A program made the translations under genes and the position numbers. The notes beneath the pieces are model-generated. The model ran no database searches. It was given only the letters and a program-made list of their open reading frames with translations, and had not been told where the DNA came from. Below, one piece after another: positions 1 to 64,000 of a stretch of DNA of 64,000 nucleotides (position 1 is its first letter; the number at the start of each line of letters is the position of its first letter). The DNA comes from Escherichia coli phage vB_EcoS_Ace: the sequence record MT833283.1, one strand, 5' to 3'.

Positions 1-68
1 CCTGGGATTCGAACCCAGAACTGACGGATTAAAGGTCCGCTACTCTTATCCAGTTGAGCTAGCAATCC
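1..68 (-). tRNA. tRNA, 3' acceptor end cut by window edge; anticodon loop read as CCTTTAA (possibly UUU, Lys)
   Basis: Minus-strand hand fold: D-arm GCTC/GAGT, anticodon stem GCGGA/TCCGT, T-arm CTGGG-TTCGAAT-CCCAG; the 3' acceptor strand lies outside the window. C at position 33 is atypical. Confidence 0.55.
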
Positions 69-700
69 AATTTTTCTACTAATAATTTAAAAGCATCTAG
101 TACAGGTACTTCAAACCACTCTCCAGATACTCTATAATCTTTAAGAAGATTATGTAATTCTTTCTCTGTACGTCTTTTATCCGACGAAAATCTGAAATGG
201 TATAGCTTGTAGTCTCTATTAGGTGAATAAGTTTGATAACTTGCTAACCTCTCATTCACATCTATAGTCATACCTATTTTATACATGCCTGGCCATGCTG
301 GATTACCAATTACATATATAAAACCTTCCGTTATAGGTATTTTATGCTCCCTTTTATACTTTAAGAGATTTAAGGCTGCCATTCGATAACAGAATCTAAA
401 CTCTGAAGTTTTTAACTTACCTTCTTTACCCGAAATTTCGTTATATTTGCTCATATAAGCTCTTATGAGCTTATCATCTATAATGAAGTTATCAGGAAGG
501 TTTAAGGCAGCTAAAACTTTATTAATTAGCATAGACTTCCTTAATAGAGTATCCTTAATAGAGTAGACTTTCAAGTAAGGATGATTGATTCCTAATTCCG
601 CCATCACTTCGTTTTTATCTTTACCGTAATGGGCTAGTGGATACTTCTTACGATCTTTGCTAGATCGTAGATCACTTACCTTTAAACGAAATAATTTCAT
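59..700 (-). CDS. GIY-YIG-like (T5orf172/MUG113-type) domain protein, homing-endonuclease-like
   Basis: 213 aa ORF; core FIYVIGNPAWPGMYKIGMT...NERLASYQTYSP resembles the GIY-(10 aa)-YIG motif; paralog of the 3847-4377 ORF; sits between tRNA genes. Confidence 0.7.
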   Translation of the reverse strand: MKLFRLKVSDLRSSKDRKKYPLAHYGKDKNEVMAELGINHPYLKVYSIKDTLLRKSMLINKVLAALNLPDNFIIDDKLIRAYMSKYNEISGKEGKLKTSEFRFCYRMAALNLLKYKREHKIPITEGFIYVIGNPAWPGMYKIGMTIDVNERLASYQTYSPNRDYKLYHFRFSSDKRRTEKELHNLLKDYRVSGEWFEVPVLDAFKLLVEKLDC

Positions 701-721
701 TTCGAAATCCTTCTATTAAAT

Positions 722-799
722 TGGAAGCGGGTGTAGGAATCGAACCTACCTCTTTCTAGCTTATGAGACTAGCGATCTCTACCAAAGATCTAACCCGCA
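722..799 (-). tRNA. tRNA with CAT anticodon (Met or lysidine-modified Ile2)
   Basis: Hand fold: anticodon stem CTAGT/GCTAG, loop CTCATAA, T-arm GTAGG-TTCGATT-CCTAC; CCA encoded (plus 722-724 tgg). Confidence 0.7.
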
Positions 800-805
800 A
801 TTGTT

Positions 806-882
806 TGGTCTCCAATGAAGGACTCGAACCTTCAACCCCACCGCCCCAAACGGTGTACTCTAGCCAATTGAGCTAATCGGAG
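806..882 (-). tRNA. tRNA-Pro (TGG)
   Basis: Acceptor CTCCGAT/ATTGGAG, D-arm GCTC/GAGT, anticodon stem CACCG/CGGTG with loop TTTGGGG, T-arm GAAGG-TTCGAGT-CCTTC, CCA encoded. Confidence 0.8.
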
Positions 883-891
883 AATATTATT

Positions 892-1089
892 TTATTGTGG
901 TGGAATATTAATATTCCGTCCATCTATGCAGTAAATGGTACTAGGAATTGTAGAGTGTATACTGAAGTTTTGTATTTTACTCTCTCCACCACAGAAATTT
1001 TTTGCAAATTCATACTCCTTGTTAATGGTTGAATCAAATTTAAAGCAACCAGTGAGTAAGAATACAGATAGTAACATAACTTTTTTCAT
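892..1089 (-). CDS. small lipoprotein (lipobox LLTGC), function unknown
   Basis: 65 aa ORF starting MKKVMLLSVFLLTGC (signal peptide plus lipobox Cys); a T5-type promoter lies directly upstream on the minus strand (about 1110-1165). Confidence 0.6.
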   Translation of the reverse strand: MKKVMLLSVFLLTGCFKFDSTINKEYEFAKNFCGGESKIQNFSIHSTIPSTIYCIDGRNINIPPQ

Positions 1090-1139
1090 TTTGCTTTCCT
1101 TCTCAACACTTTATAAGATATATTATACAGAGAATTAAG

Positions 1140-1408
1140 CAAAATAGCAAATGAATTTTTAATAAATTTACTTATTGCGTAGGCCACCTGGAGGGTTCAA
1201 GCCCCACGTCTGACAAAGAAGTTTGCGAGACTTCTCTTAAACGCCAGAATAGACCCGCCGATCTATCGGAACCTACTCAATAAGTAAACTTTCGTTTACC
1301 TACACCTACCTGGTCGGGAGGATTTTCAGCTACTAGAACCGGCCGGAAACTCATCGCCTTGTTTACCTTGTAGTCCCACTATAAGTGACGCGACCTACAA
1401 AGATTTTG
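1140..1408 (-). other. ORF-free GC-elevated segment with tRNA-like stem-loops that I could not fold into a canonical tRNA
   Basis: No ORF of 60 aa or more; hairpin GAAGT-CTCGCAA-ACTTC (minus strand, 1218-1234) looks like an anticodon arm; neighbouring TTCAAGC T-loop-like element has a poor stem. Confidence 0.3.
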
Positions 1409-1479
1409 TGCGGTCGGAGGGAATCGAACCCTCAACTTCTGGTTGGCAACCAAAAATTATACCTTTTAACTACGAACGC
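1409..1479 (-). tRNA. tRNA-Gly (GCC)
   Basis: Acceptor GCGTTCG/CGACCGC (one mismatch), anticodon stem TTTGG/CCAGA with loop TTGCCAA, T-arm GAGGG-TTCGATT-CCCTC; CCA not encoded. Confidence 0.7.
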
Positions 1480-1489
1480 ATAATGAGTC

Positions 1490-1690
1490 AATCTAGGTAG
1501 GACTTGAACCTACTATCACTTGTGCGGATTTACGAGAACCATTCTTTCACTCGAATCGAACGAGCTTCTACCCTCGGCAAGCTGGTGTCCCCTCTCCACC
1601 ACGCTAGAATGATAATTAATGCCTGCTCCTTTGAATCAAGAAGTCCACCCCGGACTTTGGGTCTTTGCAGTACATCACGCTGCTCTGATG
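1490..1690 (-). other. tRNA-like region with two T-arm-like elements, unresolved (tRNA pseudogenes or an atypical long tRNA-like RNA)
   Basis: T-arm-like GTAGG-TTCAAGT-CCTAC (plus 1497-1513) and GCTCG-TTCGATT-CGAGT (plus 1549-1565); candidate acceptor pairing 1490-1496 with 1604-1610 would give about 120 nt, too long for a standard tRNA. Confidence 0.3.
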
Positions 1691-1692
1691 TT

Positions 1693-1769
1693 TGGTACAC
1701 CCACTAGGACTTGAACCTAGAACCTACCGCTTAAGAGGCGGTAGCTCTAACCAATTGAGCTATGGATGT
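1693..1769 (-). tRNA. tRNA-Lys (CTT)
   Basis: Acceptor ACATCCA/TGGGTGT, D-arm GCTC/GAGC, anticodon stem ACCGC/GCGGT with loop CTCTTAA, T-arm CTAGG-TTCAAGT-CCTAG, CCA encoded. Confidence 0.8.
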
Positions 1770-1775
1770 ATAATT

Positions 1776-1850
1776 TGGCGGTACTAAGGGTAATCGAAAC
1801 CCTACCTCTCCCGTGACAGGGGAGTATCCTAACCGTTAGACTATAGTACC
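1776..1850 (-). tRNA. tRNA-Asp (GTC)
   Basis: Acceptor GGTACTA/TAGTACC perfect, anticodon stem CTCCC/GGGAG with loop CTGTCAC, T-arm AGGGT-TTCGATT-ACCCT, discriminator G then CCA encoded. Confidence 0.85.
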
Positions 1851-2371
1851 TTTAACTTTTTAAGTTCTTTAGGATTGCCTCCTAAAGAAGTGTATCTTTT
1901 ACGCAACCCATTATCTGAATAACTTAACTTTCTCCCTGCACCTGACCAGCCTAGCTCTCTTACTGTAACCTCGATTATTTCTTTAGTTATAGAGATATCT
2001 TTTGGTTTATGTGAAGAGCACTCCTGACATTTTTCAGCTTTTAAAGAAATAGCTTTACCACAATCCTTACAACAATTATCATGGTTTAGTTTACTAAATC
2101 CTTTATCTTTTAAAGTCTTTTCTAGATGCTGCTCTTTTGTGAGCACTTGTAAGTTATTAAGACCCCAATAAGTAATGTCTGTGTTAATATGGTCAACTTC
2201 TAGTTCAGAGTCTAGACTTGGTAATTTCTTAAATGCACATGCTAAAATCCTATGTACACCAGTATTTCTCTGTTGACCATTTTTATGGAGACGTATAGAT
2301 AAGTATCCGTAATTACTGGTTATTGGGGTTAGTATTTTGTTTGATTTGATACTAAATACTAACCCATCCAA
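1841..2371 (-). CDS. HNH homing endonuclease
   Basis: 176 aa; HNH core VHRILACAF...EVDHINTD...NNLQVL; C-terminal Cys-rich region; located within the tRNA island. Confidence 0.75.
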   Translation of the reverse strand: MDGLVFSIKSNKILTPITSNYGYLSIRLHKNGQQRNTGVHRILACAFKKLPSLDSELEVDHINTDITYWGLNNLQVLTKEQHLEKTLKDKGFSKLNHDNCCKDCGKAISLKAEKCQECSSHKPKDISITKEIIEVTVRELGWSGAGRKLSYSDNGLRKRYTSLGGNPKELKKLKVL

Positions 2372-2425
2372 ACTTACTAAGTACTTCTCAAACCCTGGAA
2401 TGGGTAAGGATATTCAGTGCATAAT

Positions 2426-2611
2426 TTACTCAGTTTTGAGTTTTTCGATAGCTTCCTCAACCTCTTTTAGAGCTTCACGACGCTCTACTTGACCTTGAAG
2501 TTCTTCAAGAAGTTCAGCTTTCAGAGCCTTAATAATATTACCACGAACCTTAATATTATTAATCAGATTATCACGATCAGCTTCTAGTCGAGCAATTGCA
2601 CGAGTTGTCAT
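2426..2611 (-). CDS. hypothetical small coiled-coil protein
   Basis: 61 aa ORF with RBS GAGGAAA upstream of the ATG on the minus strand. Confidence 0.5.
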   Translation of the reverse strand: MTTRAIARLEADRDNLINNIKVRGNIIKALKAELLEELQGQVERREALKEVEEAIEKLKTE

Positions 2612-2714
2612 ATCTATTTCCTCAGTTGTTAATGAAAAATGGTATCTGTGACTGAATTCGATATCAGCAATGATAGCTGGTTGGCTACCGGTTTACTTAA
2701 CTCTACACAGAATA

Positions 2715-2797
2715 TGGCGGGCCGTGTAGGATTCGAACCTACGTTGTCTTTCGACATGGATTAACAGTCCACCGCCAAACCGCTTGGCTAACGACCC
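2715..2797 (-). tRNA. tRNA, anticodon read as GTT (Asn) with an unusual 13-nt extra arm
   Basis: Acceptor GGGTCGT/ACGGCCC, D-arm GCCA/TGGC, anticodon stem GTGGA/TCCAT with loop CTGTTAA, extra arm GTC-GAAA-GAC, T-arm GTAGG-TTCGAAT-CCTAC, CCA encoded. Confidence 0.6.
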
Positions 2798-2804
2798 TAA
2801 AATT

Positions 2805-2880
2805 TGGACGACCGCATGAGATTCGAACTCACATAAGGAGGTTTTGCAGGCCTCCGCCTAAGCCATTCAGCCAACGGTCG
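2805..2880 (-). tRNA. tRNA, anticodon uncertain (apparent 9-nt anticodon loop CCTGCAAAA; GCA/Cys or TGC/Ala)
   Basis: Acceptor CGACCGT/GCGGTCG, T-arm GTGAG-TTCGAAT-CTCAT, CCA encoded; anticodon stem GGAGG/CCTCC encloses 9 nt. Confidence 0.55.
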
Positions 2881-3058
2881 ATTTATCTTGCTTTTCGAGA
2901 TTAGTAAACTCTAGATCTATAGAATGTCCTATAGATCTAGCATAATAGCCATCTCCAGCATCATAGCCTGACTTACCACACTCACACATCTTAAACTCTC
3001 TATAACGAGTGAAAATATGTTCAGAACCACAACACTTAAATTTAACTAACATTTTCAT
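2867..3058 (-). CDS. hypothetical small Cys-rich (zinc-ribbon-like) protein
   Basis: 63 aa ORF with CC...C.C pattern (KFKCCGSEH...CECGKSG); 3' end overlaps the tRNA 5' end by about 14 nt. Confidence 0.45.
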   Translation of the reverse strand: MKMLVKFKCCGSEHIFTRYREFKMCECGKSGYDAGDGYYARSIGHSIDLEFTNLEKQDKSTVG

Positions 3059-3297
3059 TTAACACGCTCCGGTAAATCTTCGAGTTTATATTGAGTAGCC
3101 ACATTAGCAGCATCTAGTAACAAACCCATATGTTTAAGAATCCTAGTGATAGCCTCGCCTTCTGCTTCTTCTACAAAAGTGCGTAGTTGAATGAAGTCAA
3201 TACCACCATCCATACCAGAGAAAATGTTAAGTAAGCGAAGCATTACCAGCTTACGTTCTTTCAGTTCTTGTTCTATCATGTTGCTTCTCCAGTTCAA
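3055..3297 (-). CDS. hypothetical protein
   Basis: 80 aa ORF, stop/start overlap with the downstream ORF; minus-strand promoter at about 3305-3350. Confidence 0.5.
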   Translation of the reverse strand: MNWRSNMIEQELKERKLVMLRLLNIFSGMDGGIDFIQLRTFVEEAEGEAITRILKHMGLLLDAANVATQYKLEDLPERVK

Positions 3298-3329
3298 TTT
3301 ATGTAATAATTATACAGAACTTTAAGGAT

Positions 3330-3668
3330 TTAAGCAACTACATTTTTCAGAAATTTGATGCCTTTCTTACACTTCTTATACCACCACGTCTTAGAGTTTT
3401 GTCGATTATGAACGCTTGAGATCTTCGCCTCATTAAAGTGCTTCAAAAGCATATAATCAGCCCCTAATTGCTCAAGTGGAATGTGATCTCCACTAGAATC
3501 ATAAACATAAGGCCGTTGATTAGCTCTGTAGTGATATACCTTATTAATCCGGCGTTTAAGCAAAGGACTAGTACAGTATATAAAGAAGTTTTTAGGATGC
3601 ATCAGCATCTCCTTCAAAATTGGTGCACCCCGTTGGTAACGATCCAACCTCTCAAGCTCTTCAGGCAA
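3330..3668 (-). CDS. hypothetical protein
   Basis: 112 aa ORF on the coding strand of this block. Confidence 0.5.
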   Translation of the reverse strand: MPEELERLDRYQRGAPILKEMLMHPKNFFIYCTSPLLKRRINKVYHYRANQRPYVYDSSGDHIPLEQLGADYMLLKHFNEAKISSVHNRQNSKTWWYKKCKKGIKFLKNVVA

Positions 3669-3701
3669 GCGCTAATCCATCTCAGCTAAAGGTGCAAATA
3701 T

Positions 3702-3777
3702 TGGCAAACCTACTAGGACTCGAACCTAGACCGTACGGTTTTGGAGACCGACATGCTGTCCAGTAACACTCTAGGAA
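3702..3777 (-). tRNA. tRNA-like, low confidence (anticodon read as CCA, Trp); acceptor pairing poor
   Basis: Good T-arm CTAGG-TTCGAGT-CCTAG and CCA encoded (plus 3702-3704), anticodon arm CGGT-CTCCAAA-ACCG; the 5' acceptor strand has two mismatches in my fold. Confidence 0.45.
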
Positions 3778-3786
3778 TGCAGAAAT

Positions 3787-3860
3787 TGGTATTCTCACAC
3801 GGATTCGAACCGAGATTTCTGGAGTGAAGTTCCAGTGACCTAACCATTAGTCGATGAGAA
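3787..3860 (-). tRNA. tRNA, anticodon read as TTC (Glu)
   Basis: Acceptor GTTCTCA/TGAGAAT, anticodon stem CTGGA/TCCAG perfect with loop ACTTCAC, T-arm CTCGG-TTCGAAT-CCGTG, CCA encoded. Confidence 0.6.
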
Positions 3861-4377
3861 CATTATATTCTTTTGCTTTCTCTAATTTTAGAAAAGACTT
3901 TAATTCTTCTAAGTTAATTATATTAAACCATTCACCTTCTAGTGCAAAAGGTTTAAGAAACTTATGTATTTTTGATTCTACCGCACGTCTATCGGAGTAG
4001 AATTGATAGTGCTCCAGAGTAAAATCTCTGTAAGGACTATATGTTTGATATGACCTCAGTCTTTCATGGACATTTACTGTCATACCTATTTTGTAACAAT
4101 TAGGCCATGCTTTATTGCCAATAACATATACCATACCTTCATACACAGGTAATTTATGCGCTTGTTTATACTGAATAAGATTTAAAGCAGAAATTCTATC
4201 ATACTGCATTATTCTTTTAGTATTCTTCTTTTCAGTACAAGTACCTTTTATCTCATTATAGATTTCTCGATATTTAGCAAGTAAATCTACATCAATAACA
4301 AAAGGTATAGTAGGAGAGATAATATCTCTTTCCTCCATAGCGCTAATTACTATTTTTGGTATATCTGGTATTGCCAT
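3847..4377 (-). CDS. GIY-YIG-like (T5orf172/MUG113-type) domain protein, paralog of 59-700
   Basis: 176 aa; shared core GMVYVIGNKAWPNCYKIGMTVNVHERLRSYQTYSPYRD with the 59-700 ORF. Confidence 0.7.
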   Translation of the reverse strand: MAIPDIPKIVISAMEERDIISPTIPFVIDVDLLAKYREIYNEIKGTCTEKKNTKRIMQYDRISALNLIQYKQAHKLPVYEGMVYVIGNKAWPNCYKIGMTVNVHERLRSYQTYSPYRDFTLEHYQFYSDRRAVESKIHKFLKPFALEGEWFNIINLEELKSFLKLEKAKEYNVLID

Positions 4378-4397
4378 TTTTAGACCTTAGTTAAATT

Positions 4398-4485
4398 TGG
4401 TGGGCGTTAATGGAGTCGAACCACTCGAGTCGCAATGACCAGGGATTTACAATCCCCTCCGCTACCACTTACGGAATAAACGCCC
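4398..4485 (-). tRNA. tRNA-Tyr (GTA), type II with long variable arm
   Basis: Acceptor GGGCGTT/AACGCCC, D-arm TCCG/CGGA, anticodon stem GGGGA/TCCCT with loop TTGTAAA, about 15-nt variable arm, T-arm AGTGG-TTCGACT-CCATT, CCA encoded; 88 nt. Confidence 0.75.
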
Positions 4486-4616
4486 ATATTTAGAAGTATT
4501 CAAAAAATTCTCATTTAAACACTTTTAAATATGTTTCCAAATTAGATAACTATTATATCAAGTTTTATGGCACTGAGCAAGTCAGATTTTAAAGAACTTG
4601 CTCAGTGCTGTATTAG

Positions 4617-4892
4617 TTAGTCGAACTTAGGAGTGACAGTTAAGGAGAACGGAAGTTCAAAAACTTCTTCACCCTCATCACTAACAGTGATTACCCGACC
4701 CTCTAACTTATTCATGCTAATCTCAACATCAGCCGTAGCATCTGGAGCCATGCCAGCTTCAACACATTTAGCTTTAATTTCCGGCAGAAGTTCTACATCA
4801 TAGAAATAAAGCCATTCAATCTCACCTTCCCAGCCTTCCCAGGATTTACAGATTGCACTTTCAATACCAGTTGTTATAACACGATTTTGCAT
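4617..4892 (-). CDS. hypothetical protein
   Basis: 91 aa ORF; strong hairpin (4570-4610) just downstream on the minus strand. Confidence 0.5.
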   Translation of the reverse strand: MQNRVITTGIESAICKSWEGWEGEIEWLYFYDVELLPEIKAKCVEAGMAPDATADVEISMNKLEGRVITVSDEGEEVFELPFSLTVTPKFD

Positions 4893-4982
4893 TCGTTAAC
4901 TCCTTCATCAATTTATATAACTATTATAACAGAAATCTTAAGTAAAAAGCAAGTACATTTTTAAAATTTCTGCTTGGAGGAG

Positions 4983-5255
4983 TTAAACTCCTGATTCTTC
5001 AGCCAGATCAAGCCCAACCAACGTGATTGCCATAATAGCCGCGCCATGTTCCTTCTCTCCTAGCTCTTTAGCTTGAGTGAGAATATTGAGGAATTGCTTT
5101 TGAAAATCTGTAACTTCTTCTGTCATGCCTGCTTCAGCAATAATTCCTTTCAGCATAAAGCGTTGTGCCGTAATTTCAGGATTAGCCATTTGTTTTCTCC
5201 AGTTATTTAGAATGTAAGCCAAACTTAGGATCATAGCGATCATAAGTCGTACCAT
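4983..5255 (-). CDS. hypothetical protein
   Basis: 90 aa ORF. Confidence 0.5.
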   Translation of the reverse strand: MVRLMIAMILSLAYILNNWRKQMANPEITAQRFMLKGIIAEAGMTEEVTDFQKQFLNILTQAKELGEKEHGAAIMAITLVGLDLAEESGV

Positions 5256-5341
5256 TAGTTGAAGCCTTGATGCTATGAAAACGACAGTACATAAATTTAC
5301 GTAGTGCTTTATTAATAGCTTTCATTTTATTTCCTTTTATT

Positions 5342-5418
5342 TGGTAGGGGTGGTGGGATTCGAACCCACAAAACCTGAATTTTAAGTCCAGTACCTATGC
5401 CAATTCGATTACACCCCC
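5342..5418 (-). tRNA. tRNA, anticodon read as TAA (Leu) with short variable arm
   Basis: Acceptor GGGGGTG/CACCCCT, anticodon stem CTGGA/TTCAG with loop CTTAAAA, T-arm GTGGG-TTCGAAT-CCCAC, CCA encoded. Confidence 0.6.
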
Positions 5419-5426
5419 ATGTAATC

Positions 5427-5765
5427 TTAGCGAATCTCTAAACCCTGGAAATATCGAGGGAATGGAGAGCCAACTTCAAAATTAATACCCCAATTAAGTT
5501 CAACGAGTTCAGATTTATTAAGATCCAGACCATTACCTTCAAAGATATAGCCGTAAACCGCAGGGAACATAGCTGCTAGATCTTCCATATCGGAATGAGC
5601 ATTGTGTTCTTCACGAAACTGCTCAAACTCTTCAAAGAACTTTTCTAGGAAGAACTCTGGTACAATGAACGTTACTACATCTGTGGTATCATCAATACGA
5701 TAGATGGTAGCTTGGAATAGACCTACACCTAAAAGGTTGACTGCCGGAGTTGTAAAAATATCCAT
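5427..5765 (-). CDS. hypothetical protein (start moved to internal ATG)
   Basis: The ORF track starts at 5876, but the ATG at 5765 has RBS GAGG and follows the stop of the upstream ORF (TAA-A-ATG), avoiding a 110-nt overlap. Confidence 0.5.
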   Translation of the reverse strand: MDIFTTPAVNLLGVGLFQATIYRIDDTTDVVTFIVPEFFLEKFFEEFEQFREEHNAHSDMEDLAAMFPAVYGYIFEGNGLDLNKSELVELNWGINFEVGSPFPRYFQGLEIR

Positions 5766-5766
5766 T

Positions 5767-5952
5767 TTAGCCTCGCTCAATATCAAAAGAAATTGCATAA
5801 TTAGGGTTAATGCCAGAACCTTTACAGGTAGGACATTCCCATTCGTTATAGAAAATGTCCCCAGGTTCAGCATCATTTTGAGTGCCAGAACCCCAACATT
5901 CAGTACACATACATTCTTCTAGCTCTTGAGCAATTTCTCGAAAGCGTGACAT
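5767..5952 (-). CDS. small zinc-finger-like protein
   Basis: 61 aa with CxxCxGSG...CPTCKGSG motifs; RBS AGGAGA upstream. Confidence 0.55.
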   Translation of the reverse strand: MSRFREIAQELEECMCTECWGSGTQNDAEPGDIFYNEWECPTCKGSGINPNYAISFDIERG

Positions 5953-5969
5953 ATAGTCTCCTAATTAAT

Positions 5970-6047
5970 TGGTGGCTCCCGGAGGATTCGAACCTACCTA
6001 CCTTTCGCTTATGAGGCGACGGCTCATACCAAATGAGCTTGAGAACC
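5970..6047 (-). tRNA. tRNA with CAT anticodon (second copy; Met or Ile2)
   Basis: Acceptor GGTTCTC/GGGAGCC, D-arm GCTC/GAGC, anticodon loop CTCATAA, T-loop TTCGAAT, CCA encoded. Confidence 0.7.
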
Positions 6048-6052
6048 AAATC

Positions 6053-6146
6053 TGGAGGAAGATGCCAGATTCGAACTGGCACACCGTGTTTCCACAGCTA
6101 CTGGCTGTTTAGCAAACAGCTCCCTTACCATTAGGGTTAATCTTCC
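6053..6146 (-). tRNA. tRNA-Ser (GCT), type II
   Basis: Acceptor GGAAGAT/ATCTTCC perfect, anticodon stem GCTGT/ACAGC with loop TTGCTAA, long variable arm, T-arm GCCAG-TTCGAAT-CTGGC, CCA encoded; 94 nt. Confidence 0.8.
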
Positions 6147-6197
6147 GAATTTATGAATATATTATACAGAAAATTTCGACATTAAGCAAGTGAAATT

Positions 6198-6494
6198 TTA
6201 CTGAACCTTGCACTGATATACTTGTTTGATACGTGTCACTGACTTCTTAGTTGGATTGATAGAAGAACCCTGCCACCAACGTGATTCTGAGCTGAGAACA
6301 GTACCAGGAACAGCTTGTTCTTTTGGCAGAACAATATCAAAACACTGTTCACCCATATTATCTTTAATGTGCGACCAAATGTCTAGAGTAAATCGTTCTA
6401 GCTTATTACAAACTTGAACTTGACAAAGTTCCTGTTGTGGAGCAGCAAATACAGAAGTAGATACTAGAGTCAATGCAAGTACAATGCGTTTCAT
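6198..6494 (-). CDS. secreted protein with signal peptide
   Basis: Start at ATG 6494 (MKRIVLALTLVSTSVFA) preceded by the T5-type leader TTTGAGAGAGGAATCAAAT and a promoter at about 6515-6570. Confidence 0.65.
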   Translation of the reverse strand: MKRIVLALTLVSTSVFAAPQQELCQVQVCNKLERFTLDIWSHIKDNMGEQCFDIVLPKEQAVPGTVLSSESRWWQGSSINPTKKSVTRIKQVYQCKVQ

Positions 6495-6600
6495 ATTTGA
6501 TTCCTCTCTCAAATTTATAAATATATTATACAGAAATTTTCTATATTAAGCAAGTGAAAATTTCTGTATAATAGCCCTCGCTTAGAGGGCTATAGCTACT

Positions 6601-7293
6601 TTATTTGTTAACGCGTACAAAGTATCCTTTATATGCCCCAAGAATAGAGTTACCTAAAAATACTAGCCACATTGCTAGGATTGCATAAGATGCACCTGTA
6701 GATTGAGCAGTTACAAGCCAAATGTATACAGTACCAATGTTAATAGCAATCCAGATCAGCCACTGCTCGGCATACTGCTTAACCATAAGCCACATAGCGA
6801 TCACACTACCTACCGCAGTAAATGCATCCAACATTGGGAATGGATCAGCCGTAGTAGTTAAGAAACTACCATACCCTAACGTGGCTACTGCTAGAATCCC
6901 TAGAGTCAGCAGAGCTTGGACTTTAGTCAGAATCTTAGTTGGAACATCTGGCAGATTACTTGGCTTATTTTTATGCCATAAGTACATTCCATAAAACTGC
7001 ATAGGAACGTAGTATAGCAGGTTTAGTGCAGCGTTACCATAAAGATCTTCGTTTAAAGCTGTAATACCATAGGTAAGAACACCAACTAAGCCCCAAATAT
7101 AGTTAGAAACACGTCCTTTAGCAACCAAAATAACACAAACTACGTTGGTTATCGCAGTAGCCCAATCTAGAGGTGTACCATTATAGTTAGCTAAACTAAT
7201 GAAGGCAACCGCTATGAACAGCCACAGATATTCCAGAGGTTTCCAGTTTTTAAAGTCATTTACGAGATAGTTAGTCATATTAAAACTCTCCAA
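6601..7293 (-). CDS. pnuC: nicotinamide riboside transporter PnuC
   Basis: 230 aa multi-pass membrane protein; segments PMLDAF and VIAMWLMVKQYAEQWLIWIAINI match PnuC family signatures as I recall them from E. coli PnuC. Confidence 0.8.
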   Translation of the reverse strand: MESFNMTNYLVNDFKNWKPLEYLWLFIAVAFISLANYNGTPLDWATAITNVVCVILVAKGRVSNYIWGLVGVLTYGITALNEDLYGNAALNLLYYVPMQFYGMYLWHKNKPSNLPDVPTKILTKVQALLTLGILAVATLGYGSFLTTTADPFPMLDAFTAVGSVIAMWLMVKQYAEQWLIWIAINIGTVYIWLVTAQSTGASYAILAMWLVFLGNSILGAYKGYFVRVNK

Positions 7294-7903
7294 CGTTAAA
7301 GTGATGAATCAGCCAGTCTACTGCGTTTACTGCTTCGTCCATACGAACTTTGTAGTCCGGGGAGTCGATGTACACAGTACGCCCTTCAGGGAACTGATTT
7401 GGAAATTCTTTCTTCATCTGCTCGAACAGTTCAGAAGTAATTGAACGATCGGAGTTAATACGTAAACCATCATCTACCCACTTGACAGTGGGCGCTAGAA
7501 CAATTACTAAATCGTAATGTTCTTCTTTTGCAATTGCTGTAACCACAGGGTTCTTACGATGTTCATAAAGTCTGTGGTAGAACTCAGTAATAAAAGCATT
7601 TGTATCCACAAACATGATCTTATTTGCAGTACGTTCTGCCTCAAACTCTAGCTCTTTGTGTCTGAACGCAATTTTACTATAATCTTCGCTGGTAAGCAGA
7701 TTTTCGTTACCAACTAGATCAACTTCACAATACGTTCGACCATATTCTTCTACCCACGAAGTGTTGTATAGCTTCGCAAGGTATTTTGTTAAAGTAGTCT
7801 TTCCTGAGCTTTCAGTCCCAATGATTACAACCCTACGCACGTAATCTTTACGAACTACGCTAGGAAGAAACTCCCAATACTTCATAAGATCATTACGAAT
7901 CAT
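7280..7903 (-). CDS. nadR: NadR-like ribosylnicotinamide kinase domain (downstream part of a nadR-like gene interrupted by an in-frame TAG)
   Basis: Walker A IIGTESSGKTTL; translation of the same frame upstream back to the TAG at 8114-8116 gives ...RVPISATMIRNDL (nucleotidyltransferase ISxTxIR motif) with no further stop. Confidence 0.75.
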   Translation of the reverse strand: MIRNDLMKYWEFLPSVVRKDYVRRVVIIGTESSGKTTLTKYLAKLYNTSWVEEYGRTYCEVDLVGNENLLTSEDYSKIAFRHKELEFEAERTANKIMFVDTNAFITEFYHRLYEHRKNPVVTAIAKEEHYDLVIVLAPTVKWVDDGLRINSDRSITSELFEQMKKEFPNQFPEGRTVYIDSPDYKVRMDEAVNAVDWLIHHFNVGEF

Positions 7904-8113
7904 TGTAGCTGAGATTGGAACACGAGTCCGATCAGAATCTACAATATAATGACCAAACTTCGGCAGATATTTCTTATATTCTGCATCATAGTCTAGTTCG
8001 CTAGAGAAAATGGTGATCTCAGGTAAATGTCCGTAATTTTCATTAAGGATTCTAGCATATTCCGGCCAACCATTCGGATATTCAGGAATATCATCTTCAA
8101 TAATATACTCTAC

Positions 8114-8335
8114 CTAAACGTGCTCAATATCCGCGTAAGTTTGTTCTAACCAACGAAGACGATTCTTTAACTGTAATACTTCCTGATCACGTGTGTTCTG
8201 CTTATCCAGCCAACGATTATCATGACTAACTACAATAATAACTCGTTCACACATAGTTGCTGCTGTATTTATTAGGTTAATATGGCCACGCGTTAAGGGT
8301 GCGAACTTACCAATTACTAGACCAGTCTTAATCAT
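8114..8335 (-). CDS. nadR: NadR-like NMN adenylyltransferase N-terminal fragment, ending at in-frame TAG
   Basis: MIKTGLVIGKFAPLTRGHINL carries the (H/T)xGH nucleotidyltransferase motif; same frame as 7280-7903; start ATG 8335 has RBS AGAGAGG and a T5-type promoter. Confidence 0.7.
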   Translation of the reverse strand: MIKTGLVIGKFAPLTRGHINLINTAATMCERVIIVVSHDNRWLDKQNTRDQEVLQLKNRLRWLEQTYADIEHV

Positions 8336-8365
8336 GTTTGATTCCTCTCTCAAATTTATAAATAT

Positions 8366-8394
8366 ATTATACAGAGAATTTAGCATTCAAGCAA
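8366..8394 (-). promoter_or_regulatory. sigma70-type T5 early promoter (-35 TTGCTT, 17-nt spacer, -10 TATAAT) for nadR
   Basis: rc of 8366-8394 gives TTGCTT-N17-TATAAT followed by leader AAATTTGAGAGAGG. Confidence 0.7.
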
Positions 8395-8547
8395 ACGAAT
8401 TTTTAAACTTTTTAGTGGAAAAATCTCAGGGCATTTAATGGTAGCACGTTGTTGCAGCAACAATAGTATGCGATTCTAAAGAATTAAATACTAAAGACCT
8501 TAGTTGAATAACTTATGGGCTTTTCTTTTGCCTTAAATACAGAAAAG

Positions 8548-8578
8548 CCCGCGCTCTCGGAGGGAACGCGGGCTTGGT
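8548..8578 (-). terminator. rho-independent terminator downstream of the SPFH gene
   Basis: Inverted repeat GCCCGCG...CGCGGGC followed by a T-run on the minus strand. Confidence 0.6.
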
Positions 8579-8598
8579 TCGAAGATTACGTGTAACTA

Positions 8599-9543
8599 TT
8601 ACTTGTTACGCATATCCATGATCATTTGACCATCGTAGCCAGTACCAACAACAGTCTGCGGTACACCACCTTGGTATTTTTCAGCACGAAGCATTTCAAC
8701 TTCCAGCTGCTTCCAACGAATCATTTCAGGAGTAATGGTACGTTGCAGCGCGGCGTTAGCTTCAGCTTCTTTCTTAGCTGCGTACAGTTTAGCATCTGCG
8801 TCACGTTCGTTAGCTACTGCCATGTTTTCACGAGCAGAACGATCAGCTTCAGCTTGCTTAACTTTCTGCTGTGCTTCTTGTTCAACACGAGCCAATTCAG
8901 CTTTTGCAGCGTTAACTTGTTCTTCACGAACTTTAGTGTTCTGTACCTGTTCCATGATTACCGGTGGCAGAGTAATATCCTGAAGGAATACTTGCTTAAC
9001 CGTGTAACCATAAGGACGCGCGTACTCTTCTACCTCTTGCTGAATAGCAGTTTGCAGTTGAGCCTGAATCTTAGCGTCGAACAGATCTTGTGCTTTTGGT
9101 ACGGACTTACCAAACTCACGAATCGTAGACAGCATCTTCTCTTCAACGTACTTGTTCAGAGCTTGATCCTGAGTACCTGCGTTAACACGGTTCATAGGAG
9201 CTTTAGCACCATCAAACTGCAACATAACGGTAATGTCAACAGTAGACTTAAACTTATCCTGGCTAGGAACCTGAAGTTTATCCAGTTTCATGGAAATATC
9301 TTTCGTACTAAAAGTATCAAAAGAAGCAAATGGGTTAACAATATGGAAGCCTGGCAGTACAGGGTTCGGGCTAACTTTACCCAGGAAGGTCTGAGTCTTT
9401 ACAGTACCATCCTGAACAACTGTGTAGGAATTGAGAGCCAGAATAAGAGCACCAAGACCAACTACAGCACCAACACCCCAACGTTTAATAGTACGAATTA
9501 CTTTTTGCTCAGAAGTCAGTTCTTTAGTGTTTTTAGTAAACAT
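8599..9543 (-). CDS. SPFH/band-7 (stomatin/prohibitin/HflK-like) membrane protein
   Basis: 314 aa; N-terminal TM helix (WGVGAVVGLGALILAL), SPFH-like core, long charged coiled-coil C-terminus (EQVNAAKAELARVEQEAQQK...). Confidence 0.65.
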   Translation of the reverse strand: MFTKNTKELTSEQKVIRTIKRWGVGAVVGLGALILALNSYTVVQDGTVKTQTFLGKVSPNPVLPGFHIVNPFASFDTFSTKDISMKLDKLQVPSQDKFKSTVDITVMLQFDGAKAPMNRVNAGTQDQALNKYVEEKMLSTIREFGKSVPKAQDLFDAKIQAQLQTAIQQEVEEYARPYGYTVKQVFLQDITLPPVIMEQVQNTKVREEQVNAAKAELARVEQEAQQKVKQAEADRSARENMAVANERDADAKLYAAKKEAEANAALQRTITPEMIRWKQLEVEMLRAEKYQGGVPQTVVGTGYDGQMIMDMRNK

Positions 9544-9554
9544 ATATTTCCTTA

Positions 9555-9755
9555 TTATTTAGAAGAGTTAGCTACTACAGTTACTTTAGTTGCAGAAATA
9601 AACAGGCCAGCATCCACAGCAAATTCAGGAGCTTTGATATCTCCATTATGAAATATGACTATACCGGAGATTACCTCAAATGCTAGTGCTGTAACATCGG
9701 TGGTATTTACTTGTGAATGTTCACCTACTACTTTTACTATATATCGTGTTTTCAT
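9555..9755 (-). CDS. hypothetical protein
   Basis: 66 aa ORF immediately downstream of the SPFH gene. Confidence 0.45.
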   Translation of the reverse strand: MKTRYIVKVVGEHSQVNTTDVTALAFEVISGIVIFHNGDIKAPEFAVDAGLFISATKVTVVANSSK

Positions 9756-9781
9756 TTTATTTTCCTAACAGTTAATAAAAT

Positions 9782-9856
9782 TGGCCGAGGTGACAGGATT
9801 TGAACCTGCATAAAGGAATTTAGAAGACTCCTGCCTATCCCTTAGACTACACCCCG
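9782..9856 (-). tRNA. tRNA-Arg (TCT)
   Basis: Acceptor CGGGGTG/CACCTCG, anticodon stem GGAGT/ATTCC with loop CTTCTAA, T-arm GCAGG-TTCAAAT-CCTGT, CCA encoded. Confidence 0.75.
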
Positions 9857-9864
9857 AAAGTTAA

Positions 9865-10374
9865 TCATTTAATGACTTTATTCAATTTAGTTTGACTTTC
9901 AACAGCTTCTTTAGCAGATTTCTCAGCATTTTTAGCTGCACGTTGTGCTTTAGAGTCAATCAATAGCTTGTCATACTTGATATTAACGAACTCTTTAATA
10001 TCGTGGTAGAAACGTTGATGTGCCATGTATTCTTGTGCATCTGCGTCATAACAGCGCATATAGAAGTAATCACTAGGCTCTCCGCGAAGTGTACTCTCTA
10101 GAATCTGCGGGCGATAACGACGTAATGTATCTTTCGCCATTTTTACTTCATCAGTTTCTTCACCAAGCTGAACTAGGTGATAAAGACGAGTATTGTCGAT
10201 GTAATCCAAAGCTACGCTAAAGTATTCACCTTCTCGAAGATTATATCCTGTAATCTCACTCATTTTCTCGCGAGCTTGATCAAGTGTCAATCGTTCAGAG
10301 AAATGTGCTATATGCAGAATACGAGGGCAACACATTTCTTGAAGATCAAAGATACAAGTTGTTCCTAGATTCAT
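9865..10374 (-). CDS. hypothetical protein
   Basis: 169 aa ORF; RBS AAGGA upstream; lies at the 3' end of the ORF-free transcribed block. Confidence 0.55.
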   Translation of the reverse strand: MNLGTTCIFDLQEMCCPRILHIAHFSERLTLDQAREKMSEITGYNLREGEYFSVALDYIDNTRLYHLVQLGEETDEVKMAKDTLRRYRPQILESTLRGEPSDYFYMRCYDADAQEYMAHQRFYHDIKEFVNIKYDKLLIDSKAQRAAKNAEKSAKEAVESQTKLNKVIK

Positions 10375-11247
10375 ATTGATTCCTTTTGTTAGGTATTTTT
10401 AAGAACTCTCGAAAAAGCTCTTAAAGATACCCGGCGGTAGGTAGGGTCAGCCCCCTCAGATTAAGCTCTGCAGCCCTTCCGTCAGACAATATCCTCCAGT
10501 TTAAGTCAGGGTGACTTTGTGGTTATGTTCTCCGTATGTGAAGAACTCGGTTAGGCTTAGGTCATGACTCCCAGCCTACTGCTGCCACTCAACAGGAATT
10601 ATCGCGAATTACCTGTACTATTGGGCACCATTAGTGACATCTCTCATGCCAGCATTTCCCACTCTCATATTCACGCGGTCTGGTAGAATCACACCTCCGA
10701 TTTTCGATGCGAAGCTGGATGCCTAGTCTCTATGTTAAACGGGGCACACACTAGGCAGTGATCCCGAGTTCCGAGTTTGGTTGAGGCCGTCAGGTTTCCT
10801 CGTGGTTTAGCTGTTTCGATTCTAACCTAATACTGATCAGGCGGCGTACCTCCTGAACCGTCATAGTATGTACTCCAGCAGCGAATGCTTATCCGGTATA
10901 AGCCCGAGTTATCCGATTCTTTCCGACCGCAGGATTCGAACCTGCATCTTCCACCAGTTACGGTTTAATATTACCGTTTATACTAGGACGGCAGTGTTAT
11001 CACATAAGTCAGTTCGACACCCCACTAACATAAACTAGAGAAGAGTTTACGAGATTTCGGGACAGCTCCCGTGTTTTCCGCAGATTTTCAGTTCCCTATC
11101 AATAGCAATAAGCGTTAGCTCGTAGCCTCTCTCAGAGTACTTACTAGTCTCCAACTCACCGACTCTATTCAGTGGAATAGCTATCCTAGTAGGAATCACT
11201 AAACTCACTCAGCGTAATCGGCTCGCTGTTCTCTACTTTATGAATTT
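10375..11247 (-). ncRNA. candidate long structured non-coding RNA or very long leader (ORF-free, GC-elevated, promoter-driven)
   Basis: About 870 nt with no ORF of 60 aa or more in the track; visibly more GC-rich than flanking DNA; strong T5-type promoter at 11248-11276 reads into it; contains canonical T-arm GCAGG-TTCGAAT-CCTGC (plus 10928-10944) without a foldable tRNA body. Confidence 0.4.
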
Positions 11248-11276
11248 ATTATACAGAATTTTGAAGCGTTTAGCAA
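11248..11276 (-). promoter_or_regulatory. sigma70-type T5 early promoter (-35 TTGCTA, 17 nt, -10 TATAAT) firing into the ORF-free block
   Basis: rc of 11248-11276 gives TTGCTA-N17-TATAAT, then TAAATTCATAAAGTAGAGAACAG resembling the conserved leader but without an ATG. Confidence 0.65.
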
Positions 11277-11284
11277 ACCAATTT

Positions 11285-11728
11285 TTAATTAAATTCGCCA
11301 GCAACCTGAGCAGCAATGCCACCGTCGTAACGACCAGGAAACTCTTCCTTAATCGCTTTCATCAGCATACCCTTTGTAATCCCAGGATTCAGCTTAACTA
11401 ATTCTGCGAAGTATTTGCGAATCTCAGTAGGAGATAACTGAGGCGGCAGATACTGCTGTAGCCATTTGTTCAGTATATACTCATACTGAGCAGACTGCAA
11501 GCTATAATTATCGAGGTCTTGACCGTGAAGTTTAGCTTTCGTATGATTAATGCTTTTCAGTTGAGCTTTTAGATAAGATACAAACTGTTCAGAAGTTATG
11601 AAGTCTTTATCAATACGCTGAAGATCTCCGATTATGGTCTGGTAGCTTTTAGCTACTTCTTTATCAGAACCATCAACCTTAGATTCCTGCAAAACTCTAC
11701 GCAAAACAGATAGAATATTCTCTTCCAT
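11285..11728 (-). CDS. GatB/YqeY-like domain protein
   Basis: 147 aa; C-terminal region (GITKGMLMKAIKEEFPGRYDGGIAAQVAGEF) resembles the YqeY/GatB C-terminal domain; assignment by motif memory only. Confidence 0.5.
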   Translation of the reverse strand: MEENILSVLRRVLQESKVDGSDKEVAKSYQTIIGDLQRIDKDFITSEQFVSYLKAQLKSINHTKAKLHGQDLDNYSLQSAQYEYILNKWLQQYLPPQLSPTEIRKYFAELVKLNPGITKGMLMKAIKEEFPGRYDGGIAAQVAGEFN

Positions 11729-11898
11729 TATTTAATTTCCAGTGCTTGGTTAAAAGATTGTTCTGTCATAACTGCTGAGACTTTGGCGAAATCAAACTTC
11801 TTAGGGTTTGTAGTAATTTCAGCAACGTTAGTAGTTTTAACTGTTTTCGTAGTACGGATACCACGAGTATTAACACCAATAATTACAACTGATTTCAT
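11728..11898 (-). CDS. small hypothetical protein (56 aa), absent from the ORF track
   Basis: ATG at 11898 preceded by RBS GAGAGGAAG and a T5-type promoter (11920-11980); stop TAA overlaps the ATG of the GatB/YqeY-like gene (TAATG). Confidence 0.55.
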   Translation of the reverse strand: MKSVVIIGVNTRGIRTTKTVKTTNVAEITTNPKKFDFAKVSAVMTEQSFNQALEIK

Positions 11899-11966
11899 AT
11901 TTCGCTTCCTCTCATTAATTTATGAAAGTATTATACAGAAATTTAAGGCTTTAAGCAATCGAATTT

Positions 11967-12419
11967 TTAAGTTTTCTTAACCACAGGCTTGTAGAACGTA
12001 TGGCCTTGAATCTTCGTTGTTTTCTTAAACTTCTTTGTCCAGTACGGTTTATCTTTACCACTATGGAAGTATAACGCTCCATGTGTTGGATCTTGTGGTA
12101 AATCAACGTAGTATATCACTCTAGCTAAATTCTTAGCAACTTGCCAAGCCTCATCGGTTTTATCAACTTTTGGTCTCTTGGCCACCCAAGAGAACTGGTT
12201 AGACTGATATACTACTTTACAGTAAGAATCAGGAAAAGTACCAGAGTTAACACGATTTTTAGTAACCTGTGCAACTGCGATCATTCCTTTAGTGCCCTCA
12301 CCACGACTCTCAAAATAGATGTTTTTTGCAATACAGTCTATCTCTTTAGCATCATGTGTGGCATAAGCAGGTAAGCTACTTATAGTAGTGGCCAGCAGGA
12401 GTAATACTTTCAACATAGT
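11967..12419 (-). CDS. secreted SleB/CwlJ-like cell-wall hydrolase
   Basis: Start moved to internal ATG (MLKVLLLLATTISSLPAYA signal peptide), just downstream of the HNH gene stop; hydrolase core NIYFESRGEGTKGMIAVAQVTKNRV...QSNQFSW. Confidence 0.7.
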   Translation of the reverse strand, partial: TMLKVLLLLATTISSLPAYATHDAKEIDCIAKNIYFESRGEGTKGMIAVAQVTKNRVNSGTFPDSYCKVVYQSNQFSWVAKRPKVDKTDEAWQVAKNLARVIYYVDLPQDPTHGALYFHSGKDKPYWTKKFKKTTKIQGHTFYKPVVKKT

Positions 12420-12420
12420 A

Positions 12421-12945
12421 TCACTCCTTATACGGCTGGTATAGGGCAAATTCACCGAATAGGTCAAACCTTAAATCATTTGCTACATCTACCGCTTCTT
12501 TTAGACTAAGAAAGGTTCCGCCCTCTATAGGCTTTTTATCTTTCTTTACAATAACCCTCCACCCTTGAGGTGTTTTATACACATTTTTATAGCCAGAAGT
12601 ATTGGCCTTCCCAATATCTTTATTAGCATTATTTTGTGAATGAGTGGCGTCTCTGAGATTTTCTATTTTATCGCAGAAAGGATTAGTGTCATGCCTAGTC
12701 CTATCTTTATGATCAACTTGTACTGGTAAGTATCCTTTATGATATAAAAATACTAATCTATGGTGTCTGTATGATTTATTATCAATGGACACTACTATTG
12801 ATTTCCCATCTTTAGCCCCAGCAGGCTTATCCGCCCATTTGGCATTCCATGCAGGGGCTTTATTGGGATTAGCTTTCCAGTACAATCTACCTTCCTCACT
12901 ATTGTAGTGAAATAAGGATAATAGGTTTTCCTGGGTTATTTCCAT
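12421..12945 (-). CDS. HNH endonuclease with AP2-like DNA-binding domain
   Basis: 174 aa; HNH region HHRLVFLYHKGYLPVQVDHKDRTRHDTN...ENLRDATHSQN; AP2-like SGYKNVYKTPQGWRV. Confidence 0.7.
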   Translation of the reverse strand: MEITQENLLSLFHYNSEEGRLYWKANPNKAPAWNAKWADKPAGAKDGKSIVVSIDNKSYRHHRLVFLYHKGYLPVQVDHKDRTRHDTNPFCDKIENLRDATHSQNNANKDIGKANTSGYKNVYKTPQGWRVIVKKDKKPIEGGTFLSLKEAVDVANDLRFDLFGEFALYQPYKE

Positions 12946-12949
12946 TTAT

Positions 12950-13267
12950 TTACTCCTGCCAATCGTACTCAATACGATTGGGGTTTTCTTGATAACCAGC
13001 TGTTTTTAACTGTTGGCGCATATTTTCTGCAGCAACAGAATTGCTGGTGACTAAAACCACCTTTTTAGGGTACAAATCTTTATCTTCTAGGATACGACTT
13101 AACAAATGGTGGCCTTCTACTTTACTACCCATGTCATTATCTAAATAAAGATAATTACCCTGGAGTTGTAACTGATAGAGCATTTCGTACGCTACATCAG
13201 GGTTTCTGATGATGATATCCATTCCATTTAAGTCACGTACATCATCAAACAAAATATGTAAAGTCAT
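12950..13267 (-). CDS. hypothetical protein
   Basis: 105 aa ORF; minus-strand promoter TTGCAA-N17-TATAAT at about 13285-13320. Confidence 0.5.
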   Translation of the reverse strand: MTLHILFDDVRDLNGMDIIIRNPDVAYEMLYQLQLQGNYLYLDNDMGSKVEGHHLLSRILEDKDLYPKKVVLVTSNSVAAENMRQQLKTAGYQENPNRIEYDWQE

Positions 13268-13711
13268 AGGAGCCTCGTCTCATCAATTTAAAAATATATT
13301 ATACAGATAATTAAACTGTTTTGCAAATACATTTTTAGATTGAGAGAACTAGTAAACCGATAAACAGCCTAGAGGCGCCACAGGCCATATCTTATGAGCC
13401 ATGTACCTTTGATCTAGGGTTTGAATCATCAACGAATACTTTGCATCTTTTAGCTTTAGAAGGTTAGAAGTTTGAGTGCTTTTAACTTTTCAGCTTTCAT
13501 ACTTGAGCGTTGATCTTTGAAGTTGTGTTGGTACTACCAACGACCTTTTGTTTTTACGTGTCAGATTAAATGTCTGATGTAATAAACATAATCTCCAATA
13601 GATTATACTTTATAGTATGGTCAGCGGTCTTATTTAACCTCGTATTTCAACCGCTGCTGCGAGGTAAGATGCTTGGGCTTTCGTCTACCGATTTACTAGT
13701 CTTTTAAATTA

Positions 13712-14350
13712 TTACTCTACTTCGATAAAAGTAGAGGCGTTGGACTCAGACAGAACAAAGTCAACGTTAGTTGCAAAGTCCTGGTACTCTTCGTCGTGTT
13801 GCTTGATCAGCTTTTCCAGCTCCAGCGGATCGATCAGGAACGGAGTGTTCTTGAGTTCCAGCAGGTTAAGCTGCATCTTAACTTCATCCTCGGAAGTCTT
13901 CTTGTCGCGGGTAGCCATGGTATCCTGCAAACGCTCATACTTAGCATCAAACTGAGCTTTCTGAGTGTTAAACTTAACAGTAGCAGCATGGAACTGCTTA
14001 CGCATGTTAGCCAGCAACTGAGCTTTGAGTTCCATAGAACGCTTAGCTTCGATTGCTTCCGCAACAGTCATAGAGCGAGAACCGATCTCTACAACAGTTT
14101 CAGCATTGCTCTTGATCAGCGCAGCTTTCAGACTATCACGCTGGGACATCATATCCAACAGAGACTGGAAATCAGTCTTAATACGAGTAGACAGAGCATC
14201 TACTTCGATTGCAGCGCCAACTACAACTTGGTTCTTATCCTTACCTTCACCAACAGCAATCAAAAGCTGTTGTTCAGTAGCTTTACGGATTTTAGCTTCT
14301 AGAGACTTGATAGTTGCCAGAGCACGAGTTTTAGAGATACGAGTAGTCAT
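13712..14350 (-). CDS. hypothetical coiled-coil protein
   Basis: 212 aa, predicted coiled-coil throughout. Confidence 0.55.
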   Translation of the reverse strand: MTTRISKTRALATIKSLEAKIRKATEQQLLIAVGEGKDKNQVVVGAAIEVDALSTRIKTDFQSLLDMMSQRDSLKAALIKSNAETVVEIGSRSMTVAEAIEAKRSMELKAQLLANMRKQFHAATVKFNTQKAQFDAKYERLQDTMATRDKKTSEDEVKMQLNLLELKNTPFLIDPLELEKLIKQHDEEYQDFATNVDFVLSESNASTFIEVE

Positions 14351-14403
14351 TATTTCTTCCTTATATGAAGTTTGAGATTTGAATTTGTTTTAAAAATGGT
14401 CTA

Positions 14404-14586
14404 TTACAGACCGATTGCCAGCAGAGTGCGCAGAACAGTATCAGAACTGTTATCAATATTCGGGTTGGCGCGATTCAGCACATTAAAGATTTTCTGGATG
14501 CCGGACTGACGCTCAGCCATACGACGCAGACCCAGGTTACGTTTTGCTACTTTACCATTTTTACGGACGTTTTTAGATACTGGCAT
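14404..14586 (-). CDS. small basic protein
   Basis: 60 aa Lys/Arg-rich ORF directly downstream of a T5-type promoter/leader (14600-14656). Confidence 0.5.
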   Translation of the reverse strand: MPVSKNVRKNGKVAKRNLGLRRMAERQSGIQKIFNVLNRANPNIDNSSDTVLRTLLAIGL

Positions 14587-14656
14587 AATTATTTTCCTTT
14601 TGTTGTTCTCTCAAATTTATGAATATATTATACAGAATTTTGGAGCTGAAAGCAAA

Positions 14657-15358
14657 TCAAATTTTGATTTTTTTGATCATGACGGCTACACAATAACTTT
14701 CAACTAAAGCATCAAATGCTGGATCATGCTTCACAGGATAGATTCCATAACGAATGGTGTCCATCTTTTCCATTTTAGCTTTTGCCCAGCTAGCACCTTC
14801 GGCTTCTAGATCTTTATAGCTATAACCAGCTTGCATCCACTGATTACGGAAAGATCGAACGTTACCTAAGTTCCAGAATTTCCACGGAACTATTTCTTCA
14901 TGGGTTCCGGCATGGAACGTATTTGCAGAGTAGATTGTCATATCAAACTCTGGGCCATTGCCGTAATACAGAGCATTATCTCCTAGAGACAATTCCATAA
15001 TGTTCTGAGCCATAGAGAAGGCAGCATAATTAGAGCCTACGTCATTAGTGCAGTGATGCTTACCATCACGGAAGGCAATTAGTTTAGGATTACGACCATT
15101 TAGAGCCTCCATAATATGGAGCGCAGATGGACTGTTTTTAGCTTGATCCATCCAGAATGCAATAGTAGAGGCAGTTACCTTAGCACCCGCATTAAGCTGA
15201 TCTTGAACGTCTAGAGTAACGAATACCAGATCAGGATCTTTATCAATTCCGTGCATCGCTACAAAAGCGAAAGAAGGCATTGCAATATGAGTAGTACCGC
15301 AATTTCCTGGAGTACCTAGAGATTCAATGTCCAGCATACCAAAGGGCTTGAATTTCAT
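14657..15358 (-). CDS. DEDDh-type 3'-5' exonuclease (DnaQ/oligoribonuclease-like)
   Basis: 233 aa; Exo I-like GMLDIESLG and Exo III-like YPVKHDPAFDA motifs. Confidence 0.6.
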   Translation of the reverse strand: MKFKPFGMLDIESLGTPGNCGTTHIAMPSFAFVAMHGIDKDPDLVFVTLDVQDQLNAGAKVTASTIAFWMDQAKNSPSALHIMEALNGRNPKLIAFRDGKHHCTNDVGSNYAAFSMAQNIMELSLGDNALYYGNGPEFDMTIYSANTFHAGTHEEIVPWKFWNLGNVRSFRNQWMQAGYSYKDLEAEGASWAKAKMEKMDTIRYGIYPVKHDPAFDALVESYCVAVMIKKIKI

Positions 15359-15388
15359 AATTATGTCCTTTATTGTTGTAGAAAACTA

Positions 15389-15601
15389 TTAAAGAGCTGT
15401 CTCTTTAATAGACTCCCACTGTTTGGGGTCTTTCAGAGGAAGTTCCTCTTCTTCAAACAGGTCTGTTCCATTTTCACTAACATCCCAGTTTTCTTCCATG
15501 ATTTCTTCTAGAAGCTCATGTTTAGAAAGACGAGTGTAGTCTCTAGCAGACTTGTGAGTGCTAGCACGGTTAAAATCATTCTTTGCAACGAAGTTACGCA
15601 T
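15389..15601 (-). CDS. hypothetical acidic protein
   Basis: 70 aa ORF. Confidence 0.45.
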   Translation of the reverse strand: MRNFVAKNDFNRASTHKSARDYTRLSKHELLEEIMEENWDVSENGTDLFEEEELPLKDPKQWESIKETAL

Positions 15602-15611
15602 AGTTTCTCCA

Positions 15612-15634
15612 AATAAGAGGGGCTTTCGCCCCCT
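15612..15634 (-). terminator. hairpin terminator (GGGGCTTTCGCCCC family)
   Basis: GC hairpin then T-run on the minus strand; a near-identical hairpin occurs at 15896-15918. Confidence 0.5.
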
Positions 15635-15642
15635 GATTTAAA

Positions 15643-15858
15643 TTACTTGCCCAGCAGTTTAAGGATATTTTCCTTAATAGTTTGAGCAGATTTTTCACTC
15701 TTATTGGTTTCAGCCAGTTTCAGAGCGAGTTCTTCCTGCTGTTTCTGAATATCAGCAGCAGTTTTCTGGTCAGCTTCAATACGAGCTTGAAGTTCATCAG
15801 TAATAGTGGTAAAGGAAGCAACGATTTCAGTAACGGAACGTGGTTTCTTAGAGAACAT
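15643..15858 (-). CDS. hypothetical coiled-coil protein
   Basis: 71 aa ORF. Confidence 0.45.
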   Translation of the reverse strand: MFSKKPRSVTEIVASFTTITDELQARIEADQKTAADIQKQQEELALKLAETNKSEKSAQTIKENILKLLGK

Positions 15859-15919
15859 AAAAATATCCTTGATTAGTCAGAGAAAGAGTTAGTATATGGG
15901 GCTTTCGCCCCCTCAATCA

Positions 15920-16435
15920 TTACTTCGCTTTACGCTTACGAGTAGGTTTAGCGGATTTACGATCAGAAGCACCAGTAAACTTAATACCGATACCGTAGCA
16001 CAGAGCGCGAACGTTGTCACGGCTATACTCTACACCTAAAATATTCGGTTTAACGGAGCCAAACTGTCCACGGGATTCACGCATTACGTCAGCCATTGGC
16101 TTACGCTTCTGATTGACTGCTTTTTCGTAGTCTTTCAGAGCCATACCGTTGCGGGCGAACATCTCAGCACCGCCGTTAAAGCTCAGAGTTACAGGTACAG
16201 ACTTATGACCTTCACCCTTGATGAACACAACCTGCTTAGCAGTTGCGCGAGTAGAGTTCTTGGCCTTCGGCTTCTGGCGAACCGGAGCCGCAGACTTCAG
16301 GGCAGTCTGAGCCTGAGCATCAGTAGGATGCTTACGCAGATGACGTTCCAGACGAGCCTTACGATTGGCCTCGGTCTGAGCGAAAGTTTTAACTGCCGGA
16401 GCTGCCTGAGTTTTTGCGTTTTTCTGCTTAGCCAT
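15920..16435 (-). CDS. Lys/Ala-rich basic protein (possible nucleic-acid-binding)
   Basis: 171 aa; basic low-complexity N-terminus; host-like high-expression codon choices; T5-type promoter upstream (16440-16518). Confidence 0.55.
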   Translation of the reverse strand: MAKQKNAKTQAAPAVKTFAQTEANRKARLERHLRKHPTDAQAQTALKSAAPVRQKPKAKNSTRATAKQVVFIKGEGHKSVPVTLSFNGGAEMFARNGMALKDYEKAVNQKRKPMADVMRESRGQFGSVKPNILGVEYSRDNVRALCYGIGIKFTGASDRKSAKPTRKRKAK

Positions 16436-16518
16436 TATTTGTTTTCCTTTTTGTTGATCAATTTATGAGATATATTATACGAAATTTTGAAGCGTTTAGC
16501 AAATGAATTTTTTAAAAA

Positions 16519-16797
16519 TTATCTGCCGATCATCTTAGCTTGTTCCTCACTGGAAACGTACTGATAACCACCCTTGTTATATGCAGGAGCAGTACACAGT
16601 TTCTTGCGCTCAATTTCTTCTTGAGCTTTGCGTTCCCTTTCGGCTAATTCTTCATCTAGATAAACTAGACGCTGCTCCGGAGGTGGTGGAAGCCTAGTTT
16701 CTGGCTCACCAATATTTGCCTTTCTGATCTGACGCGGAGATTGTGCGCGTTTTCTCAAAGGTTTAAATCCTAATGAATTTGAGTTGTAAATTCGCAT
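16519..16797 (-). CDS. hypothetical protein
   Basis: 92 aa ORF with promoter at about 16800-16870. Confidence 0.5.
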   Translation of the reverse strand: MRIYNSNSLGFKPLRKRAQSPRQIRKANIGEPETRLPPPPEQRLVYLDEELAERERKAQEEIERKKLCTAPAYNKGGYQYVSSEEQAKMIGR

Positions 16798-16873
16798 AAA
16801 GCCCTCCTCACTTTCAATACGAATATTATACTAAATTCGAGGGCTTTAAGCAAGTGAATTTTTAAATTATTTA

Positions 16874-17362
16874 TTACATCTCAGCAAGTTCTTGCTCAGT
16901 AATTACAGTATTGCATAGAGCATCAACTTCTTCATTACCACGAATACCTGAGTGACCTTTAACCTTAACAAAGGTTGGATTGGTATCATGGAAGTTAATA
17001 TACTGTTGAGTTAGTTTAAATGCTTCTTGCCAGAGTTCTAGATTAAGAGGAGTTTCACCATCTCCCTTCTTCCAGCCTTTCTTCTGCCAAGACCACATCC
17101 AGCTTTCCATACCATTTTTGCAGTAAGCAGAATCAGTGTAGATAATTACTGGACGATTATCTTTCTTAGTAGACCAACGAAGAACTTCTACAATTGCAGT
17201 AAGTTCCATTTCGTTATTAGTAGTTTTAGGGCTGAAGCCAGATTTAGAGCCAATACGATCATCATTATCATTATAGACAACGAATCCCCACGCACCTAAA
17301 CCAGGATTGCCTTTACATGCACCATCTGTATATATGTGGAAAACCGACATTATTTGCTCCAA
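16874..17362 (-). CDS. rnhA: ribonuclease H
   Basis: 162 aa; RNase HI motifs YTDGACKGNPG...ELTAI...YTDSAY...GH. Confidence 0.85.
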   Translation of the reverse strand: MEQIMSVFHIYTDGACKGNPGLGAWGFVVYNDNDDRIGSKSGFSPKTTNNEMELTAIVEVLRWSTKKDNRPVIIYTDSAYCKNGMESWMWSWQKKGWKKGDGETPLNLELWQEAFKLTQQYINFHDTNPTFVKVKGHSGIRGNEEVDALCNTVITEQELAEM

Positions 17363-17619
17363 TCAATTTCAAGCCAAAAACCTTCACGTTGCTCATACTT
17401 AGCTTCCACAACATAACCTAGTTTGCTAAGTTTTTGCATGACGCTATTTCTAGCGTTTTCTGAGTATTCAGTTAATCCCTGGATGTGACAATTAAATTCT
17501 TTATCTTTAATAGCTTTGTCAATCTCTACGGCAATAAGTGATTCTAGGTCAATTACTTCCTTTTTAATGCTAGCAATAGTATTTTGTTTTGCTTCTAGAG
17601 CAGATAAAAGAATAGACAT
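17350..17619 (-). CDS. hypothetical protein
   Basis: 89 aa ORF overlapping the RNase H start by 13 nt. Confidence 0.5.
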   Translation of the reverse strand: MSILLSALEAKQNTIASIKKEVIDLESLIAVEIDKAIKDKEFNCHIQGLTEYSENARNSVMQKLSKLGYVVEAKYEQREGFWLEIDWSK

Positions 17620-17621
17620 AT

Positions 17622-18200
17622 TTATTCTCCAATTACTAAAACATCATGTTGAGAAGATACACCACACATATAATCTGCACAATGCGTAAAAGCCAGATCA
17701 ATGATTTCAAATATATCATCTACATCTAAATCTGTGGCTCGACAATACGCAATAGCTAAACCTGTACGAATACTGGAAAGTACATCTTCTCCTCCACAGC
17801 CTACACCGGCATATTCAACTTCTAGAATAGAAGCATTAGATTGGAAAATAAAGATTCTTCCTTTGTAGAGCATAATAAATTGTCCCAGATTAGGTTCAGC
17901 ATATTTTTCATTTTTCTTTTCGCCAAAATCTTTCTGGTTAAACATATCACGTAATTTAGGTACTATTTCCGTGTATAAATATTTATCATCAGAAATATCT
18001 GCTAAACGTGGTGGTACAGTAAAGCTATGCTCTAGTAATTGTCCCATGTAGAAGGAACTAGTGTATCCGAAGTACAAATCATCAGAGATTTTGAATACTT
18101 TCGGATTTTTAACCAGCAGTTTCGTATAGCCATTAGAACCCATACGATCACCAGCTAAGTATACTTTATCTTTATATTTAAATGCTACTATGGCTGTCAT
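17622..18200 (-). CDS. Ntn-hydrolase, HslV/proteasome-beta-like
   Basis: 192 aa; Thr immediately after iMet (MTAIVAFKYKDKVYLAGD) like the HslV N-terminal nucleophile; Gly-rich AGVGCGGEDV segment. Confidence 0.55.
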   Translation of the reverse strand: MTAIVAFKYKDKVYLAGDRMGSNGYTKLLVKNPKVFKISDDLYFGYTSSFYMGQLLEHSFTVPPRLADISDDKYLYTEIVPKLRDMFNQKDFGEKKNEKYAEPNLGQFIMLYKGRIFIFQSNASILEVEYAGVGCGGEDVLSSIRTGLAIAYCRATDLDVDDIFEIIDLAFTHCADYMCGVSSQHDVLVIGE

Positions 18201-18298
18201 TATTAAATCCTTCTGTCAAATTAGAAGTATATTATATTTAAATTTCACTCAGTAAGCAAATGAAATTTAAATATAATAGCCCCGAAGGGCTATTTGAA

Positions 18299-18652
18299 TT
18301 AGATTATAATCAAGATTATTAGGGCGTATGTCAGATAATGCAGTAACTGATCAAATCCTAAAGCTATCCAAAACTTAGCATCGCTTATAGCGTATTTACA
18401 GCGTTGTGCTTTCCAATAATCTATAATAAAGTGTAGAATTAATTCCATAATAGCTAAAGCTATAGACATTCCTGGTGATGTGAATAGGATTAGAATTGCA
18501 AATGTTAATCCAGCATGTACTAGCGAATGGGTTAATAATGGAAGTTTCCACCCTATTTTATGCGTCTTTCTTAGCATATATGGTGTTTGGAGTGGATAAT
18601 CGGCCATAAAATGTTTTAGAAATAATATGACAAATAATAGTATAATTAACAT
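18299..18652 (-). CDS. small integral membrane protein
   Basis: 117 aa, strongly hydrophobic with three or four predicted TM segments. Confidence 0.55.
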   Translation of the reverse strand: MLIILLFVILFLKHFMADYPLQTPYMLRKTHKIGWKLPLLTHSLVHAGLTFAILILFTSPGMSIALAIMELILHFIIDYWKAQRCKYAISDAKFWIALGFDQLLHYLTYALIILIII

Positions 18653-18655
18653 ATG

Positions 18656-19510
18656 TTACACCGTAAATGGATATGCAATAGCAGGATGGTGTTCATAGCC
18701 ACGAACAGTAAAATCATCCTTACTTACCCACGTTAATACATCATCCAAAGTTCTAATATTTGGATTGATTTCTAAAGTAGGAGGTGCAAAAGGTTCACGA
18801 TCGAATTGCTTGTGCTCCATCAGAACATTATACTGATCTTCATAGATATGAAGATTAATAATCTTTTGACGAGCAATACCTGGCTTAAGACCTGTAATCT
18901 GTGCCATAATAGCTAGAAGTGCATAGCATTGCACCATATTAAATACTTGGCCCAGCAAGAAATCATTAGACCTCTGGAAAGAGTTTAGGTATAGTGTATC
19001 ACCTAAAATAGAGAATTGATGGGTATGCATACACGGACGTAGGCATCCTTTACGAAATTCCCCAGGGTTCCAAAAAGTTAAAATTTCTCCACGATCGTCA
19101 ATCCCTCTTTTCAAATTATGATAGACTTTGGCTAACTGATCAAATACCATACCATCAGAATTAGTCCAATGACGTCCTTGAACACCATAAACTCGTCCCA
19201 TATCATCCTCGCCTTTACGGAATGGATTACCTAGCCAGGCAATATTTTCATTTGCATTAGCATTCCATGTATTAACACCAATAGCGCGGAATTGTGCTGC
19301 TGAGTCGTACCCACGGAGATATCCGATCATTTCCATTATTGCTTGTTTAGCAAATGCTTTACGAGTAGTTACTAGCGGCAGTTCTCCTGCTCCTACGTTA
19401 AAGGTAAAGTCTGCATCAATAATGGTTAGGCAACGAACCCCTGTTCTAGGATTCGTTACCCATACACCCTCTTCAAGAATACGTTTTCCAGTTTCAATAT
19501 ATTGCTTCAT
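18656..19510 (-). CDS. thyA: thymidylate synthase
   Basis: 284 aa; ThyA-like region [43 protein letters not shown] aligns with the ThyA active-site region by eye. Confidence 0.85.
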
Positions 19511-20037
19511 TTAAATATCACCAATTCTTGTAAGAATGAAAGCGTTTTATCTGCATTCTGTCCTGCCACATAGTCCATTCTAGTTGCCATTGAATTAGTT
19601 AAAGTAATATGATGATGCAGATGTACATCAGCAGATAATGGTGTGGCTGAAGTAATAGTAGAGATATACGCCATATCTAGATGATTTTTGACATACATTT
19701 CAAGAAGCAGAGTTGCTCCCCCTAATACTACAGTTACCTCTTCCTTGAGAAAATCAGGCAGACGGTATCCAATGTTGCTTATGCGTGTAGCTGATCCTAC
19801 AGAGTTAGGTAGTGGTCTATTTGCATAAATAAATAGGTCAGAATCTCCTAGTATTCTTTTTTGCAGAGTCTCAGGGAAGGCTAACCAAGTTCCTGCTCCT
19901 ACAATAATATTATCAGGTGCTAGAGAATCCAAAGTAGCATAGAAAGTATTTAGTTCTTCTTTGAAAGAACCCCAAGGGAGTTTACCATTGAGGCCGAACT
20001 CCCCATTCGGCCCAGTTGCATAGATTGCTGCTATCAT
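19507..20037 (-). CDS. folA: dihydrofolate reductase
   Basis: 176 aa; N-terminal [21 protein letters not shown] and VLGGATL resemble DHFR signatures; stop/start overlap with thyA. Confidence 0.7.
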
Positions 20038-21182
20038 TAGAACATGCCCTCAAATTCGTTACCCAGATCTTTCAGGGTATCAGCAGAAGTTTCAGTTACC
20101 TGACCCACACGATATGCTGCACCAATCTGGATTTCTTGTGGGGCAGGCTGTAAGGAAGTAGTATCCAGCCAGTTCATAATCCACGGAATAGGGTTCTTAG
20201 TAATTACAGGTAAGTGGCTTGGCCATTCTACACCAATGTGCATAAATGCGTTACGTCCTACAAAGTAAAGGTATTCTTCAAGCAGTTCTGCGTTCAAACC
20301 AATCAGACTACGGCCTTTAAAGATAAAGTGACCCCATTCAATCTCAGTTTTCAGAGTTTTTAGGAGTTGTGTTGGTGCTTTAGCTAATGCTTCATCTACC
20401 AGATCTTTATCAAACTGCTGGAACATAATCTGGATGATAGCTTTAGACATTTGAGTATGTAGAGCTTCATCTTTAGCGATTAATTGCAGGTTCTTAGCAA
20501 TACCTTGCAGAATATCGTTCTCTGCTAGAGCAAAGGTACATGCAAAGGATGCGTAGAACTGCATTGCTTCTAGACCGTAGATTGCAAAGTAAGCGTCTAA
20601 CAGTTTAGCCTGAGTTTCACGTTTAACTTCAGGGAACTCAGTTTCTGGATAAGTATTATCACCACGATGATCACGTACTGCAAGGAAATACTGGCCTAAC
20701 AGATACAATTCATCAAACAGTTCAACAGAATCTGCGATACGTGCAAATGCTTCTTGGTTTTTAGTTACAGAATCAATAAATTCTGCTGGATCAGTCAGAA
20801 CGTTACGAATAATGTTACTATATGCACGGCTATGCAGATCTTCGAAGTAGCTCCACTGCTTGAGCATACCCTCCAATTCAGGACGGCTTACAAGCGGCAT
20901 AATAGCTGCTTCAGGAGCACGGCTAATGAAAGAATCTGTTTGGGTCTGCCATGCTAAGTTCAGGAGAGTAATTTCCTGAATATCACGCGGAAGGTTTGGC
21001 CATTGTTTCTTATCAGCTTCCAGACTGATTTCAGTTTCAGTCCAAAATTGAGAACGTTGCAGAAGTGCTAGACGCTCAAGTTCAGGATGTGCTACACGAA
21101 CGTAATCTGCGATACCAAGAGAATCGCCCAGGAAAAGGTCAGCGTTAGTATGATCCCAATTCAGGTTTAGTAAAGTAGTCAT
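20037..21182 (-). CDS. nrdB: ribonucleotide reductase class Ia small subunit
   Basis: 381 aa ferritin-like protein placed directly downstream of nrdA. Confidence 0.85.
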   Translation of the reverse strand: MTTLLNLNWDHTNADLFLGDSLGIADYVRVAHPELERLALLQRSQFWTETEISLEADKKQWPNLPRDIQEITLLNLAWQTQTDSFISRAPEAAIMPLVSRPELEGMLKQWSYFEDLHSRAYSNIIRNVLTDPAEFIDSVTKNQEAFARIADSVELFDELYLLGQYFLAVRDHRGDNTYPETEFPEVKRETQAKLLDAYFAIYGLEAMQFYASFACTFALAENDILQGIAKNLQLIAKDEALHTQMSKAIIQIMFQQFDKDLVDEALAKAPTQLLKTLKTEIEWGHFIFKGRSLIGLNAELLEEYLYFVGRNAFMHIGVEWPSHLPVITKNPIPWIMNWLDTTSLQPAPQEIQIGAAYRVGQVTETSADTLKDLGNEFEGMF

Positions 21183-21254
21183 TGATTTTCCTCTTTCTCA
21201 CTATTTCAGGAATATTATAGCAAATCTGGTAGCGATTAGCAAGTAAAATTTCAA

Positions 21255-21284
21255 AGAAAAAGGAGACCCGAAGATCTCCTTGTT
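21255..21284 (-). terminator. hairpin terminator after nrdA
   Basis: Inverted repeat GGAGATCTTCGGGTCTCC then TTTTCTTTG on the minus strand. Confidence 0.55.
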
Positions 21285-21288
21285 TTTA

Positions 21289-23724
21289 TTATAGGTTACA
21301 ACCACCGGATGCACAACCTGCTGCTTCTTCACCAGCTCCACCACCATTTTCAGTGTTGAAGTTAGCGTAGTACCAAGTTTTCCAACCGTACTTAACAGCA
21401 GTCATGAAATCACGAACTACTACTGGACCAGGAATGATTTCATTCTCAAACTTGGTGTAGTCATAGTACATATTCGTACTGATAGACTGACTGAAAAATT
21501 TCTGCATGGTTGCTACCCATTTGATCCACTCGATACGATCTACATCATAAGCCAGTTTATAGCTCATTAATATATCCCAATCGGTTGCACCTGGAGCAAT
21601 TGCAATTACTTTATTCACTGCACTACCCTTGATAGATACAATCTTACGAGGTGGTTCAATAGAGTTAGTAACACCTAGCAGTACAGAGGAACTTTCACCC
21701 GGCATCTGAGCAGTCAGAACAGAGTTACGCATACCGTATTTCAGGATATCTGCACGCAGAGATTCCCAATCCATTTCTAGACCTACGGTTACCAGTTCAT
21801 CAACAGTTTTCTTGTACGTGTCGATTACCAGAGTTCCTTTGGATGGCTTAGTACGATTAAACCAGTCACATGCACCTTGTTCTTTAGCCAGACGTACAGA
21901 TGCTTTGTGCAGGAAGTAAGACAGTTTTTCAGCTTCACGGTGAATCCAGTTACGAGCTTCAACACCTTCGTAAGCCAAACCTTCTGCTGCCATTGCACCT
22001 GCTGCGTTCATCAGGCCAATACCAACGTTTCGACGTTTCTTAGCCGTGTATTCCATAGTTGGGAATGGGTAATCCTGAATCTCGATGATTGTATCAACTA
22101 ATTTCAGAAGGATGTAGCAAGTTTTCTCCCATTCAGCCAGAGATTCCATGCGGCCTAGTACAACACCACCTAAGTTACACAGAGATACTTCACCAATATC
22201 TTCTGGACGCATATCGTCTAACTGATCTTGGGTTTTATACAGTTCCGTAATGTGATGGAATGGACGGGTTGGCTGAGTAATTTCAACACAAAGGTTGGTC
22301 ATACGAATCGGGTCAAGGAAGTTACCATGACGGTTAGATTCACCAATGTGATGAGCATACATACGCCCTGTTTCCATACGGATACGTAACCAAGTATCTA
22401 GGATTTCTTTTGCAGAGATTCTAGGAGCTGCTGGAATTGTTTTTCCTTCGTGGTCGGTCTTTGTAAGAGATGCCACACGTTTCTCCGCTGCCACGTAGAT
22501 TTCTTCAAACTTAGCCTCATCTTCACCATAAAACGCTTCATGAACTTCTGGTGCGTAGAAGTAGGACATTAGCGTAATATCTTCGTTTTTCAGGTAACGT
22601 TTTAACAGAAGGTTGTTAAAGCTCAGAGAATAATCCATCTTATCGATTTTATTCTCGTCTGTAGCACGTTGCTGCTTAACCTGCATCAACTGAATGATTT
22701 CAGGATCGAAGTATGGATAAGACACAGTAGCAGAACCGCCACGGGTTTGCTGAGTGTTAGCTTTTACTGAACGGTCAATGTGTCTATAATATGGCAGTTT
22801 TCCGGAATGCGGGAATGCCCCATTTCGCACCGGATCAGCAATTGATCGGCTTTCAAGATGATACCCGATTCCCGCTCTGGCTGCGACCATTTTGAAGACG
22901 ATATGCTCGGCTGTGTCGATTGAATCGAGGGTATCAGTACTATCAACAAGACAACAAGAAGCAAAACCGCGGTCGCTGCTCCTAAGACCCACGAGAGGTG
23001 GAGTAGGAACGTTGATTTTGTGGAGCGACATTGCATTGTAGAGGTCGATTGCATCTAGAATTGTCCAGTTAGGTTGAGATAACATCGCCATTGCCATACC
23101 CATGTAAGCAAACTGCGGGGTTTCATAAATTTCACCAGTTGCAATATTACGACGGGAATACTTGTCGAAGAACTGTTTCAGCCCACCACTGGTGAATAAA
23201 CGATCGCGATCATGATCAATAACTTGATTCAGAGCATCAAACTGATCATCGCTAATCCATGCACTCATGTCTTCCCAAGCTCCAACACTAACCATATGAT
23301 CGTGGAAGAAACGCAGAGAAGGAGGCTCGAAGGAGTCATATAGACGTTTACGCATCTGCGCAAGACGTAATTCCTTAGCTGGCACATCATATGCTGGGTT
23401 ATCTTTGATAAGACCTTCAGCGGCTTTAATTAACGCATCCATTAGGGTGTCGGAGTCTACAACACCTTTAGGTAGAGTTTTTTGAGCAGCCATAGTGATG
23501 GATGACCAGCTTACATCAACTGTTTTGCAGCCATACACTGCCCAACCATTGAGTTTTTCAGGAGCAAAGTCTTCTACAGTACCGTCACGTTTGATTACTT
23601 TTTCTATGCGATGGCTCATTTGGCTTTCCTTTTTGTAGTTATCAGGATTTAGGAAATAGTTTACTTTATTCTCAGTCATTTGGCAAATAAAATTTTCTGA
23701 TAGAAAAGGCCCGAGTATTTTCAT
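21289..23724 (-). CDS. nrdA: ribonucleotide reductase class Ia large subunit
   Basis: 811 aa; active-site NLCVEI, C-terminal Cys pair GCASGGCNL; an alternative start at ATG 23619 (MSHRIEK, RBS AAAGGAAAG) would give 776 aa. Confidence 0.9.
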   Translation of the reverse strand: MKILGPFLSENFICQMTENKVNYFLNPDNYKKESQMSHRIEKVIKRDGTVEDFAPEKLNGWAVYGCKTVDVSWSSITMAAQKTLPKGVVDSDTLMDALIKAAEGLIKDNPAYDVPAKELRLAQMRKRLYDSFEPPSLRFFHDHMVSVGAWEDMSAWISDDQFDALNQVIDHDRDRLFTSGGLKQFFDKYSRRNIATGEIYETPQFAYMGMAMAMLSQPNWTILDAIDLYNAMSLHKINVPTPPLVGLRSSDRGFASCCLVDSTDTLDSIDTAEHIVFKMVAARAGIGYHLESRSIADPVRNGAFPHSGKLPYYRHIDRSVKANTQQTRGGSATVSYPYFDPEIIQLMQVKQQRATDENKIDKMDYSLSFNNLLLKRYLKNEDITLMSYFYAPEVHEAFYGEDEAKFEEIYVAAEKRVASLTKTDHEGKTIPAAPRISAKEILDTWLRIRMETGRMYAHHIGESNRHGNFLDPIRMTNLCVEITQPTRPFHHITELYKTQDQLDDMRPEDIGEVSLCNLGGVVLGRMESLAEWEKTCYILLKLVDTIIEIQDYPFPTMEYTAKKRRNVGIGLMNAAGAMAAEGLAYEGVEARNWIHREAEKLSYFLHKASVRLAKEQGACDWFNRTKPSKGTLVIDTYKKTVDELVTVGLEMDWESLRADILKYGMRNSVLTAQMPGESSSVLLGVTNSIEPPRKIVSIKGSAVNKVIAIAPGATDWDILMSYKLAYDVDRIEWIKWVATMQKFFSQSISTNMYYDYTKFENEIIPGPVVVRDFMTAVKYGWKTWYYANFNTENGGGAGEEAAGCASGGCNL

Positions 23725-23740
23725 ACCCAGGCCTTCTATA

Positions 23741-23983
23741 TTACCAGTCTAGTTTTTCGGCTTGATTAATTACTTTTGCTTTCGCATTCGCCCTCAGAAG
23801 AATATCTACTGATGTTGAAAGTTCATTATAATTAAAAGGCCGATTTGGATTAGAGGCTACAATTTTCCACGCTAGGGTAGTCTTAGGACTTTCTTCCCCT
23901 TCCTTACGTGTAATCATATTAGCAGCACTCAGTGAAGTACGGTGGATCTTAGTTTTGCGGTGCAGATGTACGACGTTTCCCAT
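23741..23983 (-). CDS. hypothetical protein
   Basis: 80 aa ORF between phoH and nrdA. Confidence 0.5.
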   Translation of the reverse strand: MGNVVHLHRKTKIHRTSLSAANMITRKEGEESPKTTLAWKIVASNPNRPFNYNELSTSVDILLRANAKAKVINQAEKLDW

Positions 23984-23984
23984 A

Positions 23985-24746
23985 TTACACCTTCCCCATA
24001 TCCTTAAAGATATCGTAGAATGCTTTAGACTCTGGTGAGCGAACGTTGTCGATCAGTTCGATCATAGAGAAAGGAGAGTTTTCATACTTCTCATAGACTT
24101 CCATAAGAAGTGCTAGACCTGAATCACCCTTGATGTCTTTCTGAGCTATATCTCCACAGATAATTAAACGACAATCTTGTCCTACACGAGTCAAAAGACA
24201 GATCATTGCTTCAACGGAGATATTCTGAGCTTCATCGACAATTACATAGGAGTTGTTGAAAGTTCGGCCACGGGCATGTTCGATAGCCAGGAATTTGATT
24301 TTCTGACGTTCGACATATCCTTTGTAGGCATGATCACCGATTGCCCATTTCATACCATCGGCTATTGGTTCCAACCAAGGCTCTAGCTTTTCTGCTAGAT
24401 CACCTGGGAGCATACCAAGAGATTTACCTAGAGGTTCGTTCGGACGCACGAGGATCACTTGCTCAATATCTGAGTGAATGTCTACGAGTTCCTGAGCTGC
24501 AAGAACGGATGGAATAAAGGTTTTACCAGTACCTGGTTCACCTATACCCACAGTCACTGTGTTGTTCTTGATCATATTGATATATGATTTTTGCTCACGG
24601 TTTTTACCAACTAGGGATTTAGCAACTGGATTGGCGTAATCACCAGAGAAATCTGCTTGAATTACGTTACTCTCGTACTTGTTGCCACGCTTTCTTGAAC
24701 CATTGCGGTTCTCTCTTTTTTGACGTGCTTTTCCCATAAATAACAC
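23985..24746 (-). CDS. phoH: PhoH-like ATPase
   Basis: 253 aa; Walker A GEPGTGKTF, Walker B VIVDEAQN. Confidence 0.85.
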   Translation of the reverse strand: MLFMGKARQKRENRNGSRKRGNKYESNVIQADFSGDYANPVAKSLVGKNREQKSYINMIKNNTVTVGIGEPGTGKTFIPSVLAAQELVDIHSDIEQVILVRPNEPLGKSLGMLPGDLAEKLEPWLEPIADGMKWAIGDHAYKGYVERQKIKFLAIEHARGRTFNNSYVIVDEAQNISVEAMICLLTRVGQDCRLIICGDIAQKDIKGDSGLALLMEVYEKYENSPFSMIELIDNVRSPESKAFYDIFKDMGKV

Positions 24747-25031
24747 TCCTATAGTGTACTTCGCTAACAGAGGATCAACAAAAAGATCTTGTTTATCAAC
24801 TTACAAATATATTATACCAATATATACGGGAGAAAGCAACTACAATTTTAAATAAGCCTATGATATTGCATTTAAATAAAAAATTTGCTTGCTTTTATTG
24901 GGAAATGTATGGTACTAGATAATCATTTTATATCGCGTACACGGGTGCGTGATTATACTATTTTTAGTAGAGGTTGGCAAATAAAATTTTTTGACTCAGA
25001 TCAATTTACAGAATGTTATAGTAAAATATTG

Positions 25032-25060
25032 TTGACATCCGCCTTCGAATGAGTTATAAT
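25032..25060 (+). promoter_or_regulatory. consensus sigma70 promoter (TTGACA-17-TATAAT) upstream of nrdD
   Basis: ttgaca 25032-25037, tataat 25055-25060, then RBS GAGAAGGAGAG before the ATG at 25090. Confidence 0.7.
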
Positions 25061-25089
25061 AGTAGTCTTAGTTAGAGAAGGAGAGTATA

Positions 25090-26964
25090 ATGAATCGCAA
25101 TGAAGAACTAAAGTATAAAGGAATGCAGTCCTTGATTCGAAACTGCAAAGAAATTATCGAAGGTTCAGCAGATGAAGAGCTGCTGTTTAATAATGCCAAT
25201 AAGCCCTCAGAACGTTTCCCTACACAAAGGGATATGCTTGCAGGGGAATTGAGTAAATATCTGATTCTGGAAGAAATGCCAATCCAGATTCGAAATGCTC
25301 ACATGATTGGTGATATTCACTTCCATGATGCTGATTACGCTGCATTAGGTATGACTAACTGTTGCCTGGTTGCTTTGGAAGATATGTTGAAAAACGGTAT
25401 GAAGGTTGGTAATGCTGAAATCAGTACGCCAAACTCCATTACTACTGCGGCTGCTATTACAGCTCAGATTATTACTCAGGTTAGCTCCCATCAATATGGT
25501 GGTACTTCTGTAGACCGATTAGATGAAGTACTGGCTCCTTATGTTCGTAAGTCTTATGATAAGAATCATGCGTTTGCAAAACGTTGGACTAAGGATGAAG
25601 CCAAAGCATCTGTAATGGCTACGGAAATGACTGAGAAAGAAGTTTACGATGCCTGTCAGGGCCTGGAGTATGAAATCAATACGATGTTCAACTCTAATGG
25701 TCAAAGTCCGTTTATTACCTTTGGGTTTGGTCTAGGAACTTCTTGGGAAGCACGTCTTGTACAGAAAGCAATCCTAGAAGTGCGTATGGATGGTTTGGGT
25801 ATCAATAAACGTACAGCTATCTTCCCTAAACTGGTATTTGTTTTGCGTGATGGCGTAAACATGAAACCTGGTGATGTTAACTATGATATCAAGAAGTTAG
25901 CTATGAAATGTACTGCTGAACGTATGTATCCTGACTACATCAGTTATGATAAGGTTGTAGAAGTTACGGGAGACTACAAAGTCTCTATGGGCTGTCGTTC
26001 ATTCCTGGCTGCTGCGGAAGATGGTGAAACTTCTGGTCGTAACAACTTAGGCGTTGTTTCCGTAAACCTTCCTCGAATCGCTATCGAAGCGGAAGGAAAT
26101 ATTGATCTATTCTTCGATCTACTTGAGCTGCGTGTGGATACCGCGTTAAAAGCATTGGAGTGGAGGGTTGATCGCTTAAAATACATTCAAGCTAAAGCTG
26201 CGCCCATCCTCTATATGTCAGGAGCCTTTGGATTACGTCTGGGGCCAGATGAATATGTATTTGATCATTTCTACAAGCGTGCTTCCGTATCTCTAGGATA
26301 TATTGGTTGCCACGAAATGTTGCAGCTCATGTTTGGTAAAGATGTAGATACAATGTCTGAGTCTTGTATCAAGTTCGTTCAACGTGTGCTACAATATATG
26401 CGTGATCGTGCTGATCAGAAGAAGGAAGAGACTCAGTTAGGTTATAGTCTGTATGCTACACCATCTGAATCTCTGTGTGATCGCTTCTGTCGTCTAGACC
26501 GTGAGTACTTCCCAGAGCATGAGGATATTCTGGCTAAAGGATATTACACTAACTCCCATCACCTTGATGTAGAACGTAAGGTTGCTCCAAATGTGAAATT
26601 TGATTATGAGTCTAACTTTACTCCTATTGCTTCTGGTGGGTGCATTTCCTACGTGGAATTACCTGACATGAAGAAATTCCCAGATGCCCTAGAATGGGTA
26701 ATTAACTATGCTGCAAGTAAAGTTCACTACTTTGGTATTAATACTCCAGTTGATTCTTGTGGTGAGTGTGGATTCTTAGGCGAAACAATTGCTTCTGAAG
26801 ATGGATTTAAATGCCCAATTTGTGGCAACCATGATCCTGAGACTCTTGAGGTAACACGTCGTGTTTGTGGGTACCTTGGTAATCCAGGTGCACGCCCATT
26901 TAACCCAGGTAAACAGCATGAGGTTATGGGACGAATCAAGCATGCAGATGTAAGAGCTAAATAA
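25090..26964 (+). CDS. nrdD: anaerobic ribonucleoside-triphosphate reductase (class III)
   Basis: 624 aa; glycyl-radical motif RVCGYLG near the C-terminus; Zn-ribbon CGECG...CPICG. Confidence 0.9.
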   Translation: MNRNEELKYKGMQSLIRNCKEIIEGSADEELLFNNANKPSERFPTQRDMLAGELSKYLILEEMPIQIRNAHMIGDIHFHDADYAALGMTNCCLVALEDMLKNGMKVGNAEISTPNSITTAAAITAQIITQVSSHQYGGTSVDRLDEVLAPYVRKSYDKNHAFAKRWTKDEAKASVMATEMTEKEVYDACQGLEYEINTMFNSNGQSPFITFGFGLGTSWEARLVQKAILEVRMDGLGINKRTAIFPKLVFVLRDGVNMKPGDVNYDIKKLAMKCTAERMYPDYISYDKVVEVTGDYKVSMGCRSFLAAAEDGETSGRNNLGVVSVNLPRIAIEAEGNIDLFFDLLELRVDTALKALEWRVDRLKYIQAKAAPILYMSGAFGLRLGPDEYVFDHFYKRASVSLGYIGCHEMLQLMFGKDVDTMSESCIKFVQRVLQYMRDRADQKKEETQLGYSLYATPSESLCDRFCRLDREYFPEHEDILAKGYYTNSHHLDVERKVAPNVKFDYESNFTPIASGGCISYVELPDMKKFPDALEWVINYAASKVHYFGINTPVDSCGECGFLGETIASEDGFKCPICGNHDPETLEVTRRVCGYLGNPGARPFNPGKQHEVMGRIKHADVRAK

Positions 26965-26969
26965 TGAAT

Positions 26970-27003
26970 CAGCCAGGTCGCTAGTCGATCTGGCTTTTAT
27001 TTT
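26970..27003 (+). terminator. rho-independent terminator after nrdD
   Basis: Hairpin AGCCAG...CTGGCT followed by TTTTATTTTAC. Confidence 0.55.
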
Positions 27004-27005
27004 AC

Positions 27006-27034
27006 TTGCTTTCTAGCTAAAACTTATGTATAAT
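27006..27034 (+). promoter_or_regulatory. T5-type early promoter (TTGCTT-17-TATAAT) with conserved leader
   Basis: ttgctt 27006-27011, tataat 27029-27034, leader ATAAATTTGAGAGGAG. Confidence 0.7.
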
Positions 27035-27063
27035 TGATTTATAAATTTGAGAGGAGAAAACGA

Positions 27064-27282
27064 ATGGCAAAAGTACCACAAGAATTTACGGATGGAATTA
27101 AGGCAGATCTAGATGTAATGCTAATGGCCCAATGGGAGTCTGGCTTCCGAGATGGAATTGATTGTTGTGTGGCCGTGCTCGATACTATTAGTTGGCAGCT
27201 TATTCAATCTGGAAATGATGCAGAAGGCAACCTTCTAGCTAACCTTTCTAAACAAATTAGGGAAATGAAATGCGCAGATTAA
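27064..27282 (+). CDS. hypothetical protein
   Basis: Start at ATG 27064 (MAKVPQEF) with RBS GAGAGGAGAAAA; the upstream ATG at 27034 lies inside the promoter. Confidence 0.5.
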   Translation: MAKVPQEFTDGIKADLDVMLMAQWESGFRDGIDCCVAVLDTISWQLIQSGNDAEGNLLANLSKQIREMKCAD

Positions 27283-28112
27283 TTATTGTTAGTGGTGCAG
27301 GTTTGAGTGTAGATAGTGGTGTTCGTGCTTTCCGTACTGATACTGCTAGTGGGAAATCCTTGTGGGATGAGTACGATCTAGAGGAAGTATGTAGCTTGCC
27401 TAACTTTGAAGCTGGCTTCCGTCGCTTCTGTGGTGAAGATGATCCTAACTACTTCAGTGCTCGTTTCCCTGGCATTGATGAAGATGGTAACGATCTGTAT
27501 CTCAAGACTCATGAGTTCTACAACATGCGTCGTCAGGAATTACAGACTGTTGAGCCTAACATTGCCCATCTGCGAATTGCAGAATGGTTCCAGCGTTATG
27601 ATGCGGATAGCGTGAAGAACTTCACTACTAACGTTGATGACCTTCTGGAACGTGCTGGTATCCCTCGTGATGAAATCATTCACGCTCACGGGTACTTGAA
27701 AGAGGTGATCTATCGTCAGGGTCGCAATCAAATCATCGAAGATGTTGGGTATACTGCGATTGCCCCTGAAGATTACGAATGGGTAAAACCAAACGTAACA
27801 TTCTTTGGTGAGACGGCTCCGTGGTATATGGGTCAGATTAACCTGTTTGATACGCTTACTAGCAATGATATGGTTATTGTGGTAGGTTGTAGCAACCAAG
27901 TGATTGACTTCAACTGGGAACTATTCCCTGCTGTATGTCGTGGAACTAAGATGATGGTTGTTAACCCTCAAGTTCGCTATGATGAACAGCTTGAATATGA
28001 GAAACGTGGTGTTACTGTATGGCGGGCTGGAGCTGCCGAAGTTTTTGGTAACAAGCATTTCATTGGTCAAGTAGAAGCCTTTATGGAAGGAACTATTTAT
28101 GTCGCATCCTAA
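27270..28112 (+). CDS. Sir2-family (sirtuin-like) NAD-dependent protein, no obvious Zn-ribbon
   Basis: 280 aa; Sir2 motifs GAGLSVDSGVRAFR, TTNVDDLLERAG, HAHG, PNVTFFGE, IVVGCS. Confidence 0.7.
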   Translation: MRRLIIVSGAGLSVDSGVRAFRTDTASGKSLWDEYDLEEVCSLPNFEAGFRRFCGEDDPNYFSARFPGIDEDGNDLYLKTHEFYNMRRQELQTVEPNIAHLRIAEWFQRYDADSVKNFTTNVDDLLERAGIPRDEIIHAHGYLKEVIYRQGRNQIIEDVGYTAIAPEDYEWVKPNVTFFGETAPWYMGQINLFDTLTSNDMVIVVGCSNQVIDFNWELFPAVCRGTKMMVVNPQVRYDEQLEYEKRGVTVWRAGAAEVFGNKHFIGQVEAFMEGTIYVAS

Positions 28113-28314
28113 TAAGGGTAAAATGGGAGATATGGGATCAGACCCCCGATTTTACAAATCGCCTAAAAGACACCCTGATGATATAATTGTATGGCCAGAT
28201 AAAACATGGTGCTATCGTGAAGAGTTGTGGGAAATGGATTATATGTCAGATGATTTCTGTGTAATCTATATCGACACACCGGAACATAAAGCGTTCCTAG
28301 AGGAGAACGAATGA
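28099..28314 (+). CDS. hypothetical protein
   Basis: 71 aa ORF overlapping neighbours. Confidence 0.45.
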   Translation: MSHPNKGKMGDMGSDPRFYKSPKRHPDDIIVWPDKTWCYREELWEMDYMSDDFCVIYIDTPEHKAFLEENE

Positions 28315-28496
28315 TAAAGAAGATTTTTAAGGGTATCTGGAAAGGTCTAGTATGGTTTGTCAACCTAATCGGTATGATTACCATTTATTCTCTGTTCCTA
28401 TCTGTTATGTGGGGTAAAGGTGAATTGAAGGTTCCGGTTCCTTTTACTGAGGAAGTTAAAGTCTGGACGTGGGATGCTACTGGTGGAAATAAGTAA
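28311..28496 (+). CDS. small membrane protein
   Basis: 61 aa with one hydrophobic helix (GLVWFVNLIGMITIYSLFLSVMW). Confidence 0.45.
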   Translation: MIKKIFKGIWKGLVWFVNLIGMITIYSLFLSVMWGKGELKVPVPFTEEVKVWTWDATGGNK

Positions 28497-28989
28497 TACT
28501 CCTGTGATTTTCCTGGATATTGATGGGGTGCTCAATTCGAGCATCTCTCACCATCATGCTCCAGACAGTGAAAAGCTGTTCTTTGGCAGTGATTGGGTTT
28601 ATAAGCCATTACTCCAGGCTTTTCAGAACTTTCTTAAACCCTCCCCAATAATGATTGTTGGGGTCTCTTCATGGTTTTCTGTACGAAATGAAATGGAGAA
28701 CGTTCAGATTATGACCGGACTCGGTTTGATCGATCGTTTCCTTGGTACAACAGATTTTACTGGAGGTGGTTTATCTCGGGGTAATTCTGTTTTACGTTTC
28801 GTCGAAAAATATAAGCTCAAGCATTGGTGTGTCCTAGATGATGCTGGTGCTATGATGTACCAATTCCCTACTGTTATTGTAAATGGCAGGACTGGAATAA
28901 ACCTTCAAGATTTAAATGCTATCAGCTATATGCTGGAGTTTAGTCCAGATCTTGAAATGTGTAAGGCTCTTCAGAAACTTAAGGTGTAA
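28474..28989 (+). CDS. HAD-like phosphatase (putative)
   Basis: 171 aa; N-terminal VIFLDIDGVLNSS resembles HAD motif I; weak assignment. Confidence 0.45.
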   Translation: MLLVEISNTPVIFLDIDGVLNSSISHHHAPDSEKLFFGSDWVYKPLLQAFQNFLKPSPIMIVGVSSWFSVRNEMENVQIMTGLGLIDRFLGTTDFTGGGLSRGNSVLRFVEKYKLKHWCVLDDAGAMMYQFPTVIVNGRTGINLQDLNAISYMLEFSPDLEMCKALQKLKV

Positions 28990-28991
28990 AT

Positions 28992-29420
28992 ATGTTCGAT
29001 AATCTTTTCATGAAAGAGGTAAACCCTATGCTCCTCAACTTCTGGCGTTCTCTCCCTAATGGTATGTATAATGAAACCATCAATCTGCTTAAGATTTGGT
29101 GTGAGAATAACGATATCTTCCTATCCTTTAAAGGCCCACTAGAGGAAGCTCCATGTATTGGAGTTAGCGTGGATTTAGGTGAGGGAGTAGAAGAAATTGT
29201 AGACTGGAAAGAACTCGATGAAATGGGTCTGGTTTTTGCCTTGAACCATAAGCTGTTTATGCCTGCAAATCACCGTCTTATTGTAAACTATCGCACTGGT
29301 GAAGCTCCTGCTTTCCAGGTAAATGAACGTGAGGGCTGGTCATATTCGCCCAAAGAAGTAAATGAGGGGATTCAGAAACTTCGTCGTTTCGGGTATATGA
29401 TCCCAGGTTTAACTGCTTAA
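28992..29420 (+). CDS. hypothetical protein, tandem paralog A
   Basis: 142 aa; shares ELDEMGLVFALN...YRTGEAP...RRFGYMIPGL pattern with the next ORF. Confidence 0.5.
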   Translation: MFDNLFMKEVNPMLLNFWRSLPNGMYNETINLLKIWCENNDIFLSFKGPLEEAPCIGVSVDLGEGVEEIVDWKELDEMGLVFALNHKLFMPANHRLIVNYRTGEAPAFQVNEREGWSYSPKEVNEGIQKLRRFGYMIPGLTA

Positions 29421-29429
29421 GGAGGCAGA

Positions 29430-29825
29430 ATGGAACAAGTATTTTGGCGTCAGATAGATCCTAGTTTGGTAGAGCGTGCTGAAGGGCTCCTTGCACGTTG
29501 GTTGGGGGTTGACAAGGTTAGTGTAACATTTCCGTTTACTTCTGTAACAGACCCTAGTGTAGGTGTCTTTGTGGACGAAGATGAAGATGATGGTTGGGAA
29601 GCTGACTGGAATGAATTGTCCAGTATGGGCTTGATTGTTGCCCTCAACTTCTCTATATTCCATCCACGTGGCTTAGCCATTACACGTGACCCCGAAACTG
29701 GTGAATCCCCTTATCTTTTGCAAGTAGAAGATGATATTTGGGAGTACACCGAAGATATTCTCGAAGAAGCTAAAGGTCAATTAAATCGCATTGGGATCTA
29801 TGTTCCAGGCCTAAATGATGATTGA
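29430..29825 (+). CDS. hypothetical protein, tandem paralog B
   Basis: 131 aa; ELSSMGLIVALN...PETGESP...NRIGIYVPGL parallels the previous ORF. Confidence 0.5.
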   Translation: MEQVFWRQIDPSLVERAEGLLARWLGVDKVSVTFPFTSVTDPSVGVFVDEDEDDGWEADWNELSSMGLIVALNFSIFHPRGLAITRDPETGESPYLLQVEDDIWEYTEDILEEAKGQLNRIGIYVPGLNDD

Positions 29826-30438
29826 TTTTCATTAGTCCAATCCTGATTACCGAGTCATTTTGGCTCGGTTTTCTCTGTGCTCAAAGACACTGATAGCACC
29901 TTCGGAAAAATTTTACTTGCAGGATGCTCAAAATCTTGATATAATATTTATATTGAATTGAGAGACATTAGTAAAAATTGATTTTGCTAATTTTTCTTGT
30001 TTACAATCCGCAATACGGAACAGTTAGGCTGCCCCATTAAGGGTTGTTTTAACTATTACTAGTGTTTATACTGCATTAGTTAATTATCAATTAAGTGATC
30101 TGCGTACCCTGAATTCGGAAAGGTAAATCCAAACCGTGCATATTTAGCTCGTTATATAGGCAGAGCTTTATATGGGGGTGCGAACGAAAAGAGCAGCGAA
30201 TGGTGACACGTCCAGTAGCCACCTACCAATAGGATAGTGAGGGCAATCAGAATAGGCTTAGCGGCCAATGACCTAGGTTCTGATCTGGATAAGAGTTAAG
30301 AGAGCGCAGCACTGAGGTATGATAACTTATTCATACTGCTTGATGATTAATGTTTGTGTAAATGGTAGTAATAGTTGTTCTATTCTTTTGAATAGTCCTA
30401 AAGAAAGATATCCGAATAACCAACATAGGAGTATTGTT

Positions 30439-33228
30439 GTGTTCTCAATCCTACAAGGTCACGCAGGATTTTCCAGAGATAAAGCCACTGGCATCTGGAA
30501 AGAGATCAAAGTGGAAGATTACACCTTTGCAAAGCGATTCTCTAAAGAGCATCCAGAAGGTAAACCAGCTTCCATGCCCTTCAAATTTGATGTACTTGAA
30601 GAACTTGACCCGCAAAACCTTGCTGAAATGTTACCTATCATGCGTCGTCTTACCAAAGACCCGCATATTGTAGCTATTCGTGGTAAATGTCTAGCTCCAA
30701 AAGATAATGTGCGTCGTACCAGAGGAAACTTTAACGTATCCAATCCTAGTCATATTATCGCTATGGACGTGGATGGTATTGTAGATACTGGTGGCTATGA
30801 CAAGTTTAATCTTGTTGGCATGGCACGTCATATTATTAAGATGTTGAATAGTATTAGTGAGGATATGTTTCCTCTTGATGCAGGGTTTATTGCTCATGCA
30901 TCGTCTTCGGCTGGATTAAAACCAGGTATCCGAATGCACTTAATGCTAGAATCTAATGTCAAGGTAACGCAGGGGCAATTAAAATTCTTATTTACATCCA
31001 TCAATGACAGTAGTAAGCAAAAGTATGGCTTTGATATTGCTGACTTAGCTTATTATTCTTCTGTTCAGCTTCACTATTTCGCAGATCCCTTATTTGATGA
31101 TGGTATAGTCGATCCGTTTAAAGCGGAGAATAAACCACGTCTTGTGTATGTTAAGGGTTCGAAAGTGAATCTACCCAATAACCTAGTTGACTTTGAAACA
31201 ACTAGAGGTGAGTTTAAAGAAGAATTCTACTCCTTACTTGACCAAATTAAAGGCAAGAAGGCTGCATCTGATAAAGTGGAAGAAACCATCAGCGAACTAG
31301 AAGAAGCTGAGGATGGGGTGTACCTGCGTATTATCCCAAAACTTTATCACAGAGCGTTAGAAGATGGTGTTGACTTTACGTGGTTAGAACGTGAGATTAA
31401 ACCAGCTTTATCTGAATATATTGCAACTAAAGATAATAGTCGTAATATTCAAGATTACTTTAATAACGGTCGTAAGCAGGCTCTAAAAGCCTTTGTGAAT
31501 AACTCCAAACGTGAGATTCCACCCAACTTAAAAGGTGTACCACTAAAGCGTCTGGACACAGATTCACCGCCAGAAGTTCCATACTTGAAGATTAACATTG
31601 TACCCCCAAAAGGACATTTAACATTTGTTAAGGCAAGTCTTGGTACAGGTAAAACCACAGCAGTAACTAAGTGGCTAGATGCAGGTGTTCTTCCAGGAAA
31701 CTTTATTGCAATCACGAATACTAGGGCACTTGTATCTTCAAACGCGAAGAAATTCGGTGCTGGTCAGTATGATAAGTCAGTTGATATGCTGAACTTCAAA
31801 CGTGGTGCTATTGATCGTATGTCTTCAACTATTCACTCTATCCATAAGTTCAAGAGCTTTGTGGGTCAGATTGATACGATCTTTATTGATGAATGTGACG
31901 CAGTAATGAATGATCTGTTATTCGCCCCGGTTGTTAAAAACCGTCGTGAATGTATTCAGGTTCTTCGCGATATTCTTATTACTGCAAAAACGGTTATCTT
32001 ATCTGATGGTGATATCAGTGCAGAAACGATTGAAGCCTATGGTTCTTTGATTGATTTTGATAAACCGGTCGCGTTCTATAATCATCACCGTAAAATGCTG
32101 GCAAAAGCTCATGCATATGAGTTCCCTGATGAATCCAGTATTTGGGTCGCACTCCAGACTTCACTAGAGATGGGGGAGAAATCAATCCTAGTATCTGACT
32201 GTGGGCCAGATGAACTGAATGAAAAGGGGATGGCGTTACGTCGTAACACTGGTGCGTTAGTTAAAGAAATTCACTCAAACTCTACGTCTGATGTAGATAT
32301 CCGACGTATTCTGGATTACACTACTAATGAGCTAATTGATCAACAGATTGATTGTTTGTTATGTAGTCCATCTGTAACGAGTGGCGTTGACTTTAACTAT
32401 TTTGATAACGTATTTGTTATCACTAGAACCTCAAACCAAGCGCCAAACATGCGTTTTCAAGCAATCAGGCGCGACCGTGGTGCTCAGAACATTTATTATT
32501 TTATTGATAAATCTACGAGTGGATTTTCTGCGGGTTCCGAGCAATATAATATTGACGAAGGTTGGATTGAGTTAGCCCAACAACTGTACGCACGTCGTCG
32601 TGAGCTGGAATCTAGAAACTATACTAGTACTTTGCGTTATTATCTGCTTGATCAGGGTGCAACTATCGATATTTTCAGCGAAAGCTGGGGAACTATCGAA
32701 GGTGCAGGAAAAGAGTATACAGAAGAGCGAATCAAAGCTATTTTGCACTCAACTCCTGAATATTGTGCACCACGTCATGCAGATGCCTATGAAGCCAAGT
32801 TACTTCTGGTTCGCTATTATCATCTGGATTCTATTAAAGATGTAACAGTGGAACACGTTGAACAGTATATCAAGGATAAACCAAACGATAGAGCTGCATT
32901 CTTCCATAAGATGCACGACATGTTCTGGGAAGATATTAAAAAGTGTTCAAACGTAACAATCAAACCGTTTATCGAAGCTCTTAAGAATAAGAAGAAGGAT
33001 TTCTTCCTTAAGACAGGTCAGAGCGCTAACCCAAAATATGCTCGTATGTATCTTGGCATGATGGGTATCGGTAAAGATCTGGATACGGAAAAGATTGTGG
33101 ACTGGTACAGAACTTACTGTAAGATCGAATGTATGCCGATTCCAGTTAAGTTTATGACAGATGAAGAACGTCAGATGCATGAGGAAGCTCTTGCTGAATT
33201 GGGGGCTAGAAATGACAGCGAAGAATAA
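30439..33228 (+). CDS. origin-binding-type SF2 ATPase/helicase (replication initiator candidate)
   Basis: Walker A SLGTGKTTAVT and DExD-like IFIDECD; start reassigned to GTG 30439 with RBS AGGAG 7 nt upstream; the track's ATG at 30319 has no RBS. Confidence 0.6.
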   Translation: MFSILQGHAGFSRDKATGIWKEIKVEDYTFAKRFSKEHPEGKPASMPFKFDVLEELDPQNLAEMLPIMRRLTKDPHIVAIRGKCLAPKDNVRRTRGNFNVSNPSHIIAMDVDGIVDTGGYDKFNLVGMARHIIKMLNSISEDMFPLDAGFIAHASSSAGLKPGIRMHLMLESNVKVTQGQLKFLFTSINDSSKQKYGFDIADLAYYSSVQLHYFADPLFDDGIVDPFKAENKPRLVYVKGSKVNLPNNLVDFETTRGEFKEEFYSLLDQIKGKKAASDKVEETISELEEAEDGVYLRIIPKLYHRALEDGVDFTWLEREIKPALSEYIATKDNSRNIQDYFNNGRKQALKAFVNNSKREIPPNLKGVPLKRLDTDSPPEVPYLKINIVPPKGHLTFVKASLGTGKTTAVTKWLDAGVLPGNFIAITNTRALVSSNAKKFGAGQYDKSVDMLNFKRGAIDRMSSTIHSIHKFKSFVGQIDTIFIDECDAVMNDLLFAPVVKNRRECIQVLRDILITAKTVILSDGDISAETIEAYGSLIDFDKPVAFYNHHRKMLAKAHAYEFPDESSIWVALQTSLEMGEKSILVSDCGPDELNEKGMALRRNTGALVKEIHSNSTSDVDIRRILDYTTNELIDQQIDCLLCSPSVTSGVDFNYFDNVFVITRTSNQAPNMRFQAIRRDRGAQNIYYFIDKSTSGFSAGSEQYNIDEGWIELAQQLYARRRELESRNYTSTLRYYLLDQGATIDIFSESWGTIEGAGKEYTEERIKAILHSTPEYCAPRHADAYEAKLLLVRYYHLDSIKDVTVEHVEQYIKDKPNDRAAFFHKMHDMFWEDIKKCSNVTIKPFIEALKNKKKDFFLKTGQSANPKYARMYLGMMGIGKDLDTEKIVDWYRTYCKIECMPIPVKFMTDEERQMHEEALAELGARNDSEE

Positions 33229-33445
33229 AAAGTGGGAAACAAGGAAGTTTCCCGTAAAAGAACGTAAAACTTCTGTTTACGATACTGCGGAGAAACTATG
33301 TAGGGTTGTACCACCTCGTCTCGCTGGCATCCCTAACGTCTCCATATGGTTACTTAAACAACGGAAGACTCGTGTGTCTCTTCGTATTGGCTTTGAGTTA
33401 GATAAAGTCTATGCTGAACTTGCTTCTTTGCTCAAAGAATCGTAA
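33212..33445 (+). CDS. hypothetical basic protein
   Basis: Start moved to ATG 33212 (MTAKNKKW), overlapping the stop of the upstream gene. Confidence 0.45.
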   Translation: MTAKNKKWETRKFPVKERKTSVYDTAEKLCRVVPPRLAGIPNVSIWLLKQRKTRVSLRIGFELDKVYAELASLLKES

Positions 33446-33454
33446 AAATTTATT

Positions 33455-33482
33455 TGCTTTTAGGAAAATTTTTCTGTATAAT
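33455..33482 (+). promoter_or_regulatory. T5 P-N25-like early promoter with conserved leader and RBS
   Basis: TTATTTGCTTTTAGGAAAATTTTTCTGTATAATAGATTCATAAATTTGAGAGAGGAG matches the classic T5 N25 promoter-leader from memory. Confidence 0.8.
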
Positions 33483-33513
33483 AGATTCATAAATTTGAGA
33501 GAGGAGTTTAAAT

Positions 33514-34218
33514 ATGGCTGGTTCTCGTAGAAAGAAACTTATCCATGAAATCCCTGATGAAACCTTTAAAAAGGTTATTGAACATCTGGAGAATGGTGGT
33601 ACTAAGAAAGCAGCATGTGAAATGCTCGGCGTTTCTTCTAACCCAACTATGGAACGAATGATCGAGGAATGGAGAGATCGTCAGGTTCAAGTTGCGGAAA
33701 TGAAAAAGAAGAAGCGCGGAACACTGATTGAGGGGGTTGAGCTTGCAAACGTAATTGAACAGTATCTTTCTGGTGATTCTTTTGAAGAAATTGCTGATCG
33801 TAACTATCGTTCTGTAGCGATGATTAAATCTGTTCTGGAACGTTATGGTGCTCTGCTTCGTTTAAACGATATTGTTGATCCATTGAATCCTCCGTTGATT
33901 CCTGATGATGCAATGGCAGAAGAATTTGAAGTTGGTGAACTTGTTTGGGTTCCTGGCTATCAGTGTATTGGTGAAATCAAGAAAGCAATGACTAACCCAG
34001 TTGGCTGCTACCGTGTTTGGTTGTTATCAGAAGGTAAACAACAGAACGTTCACTATATGCACTACGAATTAGCTTCTGTTAAACATCTGGAAAAGCTGGG
34101 AGTTGATGTTAAGGCTCTGGGCTTTAAATGGAGTCGTGAAGAAGTTATCACGTTGGTTAATGAAGCTGTTAAAGCTGCCTTGAAACTCGATAAAGAGAAA
34201 GGAAAACGCCGTGAGTAA
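33514..34218 (+). CDS. putative HTH DNA-binding protein
   Basis: 234 aa; N-terminal HTH-like GGTKKAACEMLGVSSNPTMERMIEEWR. Confidence 0.5.
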   Translation: MAGSRRKKLIHEIPDETFKKVIEHLENGGTKKAACEMLGVSSNPTMERMIEEWRDRQVQVAEMKKKKRGTLIEGVELANVIEQYLSGDSFEEIADRNYRSVAMIKSVLERYGALLRLNDIVDPLNPPLIPDDAMAEEFEVGELVWVPGYQCIGEIKKAMTNPVGCYRVWLLSEGKQQNVHYMHYELASVKHLEKLGVDVKALGFKWSREEVITLVNEAVKAALKLDKEKGKRRE

Positions 34219-34474
34219 ACTAACTGATCTGTTAAAAGCTGGAGACGTAAAATATCTCCAGCGAGATAGTTGGGTTAACTGGGATGTTCGTAGCTGCTAC
34301 TCTACCATTATAAAGGTAGATGTTGATAATAATGATATTATCGAATTTACTTGGTGGCCTGATGTAGGTGGGTATACTAATCTCTCTTTTGAGAAAGCAT
34401 CGTGGAAAACCACTGAGCTGACTCTAGAAGAAGCTCTGGCCGACGATTGGGAGATCGTTGAACTAGATATGTAG
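34211..34474 (+). CDS. hypothetical protein
   Basis: 87 aa ORF overlapping the upstream stop. Confidence 0.45.
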   Translation: MSKLTDLLKAGDVKYLQRDSWVNWDVRSCYSTIIKVDVDNNDIIEFTWWPDVGGYTNLSFEKASWKTTELTLEEALADDWEIVELDM

Positions 34475-34581
34475 CAGTTACTGAAAAATTTCAGTTGCTT
34501 AATCCTGTAATTCTTGATATAATATTCTCATAGTTTGAAAAAACTATTCTGTTTAATTCTTAATTAAGGAAATCGAAAAAT

Positions 34582-34992
34582 ATGACTACTCCAACTCAGT
34601 GGACTGATGAACTGTTCGAAAAAATGTCTTCCGACTACGTTGCTCGTATGGAGCAAATCCCAGAAGATGAGCGTCCGGGCGTTAGCATGGAAATTGTTAG
34701 CGAAATTGCTCAGGAAAATGGTGTAACTCCGAACGGTTTTCGTATGAAGCTGACCAAAGCAGGTCTGTATATCAAGAAAGCTGCTGGCTCTACTTCTAAA
34801 TCAAGCGCATCTACTGGAGAAAAAGCTTCTGGTGGTTCTCGTACTTCCAAAGCTCAGGCTCACTCCGATCTTCGCTCTGCATTCTCTGATGCTGGCTTAG
34901 CACCGGACTTCCTGGACGACGCAATCATCGACAAGCTGACCGGTAAAGCAGCTGCTCATCTAGCAGAAGCTATCCGAGCTATCACTAAGTAA
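34582..34992 (+). CDS. hypothetical protein with host-like high-expression codon usage
   Basis: 136 aa; shares an AEIA...G-type motif with the 37909-38676 protein. Confidence 0.5.
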   Translation: MTTPTQWTDELFEKMSSDYVARMEQIPEDERPGVSMEIVSEIAQENGVTPNGFRMKLTKAGLYIKKAAGSTSKSSASTGEKASGGSRTSKAQAHSDLRSAFSDAGLAPDFLDDAIIDKLTGKAAAHLAEAIRAITK

Positions 34993-35028
34993 TTCTTAGA
35001 TAAATCCACCAACACAAGGAATACAGTT

Positions 35029-35325
35029 ATGAATAAAGCTGAAATTATTGCTCAATGCGAAAAATTTGGTGAGTTTTATCTTCATTACGAAAAACTTCGT
35101 CAGAAAGGAACCACGTACCTTCAGGGTACGATGGGATTTGATCCAGCTCAGGATAAATACCTGGCTGAGCGTATTAAACGTGAGCGCATCCGTAAGCCGA
35201 AAGAAGATGAAATCCTCGTTTTCTCTCGTACTAACGATAGCTTCCGTTTCATTCCTGTTGCGAAAGTTCGCCGTGTGACGAGCCTCCAGTCAGAGTTAGA
35301 TCGTGCTTCTCCAGTAGGCCGATAA
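35029..35325 (+). CDS. hypothetical protein
   Basis: 98 aa ORF with RBS AAGGAATACAGTT upstream. Confidence 0.5.
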   Translation: MNKAEIIAQCEKFGEFYLHYEKLRQKGTTYLQGTMGFDPAQDKYLAERIKRERIRKPKEDEILVFSRTNDSFRFIPVAKVRRVTSLQSELDRASPVGR

Positions 35326-35375
35326 GAAACCAATTAGCCCCTATATGGGGCTTTTTGTGTATTTGGGATATGTAA

Positions 35376-35684
35376 ATGAGCGATCAGGTAAATCAAAACT
35401 ATGAAGGACACGTTGACGACCAGTCCATCATGCTTTGGGAGAAGGAGGGAGAACAAGTAAGACTAACCGTATCTGAATTTCGTGGGAATCTATACATGGG
35501 AATTCGTTACTGGCTCCAAGATATTACTGGAGAGTGGTTTCCAACGAAATCCGGCTTCTCTTTTCCTTATACCCTAGAAACTACGTCACAGCTATTCTAC
35601 GCTTTTACGCAAATCCTCAGTGAATCCGAGGTCTTGCATGAAGTACAGAAACGAGCTGAAGAACTCAAAGCCAAGAATGCCTAG
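35376..35684 (+). CDS. hypothetical protein
   Basis: 102 aa ORF. Confidence 0.5.
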   Translation: MSDQVNQNYEGHVDDQSIMLWEKEGEQVRLTVSEFRGNLYMGIRYWLQDITGEWFPTKSGFSFPYTLETTSQLFYAFTQILSESEVLHEVQKRAEELKAKNA

Positions 35685-35751
35685 TTCTTGGCTTTTTCTT
35701 TATAAATGTACTTGCTTTCGACTCAGTTTTCATATATAATATTTATATAAA

Positions 35752-35970
35752 TTGATGAGAGGATCAATTATGGCAATGACAATAACACTTCCAAAGATTC
35801 AAGCAAAACTTAATTTGCTTTCCATAGCAAAGATCAATTATCAGGACAATATTGGCACTCCAAACCAGAAAGCGTACAAAGATGCGTGGTTAAAAGAAGC
35901 TGCTGATTTAGCTGGTATGGCTGCTCAGTATAATAAAGAACTCAAAATGGAAATCGCAGACGATGAATAA
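35752..35970 (+). CDS. hypothetical protein
   Basis: 72 aa ORF after a T5-type promoter/leader (35710-35765). Confidence 0.45.
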   Translation: MMRGSIMAMTITLPKIQAKLNLLSIAKINYQDNIGTPNQKAYKDAWLKEAADLAGMAAQYNKELKMEIADDE

Positions 35971-36934
35971 TGTAAAAGACTTTATCAAACGTTGTCAAGA
36001 AGCGTACTACCAGGGAATGAGTCTTATTTCCGATGAAGAATATGATCGTCTGATTAAAAGATTCCCACTAGAGGAAGAAATCGGACCGAAAGGTGATATT
36101 CCTCACTTGTATCGTATGTATTCTTTGCAGAAAGTCTATTACGGTCGTGGTGATAAAGCTCCATTCAATCCATTAGGTCAGGTTGAAACTGATAAGTTAG
36201 ATGGCTGTGCAATTTCTCTGTTATATATTAATGGTGAATTTGTTCAAGCGTTAACTCGTGGTAACGGTATTCTAGGGAATGATGTAACGCATAATGTTAA
36301 AATGCTAAACATCCCCAAAACTATTTCCCAAAAAGTACCAACTCAAATCACTGGTGAAGTTCTCATTACTAAAGAAGTAGAGAACAAACGTAACTACGCT
36401 TCGGGTGCTATTAACCTGAAAGACAGCGATGATTTCATGCAACGTATTGGTGAAGGTGGTTTAATCTTCGTTGCATATGGTATCCAGTGTTCAGCGGAAA
36501 CAGTCGGTATTACAGAAGCCTATTTAAAAGATATGCTTTGGCTAGAGAATGAGAACTTCTTGACAGTTGTTAATGTTCGTTCCTTCTTTAAGTGGATTCC
36601 GACGGATGGTAAAGTTGTTCGTATTAATGATAACAACAAATTCTTCCGTGAAGGTTGGACTAATAAATTTCCTCGCGGTGCATTTGCTATTAAAGAGGAT
36701 GAAGAAGGCGAAATTACCACACTTGTTAAAGTTGAATGGCAAGTAGGGGCTTCTGGTAAAGTAACTCCAGTTGGTTATTTCGAGCCGGTGATTATTGATG
36801 ATGCCACAATCGTTAAAGCAACTCTTAATAACGTTGATTATATTAACGCTCTCGATTTAGAGATCGGTTGCCAGATTCGAGTGATTCGTGCTGGTGGTGT
36901 AATCCCTTGTATAGTAGAGCGAGTATACGACTAA
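35963..36934 (+). CDS. ligA: NAD-dependent DNA ligase, adenylation/OB part (subunit A of a split ligase)
   Basis: 323 aa; KxDG adenylation motif (TDKLDGCAISLLY), TRGNG motif. Confidence 0.8.
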   Translation: MNNVKDFIKRCQEAYYQGMSLISDEEYDRLIKRFPLEEEIGPKGDIPHLYRMYSLQKVYYGRGDKAPFNPLGQVETDKLDGCAISLLYINGEFVQALTRGNGILGNDVTHNVKMLNIPKTISQKVPTQITGEVLITKEVENKRNYASGAINLKDSDDFMQRIGEGGLIFVAYGIQCSAETVGITEAYLKDMLWLENENFLTVVNVRSFFKWIPTDGKVVRINDNNKFFREGWTNKFPRGAFAIKEDEEGEITTLVKVEWQVGASGKVTPVGYFEPVIIDDATIVKATLNNVDYINALDLEIGCQIRVIRAGGVIPCIVERVYD

Positions 36935-37136
36935 TTCGTAACCCTTTGCTACCCGTTTACCATGTCGGAATTATAAAGTGGTTATTGACATTTTCGCCGC
37001 TTAGGTATATACTATTATCATTCAGTTGAGGGATAGAAAGTTATGGCGAGGGTAAGCAAAGTTAGTTAAAATTGTAGTTGCTAAATGCTTAAATACTTGC
37101 TATAATATTTATATAAATTGATAAGGAAGAAATTTG

Positions 37137-37916
37137 ATGAAAATCGAAATTCCAACACAATGTCCCTCTTGTGGTTCTAAGCTAGATCTTGTCAACGGGC
37201 AATTATTCTGTAGGAATAAGTCCAACTGTCCAGCGCAATCAAGTAAGTTAATCGAGAACTTCTGCACAAAAATGAAGTTAAAGGGCTTTGGCCCGAAAAC
37301 TATTGAGAAGCTGGAGCTGACTAAGATCTCAGAACTGTTTTACCTGACCGAAGAAGATTTGGTAGGAGCTGTGGGTAGCAAGGTTGCCGCTAAGTTGATT
37401 AGCGAGTTAAATACTAAGGTTCGCGGAGACATTGACTTTGGTTCAGTTCTCGGTTCTTTAGGAATTCCTCTTATTGGAGAGGTTGCAGCAAAGAAACTGT
37501 CCCAAAATTGCACTAGCTTCCACGATGTGAAGGCTGACGGCAAGGCTGGAGAAAATTACAAAACCTGGCTAAATTCCCCACAAGGCAAGGATGTTATTGA
37601 ACTACCGTGGAAATTCTCAACTGGTATTCGAGGTGCTAAAGCTGATATCATCATTACAGATGATTTAGTTGCCCAGCCAAATGGAATCACGGTCTGTATT
37701 ACCGGATCTTTGCAAGACTTTGCAAATCGAACGGATGCAACAAACTATTTAGAAAGTCTAGGATATACGGTCAAGAAGTCCGTTACCAAAGACGTCAAAT
37801 ACCTAATCTGTGAGGATGAATCAAAACGTTCTTCCTCATCTTATAAGAAAGCCGAAACGAATGGGATAGAAATCCTGTCGATTAAAGAACTATTGGAGAA
37901 AAATAATAATGTCTAA
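37137..37916 (+). CDS. ligB: NAD-dependent DNA ligase, Zn-finger/HhH/BRCT part (subunit B)
   Basis: CPSCGSKLD...CRNKSNCPAQ zinc finger, HhH-like GFGPKTIEKL, C-terminal BRCT-like region; ATG 37137 with RBS AAGGAAG. Confidence 0.75.
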   Translation: MKIEIPTQCPSCGSKLDLVNGQLFCRNKSNCPAQSSKLIENFCTKMKLKGFGPKTIEKLELTKISELFYLTEEDLVGAVGSKVAAKLISELNTKVRGDIDFGSVLGSLGIPLIGEVAAKKLSQNCTSFHDVKADGKAGENYKTWLNSPQGKDVIELPWKFSTGIRGAKADIIITDDLVAQPNGITVCITGSLQDFANRTDATNYLESLGYTVKKSVTKDVKYLICEDESKRSSSSYKKAETNGIEILSIKELLEKNNNV

Positions 37917-38676
37917 ACTGAACTGGAACGTAGAAGGTGTAACCGAGTCTCTGAAAGCAAAAGCCACTGCTCTGGGTGTTGCTGTAATCTCTCAAGAACA
38001 AGTAGCTGCTATCGCTGCTGAACTGGCTACCGAGACTGGCAAAGACGTTACCGCTCGCTCTGTTGGCTCTAAGCTGCGTAAAGAAGGTTTCGAAGTACAG
38101 AAAGCTAACGAAGTACAGAAATCCCCGTGGACTCCTGAGCAGGAAGCTGAACTAGTTGATTTCCTGAACGCTCATGCTGGTCAGTATACTTACGCTGAAA
38201 TCGCTGCTGCTGTAGCTGGTGGTCAGTTCGGTGCTAAGCAGGTACAGGGTAAGATCCTGAGTCTGGAAATGACCGCTTCTGTTAAGCCAACTGAAAAAGC
38301 TGCTGCTGTTCGTTCCTTCACTCCTGACGAAGAAACTGATTTCGTTAATCAGGTTGTTGCTGGTGCTACTATTGAAGCTATCGCTGCTCACTTCGGTCGC
38401 AATATTAAGCAGATTCGTGGTAAAGCTCTGAGCCTGCTTCGTGAAGGTCGTATCGCTGCTATGCCGGTACAGGAAACTTCAAGTGCTAAAACTCGTGAAG
38501 ATCTGTTAGAAGGTCTGGATCTGGCTAACATGACTGTTGCTGAGATCGCTGAGAAAACTGGTAAGTCTGAGCGCGGTGTTAAATCTATGCTGTCTCGTCG
38601 TGGTCTGGTTGCTAAGGACTATGATGGTGCCGCTAAGCGTGCTAAACTGGATGCAAAAGCTGCGGCTGCTGAATAA
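37909..38676 (+). CDS. Ala-rich protein with repeated HTH-like motifs (abundant early protein candidate)
   Basis: 255 aa; three or four repeats of the pattern AEIAxxxGxxxxxVxxKxLSL; codon usage enriched in ctg/ggt/cgt/gct unlike neighbours. Confidence 0.55.
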   Translation: MSKLNWNVEGVTESLKAKATALGVAVISQEQVAAIAAELATETGKDVTARSVGSKLRKEGFEVQKANEVQKSPWTPEQEAELVDFLNAHAGQYTYAEIAAAVAGGQFGAKQVQGKILSLEMTASVKPTEKAAAVRSFTPDEETDFVNQVVAGATIEAIAAHFGRNIKQIRGKALSLLREGRIAAMPVQETSSAKTREDLLEGLDLANMTVAEIAEKTGKSERGVKSMLSRRGLVAKDYDGAAKRAKLDAKAAAAE

Positions 38677-38692
38677 TCTGGTAAATTAAACC

Positions 38693-38728
38693 TAAGGGGA
38701 GGGGGCTATGCTCCTTCCCCTTTTTGCA
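38693..38728 (+). terminator. rho-independent terminator
   Basis: Hairpin AAGGGGAGG...CCTTCCCCTT followed by TTTTTG. Confidence 0.6.
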
Positions 38729-38758
38729 TTTAGAAGGCACGAAAGCGTGCAAAGGAGA

Positions 38759-40231
38759 ATGACCTTGTTTAACGTGCAAGCTGTAGTGTTGAAGATGCTT
38801 CTCGCTTCTGAACAGAAGCAAGTAGCATTGGAAACATTCTCAAAACTGCATAAAGATCATTTTAATGACGCTTTCTCCTCAATTTACCAAGCCGTCCAGA
38901 ATTATTATAAGAAATATAACGCAATGCCGTCCATTGACGCACTGATGCTTGAGGCCAATAGGAACGCCCGCCTTTCTCAAGCTCTTGTCGTCTTAGCTAA
39001 CACTCAAATTCCAGAAGTGAGCATGGAACAGGCACTTGAAGTCCTAGAAGCTGAATATACGCAGGATCTATTCCTGAAACTTCTAGAAACAGACGTGCTT
39101 CAAGATTTAACAATGCTGGATCAGGGAGAAATTCTCAACCGAGTTGCCTCCCTTCACTTAAAATTAGAAGAGAAAGTAACGAATACTGGAAAGGTATTCA
39201 ACGCAGACACAATGCGTATTTTCCAGAGAGAAGAAGATACCAAACTGAACTTGATCGCTCTTGGTATTTGTAATGAGTTCGACGCTCAAATTGGTTTAGC
39301 TCGCACAGAAACGTTACTGCTTGGTGGTTGGCGTGGTACTGGTAAATCCATTATCTGTTCAAACATACAGGTTCAGCAATATTTGAATGGAGACATTGCT
39401 CCATATTTCTCAATTGAGATGAAAGAGCACGAAGTGTTTAGACGTAATCTGGCTATGTTAGCTGGAGTATCTGCATTAGCAATGCGTAATAACACTCTTG
39501 AAGGTGCTGCTCTGTTGAGATTAGCCAGAACTAGGGCTAGGATGTTTAATGGTGGTGAAGAGCTTTTCGATAACTTCGTTAAGCAATACACTATGGCTAA
39601 AATGAGTGACTTCTATGATATGGAAAGTAAACTCCTTGAAGGCTATGAGCTTCACACTCCTATGATCATCGTTTACGATCCTGAACTGTCTATTACGACG
39701 GTTGATGTAGAATTAAATAAACTAGTTGCTAAGTATGGTGATAAGGTTACTGTAGCTCTTCTAGACTATATTAACCAAACAAGACTTCCAGATTCAAAGA
39801 CCATTGATATGTATGACTGGAAAGAACAGATGGTTGTTAGTTCATCTTTCAAATCTATCTGCCAGAAACATAACGTGGCTGGTGTTGCCCCTTACCAGAT
39901 TGACCAAGATGGTAGAACGCGTATGTCTAAAGGGATTCTTGATTCCGCAGATATGGCTGCTAATCTTAATGCTGCAAAAGCTGATAACGGTCAAGGTGCT
40001 ATTATGTTTGACTTCGTTAAGACTCGTTCCTCTGATAGTGTGAAGTTTATGCCTAAGATGAACTGGGAAACTCTGCGAATGGATAACACTACCAACCTAG
40101 CAATGGAAGATATTGCGCAAATGGAAGCTGAGTTCGTTATTCCTATTGAAAAGGATAAACCAGCTCAACCTAAACGTGCTAAGAAAGACAAAGCTGAAAA
40201 TTCAACAGGTGAACAGGCCAGCGATATATGA
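38759..40231 (+). CDS. DnaB-like replicative helicase
   Basis: Walker A GGWRGTGKSI; start moved to ATG 38759 (RBS AAAGGAGA) because the track's ATG at 38708 lies inside the terminator hairpin. Confidence 0.7.
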   Translation: MTLFNVQAVVLKMLLASEQKQVALETFSKLHKDHFNDAFSSIYQAVQNYYKKYNAMPSIDALMLEANRNARLSQALVVLANTQIPEVSMEQALEVLEAEYTQDLFLKLLETDVLQDLTMLDQGEILNRVASLHLKLEEKVTNTGKVFNADTMRIFQREEDTKLNLIALGICNEFDAQIGLARTETLLLGGWRGTGKSIICSNIQVQQYLNGDIAPYFSIEMKEHEVFRRNLAMLAGVSALAMRNNTLEGAALLRLARTRARMFNGGEELFDNFVKQYTMAKMSDFYDMESKLLEGYELHTPMIIVYDPELSITTVDVELNKLVAKYGDKVTVALLDYINQTRLPDSKTIDMYDWKEQMVVSSSFKSICQKHNVAGVAPYQIDQDGRTRMSKGILDSADMAANLNAAKADNGQGAIMFDFVKTRSSDSVKFMPKMNWETLRMDNTTNLAMEDIAQMEAEFVIPIEKDKPAQPKRAKKDKAENSTGEQASDI

Positions 40232-41118
40232 GTAGAATAACAGAACTACTTGATCTGAAAGGCATTGAATACAAAGACACAGGTGGGGATATCCTCATCT
40301 GTTGTCTCAATCCAGATCATGATGATAAACACCCAAGTTTGCGTATTGATCCTGAATCAGGAATTATGCATTGCTTGAGTTGTGGCTTCGGTAGAGGAAT
40401 ACCGAGCATTTACCATTATTTTAATGAGACTCAGTACAGACAGTCACCAAGATTGTCACAAGTACGTAAAAAGATTTCAGAGATTAGGAATGGATCTACG
40501 AATCTTGCAATTCCTGAATCTGCTTACCTTTTCGAAGGTGATTTCCGAGGTATCAGTTCTAAGACCTTGAAGAAATATTTTGCTTTCCAACATCAAGCAG
40601 ACTGGGAAGGCAGAATTGTATTCCCAATAACAGATGCTGTTGGACGCAATATCCTATTCCTGGGACGTTCTATAAACAGTTCTGCCCCTCCTAAATACTT
40701 AGTAAAACCAAAACAAGTTTCACCACCGATTTTCCCCGTACGATATAATACACCAGTTCTTGTTCTAGTTGAAGGTATCTTTGATATGTTAAATCTAGAA
40801 GATAACGGTGTGGATTATGCTTCTTGCTGCTTTGGTACACATCAGTTTACATCTGATAACATTGCTGATAAGTTCAGTCCTTACATTATTGCTGGAGTAA
40901 GAGTAGTTGTTATCTTGCTAGATAATGATGCCTCTGGTAATAAAGCTGCTCAAGCACTAGCGAAGCTAATTCGTACAAAAACACGTTTAACACCTGTAGT
41001 TGGTAACTTCCTTCTTCCAGAAGGTAAAGACCCAGGTGATTTAAATAAAGAAGAGATCGATATGTTGGCTCAACGTATTGAAATTTTAGTTGCCGAATCG
41101 CTCAAAGATTTGGTATAA
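40228..41118 (+). CDS. DNA primase (DnaG-like: zinc-binding plus TOPRIM)
   Basis: CLNPDHDDKHPSLRID...CLSCG zinc-binding motif, TOPRIM-like VLVEGIFD; ATGA overlap with the helicase stop. Confidence 0.75.
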   Translation: MSRITELLDLKGIEYKDTGGDILICCLNPDHDDKHPSLRIDPESGIMHCLSCGFGRGIPSIYHYFNETQYRQSPRLSQVRKKISEIRNGSTNLAIPESAYLFEGDFRGISSKTLKKYFAFQHQADWEGRIVFPITDAVGRNILFLGRSINSSAPPKYLVKPKQVSPPIFPVRYNTPVLVLVEGIFDMLNLEDNGVDYASCCFGTHQFTSDNIADKFSPYIIAGVRVVVILLDNDASGNKAAQALAKLIRTKTRLTPVVGNFLLPEGKDPGDLNKEEIDMLAQRIEILVAESLKDLV

Positions 41119-41180
41119 TATATTGGTAAGTTAGAGAAGAAACACTGAAGTTATACTTACTTACCAAAAGGAGACTAAAT

Positions 41181-43748
41181 TTGAAAATTGCAGTAGTTGA
41201 TAAAGCTCTAAATAACACTCGTTATGATAAACACTTCCAGCTTTATGGTGAGGAAGTTGATGTATTCCATATGTGTAACGAGAAGTTATCTGGTCGTTTG
41301 CTGAAAAAGCATATTACAATCGGAACTCCAGATAACCCGTTCGATCCGAACGATTACGATTTTGTTGTGCTAGTCGGTGCTGAACCTTTCCTGTATTTCG
41401 CAGGTAAGAAAGGTATCGGTGATTATACTGGTAAACGTGTAGAGCATGGTGGCTATGCCAACTGGATTGCAAGTATTAGTCCAGCTCAGCTACACTTTAA
41501 ACCTGAAATGAAACCAGTTTTCGATGCTACTGTTGAAAGTATTCACGACATTATTAATGGTCGTGAGAAGATTGCAAAAGCTGGTGATTATCGTCCTATT
41601 ACTGATCCAGACGAAGCTGAAGAATACATCAAGATGGTGTATAACATGGTTATCGGACCTATCGCATTCGACTCCGAAACCTCAGCTCTGTATGCTCGTG
41701 ATGGTTATCTTCTTGGTGTTTCTATGTCTCACCAAGAGTATCAGGGTGTCTATATTGACTCTGACAGCATCACCGAAGTAGCTGTACATTATCTCCAGAA
41801 AATTCTGGATAGCAAGAATCATCAGATCGTTTTTCATAACTTGAAGTTCGATATGCACTTTTATTCCTATCATCTAGGACTTTCCTTTGAGAAAGCGCAT
41901 AAAGAGCGTAGACTTCACGATACCATGTTACAACACTATGTTCTCGATGAACGTCGTGGTACTCACGGCTTGAAATCTCTGGCTATGAAGTACACTGACA
42001 TGGGTGACTATGACTTTGAACTGGATAAGTTCAAGGATGATTATTGCAAGGCACATAAGATCAAAAAAGAGGATTTCAGCTATGATCTGATTCCTTTTGA
42101 TATTATGTGGCCATATGCTGCAAAAGATACCGATGCTACTCTGCGTCTGCATAACTTCTTCTTACCAAAAATTGAGAAGAACGAAAAGCTTTGCAGTCTA
42201 TACTACGAAGTTCTGATGCCTGGTTGTGTATTCCTGCAACGTGTTGAAGATCGTGGTGTACCGATTTCCGTTGATCGCTTGAAAGAAGCTCAGTATCAGT
42301 TGACACATCGATTAAATATGGCTCGTGAGAAGCTGTATACTTATCCAGAAGTCGTTCAGCTGGAGAAGGATCAGAACGAAGCGTTTAACCCGAACTCTGT
42401 TAAGCAACTCCGTGTTCTTCTGTTTGATTATGTTGGTTTGACTCCAACTGGTAAACTGACGGATACAGGTGCAGATTCTACAAATGCAGAAGCTCTGAAT
42501 GAACTGGCTACTCAGCACCCGATTGCTAAAACTCTGCTAGAGATTCGTAAGCTGACTAAGCTGATTTCTACTTATGTTGAGAAGATTCTTCTGAGCATCG
42601 ATGCAGATGGTTGCATTCGTACAGGTTTCCACGAACACATGACTACTTCTGGTCGTCTGAGTTCTTCTGGTAAGCTGAACCTGCAACAGTTACCACGTGA
42701 TGAATCTATTATCAAGGGTTGTGTAGTAGCTCCTCCTGGATATCGTGTAATCGCATGGGACTTAACAACTGCGGAAGTTTACTATGCTGCTGTTCTATCT
42801 GGTGACAGAAATATGCAACAAGTATTTATCAACATGAAGAATGAGCCTGATAAATACCCTGACTTCCACTCAAACATCGCACACATGGTATTTAAACTGA
42901 CTTGTGAACCACGTGATGTTAAGAAGCTGTTCCCAGCTCTGCGTCAGGCTGCTAAGGCAATTACCTTCGGTATTCTGTATGGTTCTGGCCCAGCGAAAGT
43001 AGCTCATTCTGTTAACGAAGCTCTTCTGGAACAGGCTGCTAAGACAGGCGAACCGTTTGTTGAATGTACCGTTGCAGATGCGAAGGACTATATCGAAACT
43101 TACTTCGGTCAGTTCCCTCAGCTTAAGCGTTGGATTGATAAGTGCCACGATCAGATCAAGAACTTTGGATTCATCTATAGTCACTTTGGTCGTAAGCGTC
43201 GTCTGCACAATATCCACTCCGAAGATCGTGGTGTTCAGGGTGAAGAAATCCGTTCTGGATTTAACGCAATCATTCAGTCTGCATCTTCTGATAGCCTGTT
43301 GTTAGGTGCTATTGATGCTGATGAAGAAATCCTGTCCCTGGGTCTAGGAAAAGAGATGAAGATTGTCATGTTGGTTCACGACTCCGTGGTTGCTATTGTA
43401 CGTGAAGATCTGATTGATCAGTATAACGAGATTCTGATTCGTAACATCCAGAAGGATCGTGGTATTAGTATCCCTGGCTGCCCAATCGGTATTGATTCTG
43501 ATTCTGAGAAAGGTGGTTCTCGTGACTACTCTTGTGGTAAGATGAAGAAACAGCACCCATCAATCGCTTGTATTGATGATGATGAATATACTCGTTATGT
43601 TAAGGGTGTATTACTCGATGCAGATTTCGAGTATAAGAAGTTAGCTGCAATGGATAAAGAGCATCCAGACCACAGCAAGTACAAGGATGATAAGTTTATT
43701 GCTGTATGTAAAGATCTGGATAATGTGAAAAGGATTTTAGGTGCTTGA
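41181..43748 (+). CDS. DNA polymerase (family A, with 3'-5' exonuclease domain)
   Basis: 855 aa; exonuclease motif IAFDSETSAL; palm-like KAITFGILYG and HDSVV motifs; TTG start with RBS AAGGAG. Confidence 0.85.
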   Translation: MKIAVVDKALNNTRYDKHFQLYGEEVDVFHMCNEKLSGRLLKKHITIGTPDNPFDPNDYDFVVLVGAEPFLYFAGKKGIGDYTGKRVEHGGYANWIASISPAQLHFKPEMKPVFDATVESIHDIINGREKIAKAGDYRPITDPDEAEEYIKMVYNMVIGPIAFDSETSALYARDGYLLGVSMSHQEYQGVYIDSDSITEVAVHYLQKILDSKNHQIVFHNLKFDMHFYSYHLGLSFEKAHKERRLHDTMLQHYVLDERRGTHGLKSLAMKYTDMGDYDFELDKFKDDYCKAHKIKKEDFSYDLIPFDIMWPYAAKDTDATLRLHNFFLPKIEKNEKLCSLYYEVLMPGCVFLQRVEDRGVPISVDRLKEAQYQLTHRLNMAREKLYTYPEVVQLEKDQNEAFNPNSVKQLRVLLFDYVGLTPTGKLTDTGADSTNAEALNELATQHPIAKTLLEIRKLTKLISTYVEKILLSIDADGCIRTGFHEHMTTSGRLSSSGKLNLQQLPRDESIIKGCVVAPPGYRVIAWDLTTAEVYYAAVLSGDRNMQQVFINMKNEPDKYPDFHSNIAHMVFKLTCEPRDVKKLFPALRQAAKAITFGILYGSGPAKVAHSVNEALLEQAAKTGEPFVECTVADAKDYIETYFGQFPQLKRWIDKCHDQIKNFGFIYSHFGRKRRLHNIHSEDRGVQGEEIRSGFNAIIQSASSDSLLLGAIDADEEILSLGLGKEMKIVMLVHDSVVAIVREDLIDQYNEILIRNIQKDRGISIPGCPIGIDSDSEKGGSRDYSCGKMKKQHPSIACIDDDEYTRYVKGVLLDADFEYKKLAAMDKEHPDHSKYKDDKFIAVCKDLDNVKRILGA

Positions 43749-44238
43749 TTTCAAATTGCCCGTATATGCTTTACGGGCATTTGTATCAATTGAGCAGGAA
43801 GGTGATTATTCCGTAATTACAACAAGATATAATAAATATGTGCTAGATAACAGGGAGTTGCCTGGCACATTCTCTCAACGTAGGTTAGCCTTATTTGAGA
43901 AGCGGAAAGAATTACCTTATAAGCTCTATCCTATTCGTGGTAGAATATCAATGTTGTCCCAATTAGTTGGGTCAAAGCGTAGCCAGTTCATAGATTCTGA
44001 TGGAAATCTCATTAACTGGAAGAAAACTACGTTCTACGATGTTATCACGTCTAAAGTTCTGCATTCTGCAAGAATTTATAATGGAAAGTATCAATGCTAT
44101 GTGGCTAAAGTCCCATATCCATTCGTGCTATCCTATGTTCCAGCTTATATAAGCTATATTCTGGTAAATAATAGCCCTGTTATTTATCAAGTCCATCAAG
44201 AGGAGCCTGAAATTCCTAGACTTAGAATAAAATTATGA
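43741..44238 (+). CDS. hypothetical protein
   Basis: 165 aa ORF between the polymerase and helicase genes. Confidence 0.5.
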   Translation: MLDFKLPVYALRAFVSIEQEGDYSVITTRYNKYVLDNRELPGTFSQRRLALFEKRKELPYKLYPIRGRISMLSQLVGSKRSQFIDSDGNLINWKKTTFYDVITSKVLHSARIYNGKYQCYVAKVPYPFVLSYVPAYISYILVNNSPVIYQVHQEEPEIPRLRIKL

Positions 44239-45587
44239 AGGTTGTTATATCTAATAAAGCCTATTTCAAGCCCGATGATGAACTCTGGGATTATTGTAGT
44301 AAACAAACCACTTACCACATCGAGACAATGACTAGTAAATACCCTATTATGTATAAGAATAGTGGTGTTGTTGCTAAAGAGATTAAGTGGATTCCCATTA
44401 CGCGTCTGGATTTGCTAGATGCTAAGGGAGTAAAATACGAATTAGTTGATAAACGCACGTTAGCTCCGGTAAAAATACCAGAACCTCAGTTCAAGCTGCG
44501 TGAAGAAGATCAACTCCCTATATATGAAGAGTGTGATGATACTTGTATTATCAATGGTAAGCCCGGATTTGGTAAAACTATCCTAGCTTTAGCTCTTGCA
44601 TATAAGTTTGGCCAGAAAACTCTGGTAATCTGCACCAACACATCCATACGGGAAATGTGGGCTGCAGAAGTTCGTAAATGGTTTGGATTCGAGCCTGGTA
44701 TTATAGGTTCTGGAAAGTATAATATTGATCCACCAATCGTGGTCAGTAATATACAAACCGTGAATAAACATGCGAATAATCTTTCTAAGGTGTTCGGTAC
44801 TGTTATAGTTGATGAAGTTCACCACTGTGTGGCTACAACTTTCACTAATTTCTTAGAGATCTCGTGTGCTCGCTACAAGATTGGTTTATCGGGTACGTTA
44901 AAACGTAAAGATGGCCTACAAGTTATGTTCAAAGATTTCTTTGGATATAAGATCTTTAGTCCGCCTGTCAATAACACTGTTCCACCCACAATCCATAGGT
45001 ACTCCGTGCCTGTTGAGTTATCAGGAAACCAGAACGTACCGTGGGCATTACGTGCTAACGATGTGTATAACCATCCTGAATATCGAGAGACTATTATAAA
45101 TCTAGCTCATTTATATGTGTCTATGGGGCATAAGGTTCTCTTTGTAAGTGATAGAACAGAACTAATTCAAACAATACTAGAAGCTCTCGCACAACGTGGT
45201 GTTACAACCTATGAGATTATAGGTGCAACTCCTTTGGATGATCGATTGAGAATCCAGAAAGATGTAGCGGAGGGCGGACCTTGTGTACTTGCAGCAGCTC
45301 AGAGTATCTTCTCAGAAGGTATTTCTCTTAACGAGCTATCTTGTTTAATAATGGGGAGTCTCATTAATAATGAATCTCTCATAGAACAGTTAGCAGGCCG
45401 CGTTCAACGTATTGTTGACGGAAAGCTAGATCCGATTGTTGTAGATTTAATTATGAAAGGAGGTACTGGTTTAAGACAGGCTTCTGGACGTATGGCCGTG
45501 TATCGCAATAATGCGTGGAAAACTATTACTATGACTCCGGAGAAAGCAGTACAATTAGCTAAAATTGCATTTGGCAACTGCTCATAA
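44235..45587 (+). CDS. SF2 helicase (DExH-type)
   Basis: 450 aa; Walker A GKPGFGKT, Walker B VDEVHH. Confidence 0.75.
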   Translation: MKVVISNKAYFKPDDELWDYCSKQTTYHIETMTSKYPIMYKNSGVVAKEIKWIPITRLDLLDAKGVKYELVDKRTLAPVKIPEPQFKLREEDQLPIYEECDDTCIINGKPGFGKTILALALAYKFGQKTLVICTNTSIREMWAAEVRKWFGFEPGIIGSGKYNIDPPIVVSNIQTVNKHANNLSKVFGTVIVDEVHHCVATTFTNFLEISCARYKIGLSGTLKRKDGLQVMFKDFFGYKIFSPPVNNTVPPTIHRYSVPVELSGNQNVPWALRANDVYNHPEYRETIINLAHLYVSMGHKVLFVSDRTELIQTILEALAQRGVTTYEIIGATPLDDRLRIQKDVAEGGPCVLAAAQSIFSEGISLNELSCLIMGSLINNESLIEQLAGRVQRIVDGKLDPIVVDLIMKGGTGLRQASGRMAVYRNNAWKTITMTPEKAVQLAKIAFGNCS

Positions 45588-45727
45588 TTATTGTATAATA
45601 TACACATAAATTTGAGAGAGAAAGTTTCGGATTGATAAGAAAGTCCGAAGCAGAAAAATAAAAATTGTACTTGTCAAATCCTCCCGATTTAATGTATAAT
45701 ATATACATAAATTGATGAGAGACAAAA

Positions 45728-46090
45728 ATGAAATTCTTTGATTACGAGAGAATTTACCTCTTAGCTAGAGGAAACTCCGACCTGATTGTCAAGCTATTTA
45801 ATAGAATGCTTGCAGAGCCTGATGCTCACCAGTTACTGGTCGGTTCTTCATTCATCTTGAATGAATCAACTATTGTTGATAACCCTTACAAATTGTCTAA
45901 TAGACAACTGGCAGAATATCTAGGAATTCTAAGTCTACGAAATTATGCCGAATATAAGTTTACAAACGATCCGAGTTTGGACATGCAATATGTCCCCATA
46001 TGGATACCACGTTCTGTAATCGACACTAACCCACTAATTGCAATCAATAAATCGAAGATAATCTTTAAAGAGGAAATAAAATATGGCTAA
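45728..46090 (+). CDS. hypothetical protein
   Basis: 120 aa ORF downstream of T5-type promoters at 45590-45720. Confidence 0.5.
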   Translation: MKFFDYERIYLLARGNSDLIVKLFNRMLAEPDAHQLLVGSSFILNESTIVDNPYKLSNRQLAEYLGILSLRNYAEYKFTNDPSLDMQYVPIWIPRSVIDTNPLIAINKSKIIFKEEIKYG

Positions 46091-46856
46091 GTCTTGGGGC
46101 GAAACTACTGGCGGTTCTAACGATAAAATCGACTTCCTGAAATTCAACAACGGTGTAACTCGTGTTCGTATCGTTTCTGGTGTTCTTCCACGTTATGTCT
46201 ACTGGCTGACTAACAAAGATGGTAATGCAGCTCCGTTTGAGTGCCTGCGTTTCAACCGTACTAAAGAGAGCTTCGTTCGCGGTAAAGCTGACCCGATTCA
46301 CGAAATGGGCTTCTTCGAGAAAGAGCTGGACAAAGATGGTAATCGTGTTCCGCTGAAACCGAAGAAAAACTACATCGCTTTCGTTATCGACCGTTCTGAT
46401 AACAAACTGAAAGTTATGGAAGTTAAAGCTACGATCCTGAAAGGCATCCAGTCTATCATGAAGCAGCTGAAACTGTCCGACCCGTTCGATATCGATATTT
46501 CTATCGAGAAGAAAGGTAAAGGCTTCGATACTGAGTACGATGTACAGCAGATCGCAGCAATGCAGTTCCAGATGGCTCTGAAAGATCCTACTAGCGCAGA
46601 AGCTAAACTGCACGCCGCAGATGCCGATATCCTCGGTGAAGCTATGTGTGATGATACTGGTGAGTTCATCAAGTTTGAAAAAGTTCCTTCTCTGGAAGAA
46701 ACCTACCCGGTTCCGTCCTACGAAGAGCAGAAAGAAGCTATTCTCGCCTTCATGGAAGGTCGTGAGAAGCAAGACGGCGGTGACGCTAAGTCTGGTGGTG
46801 ATGCTGGTTCTCAGAAAGGCATCGACGCTGAAGCTGCTAGCGATCTGGACGACTAA
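46083..46856 (+). CDS. single-stranded DNA-binding protein-like (acidic C-terminal tail)
   Basis: 257 aa; acidic C-terminus ...EAASDLDD typical of SSB tails; high-expression codon usage; inference only. Confidence 0.5.
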   Translation: MAKSWGETTGGSNDKIDFLKFNNGVTRVRIVSGVLPRYVYWLTNKDGNAAPFECLRFNRTKESFVRGKADPIHEMGFFEKELDKDGNRVPLKPKKNYIAFVIDRSDNKLKVMEVKATILKGIQSIMKQLKLSDPFDIDISIEKKGKGFDTEYDVQQIAAMQFQMALKDPTSAEAKLHAADADILGEAMCDDTGEFIKFEKVPSLEETYPVPSYEEQKEAILAFMEGREKQDGGDAKSGGDAGSQKGIDAEAASDLDD

Positions 46857-46895
46857 TAAACCAAGTGGAGCTACGGCTCCCTTTCTTTTTAACTT

Positions 46896-47873
46896 ATGAG
46901 AATACTATTTAGTGCTGATCATCATATCAAATTAGGACAAGATAAAGTTCCAAAGGAATGGCAGAAGCGTCGCTTCCTGATGCTAGGAGAACGGTTAAAT
47001 GACATATTCCATAATCATAACTGTGATCTGCATATTGCTGGTGGTGATATTCTTGATGTTGCCGACCCATCGTCGGAAGAAATAGAACTTCTTGAACAGT
47101 TCATGTCAAGACTTGACCATTCAGGCAAGATCTTCACTGGGAACCATGAAATGTTAACTAAAACTATTTCATGTCTGTATCATTATGCAGGAGTTATTAA
47201 TAAAGTAACAAACGGAAATTGGGAAGTCATTACTAAACCATATCGTTCTCCTGAATTTGATATTATCCCTTATGATGAAATCCACAAACCAAAGTGGAAA
47301 CCATCTGAGTCAAAACTATGTTTCACGCATGTTCGTGGTGAAATCCCTCCACATGTAAAACCAGAGATTGATCTAACGAGGTATAACTGTTATGACACTG
47401 TAATTGCTGGCGATTTACATTCTTATACTAATAGTCAAACTGTTGGTTCTACTAGACTTCTTTATCCAGGATCTCCATTAACTACATCGTTCCATAGAGA
47501 ACGAACAAAAGGTACAAATGGTTGTTTTATCATTGATACCGACACATTAAAAGTAGAATGGATTGAACTTGGTGACTTACCACAACTGATTCGTAAAACA
47601 ATCGGAGTTGGTGAGGAAATGGAGCCTAGTGACTATGACCGTGTAATTTATGAAGTCACTGGTGACGTCGTTCAGTTAAAGTCTATTAAAGATTCTGATC
47701 TCTTAGATAAAAAGATTAACCATCGAGTTACTAAAGATGCTAAGTTAAATCTTGTTGATCTTGATATGTTAGGCGAGCTTGAGCTTTACTTCCGTGAAGT
47801 TGAAAAGCTGCCTCAAGACGACATTGATAGAATCTTGGCTAGAGCTGCTAAATATGTCAAAGATTATAATTAA
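46896..47873 (+). CDS. SbcD/Mre11-like metallophosphoesterase nuclease subunit
   Basis: 325 aa; phosphoesterase motifs ILFSADHH, GGD, GNHE. Confidence 0.8.
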   Translation: MRILFSADHHIKLGQDKVPKEWQKRRFLMLGERLNDIFHNHNCDLHIAGGDILDVADPSSEEIELLEQFMSRLDHSGKIFTGNHEMLTKTISCLYHYAGVINKVTNGNWEVITKPYRSPEFDIIPYDEIHKPKWKPSESKLCFTHVRGEIPPHVKPEIDLTRYNCYDTVIAGDLHSYTNSQTVGSTRLLYPGSPLTTSFHRERTKGTNGCFIIDTDTLKVEWIELGDLPQLIRKTIGVGEEMEPSDYDRVIYEVTGDVVQLKSIKDSDLLDKKINHRVTKDAKLNLVDLDMLGELELYFREVEKLPQDDIDRILARAAKYVKDYN

Positions 47874-49692
47874 GACACTAAAATTCAGCAACGTTATGTC
47901 TTACGGTAAGGATATCGTAATTCATTTCGATAAGAATCCAGTTACTCAGTTAATCGGAGGAAACGGTCTAGGGAAGTCCACTATTGCTACTGTTATTGAG
48001 GAATTGTTTTATAACAAGAACTCACGTGGTATCAAGAAGGACGCCCTATTCTCTTGGGGTTCTCCGAAGAAAGAGTATGATATGCATGCTTACTTCTCGA
48101 AAGATGAAGATGAGTATGAATTGCATAAAGTAGTTAAATCAACTGCTAAGGTTACACTGATTAAGAATGGAGAAGATATCAGTGGACACACAGCAACTCA
48201 AACGTACAAGATGATTGAAGAGATTATGGGTGGTGACTTCCAAACATTCACTAAACTAATCTATCAATCTGTTGGTTCCAATCTAGACTTCCTCAAAGCA
48301 ACTGATGCAACACGTAAAGCTTTTCTTGTTAATCTGTTCAATCAGGAACAGTATAAAGAGATGTCAGAAACTATTAAGGCTGATCGTAAAGAAGTGGCAA
48401 GTACGTTAAGTAACTTGCAAGGCCAGATGGCCGTAATTACGAAGATCCTCAATGGAAAAGGTAATCTCGGAAGTTTACAGGAGCCAGTTGAAGTTCCAGA
48501 ATTTGATGAAGAACCGTTAGCACAAGAACTTACTGAATCGAAAATTAAGGCGGCATTAGCCAAGTCACAAGAGGCTAATATTACTAAACTCCGTAATTTG
48601 GACAAAGCTGTACAAGTTGCCGAACAATCTTTCGAGCCTTTCAAAAATTTCCCTGCGCCCACTGACCAATCTGAAGAGATCTCAAGTGTTACGCGTGACT
48701 TAACGATTGTTACCTCACGTGCGGGAGAAGTCAAGAAACGTTATCAGAAGTTTAAGCAAGAGGCTTCAAATACTGAATGTCCTACTTGTGGCACTCACCT
48801 TGATACAACTGCTGCTCAAAAAGCAATGGATATGGCTAGAACAGAATATGATCCTCTGTTTAAAGAGAAACAATCTCTTGAAGCTACATTGGAGCAGTTG
48901 AAGAAAGAACAAGTCGAGTACACTGCGTATACTAGAGCTAAGGATGCTTTGGATAAGGCAATAGCAGCTAGGGGCGAGTTCAAAAATTCAATGAGTGATG
49001 CTTCTTTTGAAGAACTCAATGTGCAAATCCTACAGGTGCAAATCCGACAATTAGAACAGGAAATCGCAGATGGACGTTCTAAAGTTGCAATTGCCAAAGA
49101 GCATAATGCAAATGTCGAGTTAGCCAATGCAAAGTATAAAGTGAAACTAGAACAGATTGAGAAAGCTGAGGCAGAAATGTCTGAGATAACGTCCAAACTG
49201 GATGGAGTATCAGAAGCTGTCGCTGATCTTGATATTCTGATAGCTGCATTGAAAAATCTGGTAGGATATAAACTAGAGCATAGTGTGAAAGTATTTGAGG
49301 AATTGATTAATAAATATCTTTCTATTATGACTGGTGGTAAGTTCGCACTTGGATTTGAGCTTGATGAAACTAAATTACAAGTAGTAATCTTCAATGATGG
49401 AAACCGTACCAGTATGGAGAACTGCTCTACTGGTCAGCAGAGTAGAATTAACCTAGCAACTCTGTTGGCAATTCGAATGCTGTTAACATCTATCAGCAAA
49501 GTTAATATTAATCTTCTATTCCTTGACGAAGTTATTAGCTTTATTGATACGAAAGGACTTGATACTCTTGTTGAACTATTAAATGAGGAAGATAGTCTGA
49601 ACTCTATCATTGTTTCTCATGGGCATACGCATCCATTAGCCCATAAGATTACTGTCAAAAAAGATGCAGAAGGATTTTCCTACTTAGAATAA
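47854..49692 (+). CDS. SbcC/Rad50-like ATPase
   Basis: Walker A GGNGLGKST, long coiled coil with CPTCG zinc-hook-like motif, C-terminal LLFLDE; start at ATG 47854 (MSKIIIKTLKF). Confidence 0.8.
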   Translation: MSKIIIKTLKFSNVMSYGKDIVIHFDKNPVTQLIGGNGLGKSTIATVIEELFYNKNSRGIKKDALFSWGSPKKEYDMHAYFSKDEDEYELHKVVKSTAKVTLIKNGEDISGHTATQTYKMIEEIMGGDFQTFTKLIYQSVGSNLDFLKATDATRKAFLVNLFNQEQYKEMSETIKADRKEVASTLSNLQGQMAVITKILNGKGNLGSLQEPVEVPEFDEEPLAQELTESKIKAALAKSQEANITKLRNLDKAVQVAEQSFEPFKNFPAPTDQSEEISSVTRDLTIVTSRAGEVKKRYQKFKQEASNTECPTCGTHLDTTAAQKAMDMARTEYDPLFKEKQSLEATLEQLKKEQVEYTAYTRAKDALDKAIAARGEFKNSMSDASFEELNVQILQVQIRQLEQEIADGRSKVAIAKEHNANVELANAKYKVKLEQIEKAEAEMSEITSKLDGVSEAVADLDILIAALKNLVGYKLEHSVKVFEELINKYLSIMTGGKFALGFELDETKLQVVIFNDGNRTSMENCSTGQQSRINLATLLAIRMLLTSISKVNINLLFLDEVISFIDTKGLDTLVELLNEEDSLNSIIVSHGHTHPLAHKITVKKDAEGFSYLE

Positions 49693-49695
49693 AAC

Positions 49696-50178
49696 ATGGC
49701 CGTAGATAGTAGAGAGAAAGGTAAACGTGGTGAATATCAGGTAAGAGATATACTGCGTGAACGTACAGGTCTTGAGTGGGAACGTGTTCCAGGCTCTGGT
49801 GCTTTTGGCCAGAGCCATGGACTGAAGGGTGACATCTACCTTCCACCACAAAGCGGACACATTAGTAAATACTGCTTCGAAGTTAAGTGGTATAAAGATG
49901 ATAACATATCAAGTAATTTATTTAACGTTGGTGAATCCACTCTAGAGAAGTGGTGGCAGCAGTGTTCCCGTGAAGGTGAACAGATGAACTCCAAACCAGC
50001 CTTAATATTCAAGAAAGACAGAGGACAGTGGTTAATTGCTTTGGATAGCTCAGACCCGATGGTTGACAACTTAATGAGTCGCACCCATATGGTGTTAAAT
50101 AAGAAAGACATGGAAATCGTAATCGGGTTATTCGAACCGTGGTTACATCACGCATCTGTTGAGGACTTAATTAAATAA
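49696..50178 (+). CDS. putative PD-(D/E)xK nuclease (Holliday-junction-resolvase-like)
   Basis: 160 aa; E...GDIY...FEVKWYK consistent with a PD-(D/E)xK core; tentative. Confidence 0.5.
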   Translation: MAVDSREKGKRGEYQVRDILRERTGLEWERVPGSGAFGQSHGLKGDIYLPPQSGHISKYCFEVKWYKDDNISSNLFNVGESTLEKWWQQCSREGEQMNSKPALIFKKDRGQWLIALDSSDPMVDNLMSRTHMVLNKKDMEIVIGLFEPWLHHASVEDLIK

Positions 50179-51053
50179 TGAGTAAATCCTGGGGAAAATT
50201 TATTGAAGAGGAAGAAGCTGAGCTGGCTTCTCGTCGCAACCTAATGATTGTTGATGGAACTAACTTGGGCTTCCGCTTCAAACATAATAATAGTAAGAAA
50301 CCATTCGCATCAAGTTATGTTTCTACAATTCAATCTCTCGCAAAATCCTATTCAGCTAGAACCACAATCGTTCTCGGTGATAAAGGAAAGTCTGTATTCC
50401 GTTTAGAGCATCTTCCTGATTACAAAGGGAACCGTGATGAAAAGTATGCTCAACGTACAGAAGAAGAGAAAGCACTAGATGAACAGTTCTTCGAGTATCT
50501 TCGTGATGCTTTCGAGTTGTGTGAAACCACATTCCCAACTTTCACTATTCGTGGTGTAGAAGCAGACGATATGGCAGCTTATATTGTTAAGCTCATTGGT
50601 CATTTATATGATCACGTTTGGCTGATCTCTACTGATGGTGACTGGGATACTCTATTAACTGATCGAGTTTCTCGCTTCTCCTTCACCACACGTCGTGAGT
50701 ACCATCTTCGTGATATGTATGAACACCATAACGTTGATGATGTTGACCAATTTATCTCTCTGAAAGCAATTATGGGAGATCTCGGTGATAACATCCGTGG
50801 TGTTGAGGGCATTGGTGCAAAACGTGGTTATAACATTATCCGTGAATTTGGTAATGTTCTGGATATTATTGATCAACTCCCTCTGCCTGGAAAACAGAAG
50901 TATATACAGAATCTGAACGCATCGGAGGAGTTGCTTTTCCGAAACTTGATTCTGGTTGATTTGCCGACCTATTGTGTAGATGCTATTGCTGCTGTGGGTC
51001 AAGACGTATTAGATAAGTTTACGAAAGATATTTTGGAGATCGCAGGACAATGA
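50178..51053 (+). CDS. flap endonuclease / 5'-3' exonuclease (T5 D15-like)
   Basis: 291 aa; FEN N-terminal motif LMIVDGTNLGFRF, acidic active-site residues, HhH-like GIGAKRG. Confidence 0.85.
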   Translation: MSKSWGKFIEEEEAELASRRNLMIVDGTNLGFRFKHNNSKKPFASSYVSTIQSLAKSYSARTTIVLGDKGKSVFRLEHLPDYKGNRDEKYAQRTEEEKALDEQFFEYLRDAFELCETTFPTFTIRGVEADDMAAYIVKLIGHLYDHVWLISTDGDWDTLLTDRVSRFSFTTRREYHLRDMYEHHNVDDVDQFISLKAIMGDLGDNIRGVEGIGAKRGYNIIREFGNVLDIIDQLPLPGKQKYIQNLNASEELLFRNLILVDLPTYCVDAIAAVGQDVLDKFTKDILEIAGQ

Positions 51054-51496
51054 TTAAAATTAAACTAACTCATCCAGATTGCATGCCGAAGATTGGTTCT
51101 GATGATGCCGCAGGTATGGATCTGCGTGCATTCTTTGGTACTAACCTTGCAGCAGATTTACGTGCTATTGCACCAGGCAAATCCCTTATGATCGACACCG
51201 GTGTCGCGGTGGAAATTCCGCGAGGTTGGTTTGGTCTGGTAGTTCCTCGCAGCTCTTTAGGTAAGCGTAAACTAATGATCGCAAATACCGCAGGAGTGAT
51301 CGACTCAGACTACCGTGGTACTATTAAGATGAACCTGTTTAACTACGGTTCTGAAATGCAAACTCTGGAGAATTTCGAGAGACTTTGTCAGCTAGTAGTA
51401 CTACCACACTACTCAACTCATCATTTTGAAATCGTTGACGAACTAGAGGAGACTGATCGTGGAGAAGGCGGCTTTGGAAGCTCAGGAAGTAAATAA
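51050..51496 (+). CDS. dut: dUTPase
   Basis: 148 aa; dUTPase motifs AGMDLRA, GVIDSDYRG, C-terminal RGEGGFGSSG. Confidence 0.85.
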   Translation: MIKIKLTHPDCMPKIGSDDAAGMDLRAFFGTNLAADLRAIAPGKSLMIDTGVAVEIPRGWFGLVVPRSSLGKRKLMIANTAGVIDSDYRGTIKMNLFNYGSEMQTLENFERLCQLVVLPHYSTHHFEIVDELEETDRGEGGFGSSGSK

Positions 51497-51722
51497 TTAT
51501 TCAGATCTTAATATGGTAGGTAATTTTGAGCAGTCAAATACTTATCATGTAGCAGTTGCTGAACCTAATCTGAATAACGTGGTTCTTAAAGTAGACCGTG
51601 AAGGTAATGTAATCCATTGGGATGAAGACGCTTTTGTCGAATTGTGTAGTAAGTCTGAAGATCCTACACTCAGAGCTATGTTAGCAGTATTTAATTTAGG
51701 TGTTATTGCCGGAAGTAGATAA
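51459..51722 (+). CDS. hypothetical protein (start uncertain)
   Basis: 87 aa ORF overlapping the dut 3' end; last plus-strand ORF before the terminator. Confidence 0.4.
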   Translation: MEKAALEAQEVNNYSDLNMVGNFEQSNTYHVAVAEPNLNNVVLKVDREGNVIHWDEDAFVELCSKSEDPTLRAMLAVFNLGVIAGSR

Positions 51723-51726
51723 TAAT

Positions 51727-51757
51727 AAACCCCAGTGGACAATCCACTGGGGTTTTC
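51727..51757. terminator. bidirectional rho-independent terminator at the early/late strand switch
   Basis: Perfect hairpin AAACCCCAGTGG-ACAA-TCCACTGGGGTTTT with T/A runs on both sides, between convergent gene blocks. Confidence 0.7.
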
Positions 51758-51759
51758 TT

Positions 51760-53526
51760 TTACTTAGTGAGTAGTTGTTTTACTAATTCCTTGAGTTCAT
51801 CAATTTCTTGCCTCTGTTGCTCAACAATCCCATTAAGTTCGTTAACAGCGCTAACTAGAAGAGCAGAAACACCACCATAACTAACACCAAGATAACCGTC
51901 TTGGCTTACTTGGTATACAGCTTCAGGTAATACTTTCTGGAGATCCTGAGCAATAATACCTGCTTCCATAGAATAATCTTTGCTTTCAGGGTCATCAATA
52001 TTAGTTCGTTTCTGGTAAGTATAGCCGCATAACAGCTTAACCTTACTTAGAGAATCTTCGATCTTAGTAAGATTAGACTTAGTTCTAATATCAGAAACGT
52101 TAATCCAGTTAGATGCTCTAGCTCCCCCATCACTATGGAAATAGAATCTGGAAGCACCTGTCATTATATCCAGTTCAGAAGTGCCATCCCCCCATAGGAT
52201 ACCATCAACGTTACAAGCGTATCCCTTTCCAGGAATAGTTACTTTGGCAATACCTACAGCTACATCAGTAGTGTTACCATCTACGCTAACAGCTACAGGC
52301 CTATAAGACCAACTAGATAGAGCACCCCCATTAATTTTACAACCATAACCATACGACCAATCCCCTCCTTTATAGTCAGGCAGGTATACTGAGTCGAAAA
52401 TTACTTGCTGACGTGTGCCAAGAGATAAGTTATTACGGGCAGTATTAACATCTGTACCTCCTGTACCTCCCGAAGCAATAGGTAGAGGTTTTCTAATAGC
52501 AGCAGACTTATCGTAGACACCCCAATCTCCTGCAGCATATACAAAGAAATAGGTATCTTTATCCGGAGCCCAAAGCATTGATTGTTCCCCCGCTCTATCT
52601 ACCTGGTCTACTAAGAGATTCTCTCTTGCCTTAGCCACTGTAGTAGCTCCTGTCCCTCCATTTGTAATAGGAACGGTAGACTGACCGTTAAATTGTTTTT
52701 GCCACGGCAACCAGTTACCAGTACCGTTTAGTATAGTAAGCCATGAGCTTCCAGATTTTCCTACCGCCTTCAATATACCGTATTGGGCGAAGCCATCAAT
52801 ATCTGTACTATGACAGTGAAAATTAAAAGTCCACCAATCCTCGTCTACTGGAGGACCAAAGGTAATTAGGTTACCTGAAGAGTAGTAACCACTTTGCCCG
52901 GTAGCACCAATAAAACCAAGAACATTACTGTTAGGAGGAATAGGTACAGCAGTAGCCCCTACAGGAACATCTAGATTTTTTCTTGCTGTTTTAGCATCAG
53001 AAGCCCCTGTTCCACCGAACTGCACTTTCATGGCCTGGACGGCAGCGGTAGAACTATTGATTAATCCAAAGTCTCCGCTATTATAAACGAATAAAGAATA
53101 TTTTCCATCAGGAGACGTAATAAAGGTACCATTATCCTGCTGTCTTAAACGATCTATTTGTAAAGCTGTTTTTGCCTCTAATAAGGTGCTAGCACCTGTA
53201 CCACCCTGAGCAATAGTAATAGCCTTAGTCAGTGCGTTTAATTCTGTAATATCGTTATTAGCACCTTTTGCCGCCTTCGTACCTAGGTTAGTGTTAATAC
53301 CGCCAATAGCAGTATTGATATTACCTATTGATTCGTTAATACTATTAATATATGCGTCAGTAGCAGTCTTATCAGTAGTATATTTTGTAAGCTGTAGATA
53401 TTTAGAGGTTAGTACAACAGCACCAGCCTCCCCATCAACAGAGAAAACACCAGCAACCGCCGCATCTCTGTTAACAACAACATAGGGGGCCATAGCCCCA
53501 CTTTTTGGCATTAATTGTCTAGACAT
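51760..53526 (-). CDS. tail fibre protein with C-terminal intramolecular chaperone (S74-type) domain, LtfB-like
   Basis: 588 aa; repeated GGTGAS/GGTGAT motifs; C-terminal SDIRTKSN...GIIAQDLQKVLPEAV plus terminal coiled coil. Confidence 0.7.
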   Translation of the reverse strand: MSRQLMPKSGAMAPYVVVNRDAAVAGVFSVDGEAGAVVLTSKYLQLTKYTTDKTATDAYINSINESIGNINTAIGGINTNLGTKAAKGANNDITELNALTKAITIAQGGTGASTLLEAKTALQIDRLRQQDNGTFITSPDGKYSLFVYNSGDFGLINSSTAAVQAMKVQFGGTGASDAKTARKNLDVPVGATAVPIPPNSNVLGFIGATGQSGYYSSGNLITFGPPVDEDWWTFNFHCHSTDIDGFAQYGILKAVGKSGSSWLTILNGTGNWLPWQKQFNGQSTVPITNGGTGATTVAKARENLLVDQVDRAGEQSMLWAPDKDTYFFVYAAGDWGVYDKSAAIRKPLPIASGGTGGTDVNTARNNLSLGTRQQVIFDSVYLPDYKGGDWSYGYGCKINGGALSSWSYRPVAVSVDGNTTDVAVGIAKVTIPGKGYACNVDGILWGDGTSELDIMTGASRFYFHSDGGARASNWINVSDIRTKSNLTKIEDSLSKVKLLCGYTYQKRTNIDDPESKDYSMEAGIIAQDLQKVLPEAVYQVSQDGYLGVSYGGVSALLVSAVNELNGIVEQQRQEIDELKELVKQLLTK

Positions 53527-53573
53527 TTTATTACCTTTATAGGGGCTTTCATAAGCCCCCTATTATACTTTTT

Positions 53574-56500
53574 TTATACTGGAGTTAAGGCAGCTACAAC
53601 TTGTTTGAGTTGTTCTAACTCTTGTTCTAAAGTATTCATTTTATTACCCATGTACACCATAGCACAAGCCATATCCGTTAGAATAACGTTACTATCAAGA
53701 GCAAGTGTGTCATCAGCTCTATCGGTTTCAATTTGACGATCCACATATTCGTTACCATCCGTGTCAACTCCAATTACGTCTTCAAAAACTGGAGAGCCAG
53801 GTACGATTTTTACATATTGAAGATCTATTTTTGCAAGATCCTGGGCTATAAGACCATAACGTTGAGTATCGCCCCACTTATATTTAAACATAGTAGGCAA
53901 CCACTGCATAACACGGTCATAACTTTCCTTTCCATCTGTGTAAATAATTTCTTTCTTTAAGTCACGGTCTGAAGTTGGGTTTTTTGCAAAATCATAACCA
54001 ACTCCCCACATATCCCCGGGCGCGTTTGCCCATGTTCCTAAACTACCATCTACGTTAAATTCAAATCCTCTATGTTTATCGTTATCACCTAGCAGCTTGA
54101 GTATTGTCCTGGACCATCCAGCGGCGCCCGGGGACAACATACCAATTGCGAAACGTATGTTATAACCGTTTGGAGTTGAAGTGCCTCCCGCGACTACCGG
54201 ACTGAATGATGCGTTATTGTTAGTTGTACTCACTGAATTGAATGGAATTCCATTACCACTATCGTACTGCTCAATACCCCAACCATGAATGTTACCCACA
54301 GTGCCAGCATTAAATGCACGCGCTTTATGGTAGCCTGTTGGATAGAAATCAAAGTCCGCCACATCAATACTAGGACTATAAACTCTTAAACGATGACATT
54401 TAATCTTGTCTGAACCAGATCTAACAGCACCGGATATTGACATATCATTATACCAGTTATACCTAGTAAAGTTAGCCCAATCATCCAAAGGAACACTAGC
54501 CCCGGCATAAAGCTCAAGATTGTTTCGCTCACCTCCTTCCATTGTAAAAGCGTAGTTAGCACCAATTTTTATTTTCTGAGCACTAAATTGACCATTTTCG
54601 TCAAACTGGTAGAAGGCTGTTTTATCGGTGGTTGAGTTTGTAGTCCTTATTGTTGTTTTCGCTACACCAGATTGAAGTTCGTTGTAAATAGAGGAATAAG
54701 AAATTAAGTTTCTAGAAGCATCGTGATTCCTCATATATAACAGACCAGAATTGAATCCATTATATAAGCTAGCAGCAACTTCGGCAAAGCTAGGTGTATT
54801 AGTTTCTCCTAATTCTATGTTAGCCCTTGCACCTGCTGCATTCGTCGCCCCTGTACCTCCATTATTAATAGCTAGAATTCCCTGGGTATCATTATTTAAA
54901 TCAGGCTTATTTGCTGAACCGTATAGAATATTAGTATGGATAGTAGGATTTTCACTATCTAATTGATTATCATTTATAGTCCCGACAAAAACAATACCAC
55001 TAGAGTATTGGGGGCAAATAAATGAGTGAGTATCTGCAGTTTTAGAGTAAAATCCTGCAGAATACGCCGGTAGCCCACCTATTCCTATGTCGTTTCTATA
55101 GTAGCCAGAACCAAAAGCTCTCATAGCTTTAAAAAGAGATACTAAATCAGGCTCGTTTAAAGTGAGTCCTGCACCACCTAAGCCAAAAGCACCACGAAGT
55201 AAAACCTCACCATTAATGCCATCCCAAACATTCTTAGTAACAACGTTACCTAGAGAAATATTACCACTCTCGTCTGGGCGAATAGTTCCGTTAACCATTG
55301 CTACATAAGGAAGTTTAATAGCTCCGGTATCATCAGCAGGACCAATTCCATTCACAGTAGTGATATAAGGAATCTGTTCCTTAATAGCACCGCCGTCTTC
55401 TTCTCCCTTAGTAGGTGCACGAAAAGCCTGCCCTTGCATCATATCTGGTAGGCGGAATGTGGTAGAACCGTCACCAGTGGAGAAGTAGAGAGTTGCACCG
55501 GCTTGCCATTCAGCTTCTGAAACAGAAGGAATTAGACCAGCTTCGATGGCTTCCCAAGTATCAGGATAGTCAACACGAAGTACTTCACGGCCATCAGCAG
55601 GTAGAACACCAGGGTAACCAACACCTGAATCCTTGTTATAAGGGAACCAAGTAACTTCACCCAACCATAGAGAAGGGTTACCACCCGGAAGTGTAATCTG
55701 TACGTTACCTGCATCATCTGCATGAACGTTGTTGATTGATACGAGTTTTTGCTCGGTTTCTACTAACTCTAGGACAGGAGCTTCAGCAGTACCAGCAACT
55801 TTATACCAACCGTACTTTGAATCAGTTTGATTCCAGACTAGAACCTTTTCGTCTAGAACACGGTTTGCAACATCAGCATCAGCTTCTGCTTTCGTCTTAT
55901 AAACTTTGATAAAACCAGAAATATCTACTTTATCAAGTTTACCATCAACAACCTGAGTAGCACGATCTGCCTCAGCTTTAGCACGATCTGCCTCAGTAGT
56001 AGCATCGATAGCTTTATCGCCAGCTTCAGTAGCAGAACCAGCAGCATTAGTTTCAGAAATCTTAGCGTTTAGTTCTGATTGCTTAGCAGCAGCAGCATGC
56101 TCACCAGCAGTTGTTGCAGCAGCATCGGCTCCTTCTTTAGCAGTTTCTGCACCAGTTTGTGCAGTTTCAGCGGCTACTTGAGCTTGTTGAGCAGCAGTTT
56201 TAGCTTGTTCGGCTAGTTCTCTACTTCTTTCAGCATTTTGAGCAGCTAACTGAGCCGCATCTTTGTGTGTGCCGGCTTCTGTAGCAGATGCAGCGGATTC
56301 TTCAGCGCTAGCCTTAGATAATCCAGCTTGTCTCTCAGATTCCGTAGCAGAAGTAGCTGCTTGAGTAGCAGAAGCTTCAGAAGAATCAGCGTAAATAGCA
56401 GCTCTATTTTCTGAGTCTCTAGCGTTAGTTTCAGATAATTTTGCTGCAATTTCAGAATCTTTTGCTGCCGCAGCAGAAGCAGCAGAGGCTTCTACAGCAG

Positions 56501-56636
56501 CAGTTAATTCACCAGCAGTAATAGAACTAATAGAATTACCTAAAACTACTGTATATTTAGGATACTTACTAGCAGTAGTTGTAGTGTCATCTATGTTCAG
56601 AATCTGCTGTACAATAATTTTAGTTTTAAGTGCCAT
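53574..56636 (-). CDS. ltf: L-shaped tail fibre protein (pb1/LtfA-like) with C-terminal intramolecular chaperone domain
   Basis: 1020 aa; Ala-rich coiled-coil N-region, C-terminal SDRDLKKEI...GLIAQDLAKIDLQYV plus terminal coiled coil. Confidence 0.7.
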   Translation of the reverse strand: MALKTKIIVQQILNIDDTTTTASKYPKYTVVLGNSISSITAGELTAAVEASAASAAAAKDSEIAAKLSETNARDSENRAAIYADSSEASATQAATSATESERQAGLSKASAEESAASATEAGTHKDAAQLAAQNAERSRELAEQAKTAAQQAQVAAETAQTGAETAKEGADAAATTAGEHAAAAKQSELNAKISETNAAGSATEAGDKAIDATTEADRAKAEADRATQVVDGKLDKVDISGFIKVYKTKAEADADVANRVLDEKVLVWNQTDSKYGWYKVAGTAEAPVLELVETEQKLVSINNVHADDAGNVQITLPGGNPSLWLGEVTWFPYNKDSGVGYPGVLPADGREVLRVDYPDTWEAIEAGLIPSVSEAEWQAGATLYFSTGDGSTTFRLPDMMQGQAFRAPTKGEEDGGAIKEQIPYITTVNGIGPADDTGAIKLPYVAMVNGTIRPDESGNISLGNVVTKNVWDGINGEVLLRGAFGLGGAGLTLNEPDLVSLFKAMRAFGSGYYRNDIGIGGLPAYSAGFYSKTADTHSFICPQYSSGIVFVGTINDNQLDSENPTIHTNILYGSANKPDLNNDTQGILAINNGGTGATNAAGARANIELGETNTPSFAEVAASLYNGFNSGLLYMRNHDASRNLISYSSIYNELQSGVAKTTIRTTNSTTDKTAFYQFDENGQFSAQKIKIGANYAFTMEGGERNNLELYAGASVPLDDWANFTRYNWYNDMSISGAVRSGSDKIKCHRLRVYSPSIDVADFDFYPTGYHKARAFNAGTVGNIHGWGIEQYDSGNGIPFNSVSTTNNNASFSPVVAGGTSTPNGYNIRFAIGMLSPGAAGWSRTILKLLGDNDKHRGFEFNVDGSLGTWANAPGDMWGVGYDFAKNPTSDRDLKKEIIYTDGKESYDRVMQWLPTMFKYKWGDTQRYGLIAQDLAKIDLQYVKIVPGSPVFEDVIGVDTDGNEYVDRQIETDRADDTLALDSNVILTDMACAMVYMGNKMNTLEQELEQLKQVVAALTPV

Positions 56637-57058
56637 TATTGAGTTACTCCATCGCTGATGTATACTTTACCTTCCATAATACGGAAAGAACTGACTTCAG
56701 AGCCAATTACATCACGAGTCATTAGGATATCATAATAACCAGCAAAACGTTGTCTTGGGTTATACTTATCACGTTCTTTAGATGCTTTTTCACCAATATT
56801 AGTAACGTCTGCAACGGAAAGACTAATTGCAGCAGCACCTTGAGCAGCATCAATAACACGAGTTTTAAAGTTAGCTAGAACCTCGGCGTTCTCATCTAAA
56901 CTAGATTTAATAGTTCCTCGGAGTGAATACCCCGTCAAGTTAACAGGAACTTCTGTTGGTGGATATACACTATCATCAACATCCATAAATTGCATGATAA
57001 GACCATAAGGTACTTTTTCATCAACAACAATATCAATAACTCGGTTTTCTGTACTCAT
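56636..57058 (-). CDS. tail collar protein (T5 p132-like), tentative
   Basis: 140 aa ORF between the pb4-like and fibre genes; assignment by size and synteny with T5 only. Confidence 0.45.
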
Positions 57059-57063
57059 TATAA

Positions 57064-59121
57064 TTACCTTATATGGATATACCCACTATTTAGGTCTATC
57101 TTCATCTTGTAGTATGCTTCAGGGTTCCCTGATAATGCAGCATTTCTATCGTAGATTATATTAACACCGATTTGCGATAAGAAGGCATTTCCTGCCACAA
57201 TCTTATCCGCAGTAACAGTCCCATTAACAATCATATTGCCATGAAGAACCATTGCAGGGTTAATCCATCCAGCTCCGTTCCATTGACGGGTAAATGCTGT
57301 TTGCGGAGCATTACTGTTAAATTGTGTTAGAACATCATACTTAACCGGAGGTTTTCCAAAGTTATTTTGGAAGAATGCGTTAGCTTGTCCATCATCCCAA
57401 CCACCTAGTCCAGGAATACCCATGGAGTACATCCCAGGACCACGCTGTCCATCATGTCCTATAGTACCTTCAGTACCACTCCACTGAACTACATCAGACC
57501 AGCTAGTACCTTCAAGAAGTTTGTTAGTAACTGGATCAAGTGTACCTGTAGTCGCATAGATATTTTGTGTCATATCTGTACGGTTAGGTGGAGTTTTTGC
57601 CCAACCAGGAGGCGGATAATCTTGTTCTAGCGGTTTGGCCGGTAAAGATGTTGCTAACTTATAAACAAATACTGTTTGCTTACCTTGTAAACCAGTTCCA
57701 ATATCTACGTCACCATTTGGCGTTCCAATTACTACACCACTAGAGATGCGCAGAGTAGTACCATCATAACGTATCCATTGTGTAGCATTACCAATGTCTA
57801 GTTTCGCTTTGGCAGAGGTATTATCCATACCCATCCAAATACCAGAATTATTATCTCCCCAAGATTTACCTTGAGTGTAAATTGCTGGATTATCTTTACC
57901 AGACAAGTTAGTCATGATAAAGTTCGCAGCATTAATATCTCTAGTAATTACTTTACCATCAACGTTAACAACACGATTTATAGGGTCGAAAGAAATAGGT
58001 GCTTTTCCTTCTTCATCGAGCAGACCAATGTTAATAGCACCAGTAGCTGCATCAATTAAGAATGTCTGTCTCCAGATTTCCCCATCTTTCATACTACCCT
58101 TAATAAAGGCATAGTTAACATCAATACCCGTCTCATTGACAAAACTGTTATCTAGAGGAGTATCCTCATTCAGAATAAATGTTACAGGAGCTGATTCTGT
58201 TATATCTTGCTTATTTGGTCCCCAGGCAATTGATGAAACCTTAAAGGTATGTTCAACTTTCCATGGGAATGATATAATCGTTGCAGCTCTAGCAGCCCCC
58301 ACGTTTATCTTTTGAGCTTTAGCCCAGCCAGTCTTAGCGTATTCTTCGGAGTTTATATAAGTAACCAAGAACTCACGAACATTAGCACCAGCACCGCGTT
58401 CCCAATCCCACTCAATTCTAACATCATATCGTTCTTTACCATCAGCAATTCGTGCAGCTTTAAAAACAATATCGATAGGTGCAGTAGGAGGAACAAAATT
58501 ATAAGCTACAGTTAGAATACTAGGGAACTCATAGTAACCAGAAGAATCAACTGTAACACCATCAGGCATAGTTACTTGACCAGATATTCTGATCTTATAA
58601 TCTCCGATAGGAACTCCACCAAATTTAATAGTAGAACCTAAAGCCCCAATGTAATACTTAGTCCAAGGACTATCTTCCGTGGCTGTACTTTTTAACTCAA
58701 TAGTACAGTAACTTGCTTCACCAGTAGTTTCCACAACAACTATCGGTGCGCCCACCCCAACATCCACTGGTTCTGACTCAGACCTTGCTGTAACAATTAT
58801 TGGCTTCTCTTTTGTTTTAAAGTTAGTTTCATTAGAGAGGTTAATACCAATTTTTGCATTTAAAAGTTCTGAGTCAATAATTGAGTCATAAAAAGCTCCC
58901 TGAACCTGATAGGTAGTTGAGGGAGTTAAGTTATTGATCATAACAAAGAAAGTGTCGATTCCAGTGAAATCTCTTCTATCCACTTCTTCGCCAAGTTTAA
59001 GCCAGAATGATCTACCGATAACATCGTAGTCGGTATAGATAGAATGCTGGATATACGCCATAGTATATCCAGTCATAATACTATTTAAGACCATCTTGGC
59101 TGGTGCATTATTCGAAATCAT
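57064..59121 (-). CDS. baseplate/tail-tip protein (T5 pb4-like)
   Basis: 685 aa; position downstream of the hub gene and size match T5 pb4; beta-rich repeats. Confidence 0.55.
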
Positions 59122-61971
59122 TTAAATAGATGCCCAATCCACAGATTGCTCGCCATTATCACCTTCTGCTCTTATACGGAAGCGTAACTTCCTATTAATA
59201 CCTAGAGCATCCTCGTTATGAAGAGCATAGTCTGCCTTATTGTATATCAGTAGATAATCGTAGACATACTGATCTTCAATTCGTACACTTCTTAATAAAC
59301 GATCTAGGTTATCGTAGATTTCGAGAGTGTAGAAGATTCCATCAATGATATCTTCTTCTGGAATTCTATCCCAGGCCAACTTAACGTCTGGTCCTACAAA
59401 CTCCGATGCATCTCCTGAAGCTGTATTAGTAACCCTGAAATTACTAACGACGCTTAAGTTTTTAGCAGAGTTAAGTTCTACCGATAGTGTTACAGGAGAA
59501 CTTCGTCTACCATTAATATCTACAGCTCTAATCTCAAAGACTGCTAAACCAGCAGGTTCTCCAATAATTTCTTGGATCATTCGTAGATTTGGATTAGTTT
59601 CTAATTGCTGTACGATGTAAGGATCAGCATGTCCAGAATGAACAATGGAGTAGTAAACAACGTTATTAGTTAAGCTAGGAAGCCAAGATAACTCACCATT
59701 CTTACCAATAGATCCTACTTGTCCACCCGGTGTTGGTGTATACATAAAGTCTCTAGGAGGCAGTACATTATTACTAACATCAGGGATATCGTTACCACTA
59801 TTATCAACCTGCTCGGAGTTAATGAATACATCCTCACCATACTCTTGCAGTGTAATATTAATCTTACCTTCTCTAGAGTTTTCAACCTCATCAACTAGGA
59901 AGTATTTCTTATTCCAACCATAACGACCATATGTAAAAGCAATCGGATCGTTAGGCTCAATGCCTATGAAATGATATGGTAATGAGAATGTGAGAGTTCG
60001 TGAGTAACGAGACTTTTTCAGTTCTCTATCTGCAAAGCTACGTGCAGTATAGTAGTTAGTGATATTTGCAAAAGAAAGCTGAAGTTTTTTATCTAATCCT
60101 TTATCTTGTTCCTTAAATATAGAGTTAAAGAATGTAATGGAGTTAGTCTTCCAGCTTAATGCAGGATCTAATATGGAGGCTTGTACTGAGTTGAACTTAT
60201 TTCTACCTGTGGTATCTGATAGCTCCAAATCACCGTAGGTATCTAAGAAGTCAATCTCTAATGGGGTGTTTGAGAACTTCTCAACAGTTATTCTATATTG
60301 ACCAGATAAGTTGTTGATAGCACCACCATAAGACTCTATTAATCCCTGCACGTTTTTAAATACTGACTCAGAGGTATCGAGAATAGTGTTCATTTGAACT
60401 ATTTGTCTATTCTCTCCTACAGCATCAGTCCATCCAACGTATCTCCAATAGGGTTGCCAAGAAACCTGGTAGGATTCATCAATGATATCCAAAATAGCTG
60501 CTTCTTGAATAAGTTGCTGGAGTGGGAACTGATCGATAGTGATATTAGCACCGTAGCGATCAGAGGTTAGGTAGTCCAGAGTTTGCCATATACCATTTAA
60601 GCTGGTCTTATCAGCAGTTACTCTACCATCTGAATGATAGATCTTAATCTTCTTACCTTGAACTTCAGCACTAACTTCTGGAATTTCTGTTCTGTTTTCA
60701 TTAATAGTAAAGCGAACGATAGCATAAGCAGTATCTAACAGTTTATAACGAGAGTCCCAGTATTCCGGTCCATTCTCATTCATGTTCTGTAGATAGAAAC
60801 CTTTCTCTTTTGCAATGTTAACTAGAACATCAGCAGCAGATTGATCAGCCTTACCATGATAAGTCCAGATACGGATATCGCCATTACCATCATTATACTT
60901 ATATTCCTGTCCATGAATAGAAGGTTCAGAGCTTGGTTGACCAGAAGCAATACGTTGCATGGTATCACCAGCTACTTTCTTAGTACCAAAACAAGTACGA
61001 GACTTACTATCATTAGGATCAATACAGATCATTGGTACATCACCAAAGTAGAAATCTAGAAATCCATCAATCTCACCCTCACAGAAAGCGTATACTACAT
61101 ATACGATATTAGGGTTATGCAGTTCAGTATCTGCAAATACTGGGATTCCAGGAATTTTCTGAACTCCGTATACTACTGGAAGGAATTTAGCTGCTAAGTT
61201 AAAATCAAGATCTACTTCCTTAGTTACAGTCTCATAGTATTTCTTTAGGCTATAGCTTCTAGAAAGACCAAATAACTTTTTCTTAGATTGTAACTTATAA
61301 CGTTCTTCCTGAACCTGATACTTAGCAAGAATAGAAATACTCTTGTTAGCGTGGAAGAATCCGTAGTCCTCTTGATATTCAGGTCGTTTAGCACCATTAG
61401 ATGGAACTAATTGGCCAGCAACAATCTCAAGTCCCCTATGGTCAGCATCATCTGTGAAACGTCCGTTTACTCTATCAAAGTCATAGAATTGGTTTGAACA
61501 GTTCCATGTAATAACAGATGTACTAACTCCAGAAGTACCAATGTTATCCTTAATACCACCACCAGTGATTTTACCACGGAAGTAAAGTAAAGGACCATTA
61601 GTGTCTGGATCTACAGGAAGAATGTTACCTTCTTCATCAATAACCGCTTGATGGATTGAGATGGATCTATCTAGGAAGGATACACCATTTTGGACTAGTT
61701 TTAATACTTCATCTTCAGCAGTACCTGTGATAGTAAAAGAAAGGCTACCAATGGAAAGTTTTCTATTTTGTTTATGTGTTGTTATAGACTTAACTTTACC
61801 AGATGTGTAAAGAATACCATTATAAATTACATCCCTAAAATAGTCTGTAAGATAAATGTACGCAGAACTTGATCCGGTAGAGCTTGGCAATTCAAGAGTA
61901 ATAAGGCATGCAGTTTTTATTTTATTATTGGTTCTTAAATACTCTCTTGCACTGTCAAGAATTTTCTTCAT
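59122..61971 (-). CDS. baseplate hub protein (T5 pb3-like)
   Basis: 949 aa, the same length I recall for T5 pb3, following the Dit gene in conserved order. Confidence 0.65.
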   Translation of the reverse strand: MKKILDSAREYLRTNNKIKTACLITLELPSSTGSSSAYIYLTDYFRDVIYNGILYTSGKVKSITTHKQNRKLSIGSLSFTITGTAEDEVLKLVQNGVSFLDRSISIHQAVIDEEGNILPVDPDTNGPLLYFRGKITGGGIKDNIGTSGVSTSVITWNCSNQFYDFDRVNGRFTDDADHRGLEIVAGQLVPSNGAKRPEYQEDYGFFHANKSISILAKYQVQEERYKLQSKKKLFGLSRSYSLKKYYETVTKEVDLDFNLAAKFLPVVYGVQKIPGIPVFADTELHNPNIVYVVYAFCEGEIDGFLDFYFGDVPMICIDPNDSKSRTCFGTKKVAGDTMQRIASGQPSSEPSIHGQEYKYNDGNGDIRIWTYHGKADQSAADVLVNIAKEKGFYLQNMNENGPEYWDSRYKLLDTAYAIVRFTINENRTEIPEVSAEVQGKKIKIYHSDGRVTADKTSLNGIWQTLDYLTSDRYGANITIDQFPLQQLIQEAAILDIIDESYQVSWQPYWRYVGWTDAVGENRQIVQMNTILDTSESVFKNVQGLIESYGGAINNLSGQYRITVEKFSNTPLEIDFLDTYGDLELSDTTGRNKFNSVQASILDPALSWKTNSITFFNSIFKEQDKGLDKKLQLSFANITNYYTARSFADRELKKSRYSRTLTFSLPYHFIGIEPNDPIAFTYGRYGWNKKYFLVDEVENSREGKINITLQEYGEDVFINSEQVDNSGNDIPDVSNNVLPPRDFMYTPTPGGQVGSIGKNGELSWLPSLTNNVVYYSIVHSGHADPYIVQQLETNPNLRMIQEIIGEPAGLAVFEIRAVDINGRRSSPVTLSVELNSAKNLSVVSNFRVTNTASGDASEFVGPDVKLAWDRIPEEDIIDGIFYTLEIYDNLDRLLRSVRIEDQYVYDYLLIYNKADYALHNEDALGINRKLRFRIRAEGDNGEQSVDWASI

Positions 61972-62582
61972 AGACTTTCCCTCAAGGAAAGTGAAATACC
62001 AGTATATGTACCATTACTATTTAACGTAGAGCCAAAACTGTCTCCGTTCATTAATTTAGTTCTAAACAGAATACCATTAAATACCGGTTTCTCACTACCC
62101 GTAGTAGTAATGAATAGATCAGGATAAACACTTATATTCCAAGTATTTCCTGCTGTGTTGATAGAAGTGATTTTATACACTTTTGGATGGTTGGACAATT
62201 TAAATAAATCGCCTGGTTTAGGCAGTCCACGAAGTGTACCTTTAGTGTCCATAATAACTGTTGAACCTTTTTGTCCAGCAGGAATATTTACAGCACTAGT
62301 ATCACCACGAACTCGGAAAGCTTCATATTGTGGTAATAACACATCAATATAGCTACCTGTTCTTTTATAATCTAGAATGAATGAGTCTAATTTAGCAAAT
62401 TCATCTGGGAATAATTCTGGATAAGAGATATTAATACCCCAATATTGAGCAGACACCTTAACCTCCCTAACTTTACCATTAGGTAATTCATCACGAATCA
62501 TAGGGTCATTGTCTACTAAGTTAACGCTTTCAAAACCTAACCCTGATAGCTCTGGGTTCGTGTATGGGTCTGGTAGTCTCAT
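61968..62582 (-). CDS. distal tail protein Dit (T5 pb9-like)
   Basis: 204 aa, directly downstream of the tape measure gene; size and synteny match; promoter-like TTGATA-17-TATAAT upstream. Confidence 0.6.
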   Translation of the reverse strand: MRLPDPYTNPELSGLGFESVNLVDNDPMIRDELPNGKVREVKVSAQYWGINISYPELFPDEFAKLDSFILDYKRTGSYIDVLLPQYEAFRVRGDTSAVNIPAGQKGSTVIMDTKGTLRGLPKPGDLFKLSNHPKVYKITSINTAGNTWNISVYPDLFITTTGSEKPVFNGILFRTKLMNGDSFGSTLNSNGTYTGISLSLRESL

Positions 62583-62661
62583 AGTTAATTTCTCCTCTTA
62601 ATAACAATATTATAATAGGATTGGAAAATTTTATCAAGAAATTTTTATTTTTCCATAAAGA

Positions 62662-62686
62662 AAAGGAGGACTTTATGTCCTCCTCC
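62662..62686 (-). terminator. hairpin terminator after the tape measure gene
   Basis: rc gives GGAGGAC-ATAAA-GTCCTCC followed by TTTTCTTTATGG. Confidence 0.55.
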
Positions 62687-62690
62687 AGTA

Positions 62691-64000
62691 TTAAGAATTA
62701 CCAAGTGATTTCAGGGTGGTTCCATTCTCATTAAGAGCCTGTTCCACGGCATCCCTGAAAGCAGCACTGTTGCTCGAAGCAAAGTCTCGGAAGCTAGCCG
62801 CATCCATCGTACTGATGTTCAGCACAATAGGTCTACCCGATGTACCCTTTGAAGATCCTTTGAGTTCATCAGTAGGAGTAGCCTTCATCGGAACCATAGG
62901 AGTGATTACTTCGGTACCATGCTCACCCATCTGGTAACTAACTCCAGGATACATATTACCACCTTCTGCACGAGGTACGAAAGAGTTAGCATTACCAATC
63001 CCTTGATCACCTCGAATATAAGAAAGTTCTCCTGCGTTAGCCGACATAGAAACGTCTACGTTCTTCTGGCGCTCTCCAAGAGTTAAGTAACCAGCTGTCT
63101 CAGCACCAGAGTCCCCAATAGAAGACATACCAGATGCAGAGGATGCTTGAGCAAGAGCCATAGCACCTGCTAAACCAGCCGCAACCATCAGAGGAATAGA
63201 GAATGGATACGGAACAGCTGTTGCTGCCTGCATCACCGCTACTGCCGTCTGGATAATGATTTGCTTCTTAGCCGCATCTTGCTGGATCTTGAGCTTTTCA
63301 GCCTCTAACTTCTTGATCTTAGCTTTGGATTGCTCAGATTTACCATCACGTTTCTGTTCTGCTGCAATAGCTGCATCAATAGCACTTACCTGTTGACCAA
63401 CACTATACTGAATCATTGAAGATACAGTTTGCATACCCGCCGCTACTAGAGAAGTGGTATCCAGAGATCCTTGAGAGAACTGGATCATAGCGTTAGTTAG
63501 GTTACCCATGCTTTGTGCTACAGCAGTTGCTTCGGAGTTCAGCTCAGACAGCTTAGAAATAGCCTGGTCGTAAGATGCCATTCTATTCTGCATATCTGCG
63601 AAGTTTTTATCTTCTCCAGTTAATCCAGTAGTAGGAGTATACGTAGCCCCTACAGCTGCACCTACAGAAGACTGCATTTCTGCATCACGCTGTACTCTTA
63701 GAGCCGCAAGCTGGGCTCTAGTTTCTGCTAGCTTTTTGTTATATTCTAGCTGAGCAGCAGCATTCCCTAAAGTTTTTTGCTTAAGGTCTTCGAATAACTG
63801 GATTTGCTCCTTGATACGTTCCGCAGCTCCCATTAAAGGATTTGCAGTAAATTTTCTTTGTTGCTCCTCCTCCCTGCCAGCAGCCATTTCCCTTTGCTGA
63901 TCCTGACGGAATTTCCATATTTCACGTTCAATTTGTGCCTGAGCACGTCTTGATTGTTCAGCTTCCTTATGCTTATCAACCTGTTTGGAGTACCATTCAT
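62691..64000 (-). CDS. tail tape measure protein (pb2-like), C-terminal part; 5' end beyond window
   Basis: Reading frame stays open upstream of the track's ATG at 63887 to the window end; coiled-coil and Ala/Gly-rich segments typical of tape measure proteins; the tentative pb2 identification rests on synteny with the adjacent Dit-like gene. Confidence 0.6.
   Translation of the reverse strand, partial: EWYSKQVDKHKEAEQSRRAQAQIEREIWKFRQDQQREMAAGREEEQQRKFTANPLMGAAERIKEQIQLFEDLKQKTLGNAAAQLEYNKKLAETRAQLAALRVQRDAEMQSSVGAAVGATYTPTTGLTGEDKNFADMQNRMASYDQAISKLSELNSEATAVAQSMGNLTNAMIQFSQGSLDTTSLVAAGMQTVSSMIQYSVGQQVSAIDAAIAAEQKRDGKSEQSKAKIKKLEAEKLKIQQDAAKKQIIIQTAVAVMQAATAVPYPFSIPLMVAAGLAGAMALAQASSASGMSSIGDSGAETAGYLTLGERQKNVDVSMSANAGELSYIRGDQGIGNANSFVPRAEGGNMYPGVSYQMGEHGTEVITPMVPMKATPTDELKGSSKGTSGRPIVLNISTMDAASFRDFASSNSAAFRDAVEQALNENGTTLKSLGNS

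Follow-up and report, generated by a model that had tools for sequence, protein, structure and literature searches.

A conserved extra arm on a phage tRNA-Asn(GUU) beside an ordinary tRNA-Cys(GCA) in a T5-like tRNA gene cluster

Two adjacent tRNA genes in the genome of Escherichia coli phage vB_EcoS_Ace (sequence record MT833283.1) raise the question of whether tRNAs of unusual architecture are encoded there and, if so, what such an architecture might serve. The window, that is the whole stretch of 64,000 nucleotides analysed here, originates from a T5-like phage, and both genes lie inside its T5-like tRNA gene cluster: tRNA-Asn(GUU) at 2715-2797 (minus strand, 83 nt, exact ARAGORN coordinates) and tRNA-Cys(GCA) at 2805-2880 (minus strand, 76 nt, ARAGORN). 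Both belong to the family RF00005, with Infernal/Rfam scores of 59.0 bits for tRNA-Asn and 40.7 bits for tRNA-Cys at a gathering threshold of 29, and both are functional phage tRNA genes. A sequence-only reading had described an extra arm on the first and a 9-nt anticodon loop on the second, allowing that either could be an artefact of hand folding. The reading preferred here, held tentatively and at slightly less than an even chance, is that of two functional phage tRNAs, one an asparagine decoder shielded by its arm and the other an ordinary tRNA-Cys that is no frameshift suppressor.

The apparent 9-nt loop of the tRNA-Cys (2842-2850, minus strand) results from a single C·A mismatch, C31 (2850) standing opposite A39 (2842) in the 31-39 pair that closes the loop CUGCAAA. 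An energy-only fold leaves this pair open and yields the 9-nt loop CCUGCAAAA, whereas ARAGORN and Infernal both give a canonical 5-bp stem and the 7-nt loop CUGCAAA, with U33 and A37 in their usual places; Infernal flags the 31-39 pair as non-standard, and in the ARAGORN bracket string the loop is flanked on both sides by a single unpaired position. With zero inserted bases, the anticodon arm keeps the usual length of 17 nt, the C31·A39 opposition being its sole irregularity. The molecule is a class I tRNA with a 5-nt variable loop and an encoded CCA, and its anticodon GCA (2845-2847, minus strand) and discriminator U73 (2808, minus strand, direct sequence reading) are those of a CysRS substrate. 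E. coli-type tRNA-Cys carries a G15:G48 tertiary pair, whereas A15 and U48 occupy these positions here. The enlarged loop was thus a misreading, and its likening to frameshift suppressors falls with it: the gene encodes an ordinary 7-nt-loop tRNA-Cys(GCA), and this part of the finding is unremarkable.

That the tRNA-Cys truly uses a 9-nt loop, for +1 frameshifting or quadruplet decoding, is scarcely credible. Besides the thermodynamic fold with C31 and A39 unpaired, conservation could be cited in its favour, 146 phage records matching the sequence at 99% identity or more and the allele, of the EPS7 type with its C·A mismatch at 31-39, being fixed in at least 146 phage genomes. A sister allele with a normal A31-U39 pair, however, occupies the same locus in about 186 genomes, and non-pairing 31-39 positions occur in 69 of the 1,948 distinct tRNAs on the phage contigs examined, spread over many isotypes. 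Frameshift suppressors of the classical type carry an added nucleotide, which is absent from this canonical arm with U33 and A37 in register, and C·A is able to form a wobble-like pair. The tRNA-Asn was likewise rejected as a member of the suppressor class, its loop also having 7 nt. We know of no enterobacterial nuclease that targets tRNA-Cys.

The tRNA-Asn gene, in turn, combines standard stems with a non-standard variable region. Its acceptor (7 bp, GGGUCGU/ACGGCCC), D (4 bp), anticodon (5 bp) and T (5 bp) stems accompany a 7-nt anticodon loop, CUGUUAA, containing the anticodon GUU (2763-2765, minus strand); discriminator G73 (2718, minus strand), like the anticodon read directly from the sequence, is followed by an encoded 3' CCA (2715-2717, minus strand). 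The extra arm spans 13 nt (2743-2755, minus strand) and consists of GUC-GAAA-GAC followed by unpaired AAC, an assignment given by Infernal, the minimum free energy (MFE) fold and homologue covariation. In the Infernal/Rfam tRNA alignment the variable region appears as a 10-nt insertion, and the MFE structure (ViennaRNA, -30.5 kcal/mol) is a cloverleaf with a GUC/GAC hairpin capped by GAAA. The final C of the arm is placed for a G15:C48 tertiary pair, and purine15:pyrimidine48 pairing is found in 44/64 long-arm tRNA-Asn. The gene is 100% identical to many T5-like phage records annotated as tRNA-Asn.

Bacterial class II tRNAs, those with a long variable arm, comprise only Leu, Ser, Tyr and Sec. 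With 13 nt, the window tRNA-Asn falls within the class II range for the variable region (at least 10 nt with a paired stem-loop); its D arm, with a 4-bp stem GCCA/UGGC and a 7-nt loop, departs from the class II form of a 3-bp stem and enlarged loop. A 3-bp D stem, as in class II tRNAs, is nevertheless present in many relatives of this gene (63/110 long-arm tRNA-Asn, compared with 17/103 class I tRNA-Asn). The host counterpart, a 76-nt class I tRNA-Asn whose sequence was recovered from 5,425 of the 5,426 E. coli genomes searched, has the same anticodon loop and the same three adjoining stem pairs (GGA/UCC) as the phage tRNA. The extra arm on a GTT tRNA is consequently both real and unusual, as ARAGORN, Infernal, the MFE fold and covariation agree and the host counterpart is class I. 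The software folds divide the two genes: a standard 7-nt-loop class I tRNA is obtained for tRNA-Cys, for which the earlier proposal is refuted, while tRNA-Asn, for which it survives, has the 7-nt loop but is not class I.

A single 3-bp hairpin could arise by chance. The arm is not a chance product, since the pairs covary among homologues and their stems exceed those of shuffled controls, and this also disposes of the suspicion that it is a hand-folding artefact. In a gap-free 49-nt alignment of 21 sequences, which were chosen by a hairpin finder and are hence biased towards pairing, pairing at the three inner positions of the arm holds in 21/21 sequences, with 3-4 pair types per position; the bias was addressed by shuffle and slide controls and by a shuffled-sequence control. 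The covariation score of the arm is 0.61, against 0.16 in shuffles, and was reached by 0 of 500 shuffles. Arm stems of the homologues have a mean length of 3.47 bp, compared with 2.78 +/- 0.07 in the shuffled controls. A full-length MAFFT alignment (36 sequences) put the arm out of register and was left out of the pair counts. The typical arm of the family is a helix of 3-4 bp, mostly capped by a GNRA tetraloop (53/101 arms) and followed by 3-4 unpaired bases. The arm is selected as a structure.

Homologues with the long arm were found in 560 phage records belonging to T5-like and T4-like phages, Phapecoctavirus and Novosibvirus. Of these, 268 (T5-like) are at least 95% identical to the window gene; the remainder include T4-like Klebsiella, Enterobacter and Serratia phages as well as Phapecoctavirus. 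In IMG/VR the arm is present in 19 of 120 sampled matches to a tRNA-Asn pattern that was neutral to length but prescribed the anticodon arm and T-loop, so that any statement on how host-like the anticodon arm is carries a bias; lengths among the matches are distributed bimodally, with gaps of 9-11 nt and of 14-25 nt. The tRNA clusters in which long-arm genes reside are dense, the median number of neighbour tRNAs within 2 kb being 7. By comparison, 185,579 prokaryotic species genomes gave only 30 pattern matches, of which about 16 are real tRNAs, ten of them in arrays of 7-36 tRNA genes. A search of 5,426 E. coli genomes yielded no long-arm tRNA-Asn gene, only weak tRNA-Lys-like matches and a 67-nt prophage tRNA. 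The long-arm tRNA-Asn(GUU) is therefore a large, almost phage-only lineage: a conserved and covarying arm is carried on tRNA-Asn by hundreds of sequenced phages and by about one sixth of the sampled viral tRNA-Asn, and cellular genomes are almost without it. As a simple sequence feature, the long arm can serve as a marker for phage-derived tRNA arrays.

Such a distribution could reflect nothing more than descent. The arm might have no counter-defence role and simply mark the lineage of a phage tRNA-Asn family that is old and successful and whose product supplements asparagine decoding; it would then be kept because it must stay folded, or because it stabilises the core of a quickly made, poorly modified tRNA. 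This is a serious rival, if an unlikely one. The cores of long-arm tRNA-Asn are closest to other long-arm tRNA-Asn (90/109) and next to class I tRNA-Asn, which is compatible with a single origin and horizontal spread. Ser and Leu arms of the same contigs are likewise capped most often by GNRA, so the loop itself is unremarkable. Descent fits less well with a family that is near-absent from cellular genomes although it is common and persists in four or more phage groups unrelated to one another, and with the several phages in which a long-arm tRNA-Asn and a class I tRNA-Asn(GUU) stand side by side.

Whether the armed tRNA still accepts asparagine is a question of its identity elements. The U1-A72 first pair, a hallmark of bacterial tRNA-Asn read by GatCAB, is present in 70/110 long-arm tRNA-Asn, and the window tRNA-Asn has G1-C72 instead. 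AsnRS, a class IIb synthetase, approaches the tRNA from the variable-loop side; it would have to tolerate the long arm, as is assumed here, and such tolerance would be useful for orthogonal tRNA engineering. AsnRS identity depends on the GUU anticodon and G73 (PMC9976931). The window tRNA-Asn possesses both G34-U35-U36 and G73, and G73 is shared by 101/110 distinct long-arm tRNA-Asn. From these elements we infer that the long-arm tRNA-Asn would be charged by AsnRS, and it most likely reads AAC/AAU as asparagine. An indirect sign of charging is given by phage Bas33, whose long-arm tRNA-Asn is intact and which can dispense with T5 tRNA-Asn in trans under PARIS.

A switched or doubled amino-acid identity, for instance charging by SerRS that reads the long arm and G73 so that asparagine codons are partly misread, is considered very improbable. 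Long variable arms on tRNAs with a "wrong" anticodon do have precedents, among them the nev-tRNAs of nematodes, which are eukaryotic and Leu-charged. Bacterial and phage allo-tRNAs are another, with a long arm on a class I-type anticodon, some phage-borne members and a common G73; they differ by an 8/4 or 9/3 acceptor/T arrangement and serine or alanine identity, whereas the window tRNA-Asn has 7/5 (PMC5389517). Both kinds are set apart from the long-arm tRNA-Asn by its short, Tyr-like arm and intact asparagine identity elements. The window tRNA-Asn carries G1-C72, G2-C71 and G73, the last common to Asn and Ser identity, and with C11-G24 and the long arm added, they coincide in part with the serine set of E. 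coli (PMC9976931). The arms nonetheless disagree in geometry: on the same contigs Ser arms pair over 4-7 bp and leave one 3' base unpaired, while Asn arms pair over 3-4 bp and leave 3-4 such bases, and that of the window tRNA-Asn has a 3-bp stem with three unpaired bases before the T stem. The prevalence of U1-A72, in place of the G1-C72/G2-C71 conserved in tRNA-Ser, argues likewise, and by these two features serine identity was ruled out as the main reading. It would moreover be implausible for hundreds of lytic phages to carry serine in place of asparagine throughout their proteomes, and G73 acts against LeuRS and TyrRS as an antideterminant (PMC9976931).

In form the arm is closest to that of bacterial class II tRNA-Tyr, which has a similar variable-region stem-loop; on the same contigs tRNA-Tyr arms match the Asn arms, with a stem of mostly 3 bp that is preceded by 0-1 unpaired bases and followed by 3-4. 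The long-arm tRNA-Asn differs from tRNA-Tyr in its GUU, G73 and mostly U1-A72, and its cores have class I tRNA-Asn, and in no case tRNA-Tyr, as their nearest relatives. An origin from tRNA-Tyr by anticodon change was considered and rejected: Tyr is never the nearest non-Asn relative of the cores, and the nearest relatives in this comparison were class I Asn (41) and Ser (20).

With gene identity, arm architecture, the conservation and covariation of the arm and its restriction to phages established, a role can be sought in defence against the host, and it is an anti-defence role that we infer for the arm. The asparagine decoder retains its GUU anticodon, host-identical anticodon loop and G73, as required by the host AsnRS and ribosome. 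The arm would alter the shape of the tRNA body beside the 3' strand of the anticodon stem, so that defence nucleases docking on the body, such as AriB of PARIS, might be unable to inactivate the phage copy, with decoding and charging unaffected.

AriB cuts host tRNA-Asn, Thr(UGU) and Lys(UUU), the last being its main target, between positions 40 and 41, which in E. coli tRNA-Asn(GUU) is the site UAAUC|C, and a phage tRNA-Asn helps escape from PARIS (PMC12409363). The second AriB monomer touches D-loop U16-U17, and the substitution U16C impairs cleavage (PMC12409363). The window tRNA-Asn retains UAAUC|C but has C16, and its arm starts 3 nt past the cut site.

Phage phenotypes under PARIS fit such a role indirectly. 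Bas33 is rescued by T5 tRNA-Lys alone, T7 needs Lys and Thr, Bas34 requires T5 tRNA-Asn in trans, and tRNA-Asn is not required by T4 and T7 (PMC12409363). Bas33 was found to possess an intact long-arm tRNA-Asn and a long-arm Thr(UGU) with the exact AriB site UAAUC|A, and to be without Lys(UUU); its need for the Lys tRNA only would be explained by the intact Asn and Thr tRNAs that it carries. The tRNA-Asn gene of Bas34 proved to be a chimera of Asn and Met whose acceptor stem is broken, with three mismatches in it, which may explain why this phage needs tRNA-Asn although it "encodes one". Both phenotypes are compatible with the shielding of the decoder, and speak to that extent against the arm as a mere mark of descent, but they are confounded by other sequence differences. 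If the role holds, it helps to explain these two open PARIS puzzles. Bas34 had also been considered as a natural test of AriB cleavage of a long-arm tRNA-Asn, for which its chimeric gene is uninformative. Among phage Thr(UGU), the long arm and a retained AriB motif UAAUC show no association (6/11, compared with 32/66 in class I; p = 0.75), a result that favours descent over defence.

The same T5-like locus offers a second allele for comparison. T5 tRNA-Asn(GUU) holds the same Asp-Asn-Cys position in the tRNA cluster as the window gene, and both phages are exposed to nucleases that cut host tRNA-Asn. The T5 product, however, is a 78-nt class I tRNA with an anticodon stem mutated and mismatched at the cut site, UAAGU|U, whereas the window gene combines the host-like UAAUC|C with the arm; experimental tests concern the T5 allele only. 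The occurrence of two very different alleles at one locus suggests diversifying pressure over drift, contrary to what a lineage marker would lead one to expect, and from their sequences the two look like alternative solutions to the same pressure. Phage tRNAs are known to evade anticodon nucleases by changes of the anticodon loop or stem (PMC10264068). The C31·A39 tRNA-Cys, the mismatched T5 tRNA-Asn and a tRNA-Lys with C33 resemble them in deviating around the anticodon, whereas the long-arm tRNA-Asn departs from the host in the body and not in the loop. If confirmed, shielding by the arm would constitute a second tRNA-based route of immune evasion, distinct from the published anticodon-loop and stem mutations.

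It is improbable, though conceivable, that the long-arm tRNA acts mainly outside translation, as an uncut decoy or competitive inhibitor whose host-like anticodon arm engages tRNA-targeting nucleases, or as the substrate of a phage enzyme. Competitive inhibition of AriB by overexpressed viral tRNAs has been suggested (PMC12409363), and in the CC31-type gene the anticodon stem-loop equals that of the host over all 17 nt while other parts differ. The features required for translation are nevertheless conserved, namely the 7/5 acceptor/T arrangement, G73, the encoded CCA (63/110), the GG and UUCGA tertiary motifs and the 15:48 pair; the genes lie in ordinary tRNA arrays, and no consistently linked protein gene was seen.

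A translating, shielded tRNA-Asn may be one case of a wider phenomenon. Arms also occur on phage Thr(UGU), Cys, Trp and Ile(UAU), and were found on none of 71 Lys(UUU). We regard it as plausible but doubtful that class-II-like arms on otherwise class I tRNAs are a general, body-shape counter-defence against immune tRNases, most prominent on Asn(GUU) and extending to these four, with AriB as first candidate; the arm would shield or disguise the tRNA and leave a host-identical anticodon arm free for charging, modification and decoding. Since the long-arm family occurs in phages of very different hosts, no single known nuclease explains it. Two observations count against an AriB-specific role: Lys(UUU), the main target of AriB, essentially never has the arm, and Cys, Trp and Ile(UAU), which may have it, are not known to be cut by AriB. 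The proposal yields a testable hypothesis on how a phage tRNA withstands tRNA-targeting immunity with an anticodon arm that resembles that of the host.

No published description of a long variable arm on a phage tRNA-Asn was found in a search that did not cover subscription journals and the older T5/BF23 literature, and the feature is unmentioned in PMC10264068, PMC11555353, PMC13015707, PMC13191261, PMC5389517 and PMC12409363. At its edge, the window also contains a tRNA-Lys with C33.

The two genes lie side by side on the minus strand within the tRNA cluster of a T5-like phage (Demerecviridae, Markadamsvirinae), with 14 (ARAGORN) or 16 (Rfam) tRNA genes located in the first 10 kb of the window. 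Over 401 bases spanning both genes the window is identical to Salmonella phage rokbiter, while its best match over 12 kb, E. coli phage Shin27, reaches only 94.8% identity (91% coverage); the window thus represents a mosaic relative. At the outset, both genes are already known, being routinely annotated as tRNA-Asn and tRNA-Cys.

The tRNA-Asn(GUU) gene (2715-2797, minus strand, 83 nt by ARAGORN) scores 59.0 bits with the Rfam tRNA model, whose alignment puts an insertion of 10 nt into the variable region. Read directly, the RNA is GGGUCGU-UA-GCCA-AGCGGUU-UGGC-G-GUGGA-CUGUUAA-UCCAU-GUCGAAAGACAAC-GUAGG-UUCGAAU-CCUAC-ACGGCCC-G-CCA, with a 7-nt anticodon loop and a 13-nt variable region in which a GUC/GAC stem capped by GAAA is followed by AAC. 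The minimum-energy fold agrees, giving a cloverleaf plus hairpin, and the 13-nt extra arm proposed for this GTT tRNA in the sequence-only reading is confirmed.

Comparative analysis indicates that the extra arm is a helix under selection. In a set of 101 distinct arms, most stems are of 3-4 bp, GNRA loops occur in 53 (GAAA in 38), and the best stem averages 3.47 bp, compared to 2.78 +/- 0.07 once the arms are shuffled. The following features emerged from a gap-free alignment of 21 sequences: (i) the three inner pairs are paired in 21/21 sequences, with 3-4 pair types each, counts biased towards pairing since these sequences had been selected for a tetraloop hairpin; (ii) all four pairs show changes on both sides; (iii) covariation scores 0.61, compared to 0.16 after shuffling, and the former value is reached by 0/500 shuffles; (iv) sliding the arm partners abolishes pairing. 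The last unpaired base of the arm acts like position 48, with purine15:pyrimidine48 in 44/64 cases, so that the tertiary core seems preserved.

Long-arm tRNA-Asn(GUU) genes are present in several unrelated phage groups, their stems differing by compensatory changes: CC31 (Karamvirus, T4-like) carries the arm GUCA-GAAA-UGAC, and both Proteus phage PM135 (Novosibvirus) and ESCO13 (Phapecoctavirus) carry GUUC-GAAA-GAAC. Homologues were detected in 560 records of the phage genome collection, including 268 T5-like records at least 95% identical and about 276 that are 60-90% identical, mainly T4-like phages of Klebsiella, Enterobacter and Serratia. A long-spacer pattern (Asn anticodon arm, long spacer, T-loop) gave at least 120 matches in IMG/VR, those listed including about 100 different tRNAs, 79-94 nt long, on contigs of 5 to 433 kb. 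With a length-neutral spacer, the first 120 viral matches listed in IMG/VR consisted of 19 long-armed and 101 class I (short variable loop) tRNAs, with no intermediate spacer lengths. The long-arm genes lie in dense tRNA clusters, the median number of other tRNAs within 2 kb being 7, compared to 2 for the class I matches.

The long arm on tRNA-Asn is almost absent from cells. The long-spacer pattern occurs at only 30 places in 185,579 bacterial and archaeal species (one genome each); about 16 of these are true long-arm tRNAs, 10 of them in arrays of 7-36 tRNA genes, e.g. in Micromonospora and Verrucosispora. Complete E. coli genomes (5,426) yielded no similar gene; 5,425 of them carry the 76-nt host class I tRNA-Asn, typically in four copies. 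In Verrucosispora and Micromonospora chromosomes (L126, L127, L131, L150), 23-36 tRNA genes are packed into 8 kb, among them a long-arm tRNA-Asn of 89-90 nt as well as class-I-like Leu tRNAs (74-77 nt); these tRNA arrays resemble mobile or phage-derived ones.

In E. coli, asparagine identity relies on the anticodon and G73, the latter acting against LeuRS and TyrRS, and serine identity on the size and orientation of the arm plus G1-C72/G2-C71 (PMC9976931). G73 is found in 101 and U1-A72 in 70 of 110 distinct long-arm Asn tRNAs. For cores stripped of the anticodon arm and variable region, the nearest relative was another long-arm Asn in 90/109; the nearest outsider was class I Asn in 41 cases and Ser in 20, and never Tyr. 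On the same contigs the arms of tRNA-Tyr resemble Asn arms (3-4 bp stems, 3-4 unpaired bases) in geometry, whereas those of tRNA-Ser have longer stems (4-7 bp) and fewer unpaired 3' bases (one). The presence of G1-C72, G2-C71 and C11-G24 in the window copy leaves some room for a minor SerRS interaction; given the G73 and U1-A72 counts, core relatives, arm geometry and identity rules, the long-arm tRNA is best read as a predicted asparagine acceptor. In the window tRNA-Asn, the anticodon loop and the GGA/UCC pairs next to it match the host tRNA exactly, as do all 17 nt of the anticodon arm in CC31, the rest of each molecule being different. The window tRNA-Asn is a further noncanonical V-arm tRNA and also belongs to the phage tRNAs diverging from the host. 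In a literature search covering few subscription journals, no publication turned up that describes the class-II-like arm on phage tRNA-Asn, its phage restriction or any defence link.

Between positions 40 and 41, the nuclease AriB of the PARIS system cleaves the E. coli tRNAs Lys(UUU) and Thr(UGU) and, less strongly, Asn(GUU), whose site is UAAUC|C; in an AlphaFold 3 model D-loop U16-U17 is contacted by the second AriB monomer, a U16C change impairs cleavage, and T5 tRNA-Lys, Thr and Asn jointly neutralise PARIS (PMC12409363). The window tRNA-Asn keeps UAAUC|C, has C16, and its arm starts three bases past the cut. At the same Asp-Asn-Cys position, T5 (AY543070) carries a different allele, present in 152 records: a class I tRNA of 78 nt whose mismatched anticodon stem reads UAAGU|U. 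Phage Bas33 (HildyBeyeler) possesses an intact long-arm Asn (arm AUCC-GCAA-GGAU) and a long-arm Thr(UGU) of 87 nt in which the AriB site UAAUC|A is exactly preserved, and lacks Lys(UUU); it was rescued by T5 tRNA-Lys alone, while T7 needs Lys plus Thr (PMC12409363). Bas34 (SelmaRatti) needed T5 tRNA-Asn though "encoding one" (PMC12409363). The annotated Bas34 tRNA-Asn (L269, MZ501103, 17599-17681) is a chimera, in which the 5' part, the arm and the 5' half of the T arm come from a long-arm Asn and are joined at the T-loop to a tRNA-Met 3' end, with three acceptor-stem mismatches and no ARAGORN call. Jointly, these data suggest, rather than prove, that the long-arm tRNAs for Asn and Thr are functional and withstand AriB. 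Against a defence role, long-arm and class I Thr(UGU) retain the UAAUC motif equally often, arms are found on 0/71 Lys(UUU) and also on Cys (8/63), Trp (5/63) and Ile(UAU) (11/19), and T4 and T7 did not need tRNA-Asn (PMC12409363).

In the T5 tRNA-Asn(GUU) (L157, 4432-4509), two positions of the 5-bp anticodon stem GCAUC/GUUGA are unpaired, leaving the stem unusually weak at the AriB cleavage site. The 87-nt tRNA-Thr(UGU) of T5-like phages (L079, 8998-9084; Bas33, L270, MZ501074, 12775-12861) bears the arm GGA-GCAA/GUAA-UCC plus CGUU, with the AriB motif UAAUC|A intact; among distinct phage tRNAs, 11/69 Thr(UGU) are long-armed versus 0/22 Thr(GGU). The long tRNA-Cys(GCA) (8/63 distinct Cys; IMG/VR contigs L009, L040, L042, L043, L044, L052, L069) measure 82-89 nt, with a GNRA-capped arm resembling that of Asn. 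The arm of tRNA-Ile(UAU) is of a different, longer type: 11/19 distinct phage copies (IMG/VR contigs L176, L216, L258 and others) are 91-94 nt long, with variable regions of 21-25 nt whose loops share a CAGAUUA-like motif. A 94-nt tRNA-Glu(UUC) of a T5-like contig (L164, 7653-7746) is lengthened by a tandem duplication of about 19 nt, UCUGAGAAUCGGAGUUCAA, rather than by a structured arm.

The neighbouring tRNA-Cys(GCA) gene (2805-2880, minus strand, 76 nt by ARAGORN) had been read as having a 9-nt anticodon loop, as it does in an energy-only fold. In both ARAGORN and Infernal the stem has the canonical 5 bp and the loop, CUGCAAA, the canonical 7 nt; the closing pair C31·A39 is marked as non-standard, and the anticodon arm contains no inserted base. 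A real mismatch had been mistaken for an enlarged loop. A frameshift-suppressor role, hinted at in the same reading, is not supported, the loop being canonical and only the 31-39 pair non-standard. This EPS7-type allele recurs in 146 phage records with at least 99% identity, and the T5-type allele (90.8% identical, normal A31-U39 pair) occurs in about 186. Positions 31·39 are unpaired in 69/1,948 distinct tRNAs of the phage contigs examined, C·A being present in three unrelated tRNA-Cys genes sharing the motif C-CUGCAAA-A. The window copy has U73 and GCA, and its C31·A39 is predicted to be a stem variant that is stable and either tolerated or mildly adaptive.

Elsewhere in the window, tRNA-Leu(UAA) (5342-5418, minus strand) is class-I-like, only 77 nt long with a 5-nt variable loop and without a long arm; the corresponding place in rokbiter holds an 86-nt class II version. 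Leu(UAG) genes of T5-like phages likewise alternate between 77 and 85 nt, and short forms make up 78/185 distinct Leu tRNAs across the phage contigs examined. Two minus-strand Rfam matches were missed by ARAGORN: tRNA-Phe(GAA) at 3621-3695 (33.4 bits), with the odd T-loop AUCGUUA, and a weak tRNA-like sequence at 10918-10992 (29.7 bits, barely over threshold). A partial tRNA-Lys(UUU) (1-71, minus strand), truncated by the window edge, has the anticodon loop CCUUUAA, shared with rokbiter; its C33 replaces the near-universal U33 and adjoins the PrrC-type nuclease cut site in tRNA-Lys.

What the first reader, a model, noticed from the sequence alone, without database searches (positions are those of the whole stretch)
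7280..8386. nadR-like gene interrupted by a single in-frame TAG
The NMN adenylyltransferase N-terminus (8114-8335) and the ribosylnicotinamide kinase part (7280-7903) are in the same frame. Translating the 210 nt between them gives continuous NadR-like sequence, including the nucleotidyltransferase ISATMIR motif, with the TAG at 8114-8116 as the only stop. This is either a recent nonsense mutation or sequencing error (pseudogene), a naturally split gene with internal re-initiation at ATG 7903, or stop-codon readthrough/suppression. The phage carries at least 15 tRNAs, although I found none with a CTA anticodon.
Basis: seen in the sequence. Interest (0 to 1): 0.7.

Follow-up and report, generated by a model that had tools for sequence, protein, structure and literature searches.

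The report
Amber nonsense mutation in phage nadR
One T5-like phage isolate (vB_EcoS_Ace) carries a real but very recent single-base change, TCG to TAG, that cuts its accessory NAD-salvage gene nadR after 73 codons. This is an ordinary knockout mutation, not recoding or a naturally split gene.

Summary
On the minus strand, 8335 to 7280 is one 351-codon NadR-type reading frame (NMN adenylyltransferase plus ribosylnicotinamide kinase). Its only interruption is TAG at 8116-8114, codon 74.

The window is Escherichia phage vB_EcoS_Ace. GenBank already annotates this gene as two CDSs, of 73 aa and of 274 aa with an ATT start.

All 17 related loci examined have TCG (Ser) at codon 74. One 113-kb metagenome scaffold has a nadR identical to the window's except for this single C-to-A change.

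The TAG is not a read error. Independent assemblies of two other sequencing runs (one contig seen in 4 samples) are 100% identical to the window and include the TAG.

It is isolated. About 60 close orthologues of a relative's genes were compared across the window, and only nadR has an internal stop.

No tRNA with a CUA anticodon was found in the window, in 1.2 kb beyond it, or among a relative's 31 tRNAs. The downstream ATG at 7903 has no Shine-Dalgarno sequence.

Best reading: a recent amber nonsense mutation inactivating the adenylyltransferase of a dispensable NadR-PnuC salvage operon. Interest is low. The one useful point is that Ace may be a natural NadR-null phage.

The parts
8545..8575 (-). 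Intrinsic-terminator-like hairpin (12 pairs, 8 G-C, then a T-run) just after the upstream SPFH/band-7 gene. It separates that gene from nadR-pnuC.
   Evidence: sequence
8361..8390 (-). Sigma-70-like promoter candidate (TTGAAT, 18 nt, TATATT) upstream of nadR. It is a consensus match only, and the count of such matches is not above the shuffled expectation.
8117..8335 (-). N-terminal nadR fragment of 73 codons. It starts at ATG 8335, which has a good Shine-Dalgarno sequence (dG -8.4). It carries the nucleotidyltransferase GKFAPLTRGH (HxGH) motif at 8282-8311. It equals GenBank QNR52318.1 of phage vB_EcoS_Ace.
8114..8116 (-). The in-frame amber codon TAG (codon 74). All 17 related loci have TCG (Ser) here, so the change is a single C-to-A on the coding strand.
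7904..8113 (-). 70 in-frame codons of the adenylyltransferase domain after the stop. They contain no ATG, GTG or TTG. The ATT at 8102-8104 is the start GenBank used for its 274-aa CDS (QNR52216.1); its Shine-Dalgarno pairing is weak (dG -3.9).
7895..7915 (-). ISATMIR, the second nucleotidyltransferase motif (ISxTxxR). It lies downstream of the stop, so it is separated from the HxGH motif.
7280..7903 (-). 207-codon ORF from ATG 7903 to TAA 7280-7282. It holds the ribosylnicotinamide kinase domain (PF13521, E = 3.8e-32; Walker A GTESSGKT at 7796-7819). There is no Shine-Dalgarno sequence before ATG 7903 (dG +0.9).
6601..7278 (-). pnuC, the nicotinamide riboside transporter (225 aa, TIGR01528 119 bits). 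Its ATG lies one base after the nadR stop and has its own GGAG (dG -6.4). It is intact.

Best explanation
A recent spontaneous amber nonsense mutation in one phage isolate, vB_EcoS_Ace: TCG (Ser74) to TAG, a single C-to-A change. It lies in the accessory nadR gene of the nadR-pnuC nicotinamide riboside salvage operon found in T5-like phages. Shown: the mutation is real, unique to this phage among those examined, and isolated in the window. Inferred: ribosomes starting at ATG 8335 terminate after 73 residues. That fragment has the HxGH motif but lacks the ISxTxxR motif and the rest of the Rossmann-type fold, so NMN adenylyltransferase activity is lost. The kinase domain would be made only through inefficient re-initiation (ATT 8104 or ATG 7903). 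pnuC keeps its own ribosome-binding site but may suffer some polarity. The operon is dispensable on laboratory hosts, so the mutation persists in the stock. Codon 74 is a variable position in homologues, so an amber-suppressing host (supD, supE or supF) would probably restore an active protein.
For: A single in-frame TAG sits in an otherwise intact 351-codon frame. The 73-aa and 274-aa pieces match GenBank proteins of vB_EcoS_Ace exactly. All 17 related loci have TCG at codon 74. The nadR of L014, a 113-kb metagenome scaffold, differs from the window's by exactly 1 of 1056 nt, which is this base. The Ser-74 protein is on record from that scaffold. Against other relatives, synonymous codon differences outnumber non-synonymous ones by 12-27 to 3-7, and there are no indels. 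That means purifying selection acted until very recently. Independent Logan assemblies L009 (4 samples) and L010 are 100% identical to the window and include the TAG. Among the 77 CDSs of vB_EcoS-26175II compared, only nadR shows an internal stop in its best tblastn match; about 60 of them match at full length and at least 80% identity. All 120 listed homologues are 335-533 aa. No CUA tRNA was found. Column 74 varies among S, D, I, R, T, V, E, H and K in homologues.
Against: No expression data are available. The remainder of Ace's tRNA cluster, about 3.2 kb more beyond the end of L008 and including the place where relatives have tRNA-Gln(CUG), could not be read, so a phage-borne suppressor is not formally excluded. 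The Logan runs come from the same laboratory stock. They exclude a read or assembly error, but they do not show that the mutation was present in the original environmental isolate. The assignment of runs ERR78885xx to the Ace study PRJEB49704 is inferred, not verified.
Confidence: 0.9

Rival explanations
1. Sequencing or assembly error in the deposited genome, with the real phage carrying TCG.
For: It is a single-base difference from an otherwise identical wild allele.
Against: De novo Logan contigs from two other runs (ERR7888529, with the contig seen in 4 samples, and ERR7888521) are 100% identical to the window over 1862 and 1734 nt and contain the TAG. The contigs run unbroken through the site.
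Confidence: 0.02
2. The amber codon is read through or suppressed, by a phage or host suppressor tRNA or by high basal readthrough, so that full-length NadR is still made.
For: The phage carries a large tRNA set. Several of its tRNAs (Lys CUU, Tyr GUA and Trp CCA, plus Gln CUG in relatives) are one anticodon change away from CUA. Codon 74 tolerates many residues. Part of Ace's tRNA cluster was not available.
Against: There is no CUA anticodon among 17 tRNA or tRNA-like loci in the window, 4 more in L008, or 31 in a relative. Lys CUU, Tyr GUA and Trp CCA are unmutated in the window. The TAG is not conserved in any relative. No other conserved gene has an in-frame TAG. TAG still terminates a conserved gene at 35682-35684.
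Confidence: 0.04
3. A functional two-piece gene: translation re-initiates after the stop (ATT 8104 or ATG 7903). The product would be either a stand-alone ribosylnicotinamide kinase that works with PnuC and host enzymes, or two fragments that reassemble.
For: The kinase domain is complete in the 207-aa ORF (PF13521, E = 3.8e-32). GenBank annotators called a 274-aa CDS from ATT, 9 nt after the stop, which is preceded by a weak AGGU (dG -3.9). Ribosomes that have just terminated can re-initiate nearby (established knowledge).
Against: No relative is split. ATG 7903 has no Shine-Dalgarno sequence (dG +0.9). AUU is a very poor initiator in E. coli (my own knowledge). The HxGH and ISxTxxR motifs of one active site would lie on different chains. 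The split is one mutation old, so nothing has been selected for it.
Confidence: 0.04

Closest known systems
NadR of T5-like (Epseptimavirus/Tequintavirus) phages, e.g. PDB 9x6f/9x6h 'nicotinamide-nucleotide adenylyltransferase' and the 351-aa proteins of Salmonella phages S114, Stitch and vaffelhjerte and Escherichia phage vB_EcoS-26175
   Same: The window's gene is 98-99.9% identical at the nucleotide level and about 99% at the protein level to these. It has the same length, the same position between the SPFH gene and pnuC, and the same HxGH, ISxTxxR and Walker A motifs.
   Different: The window's copy has TAG where all of these have TCG (Ser74), so it cannot give the 351-aa protein by standard decoding.
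Bacterial NadR (Haemophilus influenzae NadR, PDB 1LW7; E. coli/Salmonella NadR, NCBIfam NF005988)
   Same: Two-domain NMN adenylyltransferase plus ribosylnicotinamide kinase architecture. E = 4.8e-55 to 1LW7. Passes the NF005988 cut-off.
   Different: It lacks the N-terminal helix-turn-helix repressor domain; the alignment starts at profile position 65 of 411. It is phage-encoded and paired with pnuC. It is interrupted by a stop.
Classical amber (UAG) nonsense mutants of phages (T4, lambda, T5 am mutants)
   Same: A single-base change from a sense codon to TAG. TCG to TAG is one of the standard one-step routes, and it would be phenotypically reversed by a serine-inserting suppressor such as supD (established genetics).
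   Different: It is spontaneous and lies in a non-essential accessory gene, so it is not conditional-lethal. It was found by sequencing, not by selection.
Phage NAD+ reconstitution pathways NARP1 and NARP2, and the proposed NadR-PnuC pathway (Osterman et al., bioRxiv 10.1101/2024.02.11.579819)
   Same: That paper hypothesises that the phage nadR-pnuC operon is a further route for phages to rebuild NAD+ against NAD+-depleting defence systems. The window carries that operon.
   Different: The paper did not test the pathway. In this phage its key enzyme is truncated.

Membership tests
NadR-type bifunctional NMN adenylyltransferase / ribosylnicotinamide kinase | Whole-protein match to a curated NadR model above its cut-off | tested here: met
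   NF005988 scores 253.9 bits against a cut-off of 201, for the conceptual protein with Ser at codon 74. TIGR01526 scores 273 bits, below its cut-off of 341.
NadR-type bifunctional NMN adenylyltransferase / ribosylnicotinamide kinase | Nucleotidyltransferase motifs HxGH and ISxTxxR in the N-terminal domain | tested here: met
   GKFAPLTRGH (residues 9-18) and ISATMIR (141-147) are both present and aligned with 1LW7. However, they lie on opposite sides of the TAG.
NadR-type bifunctional NMN adenylyltransferase / ribosylnicotinamide kinase | C-terminal P-loop kinase domain with Walker A | tested here: met
   PF13521 at E = 1.2e-31; GTESSGKT at residues 173-180.
NadR-type bifunctional NMN adenylyltransferase / ribosylnicotinamide kinase | N-terminal helix-turn-helix repressor domain (trifunctional enterobacterial NadR) | tested here: not met
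   The match to NF005988 covers profile positions 65-407 of 411, and no HTH family was hit.
NadR-type bifunctional NMN adenylyltransferase / ribosylnicotinamide kinase | Uninterrupted reading frame encoding both domains | tested here: not met
   TAG at codon 74 in the window. The frame is intact in all 17 related loci.
Programmed stop-codon readthrough or TAG reassignment | The in-frame stop is conserved among relatives | tested here: not met
   All 17 related loci have TCG, and no record among 176 matches the 71-nt TAG-centred query exactly.
Programmed stop-codon readthrough or TAG reassignment | Cognate suppressor tRNA (anticodon CUA) available | tested here: inconclusive
   None was found in the window, in 1.2 kb beyond it, or in a relative's full set. 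About 3.2 kb of Ace's own tRNA cluster could not be obtained.
Programmed stop-codon readthrough or TAG reassignment | Other conserved genes also carry in-frame TAG, and TAG is avoided as a terminator | tested here: not met
   Only nadR has an internal stop among the orthologues compared. TAG ends the conserved gene at 35376-35681, as it does in relatives.
Naturally split gene (two functional cistrons) | The split is shared by related genomes | tested here: not met
   Every related locus has one 1056-nt CDS. Protein homologues are 335-533 aa.
Naturally split gene (two functional cistrons) | The downstream part has its own canonical start codon and ribosome-binding site | tested here: not met
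   There is no ATG, GTG or TTG between the TAG and ATG 7903. Anti-Shine-Dalgarno pairing is +0.9 kcal/mol at 7903 and -3.9 at ATT 8104, against -8.4 for the true start.
Sequencing artefact | The variant is absent from independent reads or assemblies of the same phage | tested here: not met
   The TAG is present in Logan contigs from ERR7888529 (4 samples) and ERR7888521, both 100% identical to the window.

The most novel reading that the evidence does not exclude
The unseen part of phage Ace's tRNA cluster carries a mutated tRNA with a CUA anticodon, for example Gln CUG to CUA. That tRNA would suppress the amber codon, so a lytic T5-like phage would maintain a gene through its own suppressor tRNA. 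A milder version is that Ace is a natural NadR-null sister of intact phages, which would make it a ready test of whether NadR-PnuC is an NAD+-reconstitution counter-defence.
Probability: 0.02. Interest if true: 0.5.

Novelty: already known. Interest (0 to 1): 0.1.

Why it matters
It matters little for biology in general. A one-step amber mutation in a dispensable phage gene is routine, and the public record already annotates this gene as two fragments.

There are three modest practical points. First, phage Ace is being developed as a biocontrol agent against E. coli O157:H7 (PMC9512901) and probably lacks a working NadR. That could reduce its performance on hosts with NAD+-depleting defence systems, if the proposed NadR-PnuC reconstitution pathway (bioRxiv 10.1101/2024.02.11.579819) is real. 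Second, Ace and a TAG-to-TCG revertant would form a near-isogenic pair for testing that proposal. Third, the automatic gene caller of a large protein collection translated this TAG as Gln on a short contig. That is a reminder that alternative-code calls on short contigs can hide pseudogenes.

Tried and rejected
1. I scanned IMG/VR for the 26-nt pattern around the codon with NNN at the codon. There was only one hit, with TCG, which was too few for a survey, so I switched to GenBank phages and contig look-ups.

2. I looked up the 73-aa fragment in the gene-position index. It was not on record. The neighbouring pnuC, SPFH and T5orf172 proteins did give contigs.

3. I suspected a signal of adaptation to amber suppression, because three genes end in TAG in vB_EcoS-26175II but in TAA in the window. 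I rejected this: the other relatives also have TAA, so 26175II is the odd one.

4. I examined the marginal tRNA-like locus at 10921-10992, which a relative annotates as tRNA-SeC(tca), as a possible suppressor. It has no CUA anticodon, a poor cloverleaf, and a score of 29.7 bits against a threshold of 29.

5. I could not reach the rest of Ace's tRNA cluster. Look-ups are restricted to proteins encoded in the window, and Ace itself is absent from the phage BLAST collection (best hit 98.4%) and from IMG/VR.

6. The original description of phage Ace (reference 12 of PMC9512901) is not in the paper library. No paper for PDB 9x6f was found.

7. I did not run structure prediction, because a 99%-identical solved structure exists.

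Full report
**1. What is in the sequence**

On the minus strand, ATG 8335 opens a frame that runs for 351 codons to TAA at 7280-7282. Its only interruption is TAG at 8116-8114, codon 74. The start is preceded by GAGAGAGGAA, with anti-Shine-Dalgarno pairing of -8.4 kcal/mol.

The 70 codons between them are ordinary NadR sequence and include ISATMIR.

With Ser placed at codon 74, the conceptual protein:
- matches Pfam CTP_transf_like (residues 7-147) and AAA_28 (168-314);
- passes NCBIfam NF005988, 'NadR', over profile positions 65-407, so it has no helix-turn-helix domain;
- aligns over its full length with PDB 9x6f/9x6h, a T5-like phage 'nicotinamide-nucleotide adenylyltransferase', at E = 3.9e-240;
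- aligns with Haemophilus influenzae NadR, PDB 1LW7, at E = 4.8e-55.

Directly downstream, one base after the nadR stop, lies an intact pnuC nicotinamide riboside transporter gene (6601-7278; TIGR01528). A strong terminator-like hairpin (8545-8575) separates the pair from the upstream SPFH gene.

**2. Where the window comes from**

The 73-aa N-terminal product is identical to GenBank QNR52318.1. The C-terminal 274 residues are identical to QNR52216.1. Both are named 'nicotinamide-nucleotide adenylyltransferase [Escherichia coli phage vB_EcoS_Ace]' and come from a 112,791-bp record.

The depositors started the second CDS at ATT 8104, three codons after the TAG. So the interruption is already in the public record, annotated as two CDSs.

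Ace is a T5-like siphovirus of the Demerecviridae. It was isolated against E. coli O157:H7 and is being studied as a biocontrol agent (PMC9512901).

**3. What relatives have at this position**

Megablast finds 204 phage records covering at least 80% of the region at 90-98% identity. Those inspected annotate one 1056-nt CDS.

In all 17 related loci that I could read, codon 74 is TCG (Ser). These comprise GenBank phages, one IMG/VR contig, and NCBI, ENA and Logan contigs. None of 176 records matches a 71-nt query centred on the TAG exactly.

The most informative relative is L014, a 113,391-bp metagenome scaffold (ENA ERZ28663813). Its nadR differs from the window's at exactly one of 1056 nucleotides, and that nucleotide is the middle base of codon 74. 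The corresponding Ser-74 protein is on record from that scaffold (P0135).

Against the other relatives, the gene shows 12-27 synonymous and only 3-7 non-synonymous codon differences, and no indels. It was therefore under purifying selection until the nonsense change, which must be very recent.

In an alignment of 34 homologues down to 43% identity, every protein is full length. Column 74 is variable (S, D, I, R, T, V, E, H, K).

**4. Whether it is a sequencing error**

It is not. Looking up the window's exact PnuC protein returned two de novo Logan contigs from other sequencing runs:
- ERR7888529, 1862 bp, with the same contig seen in 4 samples;
- ERR7888521, 1734 bp.

Both are 100% identical to the window with no mismatch, and both carry the TAG. 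A third contig from ERR7888521 is 100% identical to window 1-6534 and extends 1.2 kb beyond the window start.

The nearest GenBank relatives are only 97-98% identical, so these runs contain Ace itself. They are most likely the Ace-spiked faecal fermentations of PRJEB49704. That assignment is an inference.

The protein collection lists a 351-aa product for the 1862-bp contig because its gene caller translated TAG as Gln (P0136). This is an automatic alternative-code call on a short contig, not evidence of recoding.

**5. Whether it is part of a wider pattern**

I translated the 77 annotated CDSs of the close relative vB_EcoS-26175II that correspond to the window and searched them against the window with tblastn.
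- About 60 align at full length with at least 80% identity.
- Only nadR contains a stop.
- Stop-codon use among these orthologues in the window is TAA 48, TGA 8, TAG 1.
- The one TAG stop (35682-35684) is shared with relatives.

Three genes end in TAG in 26175II but in TAA in the window. This looked at first like avoidance of TAG. However, other relatives also have TAA, so the peculiarity belongs to 26175II.

**6. tRNAs**

- ARAGORN finds 14 tRNAs in the window.
- Rfam adds tRNA-Phe(GAA) at 3624-3695, a truncated tRNA at 1-68 (Lys UUU, by comparison with L008), and a marginal tRNA-like locus at 10921-10992.
- None of these has a CUA anticodon.
- Lys(CUU), Tyr(GUA) and Trp(CCA), which are each one mutation away from CUA, are unmutated.
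- L008 adds Val and two Ala tRNAs.
- The full set of 31 tRNAs in the relative has no CUA.
- About 3.2 kb of Ace's own cluster beyond L008 could not be obtained. This includes the place where relatives have tRNA-Gln(CUG).

**7. Consequences (inferred)**

Termination at codon 74 leaves a 73-residue peptide. That peptide has the HxGH motif but not the ISxTxxR motif or the rest of the nucleotide-binding fold. These two motifs jointly form the active site in this enzyme superfamily (established knowledge; aligned to 1LW7). NMN adenylyltransferase activity should therefore be lost.

The kinase domain is complete in the 207-aa ORF, but expression looks unlikely:
- ATG 7903 has no Shine-Dalgarno pairing (+0.9 kcal/mol).
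- There is no ATG, GTG or TTG between the stop and that ATG.
- The ATT used by GenBank has only weak pairing (-3.9 kcal/mol) and is a poor initiator.

pnuC has its own GGAG (-6.4 kcal/mol) but loses upstream translation, so some polarity is possible.

The operon is an accessory one. Osterman et al. list phage NadR-PnuC as a hypothesised, untested NAD+ reconstitution route. Loss of it would not prevent growth on a laboratory host.

**8. Verdict**

The finding is real and is not an artefact, but it is ordinary. It is a one-step amber mutation, one mutation away from a circulating intact allele, confined to one phage stock, and already visible in GenBank as two CDSs.
- recent nonsense mutation is supported;
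- sequencing error is rejected;
- natural split gene is not supported;
- suppression has no positive evidence and is only formally open for the unread part of the tRNA cluster.

Interest is low (0.1). Novelty: already known.

Noticed in passing
window 10921-10992 (-): A marginal tRNA-like locus (Rfam tRNA, 29.7 bits against a threshold of 29) that ARAGORN misses. The homologous spot is annotated tRNA-SeC(tca) in vB_EcoS-26175II and 'tRNA-OTHER' in phage vaffelhjerte. The acceptor, D and T arms are conserved between the two phages, but the anticodon-arm region is rewritten. Its function is unclear.
   Followed up: partly
window 59-700 (-): A 213-aa ORF with T5orf172/MUG113 (GIY-YIG-like homing endonuclease type) domains lies between tRNA-Met and tRNA-Lys. 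vB_EcoS-26175II has only a 54-aa ORF at that place. It looks like a mobile endonuclease insertion within the tRNA cluster. Its 3' end appears to overlap the truncated tRNA at 1-68.
   Followed up: partly
window stops at 23985-23987, 28987-28989, 4983-4985 versus L006/L007 (MK907268.1): Phage vB_EcoS-26175II ends three otherwise near-identical genes in TAG, where the window and the other relatives have TAA. Three TAA-to-TAG changes in one lineage is an unexpected concentration.
   Followed up: partly
L009 32-1087 (Logan ERR7888529 contig) = window 8335-7280: The large protein collection holds a 351-aa 'protein' for this contig with Gln at the TAG (P0136). Its gene caller evidently switched to a TAG-sense code on a short contig. 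This masks a pseudogene as an intact gene.
   Followed up: yes
window 3624-3695 (-): tRNA-Phe(GAA) is present (Rfam 33.4 bits, clean cloverleaf) but ARAGORN does not call it. Relative to 26175II, its T-arm carries several differences on both strands, and the arm still pairs.
   Followed up: partly
window 27270-28100 (+), 35963-36931 (+), 37137-37913 (+): By orthology to annotated relatives, the window also encodes a Sir2-like protein and an NAD-dependent DNA ligase split into A and B subunit genes. The ligase is a genuinely conserved split gene in this phage group. It also gives the phage its own demand for NAD+, which is relevant to why it carries nadR-pnuC.
   Followed up: no
L013, L015, L017, L018 (around 6266-8234 in locus coordinates): Some relatives carry two extra minus-strand genes (about 139 and 330 aa, no Pfam hit) inserted between the SPFH gene and nadR. 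L018 appears to lack nadR-pnuC altogether, so the operon is not universal in the group.
   Followed up: no

What the first reader, a model, noticed from the sequence alone, without database searches (positions are those of the whole stretch)
6601..8386. Phage-borne NAD+ salvage pair (PnuC transporter plus NadR-like NMNAT/kinase)
A PnuC-like nicotinamide riboside transporter sits directly upstream of, and overlaps, a NadR-like bifunctional enzyme gene, each with a T5-type early promoter nearby. Together they would let infected cells import nicotinamide riboside and rebuild NAD+. That is a plausible counter to NAD+-depleting abortive-infection immunity, or support for the phage's own NAD-consuming enzymes (NAD-dependent ligase at 35963-37916, Sir2-like protein at 27270-28112).
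Basis: partly seen in the sequence, partly recalled or inferred. Interest (0 to 1): 0.55.

Follow-up and report, generated by a model that had tools for sequence, protein, structure and literature searches.

The report
Known phage NAD+ salvage operon, broken
This is a copy of the published phage NARP3 system (a nicotinamide riboside importer plus an enzyme that turns the riboside into NAD+ to beat NAD-depleting bacterial immunity), but in this phage the enzyme gene carries a premature stop codon and is probably inactive.

Summary
On the minus strand, one T5 early promoter drives a NadR-like NMNAT/RNK frame (8335-7280). A PnuC gene (7278-6601) follows after a 1-nt spacer, then a hairpin. The pair is orthologous to Bas30_86/Bas30_87 of phage TrudiRoth, at 98.9% and 96.9% protein identity. 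That pair was shown in August 2026 to be "NARP3", which imports nicotinamide riboside, converts it to NAD+ and defeats Sir2-HerA and DSR1 defence. The idea is therefore already known.

All six relatives I aligned have Ser (TCG or TCA) there. The stop falls before most NMN/NAD-binding residues and before the whole kinase domain. It is very unlikely to be an assembly error. It is the only mid-gene stop found in a confidently conserved gene among 80 TrudiRoth genes matched here. The same DNA recurs in at least five public sequencing runs. [quoted passage not shown] I found no suppressor tRNA and no TAG recoding.

Verdict: a known system, here most likely a recent natural knockout of its enzyme. 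Interest is low, apart from its use as a ready-made native-context mutant.

The parts
8366..8394 (-). Sigma-70 T5 early promoter of the operon. The -35 element TTGCTT is at 8394-8389, the spacer is 17 nt, and the -10 element TATAAT is at 8371-8366. The conserved leader ATATTTATAAATTTGAGAGAGGAAT follows, with its Shine-Dalgarno sequence at about 8347-8343.
   Evidence: Read directly from the sequence. It differs at 3 of 71 positions from the promoter annotated as P15a in T5 NC_005859. The 31-nt core occurs twice exactly in the window and once with 3 mismatches, against 0 expected in shuffles. The simple consensus scan missed it because TTGCTT matches only 3 of 6 positions of TTGACA.
8114..8335 (-). 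NadR-like gene, codons 1-73 plus the premature TAG. This N-terminal part of the NMNAT domain carries GKFAPLTRGH (residues 9-18), K10, F11 and S37.
   Evidence: Pfam CTP_transf_like at 4.7e-7. The exact 73-aa product is GenBank QNR52318.1 of phage vB_EcoS_Ace. Motifs were located.
8114..8116 (-). Amber codon TAG at codon 74. Relatives have TCG or TCA (Ser), so this is a single C-to-A change on the coding strand.
   Evidence: The allele is private to this phage among the 6 aligned relatives. No exact match to a 29- or 40-nt pattern spanning the TAG was found in IMG/VR, JGI metagenomes or GTDB genomes. No 28-mer match was found in the phage collection. Identical DNA occurs in Logan contigs L013 and L014.
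7280..8113 (-). Remainder of the NadR-like frame, codons 75-351 plus TAA. It holds the rest of the NMNAT domain (E80, P84, Y86, G89, W90, Y93, F110, S112, D115, ISATMIR 141-147) and the whole RNK domain (Walker A 173-180, E230, D275). It is in frame with the N-terminal piece but is untranslated unless the stop is read through or translation restarts.
   Evidence: AAA_28 at 7.7e-32. With Ser restored at codon 74, the frame is 98.9% identical to PDB 9X6F/9X6H, Bas30_86. The first in-frame ATG/GTG/TTG is M145 at 7903, with no Shine-Dalgarno sequence. GenBank annotates a 274-aa CDS starting at the ATT of codon 78.
6601..7278 (-). Intact pnuC gene of 225 codons encoding a nicotinamide riboside transporter. 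GGAG lies 9 nt upstream of the ATG, and the ATG lies 1 nt after the NadR stop codon.
   Evidence: PF04973 at 6.1e-43 and TIGR01528 at 2e-34. Match to PDB 4QTN at 1.8e-32. The protein is 96.9% identical to Bas30_87 and keeps N45, Q94 and N180. It is identical to QNR52227.1.
6571..6593 (-). Hairpin at the 3' end of the operon, with a 9-bp stem (ATAGCCCTC / GAGGGCTAT) and a 5-nt loop. It is a probable terminator or RNA-stabilising element.
   Evidence: Folding energy -17.1 kcal/mol, z-score -4.5. The stem is conserved in TrudiRoth. It has no clean T tract, so the terminator scan did not call it.

Best explanation
[quoted passage not shown] In intact form, a strong sigma-70 early promoter (T5 P15a type) transcribes nadR-like and pnuC soon after infection. 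PnuC imports nicotinamide riboside (NR). The HTH-less NadR-like enzyme phosphorylates NR to NMN in its RNK domain and adenylates NMN to NAD+ in its NMNAT domain. This refills the pool emptied by Sir2-HerA and DSR1-type NADases. These steps were shown for the 97-99% identical TrudiRoth proteins and are inferred here by orthology.

In this genome a single C-to-A change turned Ser74 (TCG) into TAG. Translation should stop after 73 residues. That is before most NMN/NAD+ contacts and before the whole kinase domain. The phage therefore most likely makes no functional enzyme and is a recent natural NARP3 knockout. PnuC remains intact, but on its own it is expected to be useless for rescue. Its expression may also be lowered by polarity; this last point is inference.
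For: Orthology:
- The NadR-like frame matches PDB 9X6F/9X6H (Bas30_86) at E = 3.9e-240. Four substitutions plus the stop separate it from Bas30_86.
- PnuC differs from Bas30_87 at 7 of 225 residues and keeps N45, Q94 and N180.
- Gene order and the flanking genes (SPFH-domain gene, small secreted-protein gene, tRNA-Ser/Met) match TrudiRoth.

Function of the intact system, from PMC13464706:
- Both genes are needed. Co-expression rescues T7 and lambda by 10^3- to 10^4-fold against Sir2-HerA and restores NAD+.
- NR transport and the NR-to-NMN-to-NAD+ chemistry were demonstrated.
- Mutants at the NMNAT site and at the RNK site both lose function.

The stop codon is real:
- TAG lies in frame at codon 74.
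- It is one of only three codon changes private to this phage in the gene; the other two are synonymous.
- Of 85 TrudiRoth CDS queried, 80 found a match in the window. None showed a frameshift, and no other confidently conserved gene has a mid-gene stop.
- Logan contigs from ERR7888529 (contig seen in 4 samples) and ERR7888521 are 100% identical to the window across the TAG.
- GenBank proteins QNR52318.1 (73 aa) and QNR52216.1 (274 aa) of vB_EcoS_Ace show the depositors saw the same split.

The stop is not bypassed in any way I could detect:
- There is no CUA-anticodon tRNA among the 14 tRNAs in the window or the 27 tRNAs of a relative.
- TAG ends 4 of 61 conserved genes and occurs in frame nowhere else.
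- The next in-frame ATG/GTG/TTG is 210 nt downstream and has no Shine-Dalgarno sequence.

The mutation is recent: against Bas30_86 there are 22 synonymous and 4 missense codon differences, and no decay is seen after the stop.
Against: - No expression or activity data exist for this phage.
- The rest of its genome (about 49 kb, including more of the tRNA cluster) is outside the window, so a phage-borne suppressor is not strictly excluded.
- The downstream 277 codons are perfectly preserved. That fits a very recent mutation but also fits continued use.
- Low-level UAG readthrough, or a restart at the ATT of codon 78 (preceded by AGGT), could give some product.
- The five runs carrying the allele probably come from one laboratory stock, so they show the base is real but not that it is common in nature. 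The link between those runs and project PRJEB49704 was not verified.
- The NARP3 paper itself never tested the system in a native phage.
Confidence: 0.75

Rival explanations
1. The system still works as a full NARP3. The UAG is decoded by a host amber suppressor, by a phage tRNA outside the window, or by near-cognate readthrough. Enough full-length enzyme carrying a substitution at residue 74 is then made.
For: The downstream frame is intact, with every catalytic residue kept. Residue 74 is not among the residues that the NARP3 paper lists as ligand contacts or mutated, and it aligns with Phe in H. influenzae NadR, so a substitution there would probably be tolerated. The T5 record notes that many T5 tRNAs become amber suppressors after an anticodon change. 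Only part of the tRNA cluster lies in the window.
Against: No CUA-anticodon tRNA was found in the window or in a relative's full cluster. TAG is a normal terminator in this genome. The propagation host, E. coli O157:H7 CECT 5947, is not reported to be a suppressor strain. From general knowledge, uninduced readthrough in E. coli is typically well below 1%.
Confidence: 0.08
2. A half-system remains useful. Translation restarts just after the stop, for example at the ATT of codon 78, or at M145. The product has an intact RNK domain but no NMNAT activity. PnuC plus this kinase traps NR as NMN, and host enzymes (NadR, or PncC followed by NadD and NadE) finish NAD+ synthesis.
For: The RNK domain (residues 167-351) is untouched. 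AGGT lies 7 nt before the ATT of codon 78, and GenBank annotates that 274-aa CDS. It is established knowledge for Salmonella and Haemophilus that NadR kinase activity drives PnuC-dependent NR uptake.
Against: ATT is a very weak start codon, and M145 has no Shine-Dalgarno sequence. In the NARP3 study, NMNAT-site mutants of Bas30_86 failed to restore NAD+ or phage growth in E. coli that still had its own NadR. The authors also state that host NadR cannot compensate.
Confidence: 0.1
3. The stop codon is a sequencing or assembly artefact and the gene is intact in the real phage.
For: Only one base differs from the sense codon. Some deposited relatives do show error-like gene splits, for example Salmonella phage INF11, where nadR, pnuC and neighbouring genes are fragmented.
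Against: The change is a substitution, not a homopolymer indel. The window shows no frameshifts across 80 matched genes. The identical sequence was assembled independently from at least five other runs and is present in the GenBank annotation.
Confidence: 0.03

Closest known systems
NARP3 (Bas30_86/Bas30_87) of Escherichia phage TrudiRoth; Yan et al., Sci Adv 2026, PMC13464706; PDB 9X6H and 9X6F
   Same: Both have the same two genes in the same order, with the same 1-nt junction, the same promoter and leader, the same 3' hairpin stem and the same neighbours. Protein identity is 98.9% for the enzyme frame and 96.9% for the transporter. All residues the paper reports as functional are conserved, except K168, which is Arg here.
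   Different: Codon 74 of the enzyme gene is TAG here, so the ORF is broken. There are four missense differences in NadR (V34I, I73V, K168R, S260R) and seven in PnuC. The loop of the 3' hairpin is inverted.
Bacterial NadR plus PnuC nicotinamide riboside salvage (H. influenzae NadR PDB 1LW7, E. coli NadR 8X7F, L. lactis NadR family 6GYE, N. mucosa PnuC 4QTN)
   Same: The NMNAT and RNK two-domain architecture and the motifs match (GxFxPxxxGH, ISxTxxR, Walker A). The E-values are 4.8e-55 to 1lw7, 9.2e-52 to 8x7f, 1.6e-43 to 6gye and 1.8e-32 to 4qtn.
   Different: The phage enzyme has no N-terminal HTH repressor domain, since its alignment to PRK08099 starts at profile position 65. In the phage the two genes are fused into one early operon, whereas in E. 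coli they lie at separate loci.
NARP1 (Adps plus Namat) and NARP2 (Nampt plus NMNAT-Nudix, as in KVP40 NadV/NatV); Osterman et al. 2024
   Same: They share the purpose: phage-encoded rebuilding of NAD+ to escape NADase-based defence.
   Different: The substrates and enzymes differ. NARP1 uses ADPR plus nicotinamide. NARP2 uses nicotinamide plus PRPP. NARP3 needs external NR and a transporter.
The same genomic slot in phage T5 (NC_005859), genes T5.076-T5.079 behind promoter P15a
   Same: The flanks are the same (tRNA-Ser(GCU)/tRNA cluster on one side, the SPFH 'lipoprotein' T5.080 on the other). The promoter is nearly identical, with 3 mismatches in 71 nt.
   Different: T5 carries different cargo there, a Toprim-like ORF plus three ORFs on the opposite strand. 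It has no nadR or pnuC in the 27-42 kb region examined.

Membership tests
NARP3 (phage NadR-like + PnuC operon) | A nadR-like gene lies immediately upstream of a pnuC-like gene on the same strand in a phage genome, and the two are co-transcribed. | tested here: met
   NadR TAA is at 7282-7280 and PnuC ATG at 7278. There is one promoter upstream and a hairpin downstream. The arrangement is the same as bas30_0086/0087.
NARP3 (phage NadR-like + PnuC operon) | An intact ORF encodes a single polypeptide with both NMNAT (residues 1-166) and RNK (residues 167-351) domains. | tested here: not met
   An in-frame TAG at codon 74 (8116-8114) breaks the ORF. Relatives have TCG or TCA there. GenBank annotates two CDS.
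NARP3 (phage NadR-like + PnuC operon) | Conservation of the residues shown by mutagenesis to be required: K10, F11, S37, E80, P84, G89, F110, S112, D115, V139, I141, E230 and D275 in the enzyme, and N45, Q94 and N180 in the transporter. | tested here: met
   All are present in the conceptual translation. Everything from E80 onward lies after the stop.
NARP3 (phage NadR-like + PnuC operon) | NR import, conversion of NR to NMN to NAD+, and rescue of phage from Sir2-HerA or DSR1. | not testable with these tools
   Shown only for the TrudiRoth proteins expressed from plasmids. It has never been tested in a native phage.
NadR family (bifunctional NMNAT / ribosylnicotinamide kinase) | Nucleotidyltransferase motifs (GxFxPxxxGH and ISxTxxR), a P-loop kinase domain, and a profile match. 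| tested here: met
   GKFAPLTRGH at 9-18, ISATMIR at 141-147 and GTESSGKT at 173-180. PRK08099 scores 254 bits against a cutoff of 201. TIGR01526 scores 273 bits, below its cutoff of 341. PDB 1LW7 matches at 4.8e-55. This applies to the conceptual read-through protein only.
NadR family (trifunctional regulator form) | [quoted passage not shown] | tested here: not met
   The alignment to the 411-position PRK08099 profile starts at position 65, and the protein starts directly at the NMNAT domain. The same is reported for Bas30_86.
PnuC nicotinamide riboside transporters | Profile match above the curated cutoffs, a multi-helix membrane protein, and similarity to the solved PnuC structure. | tested here: met
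   PF04973 scores 147.2 bits against a cutoff of 27.3. TIGR01528 scores 119.2 against 42.45. 4QTN aligns over residues 9-215 at 1.8e-32. A crude hydropathy scan found six or seven hydrophobic stretches, two of which overlap.
T5 early sigma-70 promoters | Sequence match to an annotated T5 promoter: an A-rich upstream region, TTGCTT, a 17-nt spacer, TATAAT, and the conserved ATAAATTTGAGAGAGGA leader. | tested here: met
   The promoter differs at 3 of 71 positions from T5 'promoter P15a', and it aligns with P15b, P15c, P14a and P14b. Promoter activity was not measured here.

The most novel reading that the evidence does not exclude
The amber allele may not be a dead end. One possibility is that the phage keeps a working split or half NARP3, in which PnuC plus a restart product with kinase activity only traps NR as NMN for the host to finish. 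The other is that the enzyme is made conditionally by UAG suppression. Either would be a new operating mode for a phage NAD+ reconstitution pathway. In both cases Ace is a natural, suppressible nonsense mutant. It allows the native-phage test of NARP3 that the published study says it could not perform.
Probability: 0.1. Interest if true: 0.4.

Novelty: already known. Interest (0 to 1): 0.18.

Why it matters
The NadR/PnuC operon was flagged as a candidate pathway in 2024 and characterised as NARP3 in August 2026, including crystal structures of a 98.9% identical enzyme.

What this window adds is small but practical. A biocontrol phage used against E. coli O157:H7 carries a nonsense mutation in the NARP3 enzyme gene. 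That predicts the phage is sensitive to NAD+-depleting defences such as Sir2-HerA and DSR1, and possibly other NADase-based systems, which its close relatives should escape when NR is available. This bears on host range and on how resistance could arise during biocontrol use. The phage also offers a natural near-isogenic mutant, repairable by one base or by a suppressor host, for testing NARP3 in a native infection. Finally, it illustrates that such accessory counter-defence genes can be lost without preventing propagation on a laboratory host.

Tried and rejected
- Suppressor tRNA. ARAGORN found 14 tRNAs in the window and 27 in the full cluster of relative vaffelhjerte. None has a CUA anticodon.
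- Genome-wide TAG recoding. This is rejected: TAG terminates 4 of 61 conserved genes, and the only in-frame TAG is in nadR. The 351-residue gene call on Logan contig L013, which spans the TAG, must therefore be a read-through by that pipeline's gene caller.
- Assembly error. This is rejected on three grounds: the gene-integrity screen against TrudiRoth, the identical independent contigs and the GenBank split annotation.
- Search for the amber allele elsewhere. There was no exact match in IMG/VR, JGI metagenomes or GTDB genomes. No 28-mer match was found in the 50,697-record phage collection. The best full-length matches to the 81-nt query there have 2 mismatches. I did not inspect each of the roughly 180 records individually.
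- Exact-protein look-ups of the 207-aa (M145) ORF found nothing. For the 73-aa fragment, the gene-position index had no record, but the cluster look-up found it as GenBank QNR52318.1.
- Riboswitch or other structured RNA in the 260-nt leader region. An Rfam E-value search of 5900-9900 returned only tRNAs.
- Own promoter for pnuC. The only consensus hit near it (7208-7180) lies inside the pnuC coding sequence, so it cannot drive the gene.
- The consensus promoter and terminator scan is uninformative here. It found 7 promoter-like sites against 7.7 expected, and it missed the real T5 promoters and the 3' hairpin.
- Literature search for the ERR run numbers found nothing. The original description of phage Ace is not in the paper library.
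- Structure prediction and large homology searches were not run, because a crystal structure of a 98.9% identical protein exists.
Full report
**What is in the sequence**

The window is part of a T5-like phage (Demerecviridae, Markadamsvirinae). The 2.1 kb around the finding matches about 200 Epseptimavirus genomes over at least 80% of its length, at up to 97.8% identity. A 25-kb stretch gives the same picture.

The following features lie on the minus strand, in order.
- An intrinsic terminator of the upstream SPFH/band-7 gene at 8575-8545.
- A promoter with TTGCTT at 8394-8389, a 17-nt spacer and TATAAT at 8371-8366, followed by the leader ATATTTATAAATTTGAGAGAGGAAT.
- A NadR-like reading frame from the ATG at 8335 to the TAA at 7282-7280.
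- One base of spacer, then a 225-codon PnuC gene from the ATG at 7278 to the TAA at 6603-6601.
- A 9-bp-stem hairpin at 6593-6571, with a folding energy of -17.1 kcal/mol and a z-score of -4.5.
- A second copy of the same promoter, which serves the next gene.

**Family assignment**

PnuC matches Pfam PF04973 at 147 bits against a cutoff of 27.3. It matches NCBIfam TIGR01528 at 119 bits against a cutoff of 42.45. It also matches the solved N. mucosa PnuC structure 4QTN at 1.8e-32.

The NadR-like frame matches CTP_transf_like at its N-terminus and AAA_28 at 7.7e-32 in its C-terminal half. It matches NCBIfam PRK08099 (NadR) at 254 bits against a cutoff of 201. That alignment begins at profile position 65, so the frame has no HTH domain. 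It carries GKFAPLTRGH at residues 9-18, ISATMIR at 141-147 and the Walker A motif GTESSGKT at 173-180.

The NadR-like frame is not open. Codon 74 is TAG, at window 8116-8114.
- All six relatives I aligned have Ser there (five TCG, one TCA), and all have an uninterrupted 351-codon gene.
- The change is one of only three codon differences private to this phage in the gene. The other two are synonymous.
- The stop lies after K10, F11 and S37. It lies before E80, P84, Y86, G89, W90, Y93, F110, S112, D115, V139, I141 and the ISATMIR motif, and before the whole kinase domain.
- The next in-frame ATG/GTG/TTG is M145, 210 nt downstream, and it has no Shine-Dalgarno sequence.

- The end coordinate 8386 belongs to a mechanical ORF that reads through the promoter and leader.
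- The gene overlap exists only if the TTG at 7293 is taken as the PnuC start. The real start is the ATG at 7278, which has a GGAG Shine-Dalgarno sequence and is the start used in every annotated relative.
- One promoter serves the pair. There is not one promoter per gene.

**Is the stop codon real?**

I tested assembly quality by running 85 annotated TrudiRoth proteins against the window with tblastn. Eighty found a match, and none showed a frameshift. The only mid-gene stop in a confidently conserved gene is the one in nadR. The other two stops flagged are a TGA at codon 3 of a homing endonuclease and one in a poorly conserved 56-aa hypothetical ORF.

Exact patterns of 29 or 40 nt spanning the TAG are absent from IMG/VR, JGI metagenomes and GTDB genomes. 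No 28-mer containing the variant exists in the phage collection.

An exact-protein look-up of this PnuC allele found Logan contigs from run ERR7888529 (a contig seen in four samples) and from ERR7888521. Both contigs are 100% identical to the window from 8366 or 8238 down to 6505, including the TAG. The ends at 8366 and 6505 fall inside the repeated promoter sequence, which is probably why the assemblies break there.

A cluster look-up then identified the source.
- The PnuC protein is QNR52227.1.
- The 73-aa fragment is QNR52318.1.
- A 274-aa CDS beginning MIEDDIPEY, with the ATT of codon 78 taken as its start, is QNR52216.1.

The depositors therefore already saw the gene as split. Ace is a biocontrol phage specific for O157:H7. 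It is propagated on E. coli O157:H7 CECT 5947 and was later spiked into faecal fermentations that were shotgun sequenced under PRJEB49704 (PMC9512901). That study is the likely origin of the Logan runs, though I could not verify the link between the runs and the project. The base is therefore real in this phage stock. It is not shown to be common in nature.

**Can the stop be bypassed?**

No tRNA with a CUA anticodon is present among the 14 tRNAs in the window. None is present among the 27 tRNAs of the complete cluster in relative vaffelhjerte. TAG is used as a genuine terminator by 4 of 61 conserved genes and occurs in frame nowhere else, so there is no recoding. Rfam finds only tRNAs in 5900-9900. 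Part of the tRNA cluster of Ace lies outside the window, so a private suppressor is not strictly excluded.

**What it is and how it works**

With Ser restored at codon 74, the NadR-like frame is 98.9% identical to PDB 9X6F/9X6H. That protein is Bas30_86 of phage TrudiRoth. PnuC is 96.9% identical to Bas30_87 and keeps N45, Q94 and N180.

Yan et al. (Sci Adv, August 2026, PMC13464706) named this pair NARP3 and reported the following.
- Bas30_87 is a trimeric NR transporter.
- Bas30_86 converts NR to NMN and then to NAD+.
- Neither gene alone rescues phage. Together they restore NAD+ and raise T7 and lambda plating by 10^3- to 10^4-fold against Sir2-HerA, and they also counter DSR1.
- Mutations in either the NMNAT site or the RNK site abolish the effect.
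- Rescue depends on external NR, with an EC50 of about 4-6 uM.
- The system could not be tested in its native phage.

Osterman et al. had pointed to the NadR/PnuC operon in BASEL phages as a likely third pathway in 2024. Phage NadR had been catalogued in 2022.

Mechanism for the intact operon: early transcription from a strong sigma-70 promoter, NR import, two ATP-dependent steps to NAD+, and refilling of the pool emptied by NADase effectors. These steps are shown for the ortholog and inferred here.

For this genome my best-supported reading is a recent loss-of-function allele of the enzyme, at confidence about 0.75. The mutation looks recent because the frame after the stop shows no decay. 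Against Bas30_86 there are 22 synonymous and 4 missense codon differences.

**Rivals**

- Readthrough or suppression giving full-length enzyme: about 0.08.
- A kinase-only restart product that, with PnuC, traps NR as NMN for host enzymes to finish: about 0.10. The NARP3 data argue against this, since NMNAT-site mutants failed even though the host's own NadR was present.
- A sequencing artefact: about 0.03.

**Promoter and cassette context**

The operon's promoter differs at only 3 of 71 positions from the promoter annotated as P15a in phage T5. In T5 itself the same slot, between the tRNA-Ser(GCU) cluster and the SPFH 'lipoprotein' T5.080, holds T5.076-T5.079 instead of nadR-pnuC. The slot thus carries different cargo in different members of the subfamily, which fits an accessory counter-defence role.

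NadR homologs at 90% identity or more occur in about 200 phage records, mostly Salmonella and Escherichia Epseptimavirus. More distant homologs occur in Vibrio (including ICP1), Klebsiella, Aeromonas, Enterococcus and jumbo phages.

**Side claims**

The SIR2-family ORF at 27270-28112 and the two-part NAD-dependent ligase (adenylation and OB domains at 35963-36934, HhH and BRCT domains at 37134-37916) are confirmed. Both are annotated the same way in TrudiRoth. Whether NARP3 feeds them is untested.

**Verdict**

The system is already known. The only new element is a private, real nonsense mutation that probably inactivates it in this biocontrol phage. Interest is low (0.18).

Noticed in passing
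window 6571-6593 (minus strand) compared with L009 (TrudiRoth) around 4245-4267: The stem of the hairpin after pnuC is identical in the two phages. The 5-nt loop is the reverse complement (TAAGC here, GCTTA in TrudiRoth), so the loop has been inverted while the stem was preserved.
   Followed up: partly
window 8332-8404, 6491-6563, 6127-6199 (minus strand) and 33477-33507 (plus strand): The same T5 early promoter plus leader (TTGCTT, 17 nt, TATAAT, ATAAATTTGAGAGAGGA) heads successive small transcription units. The exact 31-nt copies flanking nadR-pnuC are direct repeats. They could mediate loss or exchange of the cassette, and they are where the short-read Logan contigs end.
   Followed up: partly
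L016 (T5 NC_005859) 37279-39671, compared with window 6601-8404: T5 has the near-identical promoter P15a at the equivalent slot but different cargo: T5.076, a Toprim-like 'DNA primase' ORF, plus T5.077-T5.079 on the other strand. It has no nadR or pnuC there. The slot is a variable cargo site in Markadamsvirinae.
   Followed up: partly
L013 (Logan ERR7888529_4927) 32-1087: The public gene call on this contig is a 351-residue product that spans the in-frame TAG, so that pipeline read through the stop. Such calls can hide nonsense alleles in large protein catalogues.
   Followed up: partly
window 6146-6198, compared with L001, L002 and L003 at 619-1128: Relatives mar003J3, vaffelhjerte and YZU-L1 carry a 510-nt HNH homing endonuclease gene (F-TflVI-like) between tRNA-Ser and the small secreted-protein gene. 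This window and TrudiRoth lack it.
   Followed up: no
window 2414-2416 (minus strand): The ortholog of homing endonuclease bas30_0109 has TGA at codon 3 of the TrudiRoth annotation. Either the start lies further downstream or the gene is inactivated.
   Followed up: no
window about 53000-56640 (minus strand): The lateral tail fibre ortholog (bas30_0022) matches over only 51% of its length, at about 58% identity and in several pieces. The neighbouring tail genes are about 98-99.5% identical. This divergent receptor-binding protein fits Ace's reported O157:H7 specificity.
   Followed up: no
window 28992-29417 and 29430-29822 (plus strand): Two adjacent small ORFs, orthologs of bas30_0050 and bas30_0049, are 31% identical to each other, so they are a tandem paralog pair of unknown function.
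   Followed up: no
window 35963-36934 and 37134-37916 (plus strand): The NAD-dependent DNA ligase is encoded as two separate ORFs about 200 nt apart (adenylation and OB domains; HhH and BRCT domains). TrudiRoth annotates the same split as subunits A and B.
   Followed up: partly
whole window, compared with the literature: PMC9512901 places phage Ace in the genus Tequintavirus. The window's closest relatives by DNA and protein identity are Epseptimavirus members such as TrudiRoth, mar003J3 and the Salmonella S1xx phages. The record is absent from the copy of the phage collection searched here.
   Followed up: partly
L010 (Salmonella phage INF11, PV692321.1) 1501-3232: In this relative nadR, pnuC and the upstream SPFH gene are all annotated in fragments. 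This looks like indel sequencing error rather than biology, so split NARP3 genes in databases need checking one by one.
   Followed up: no
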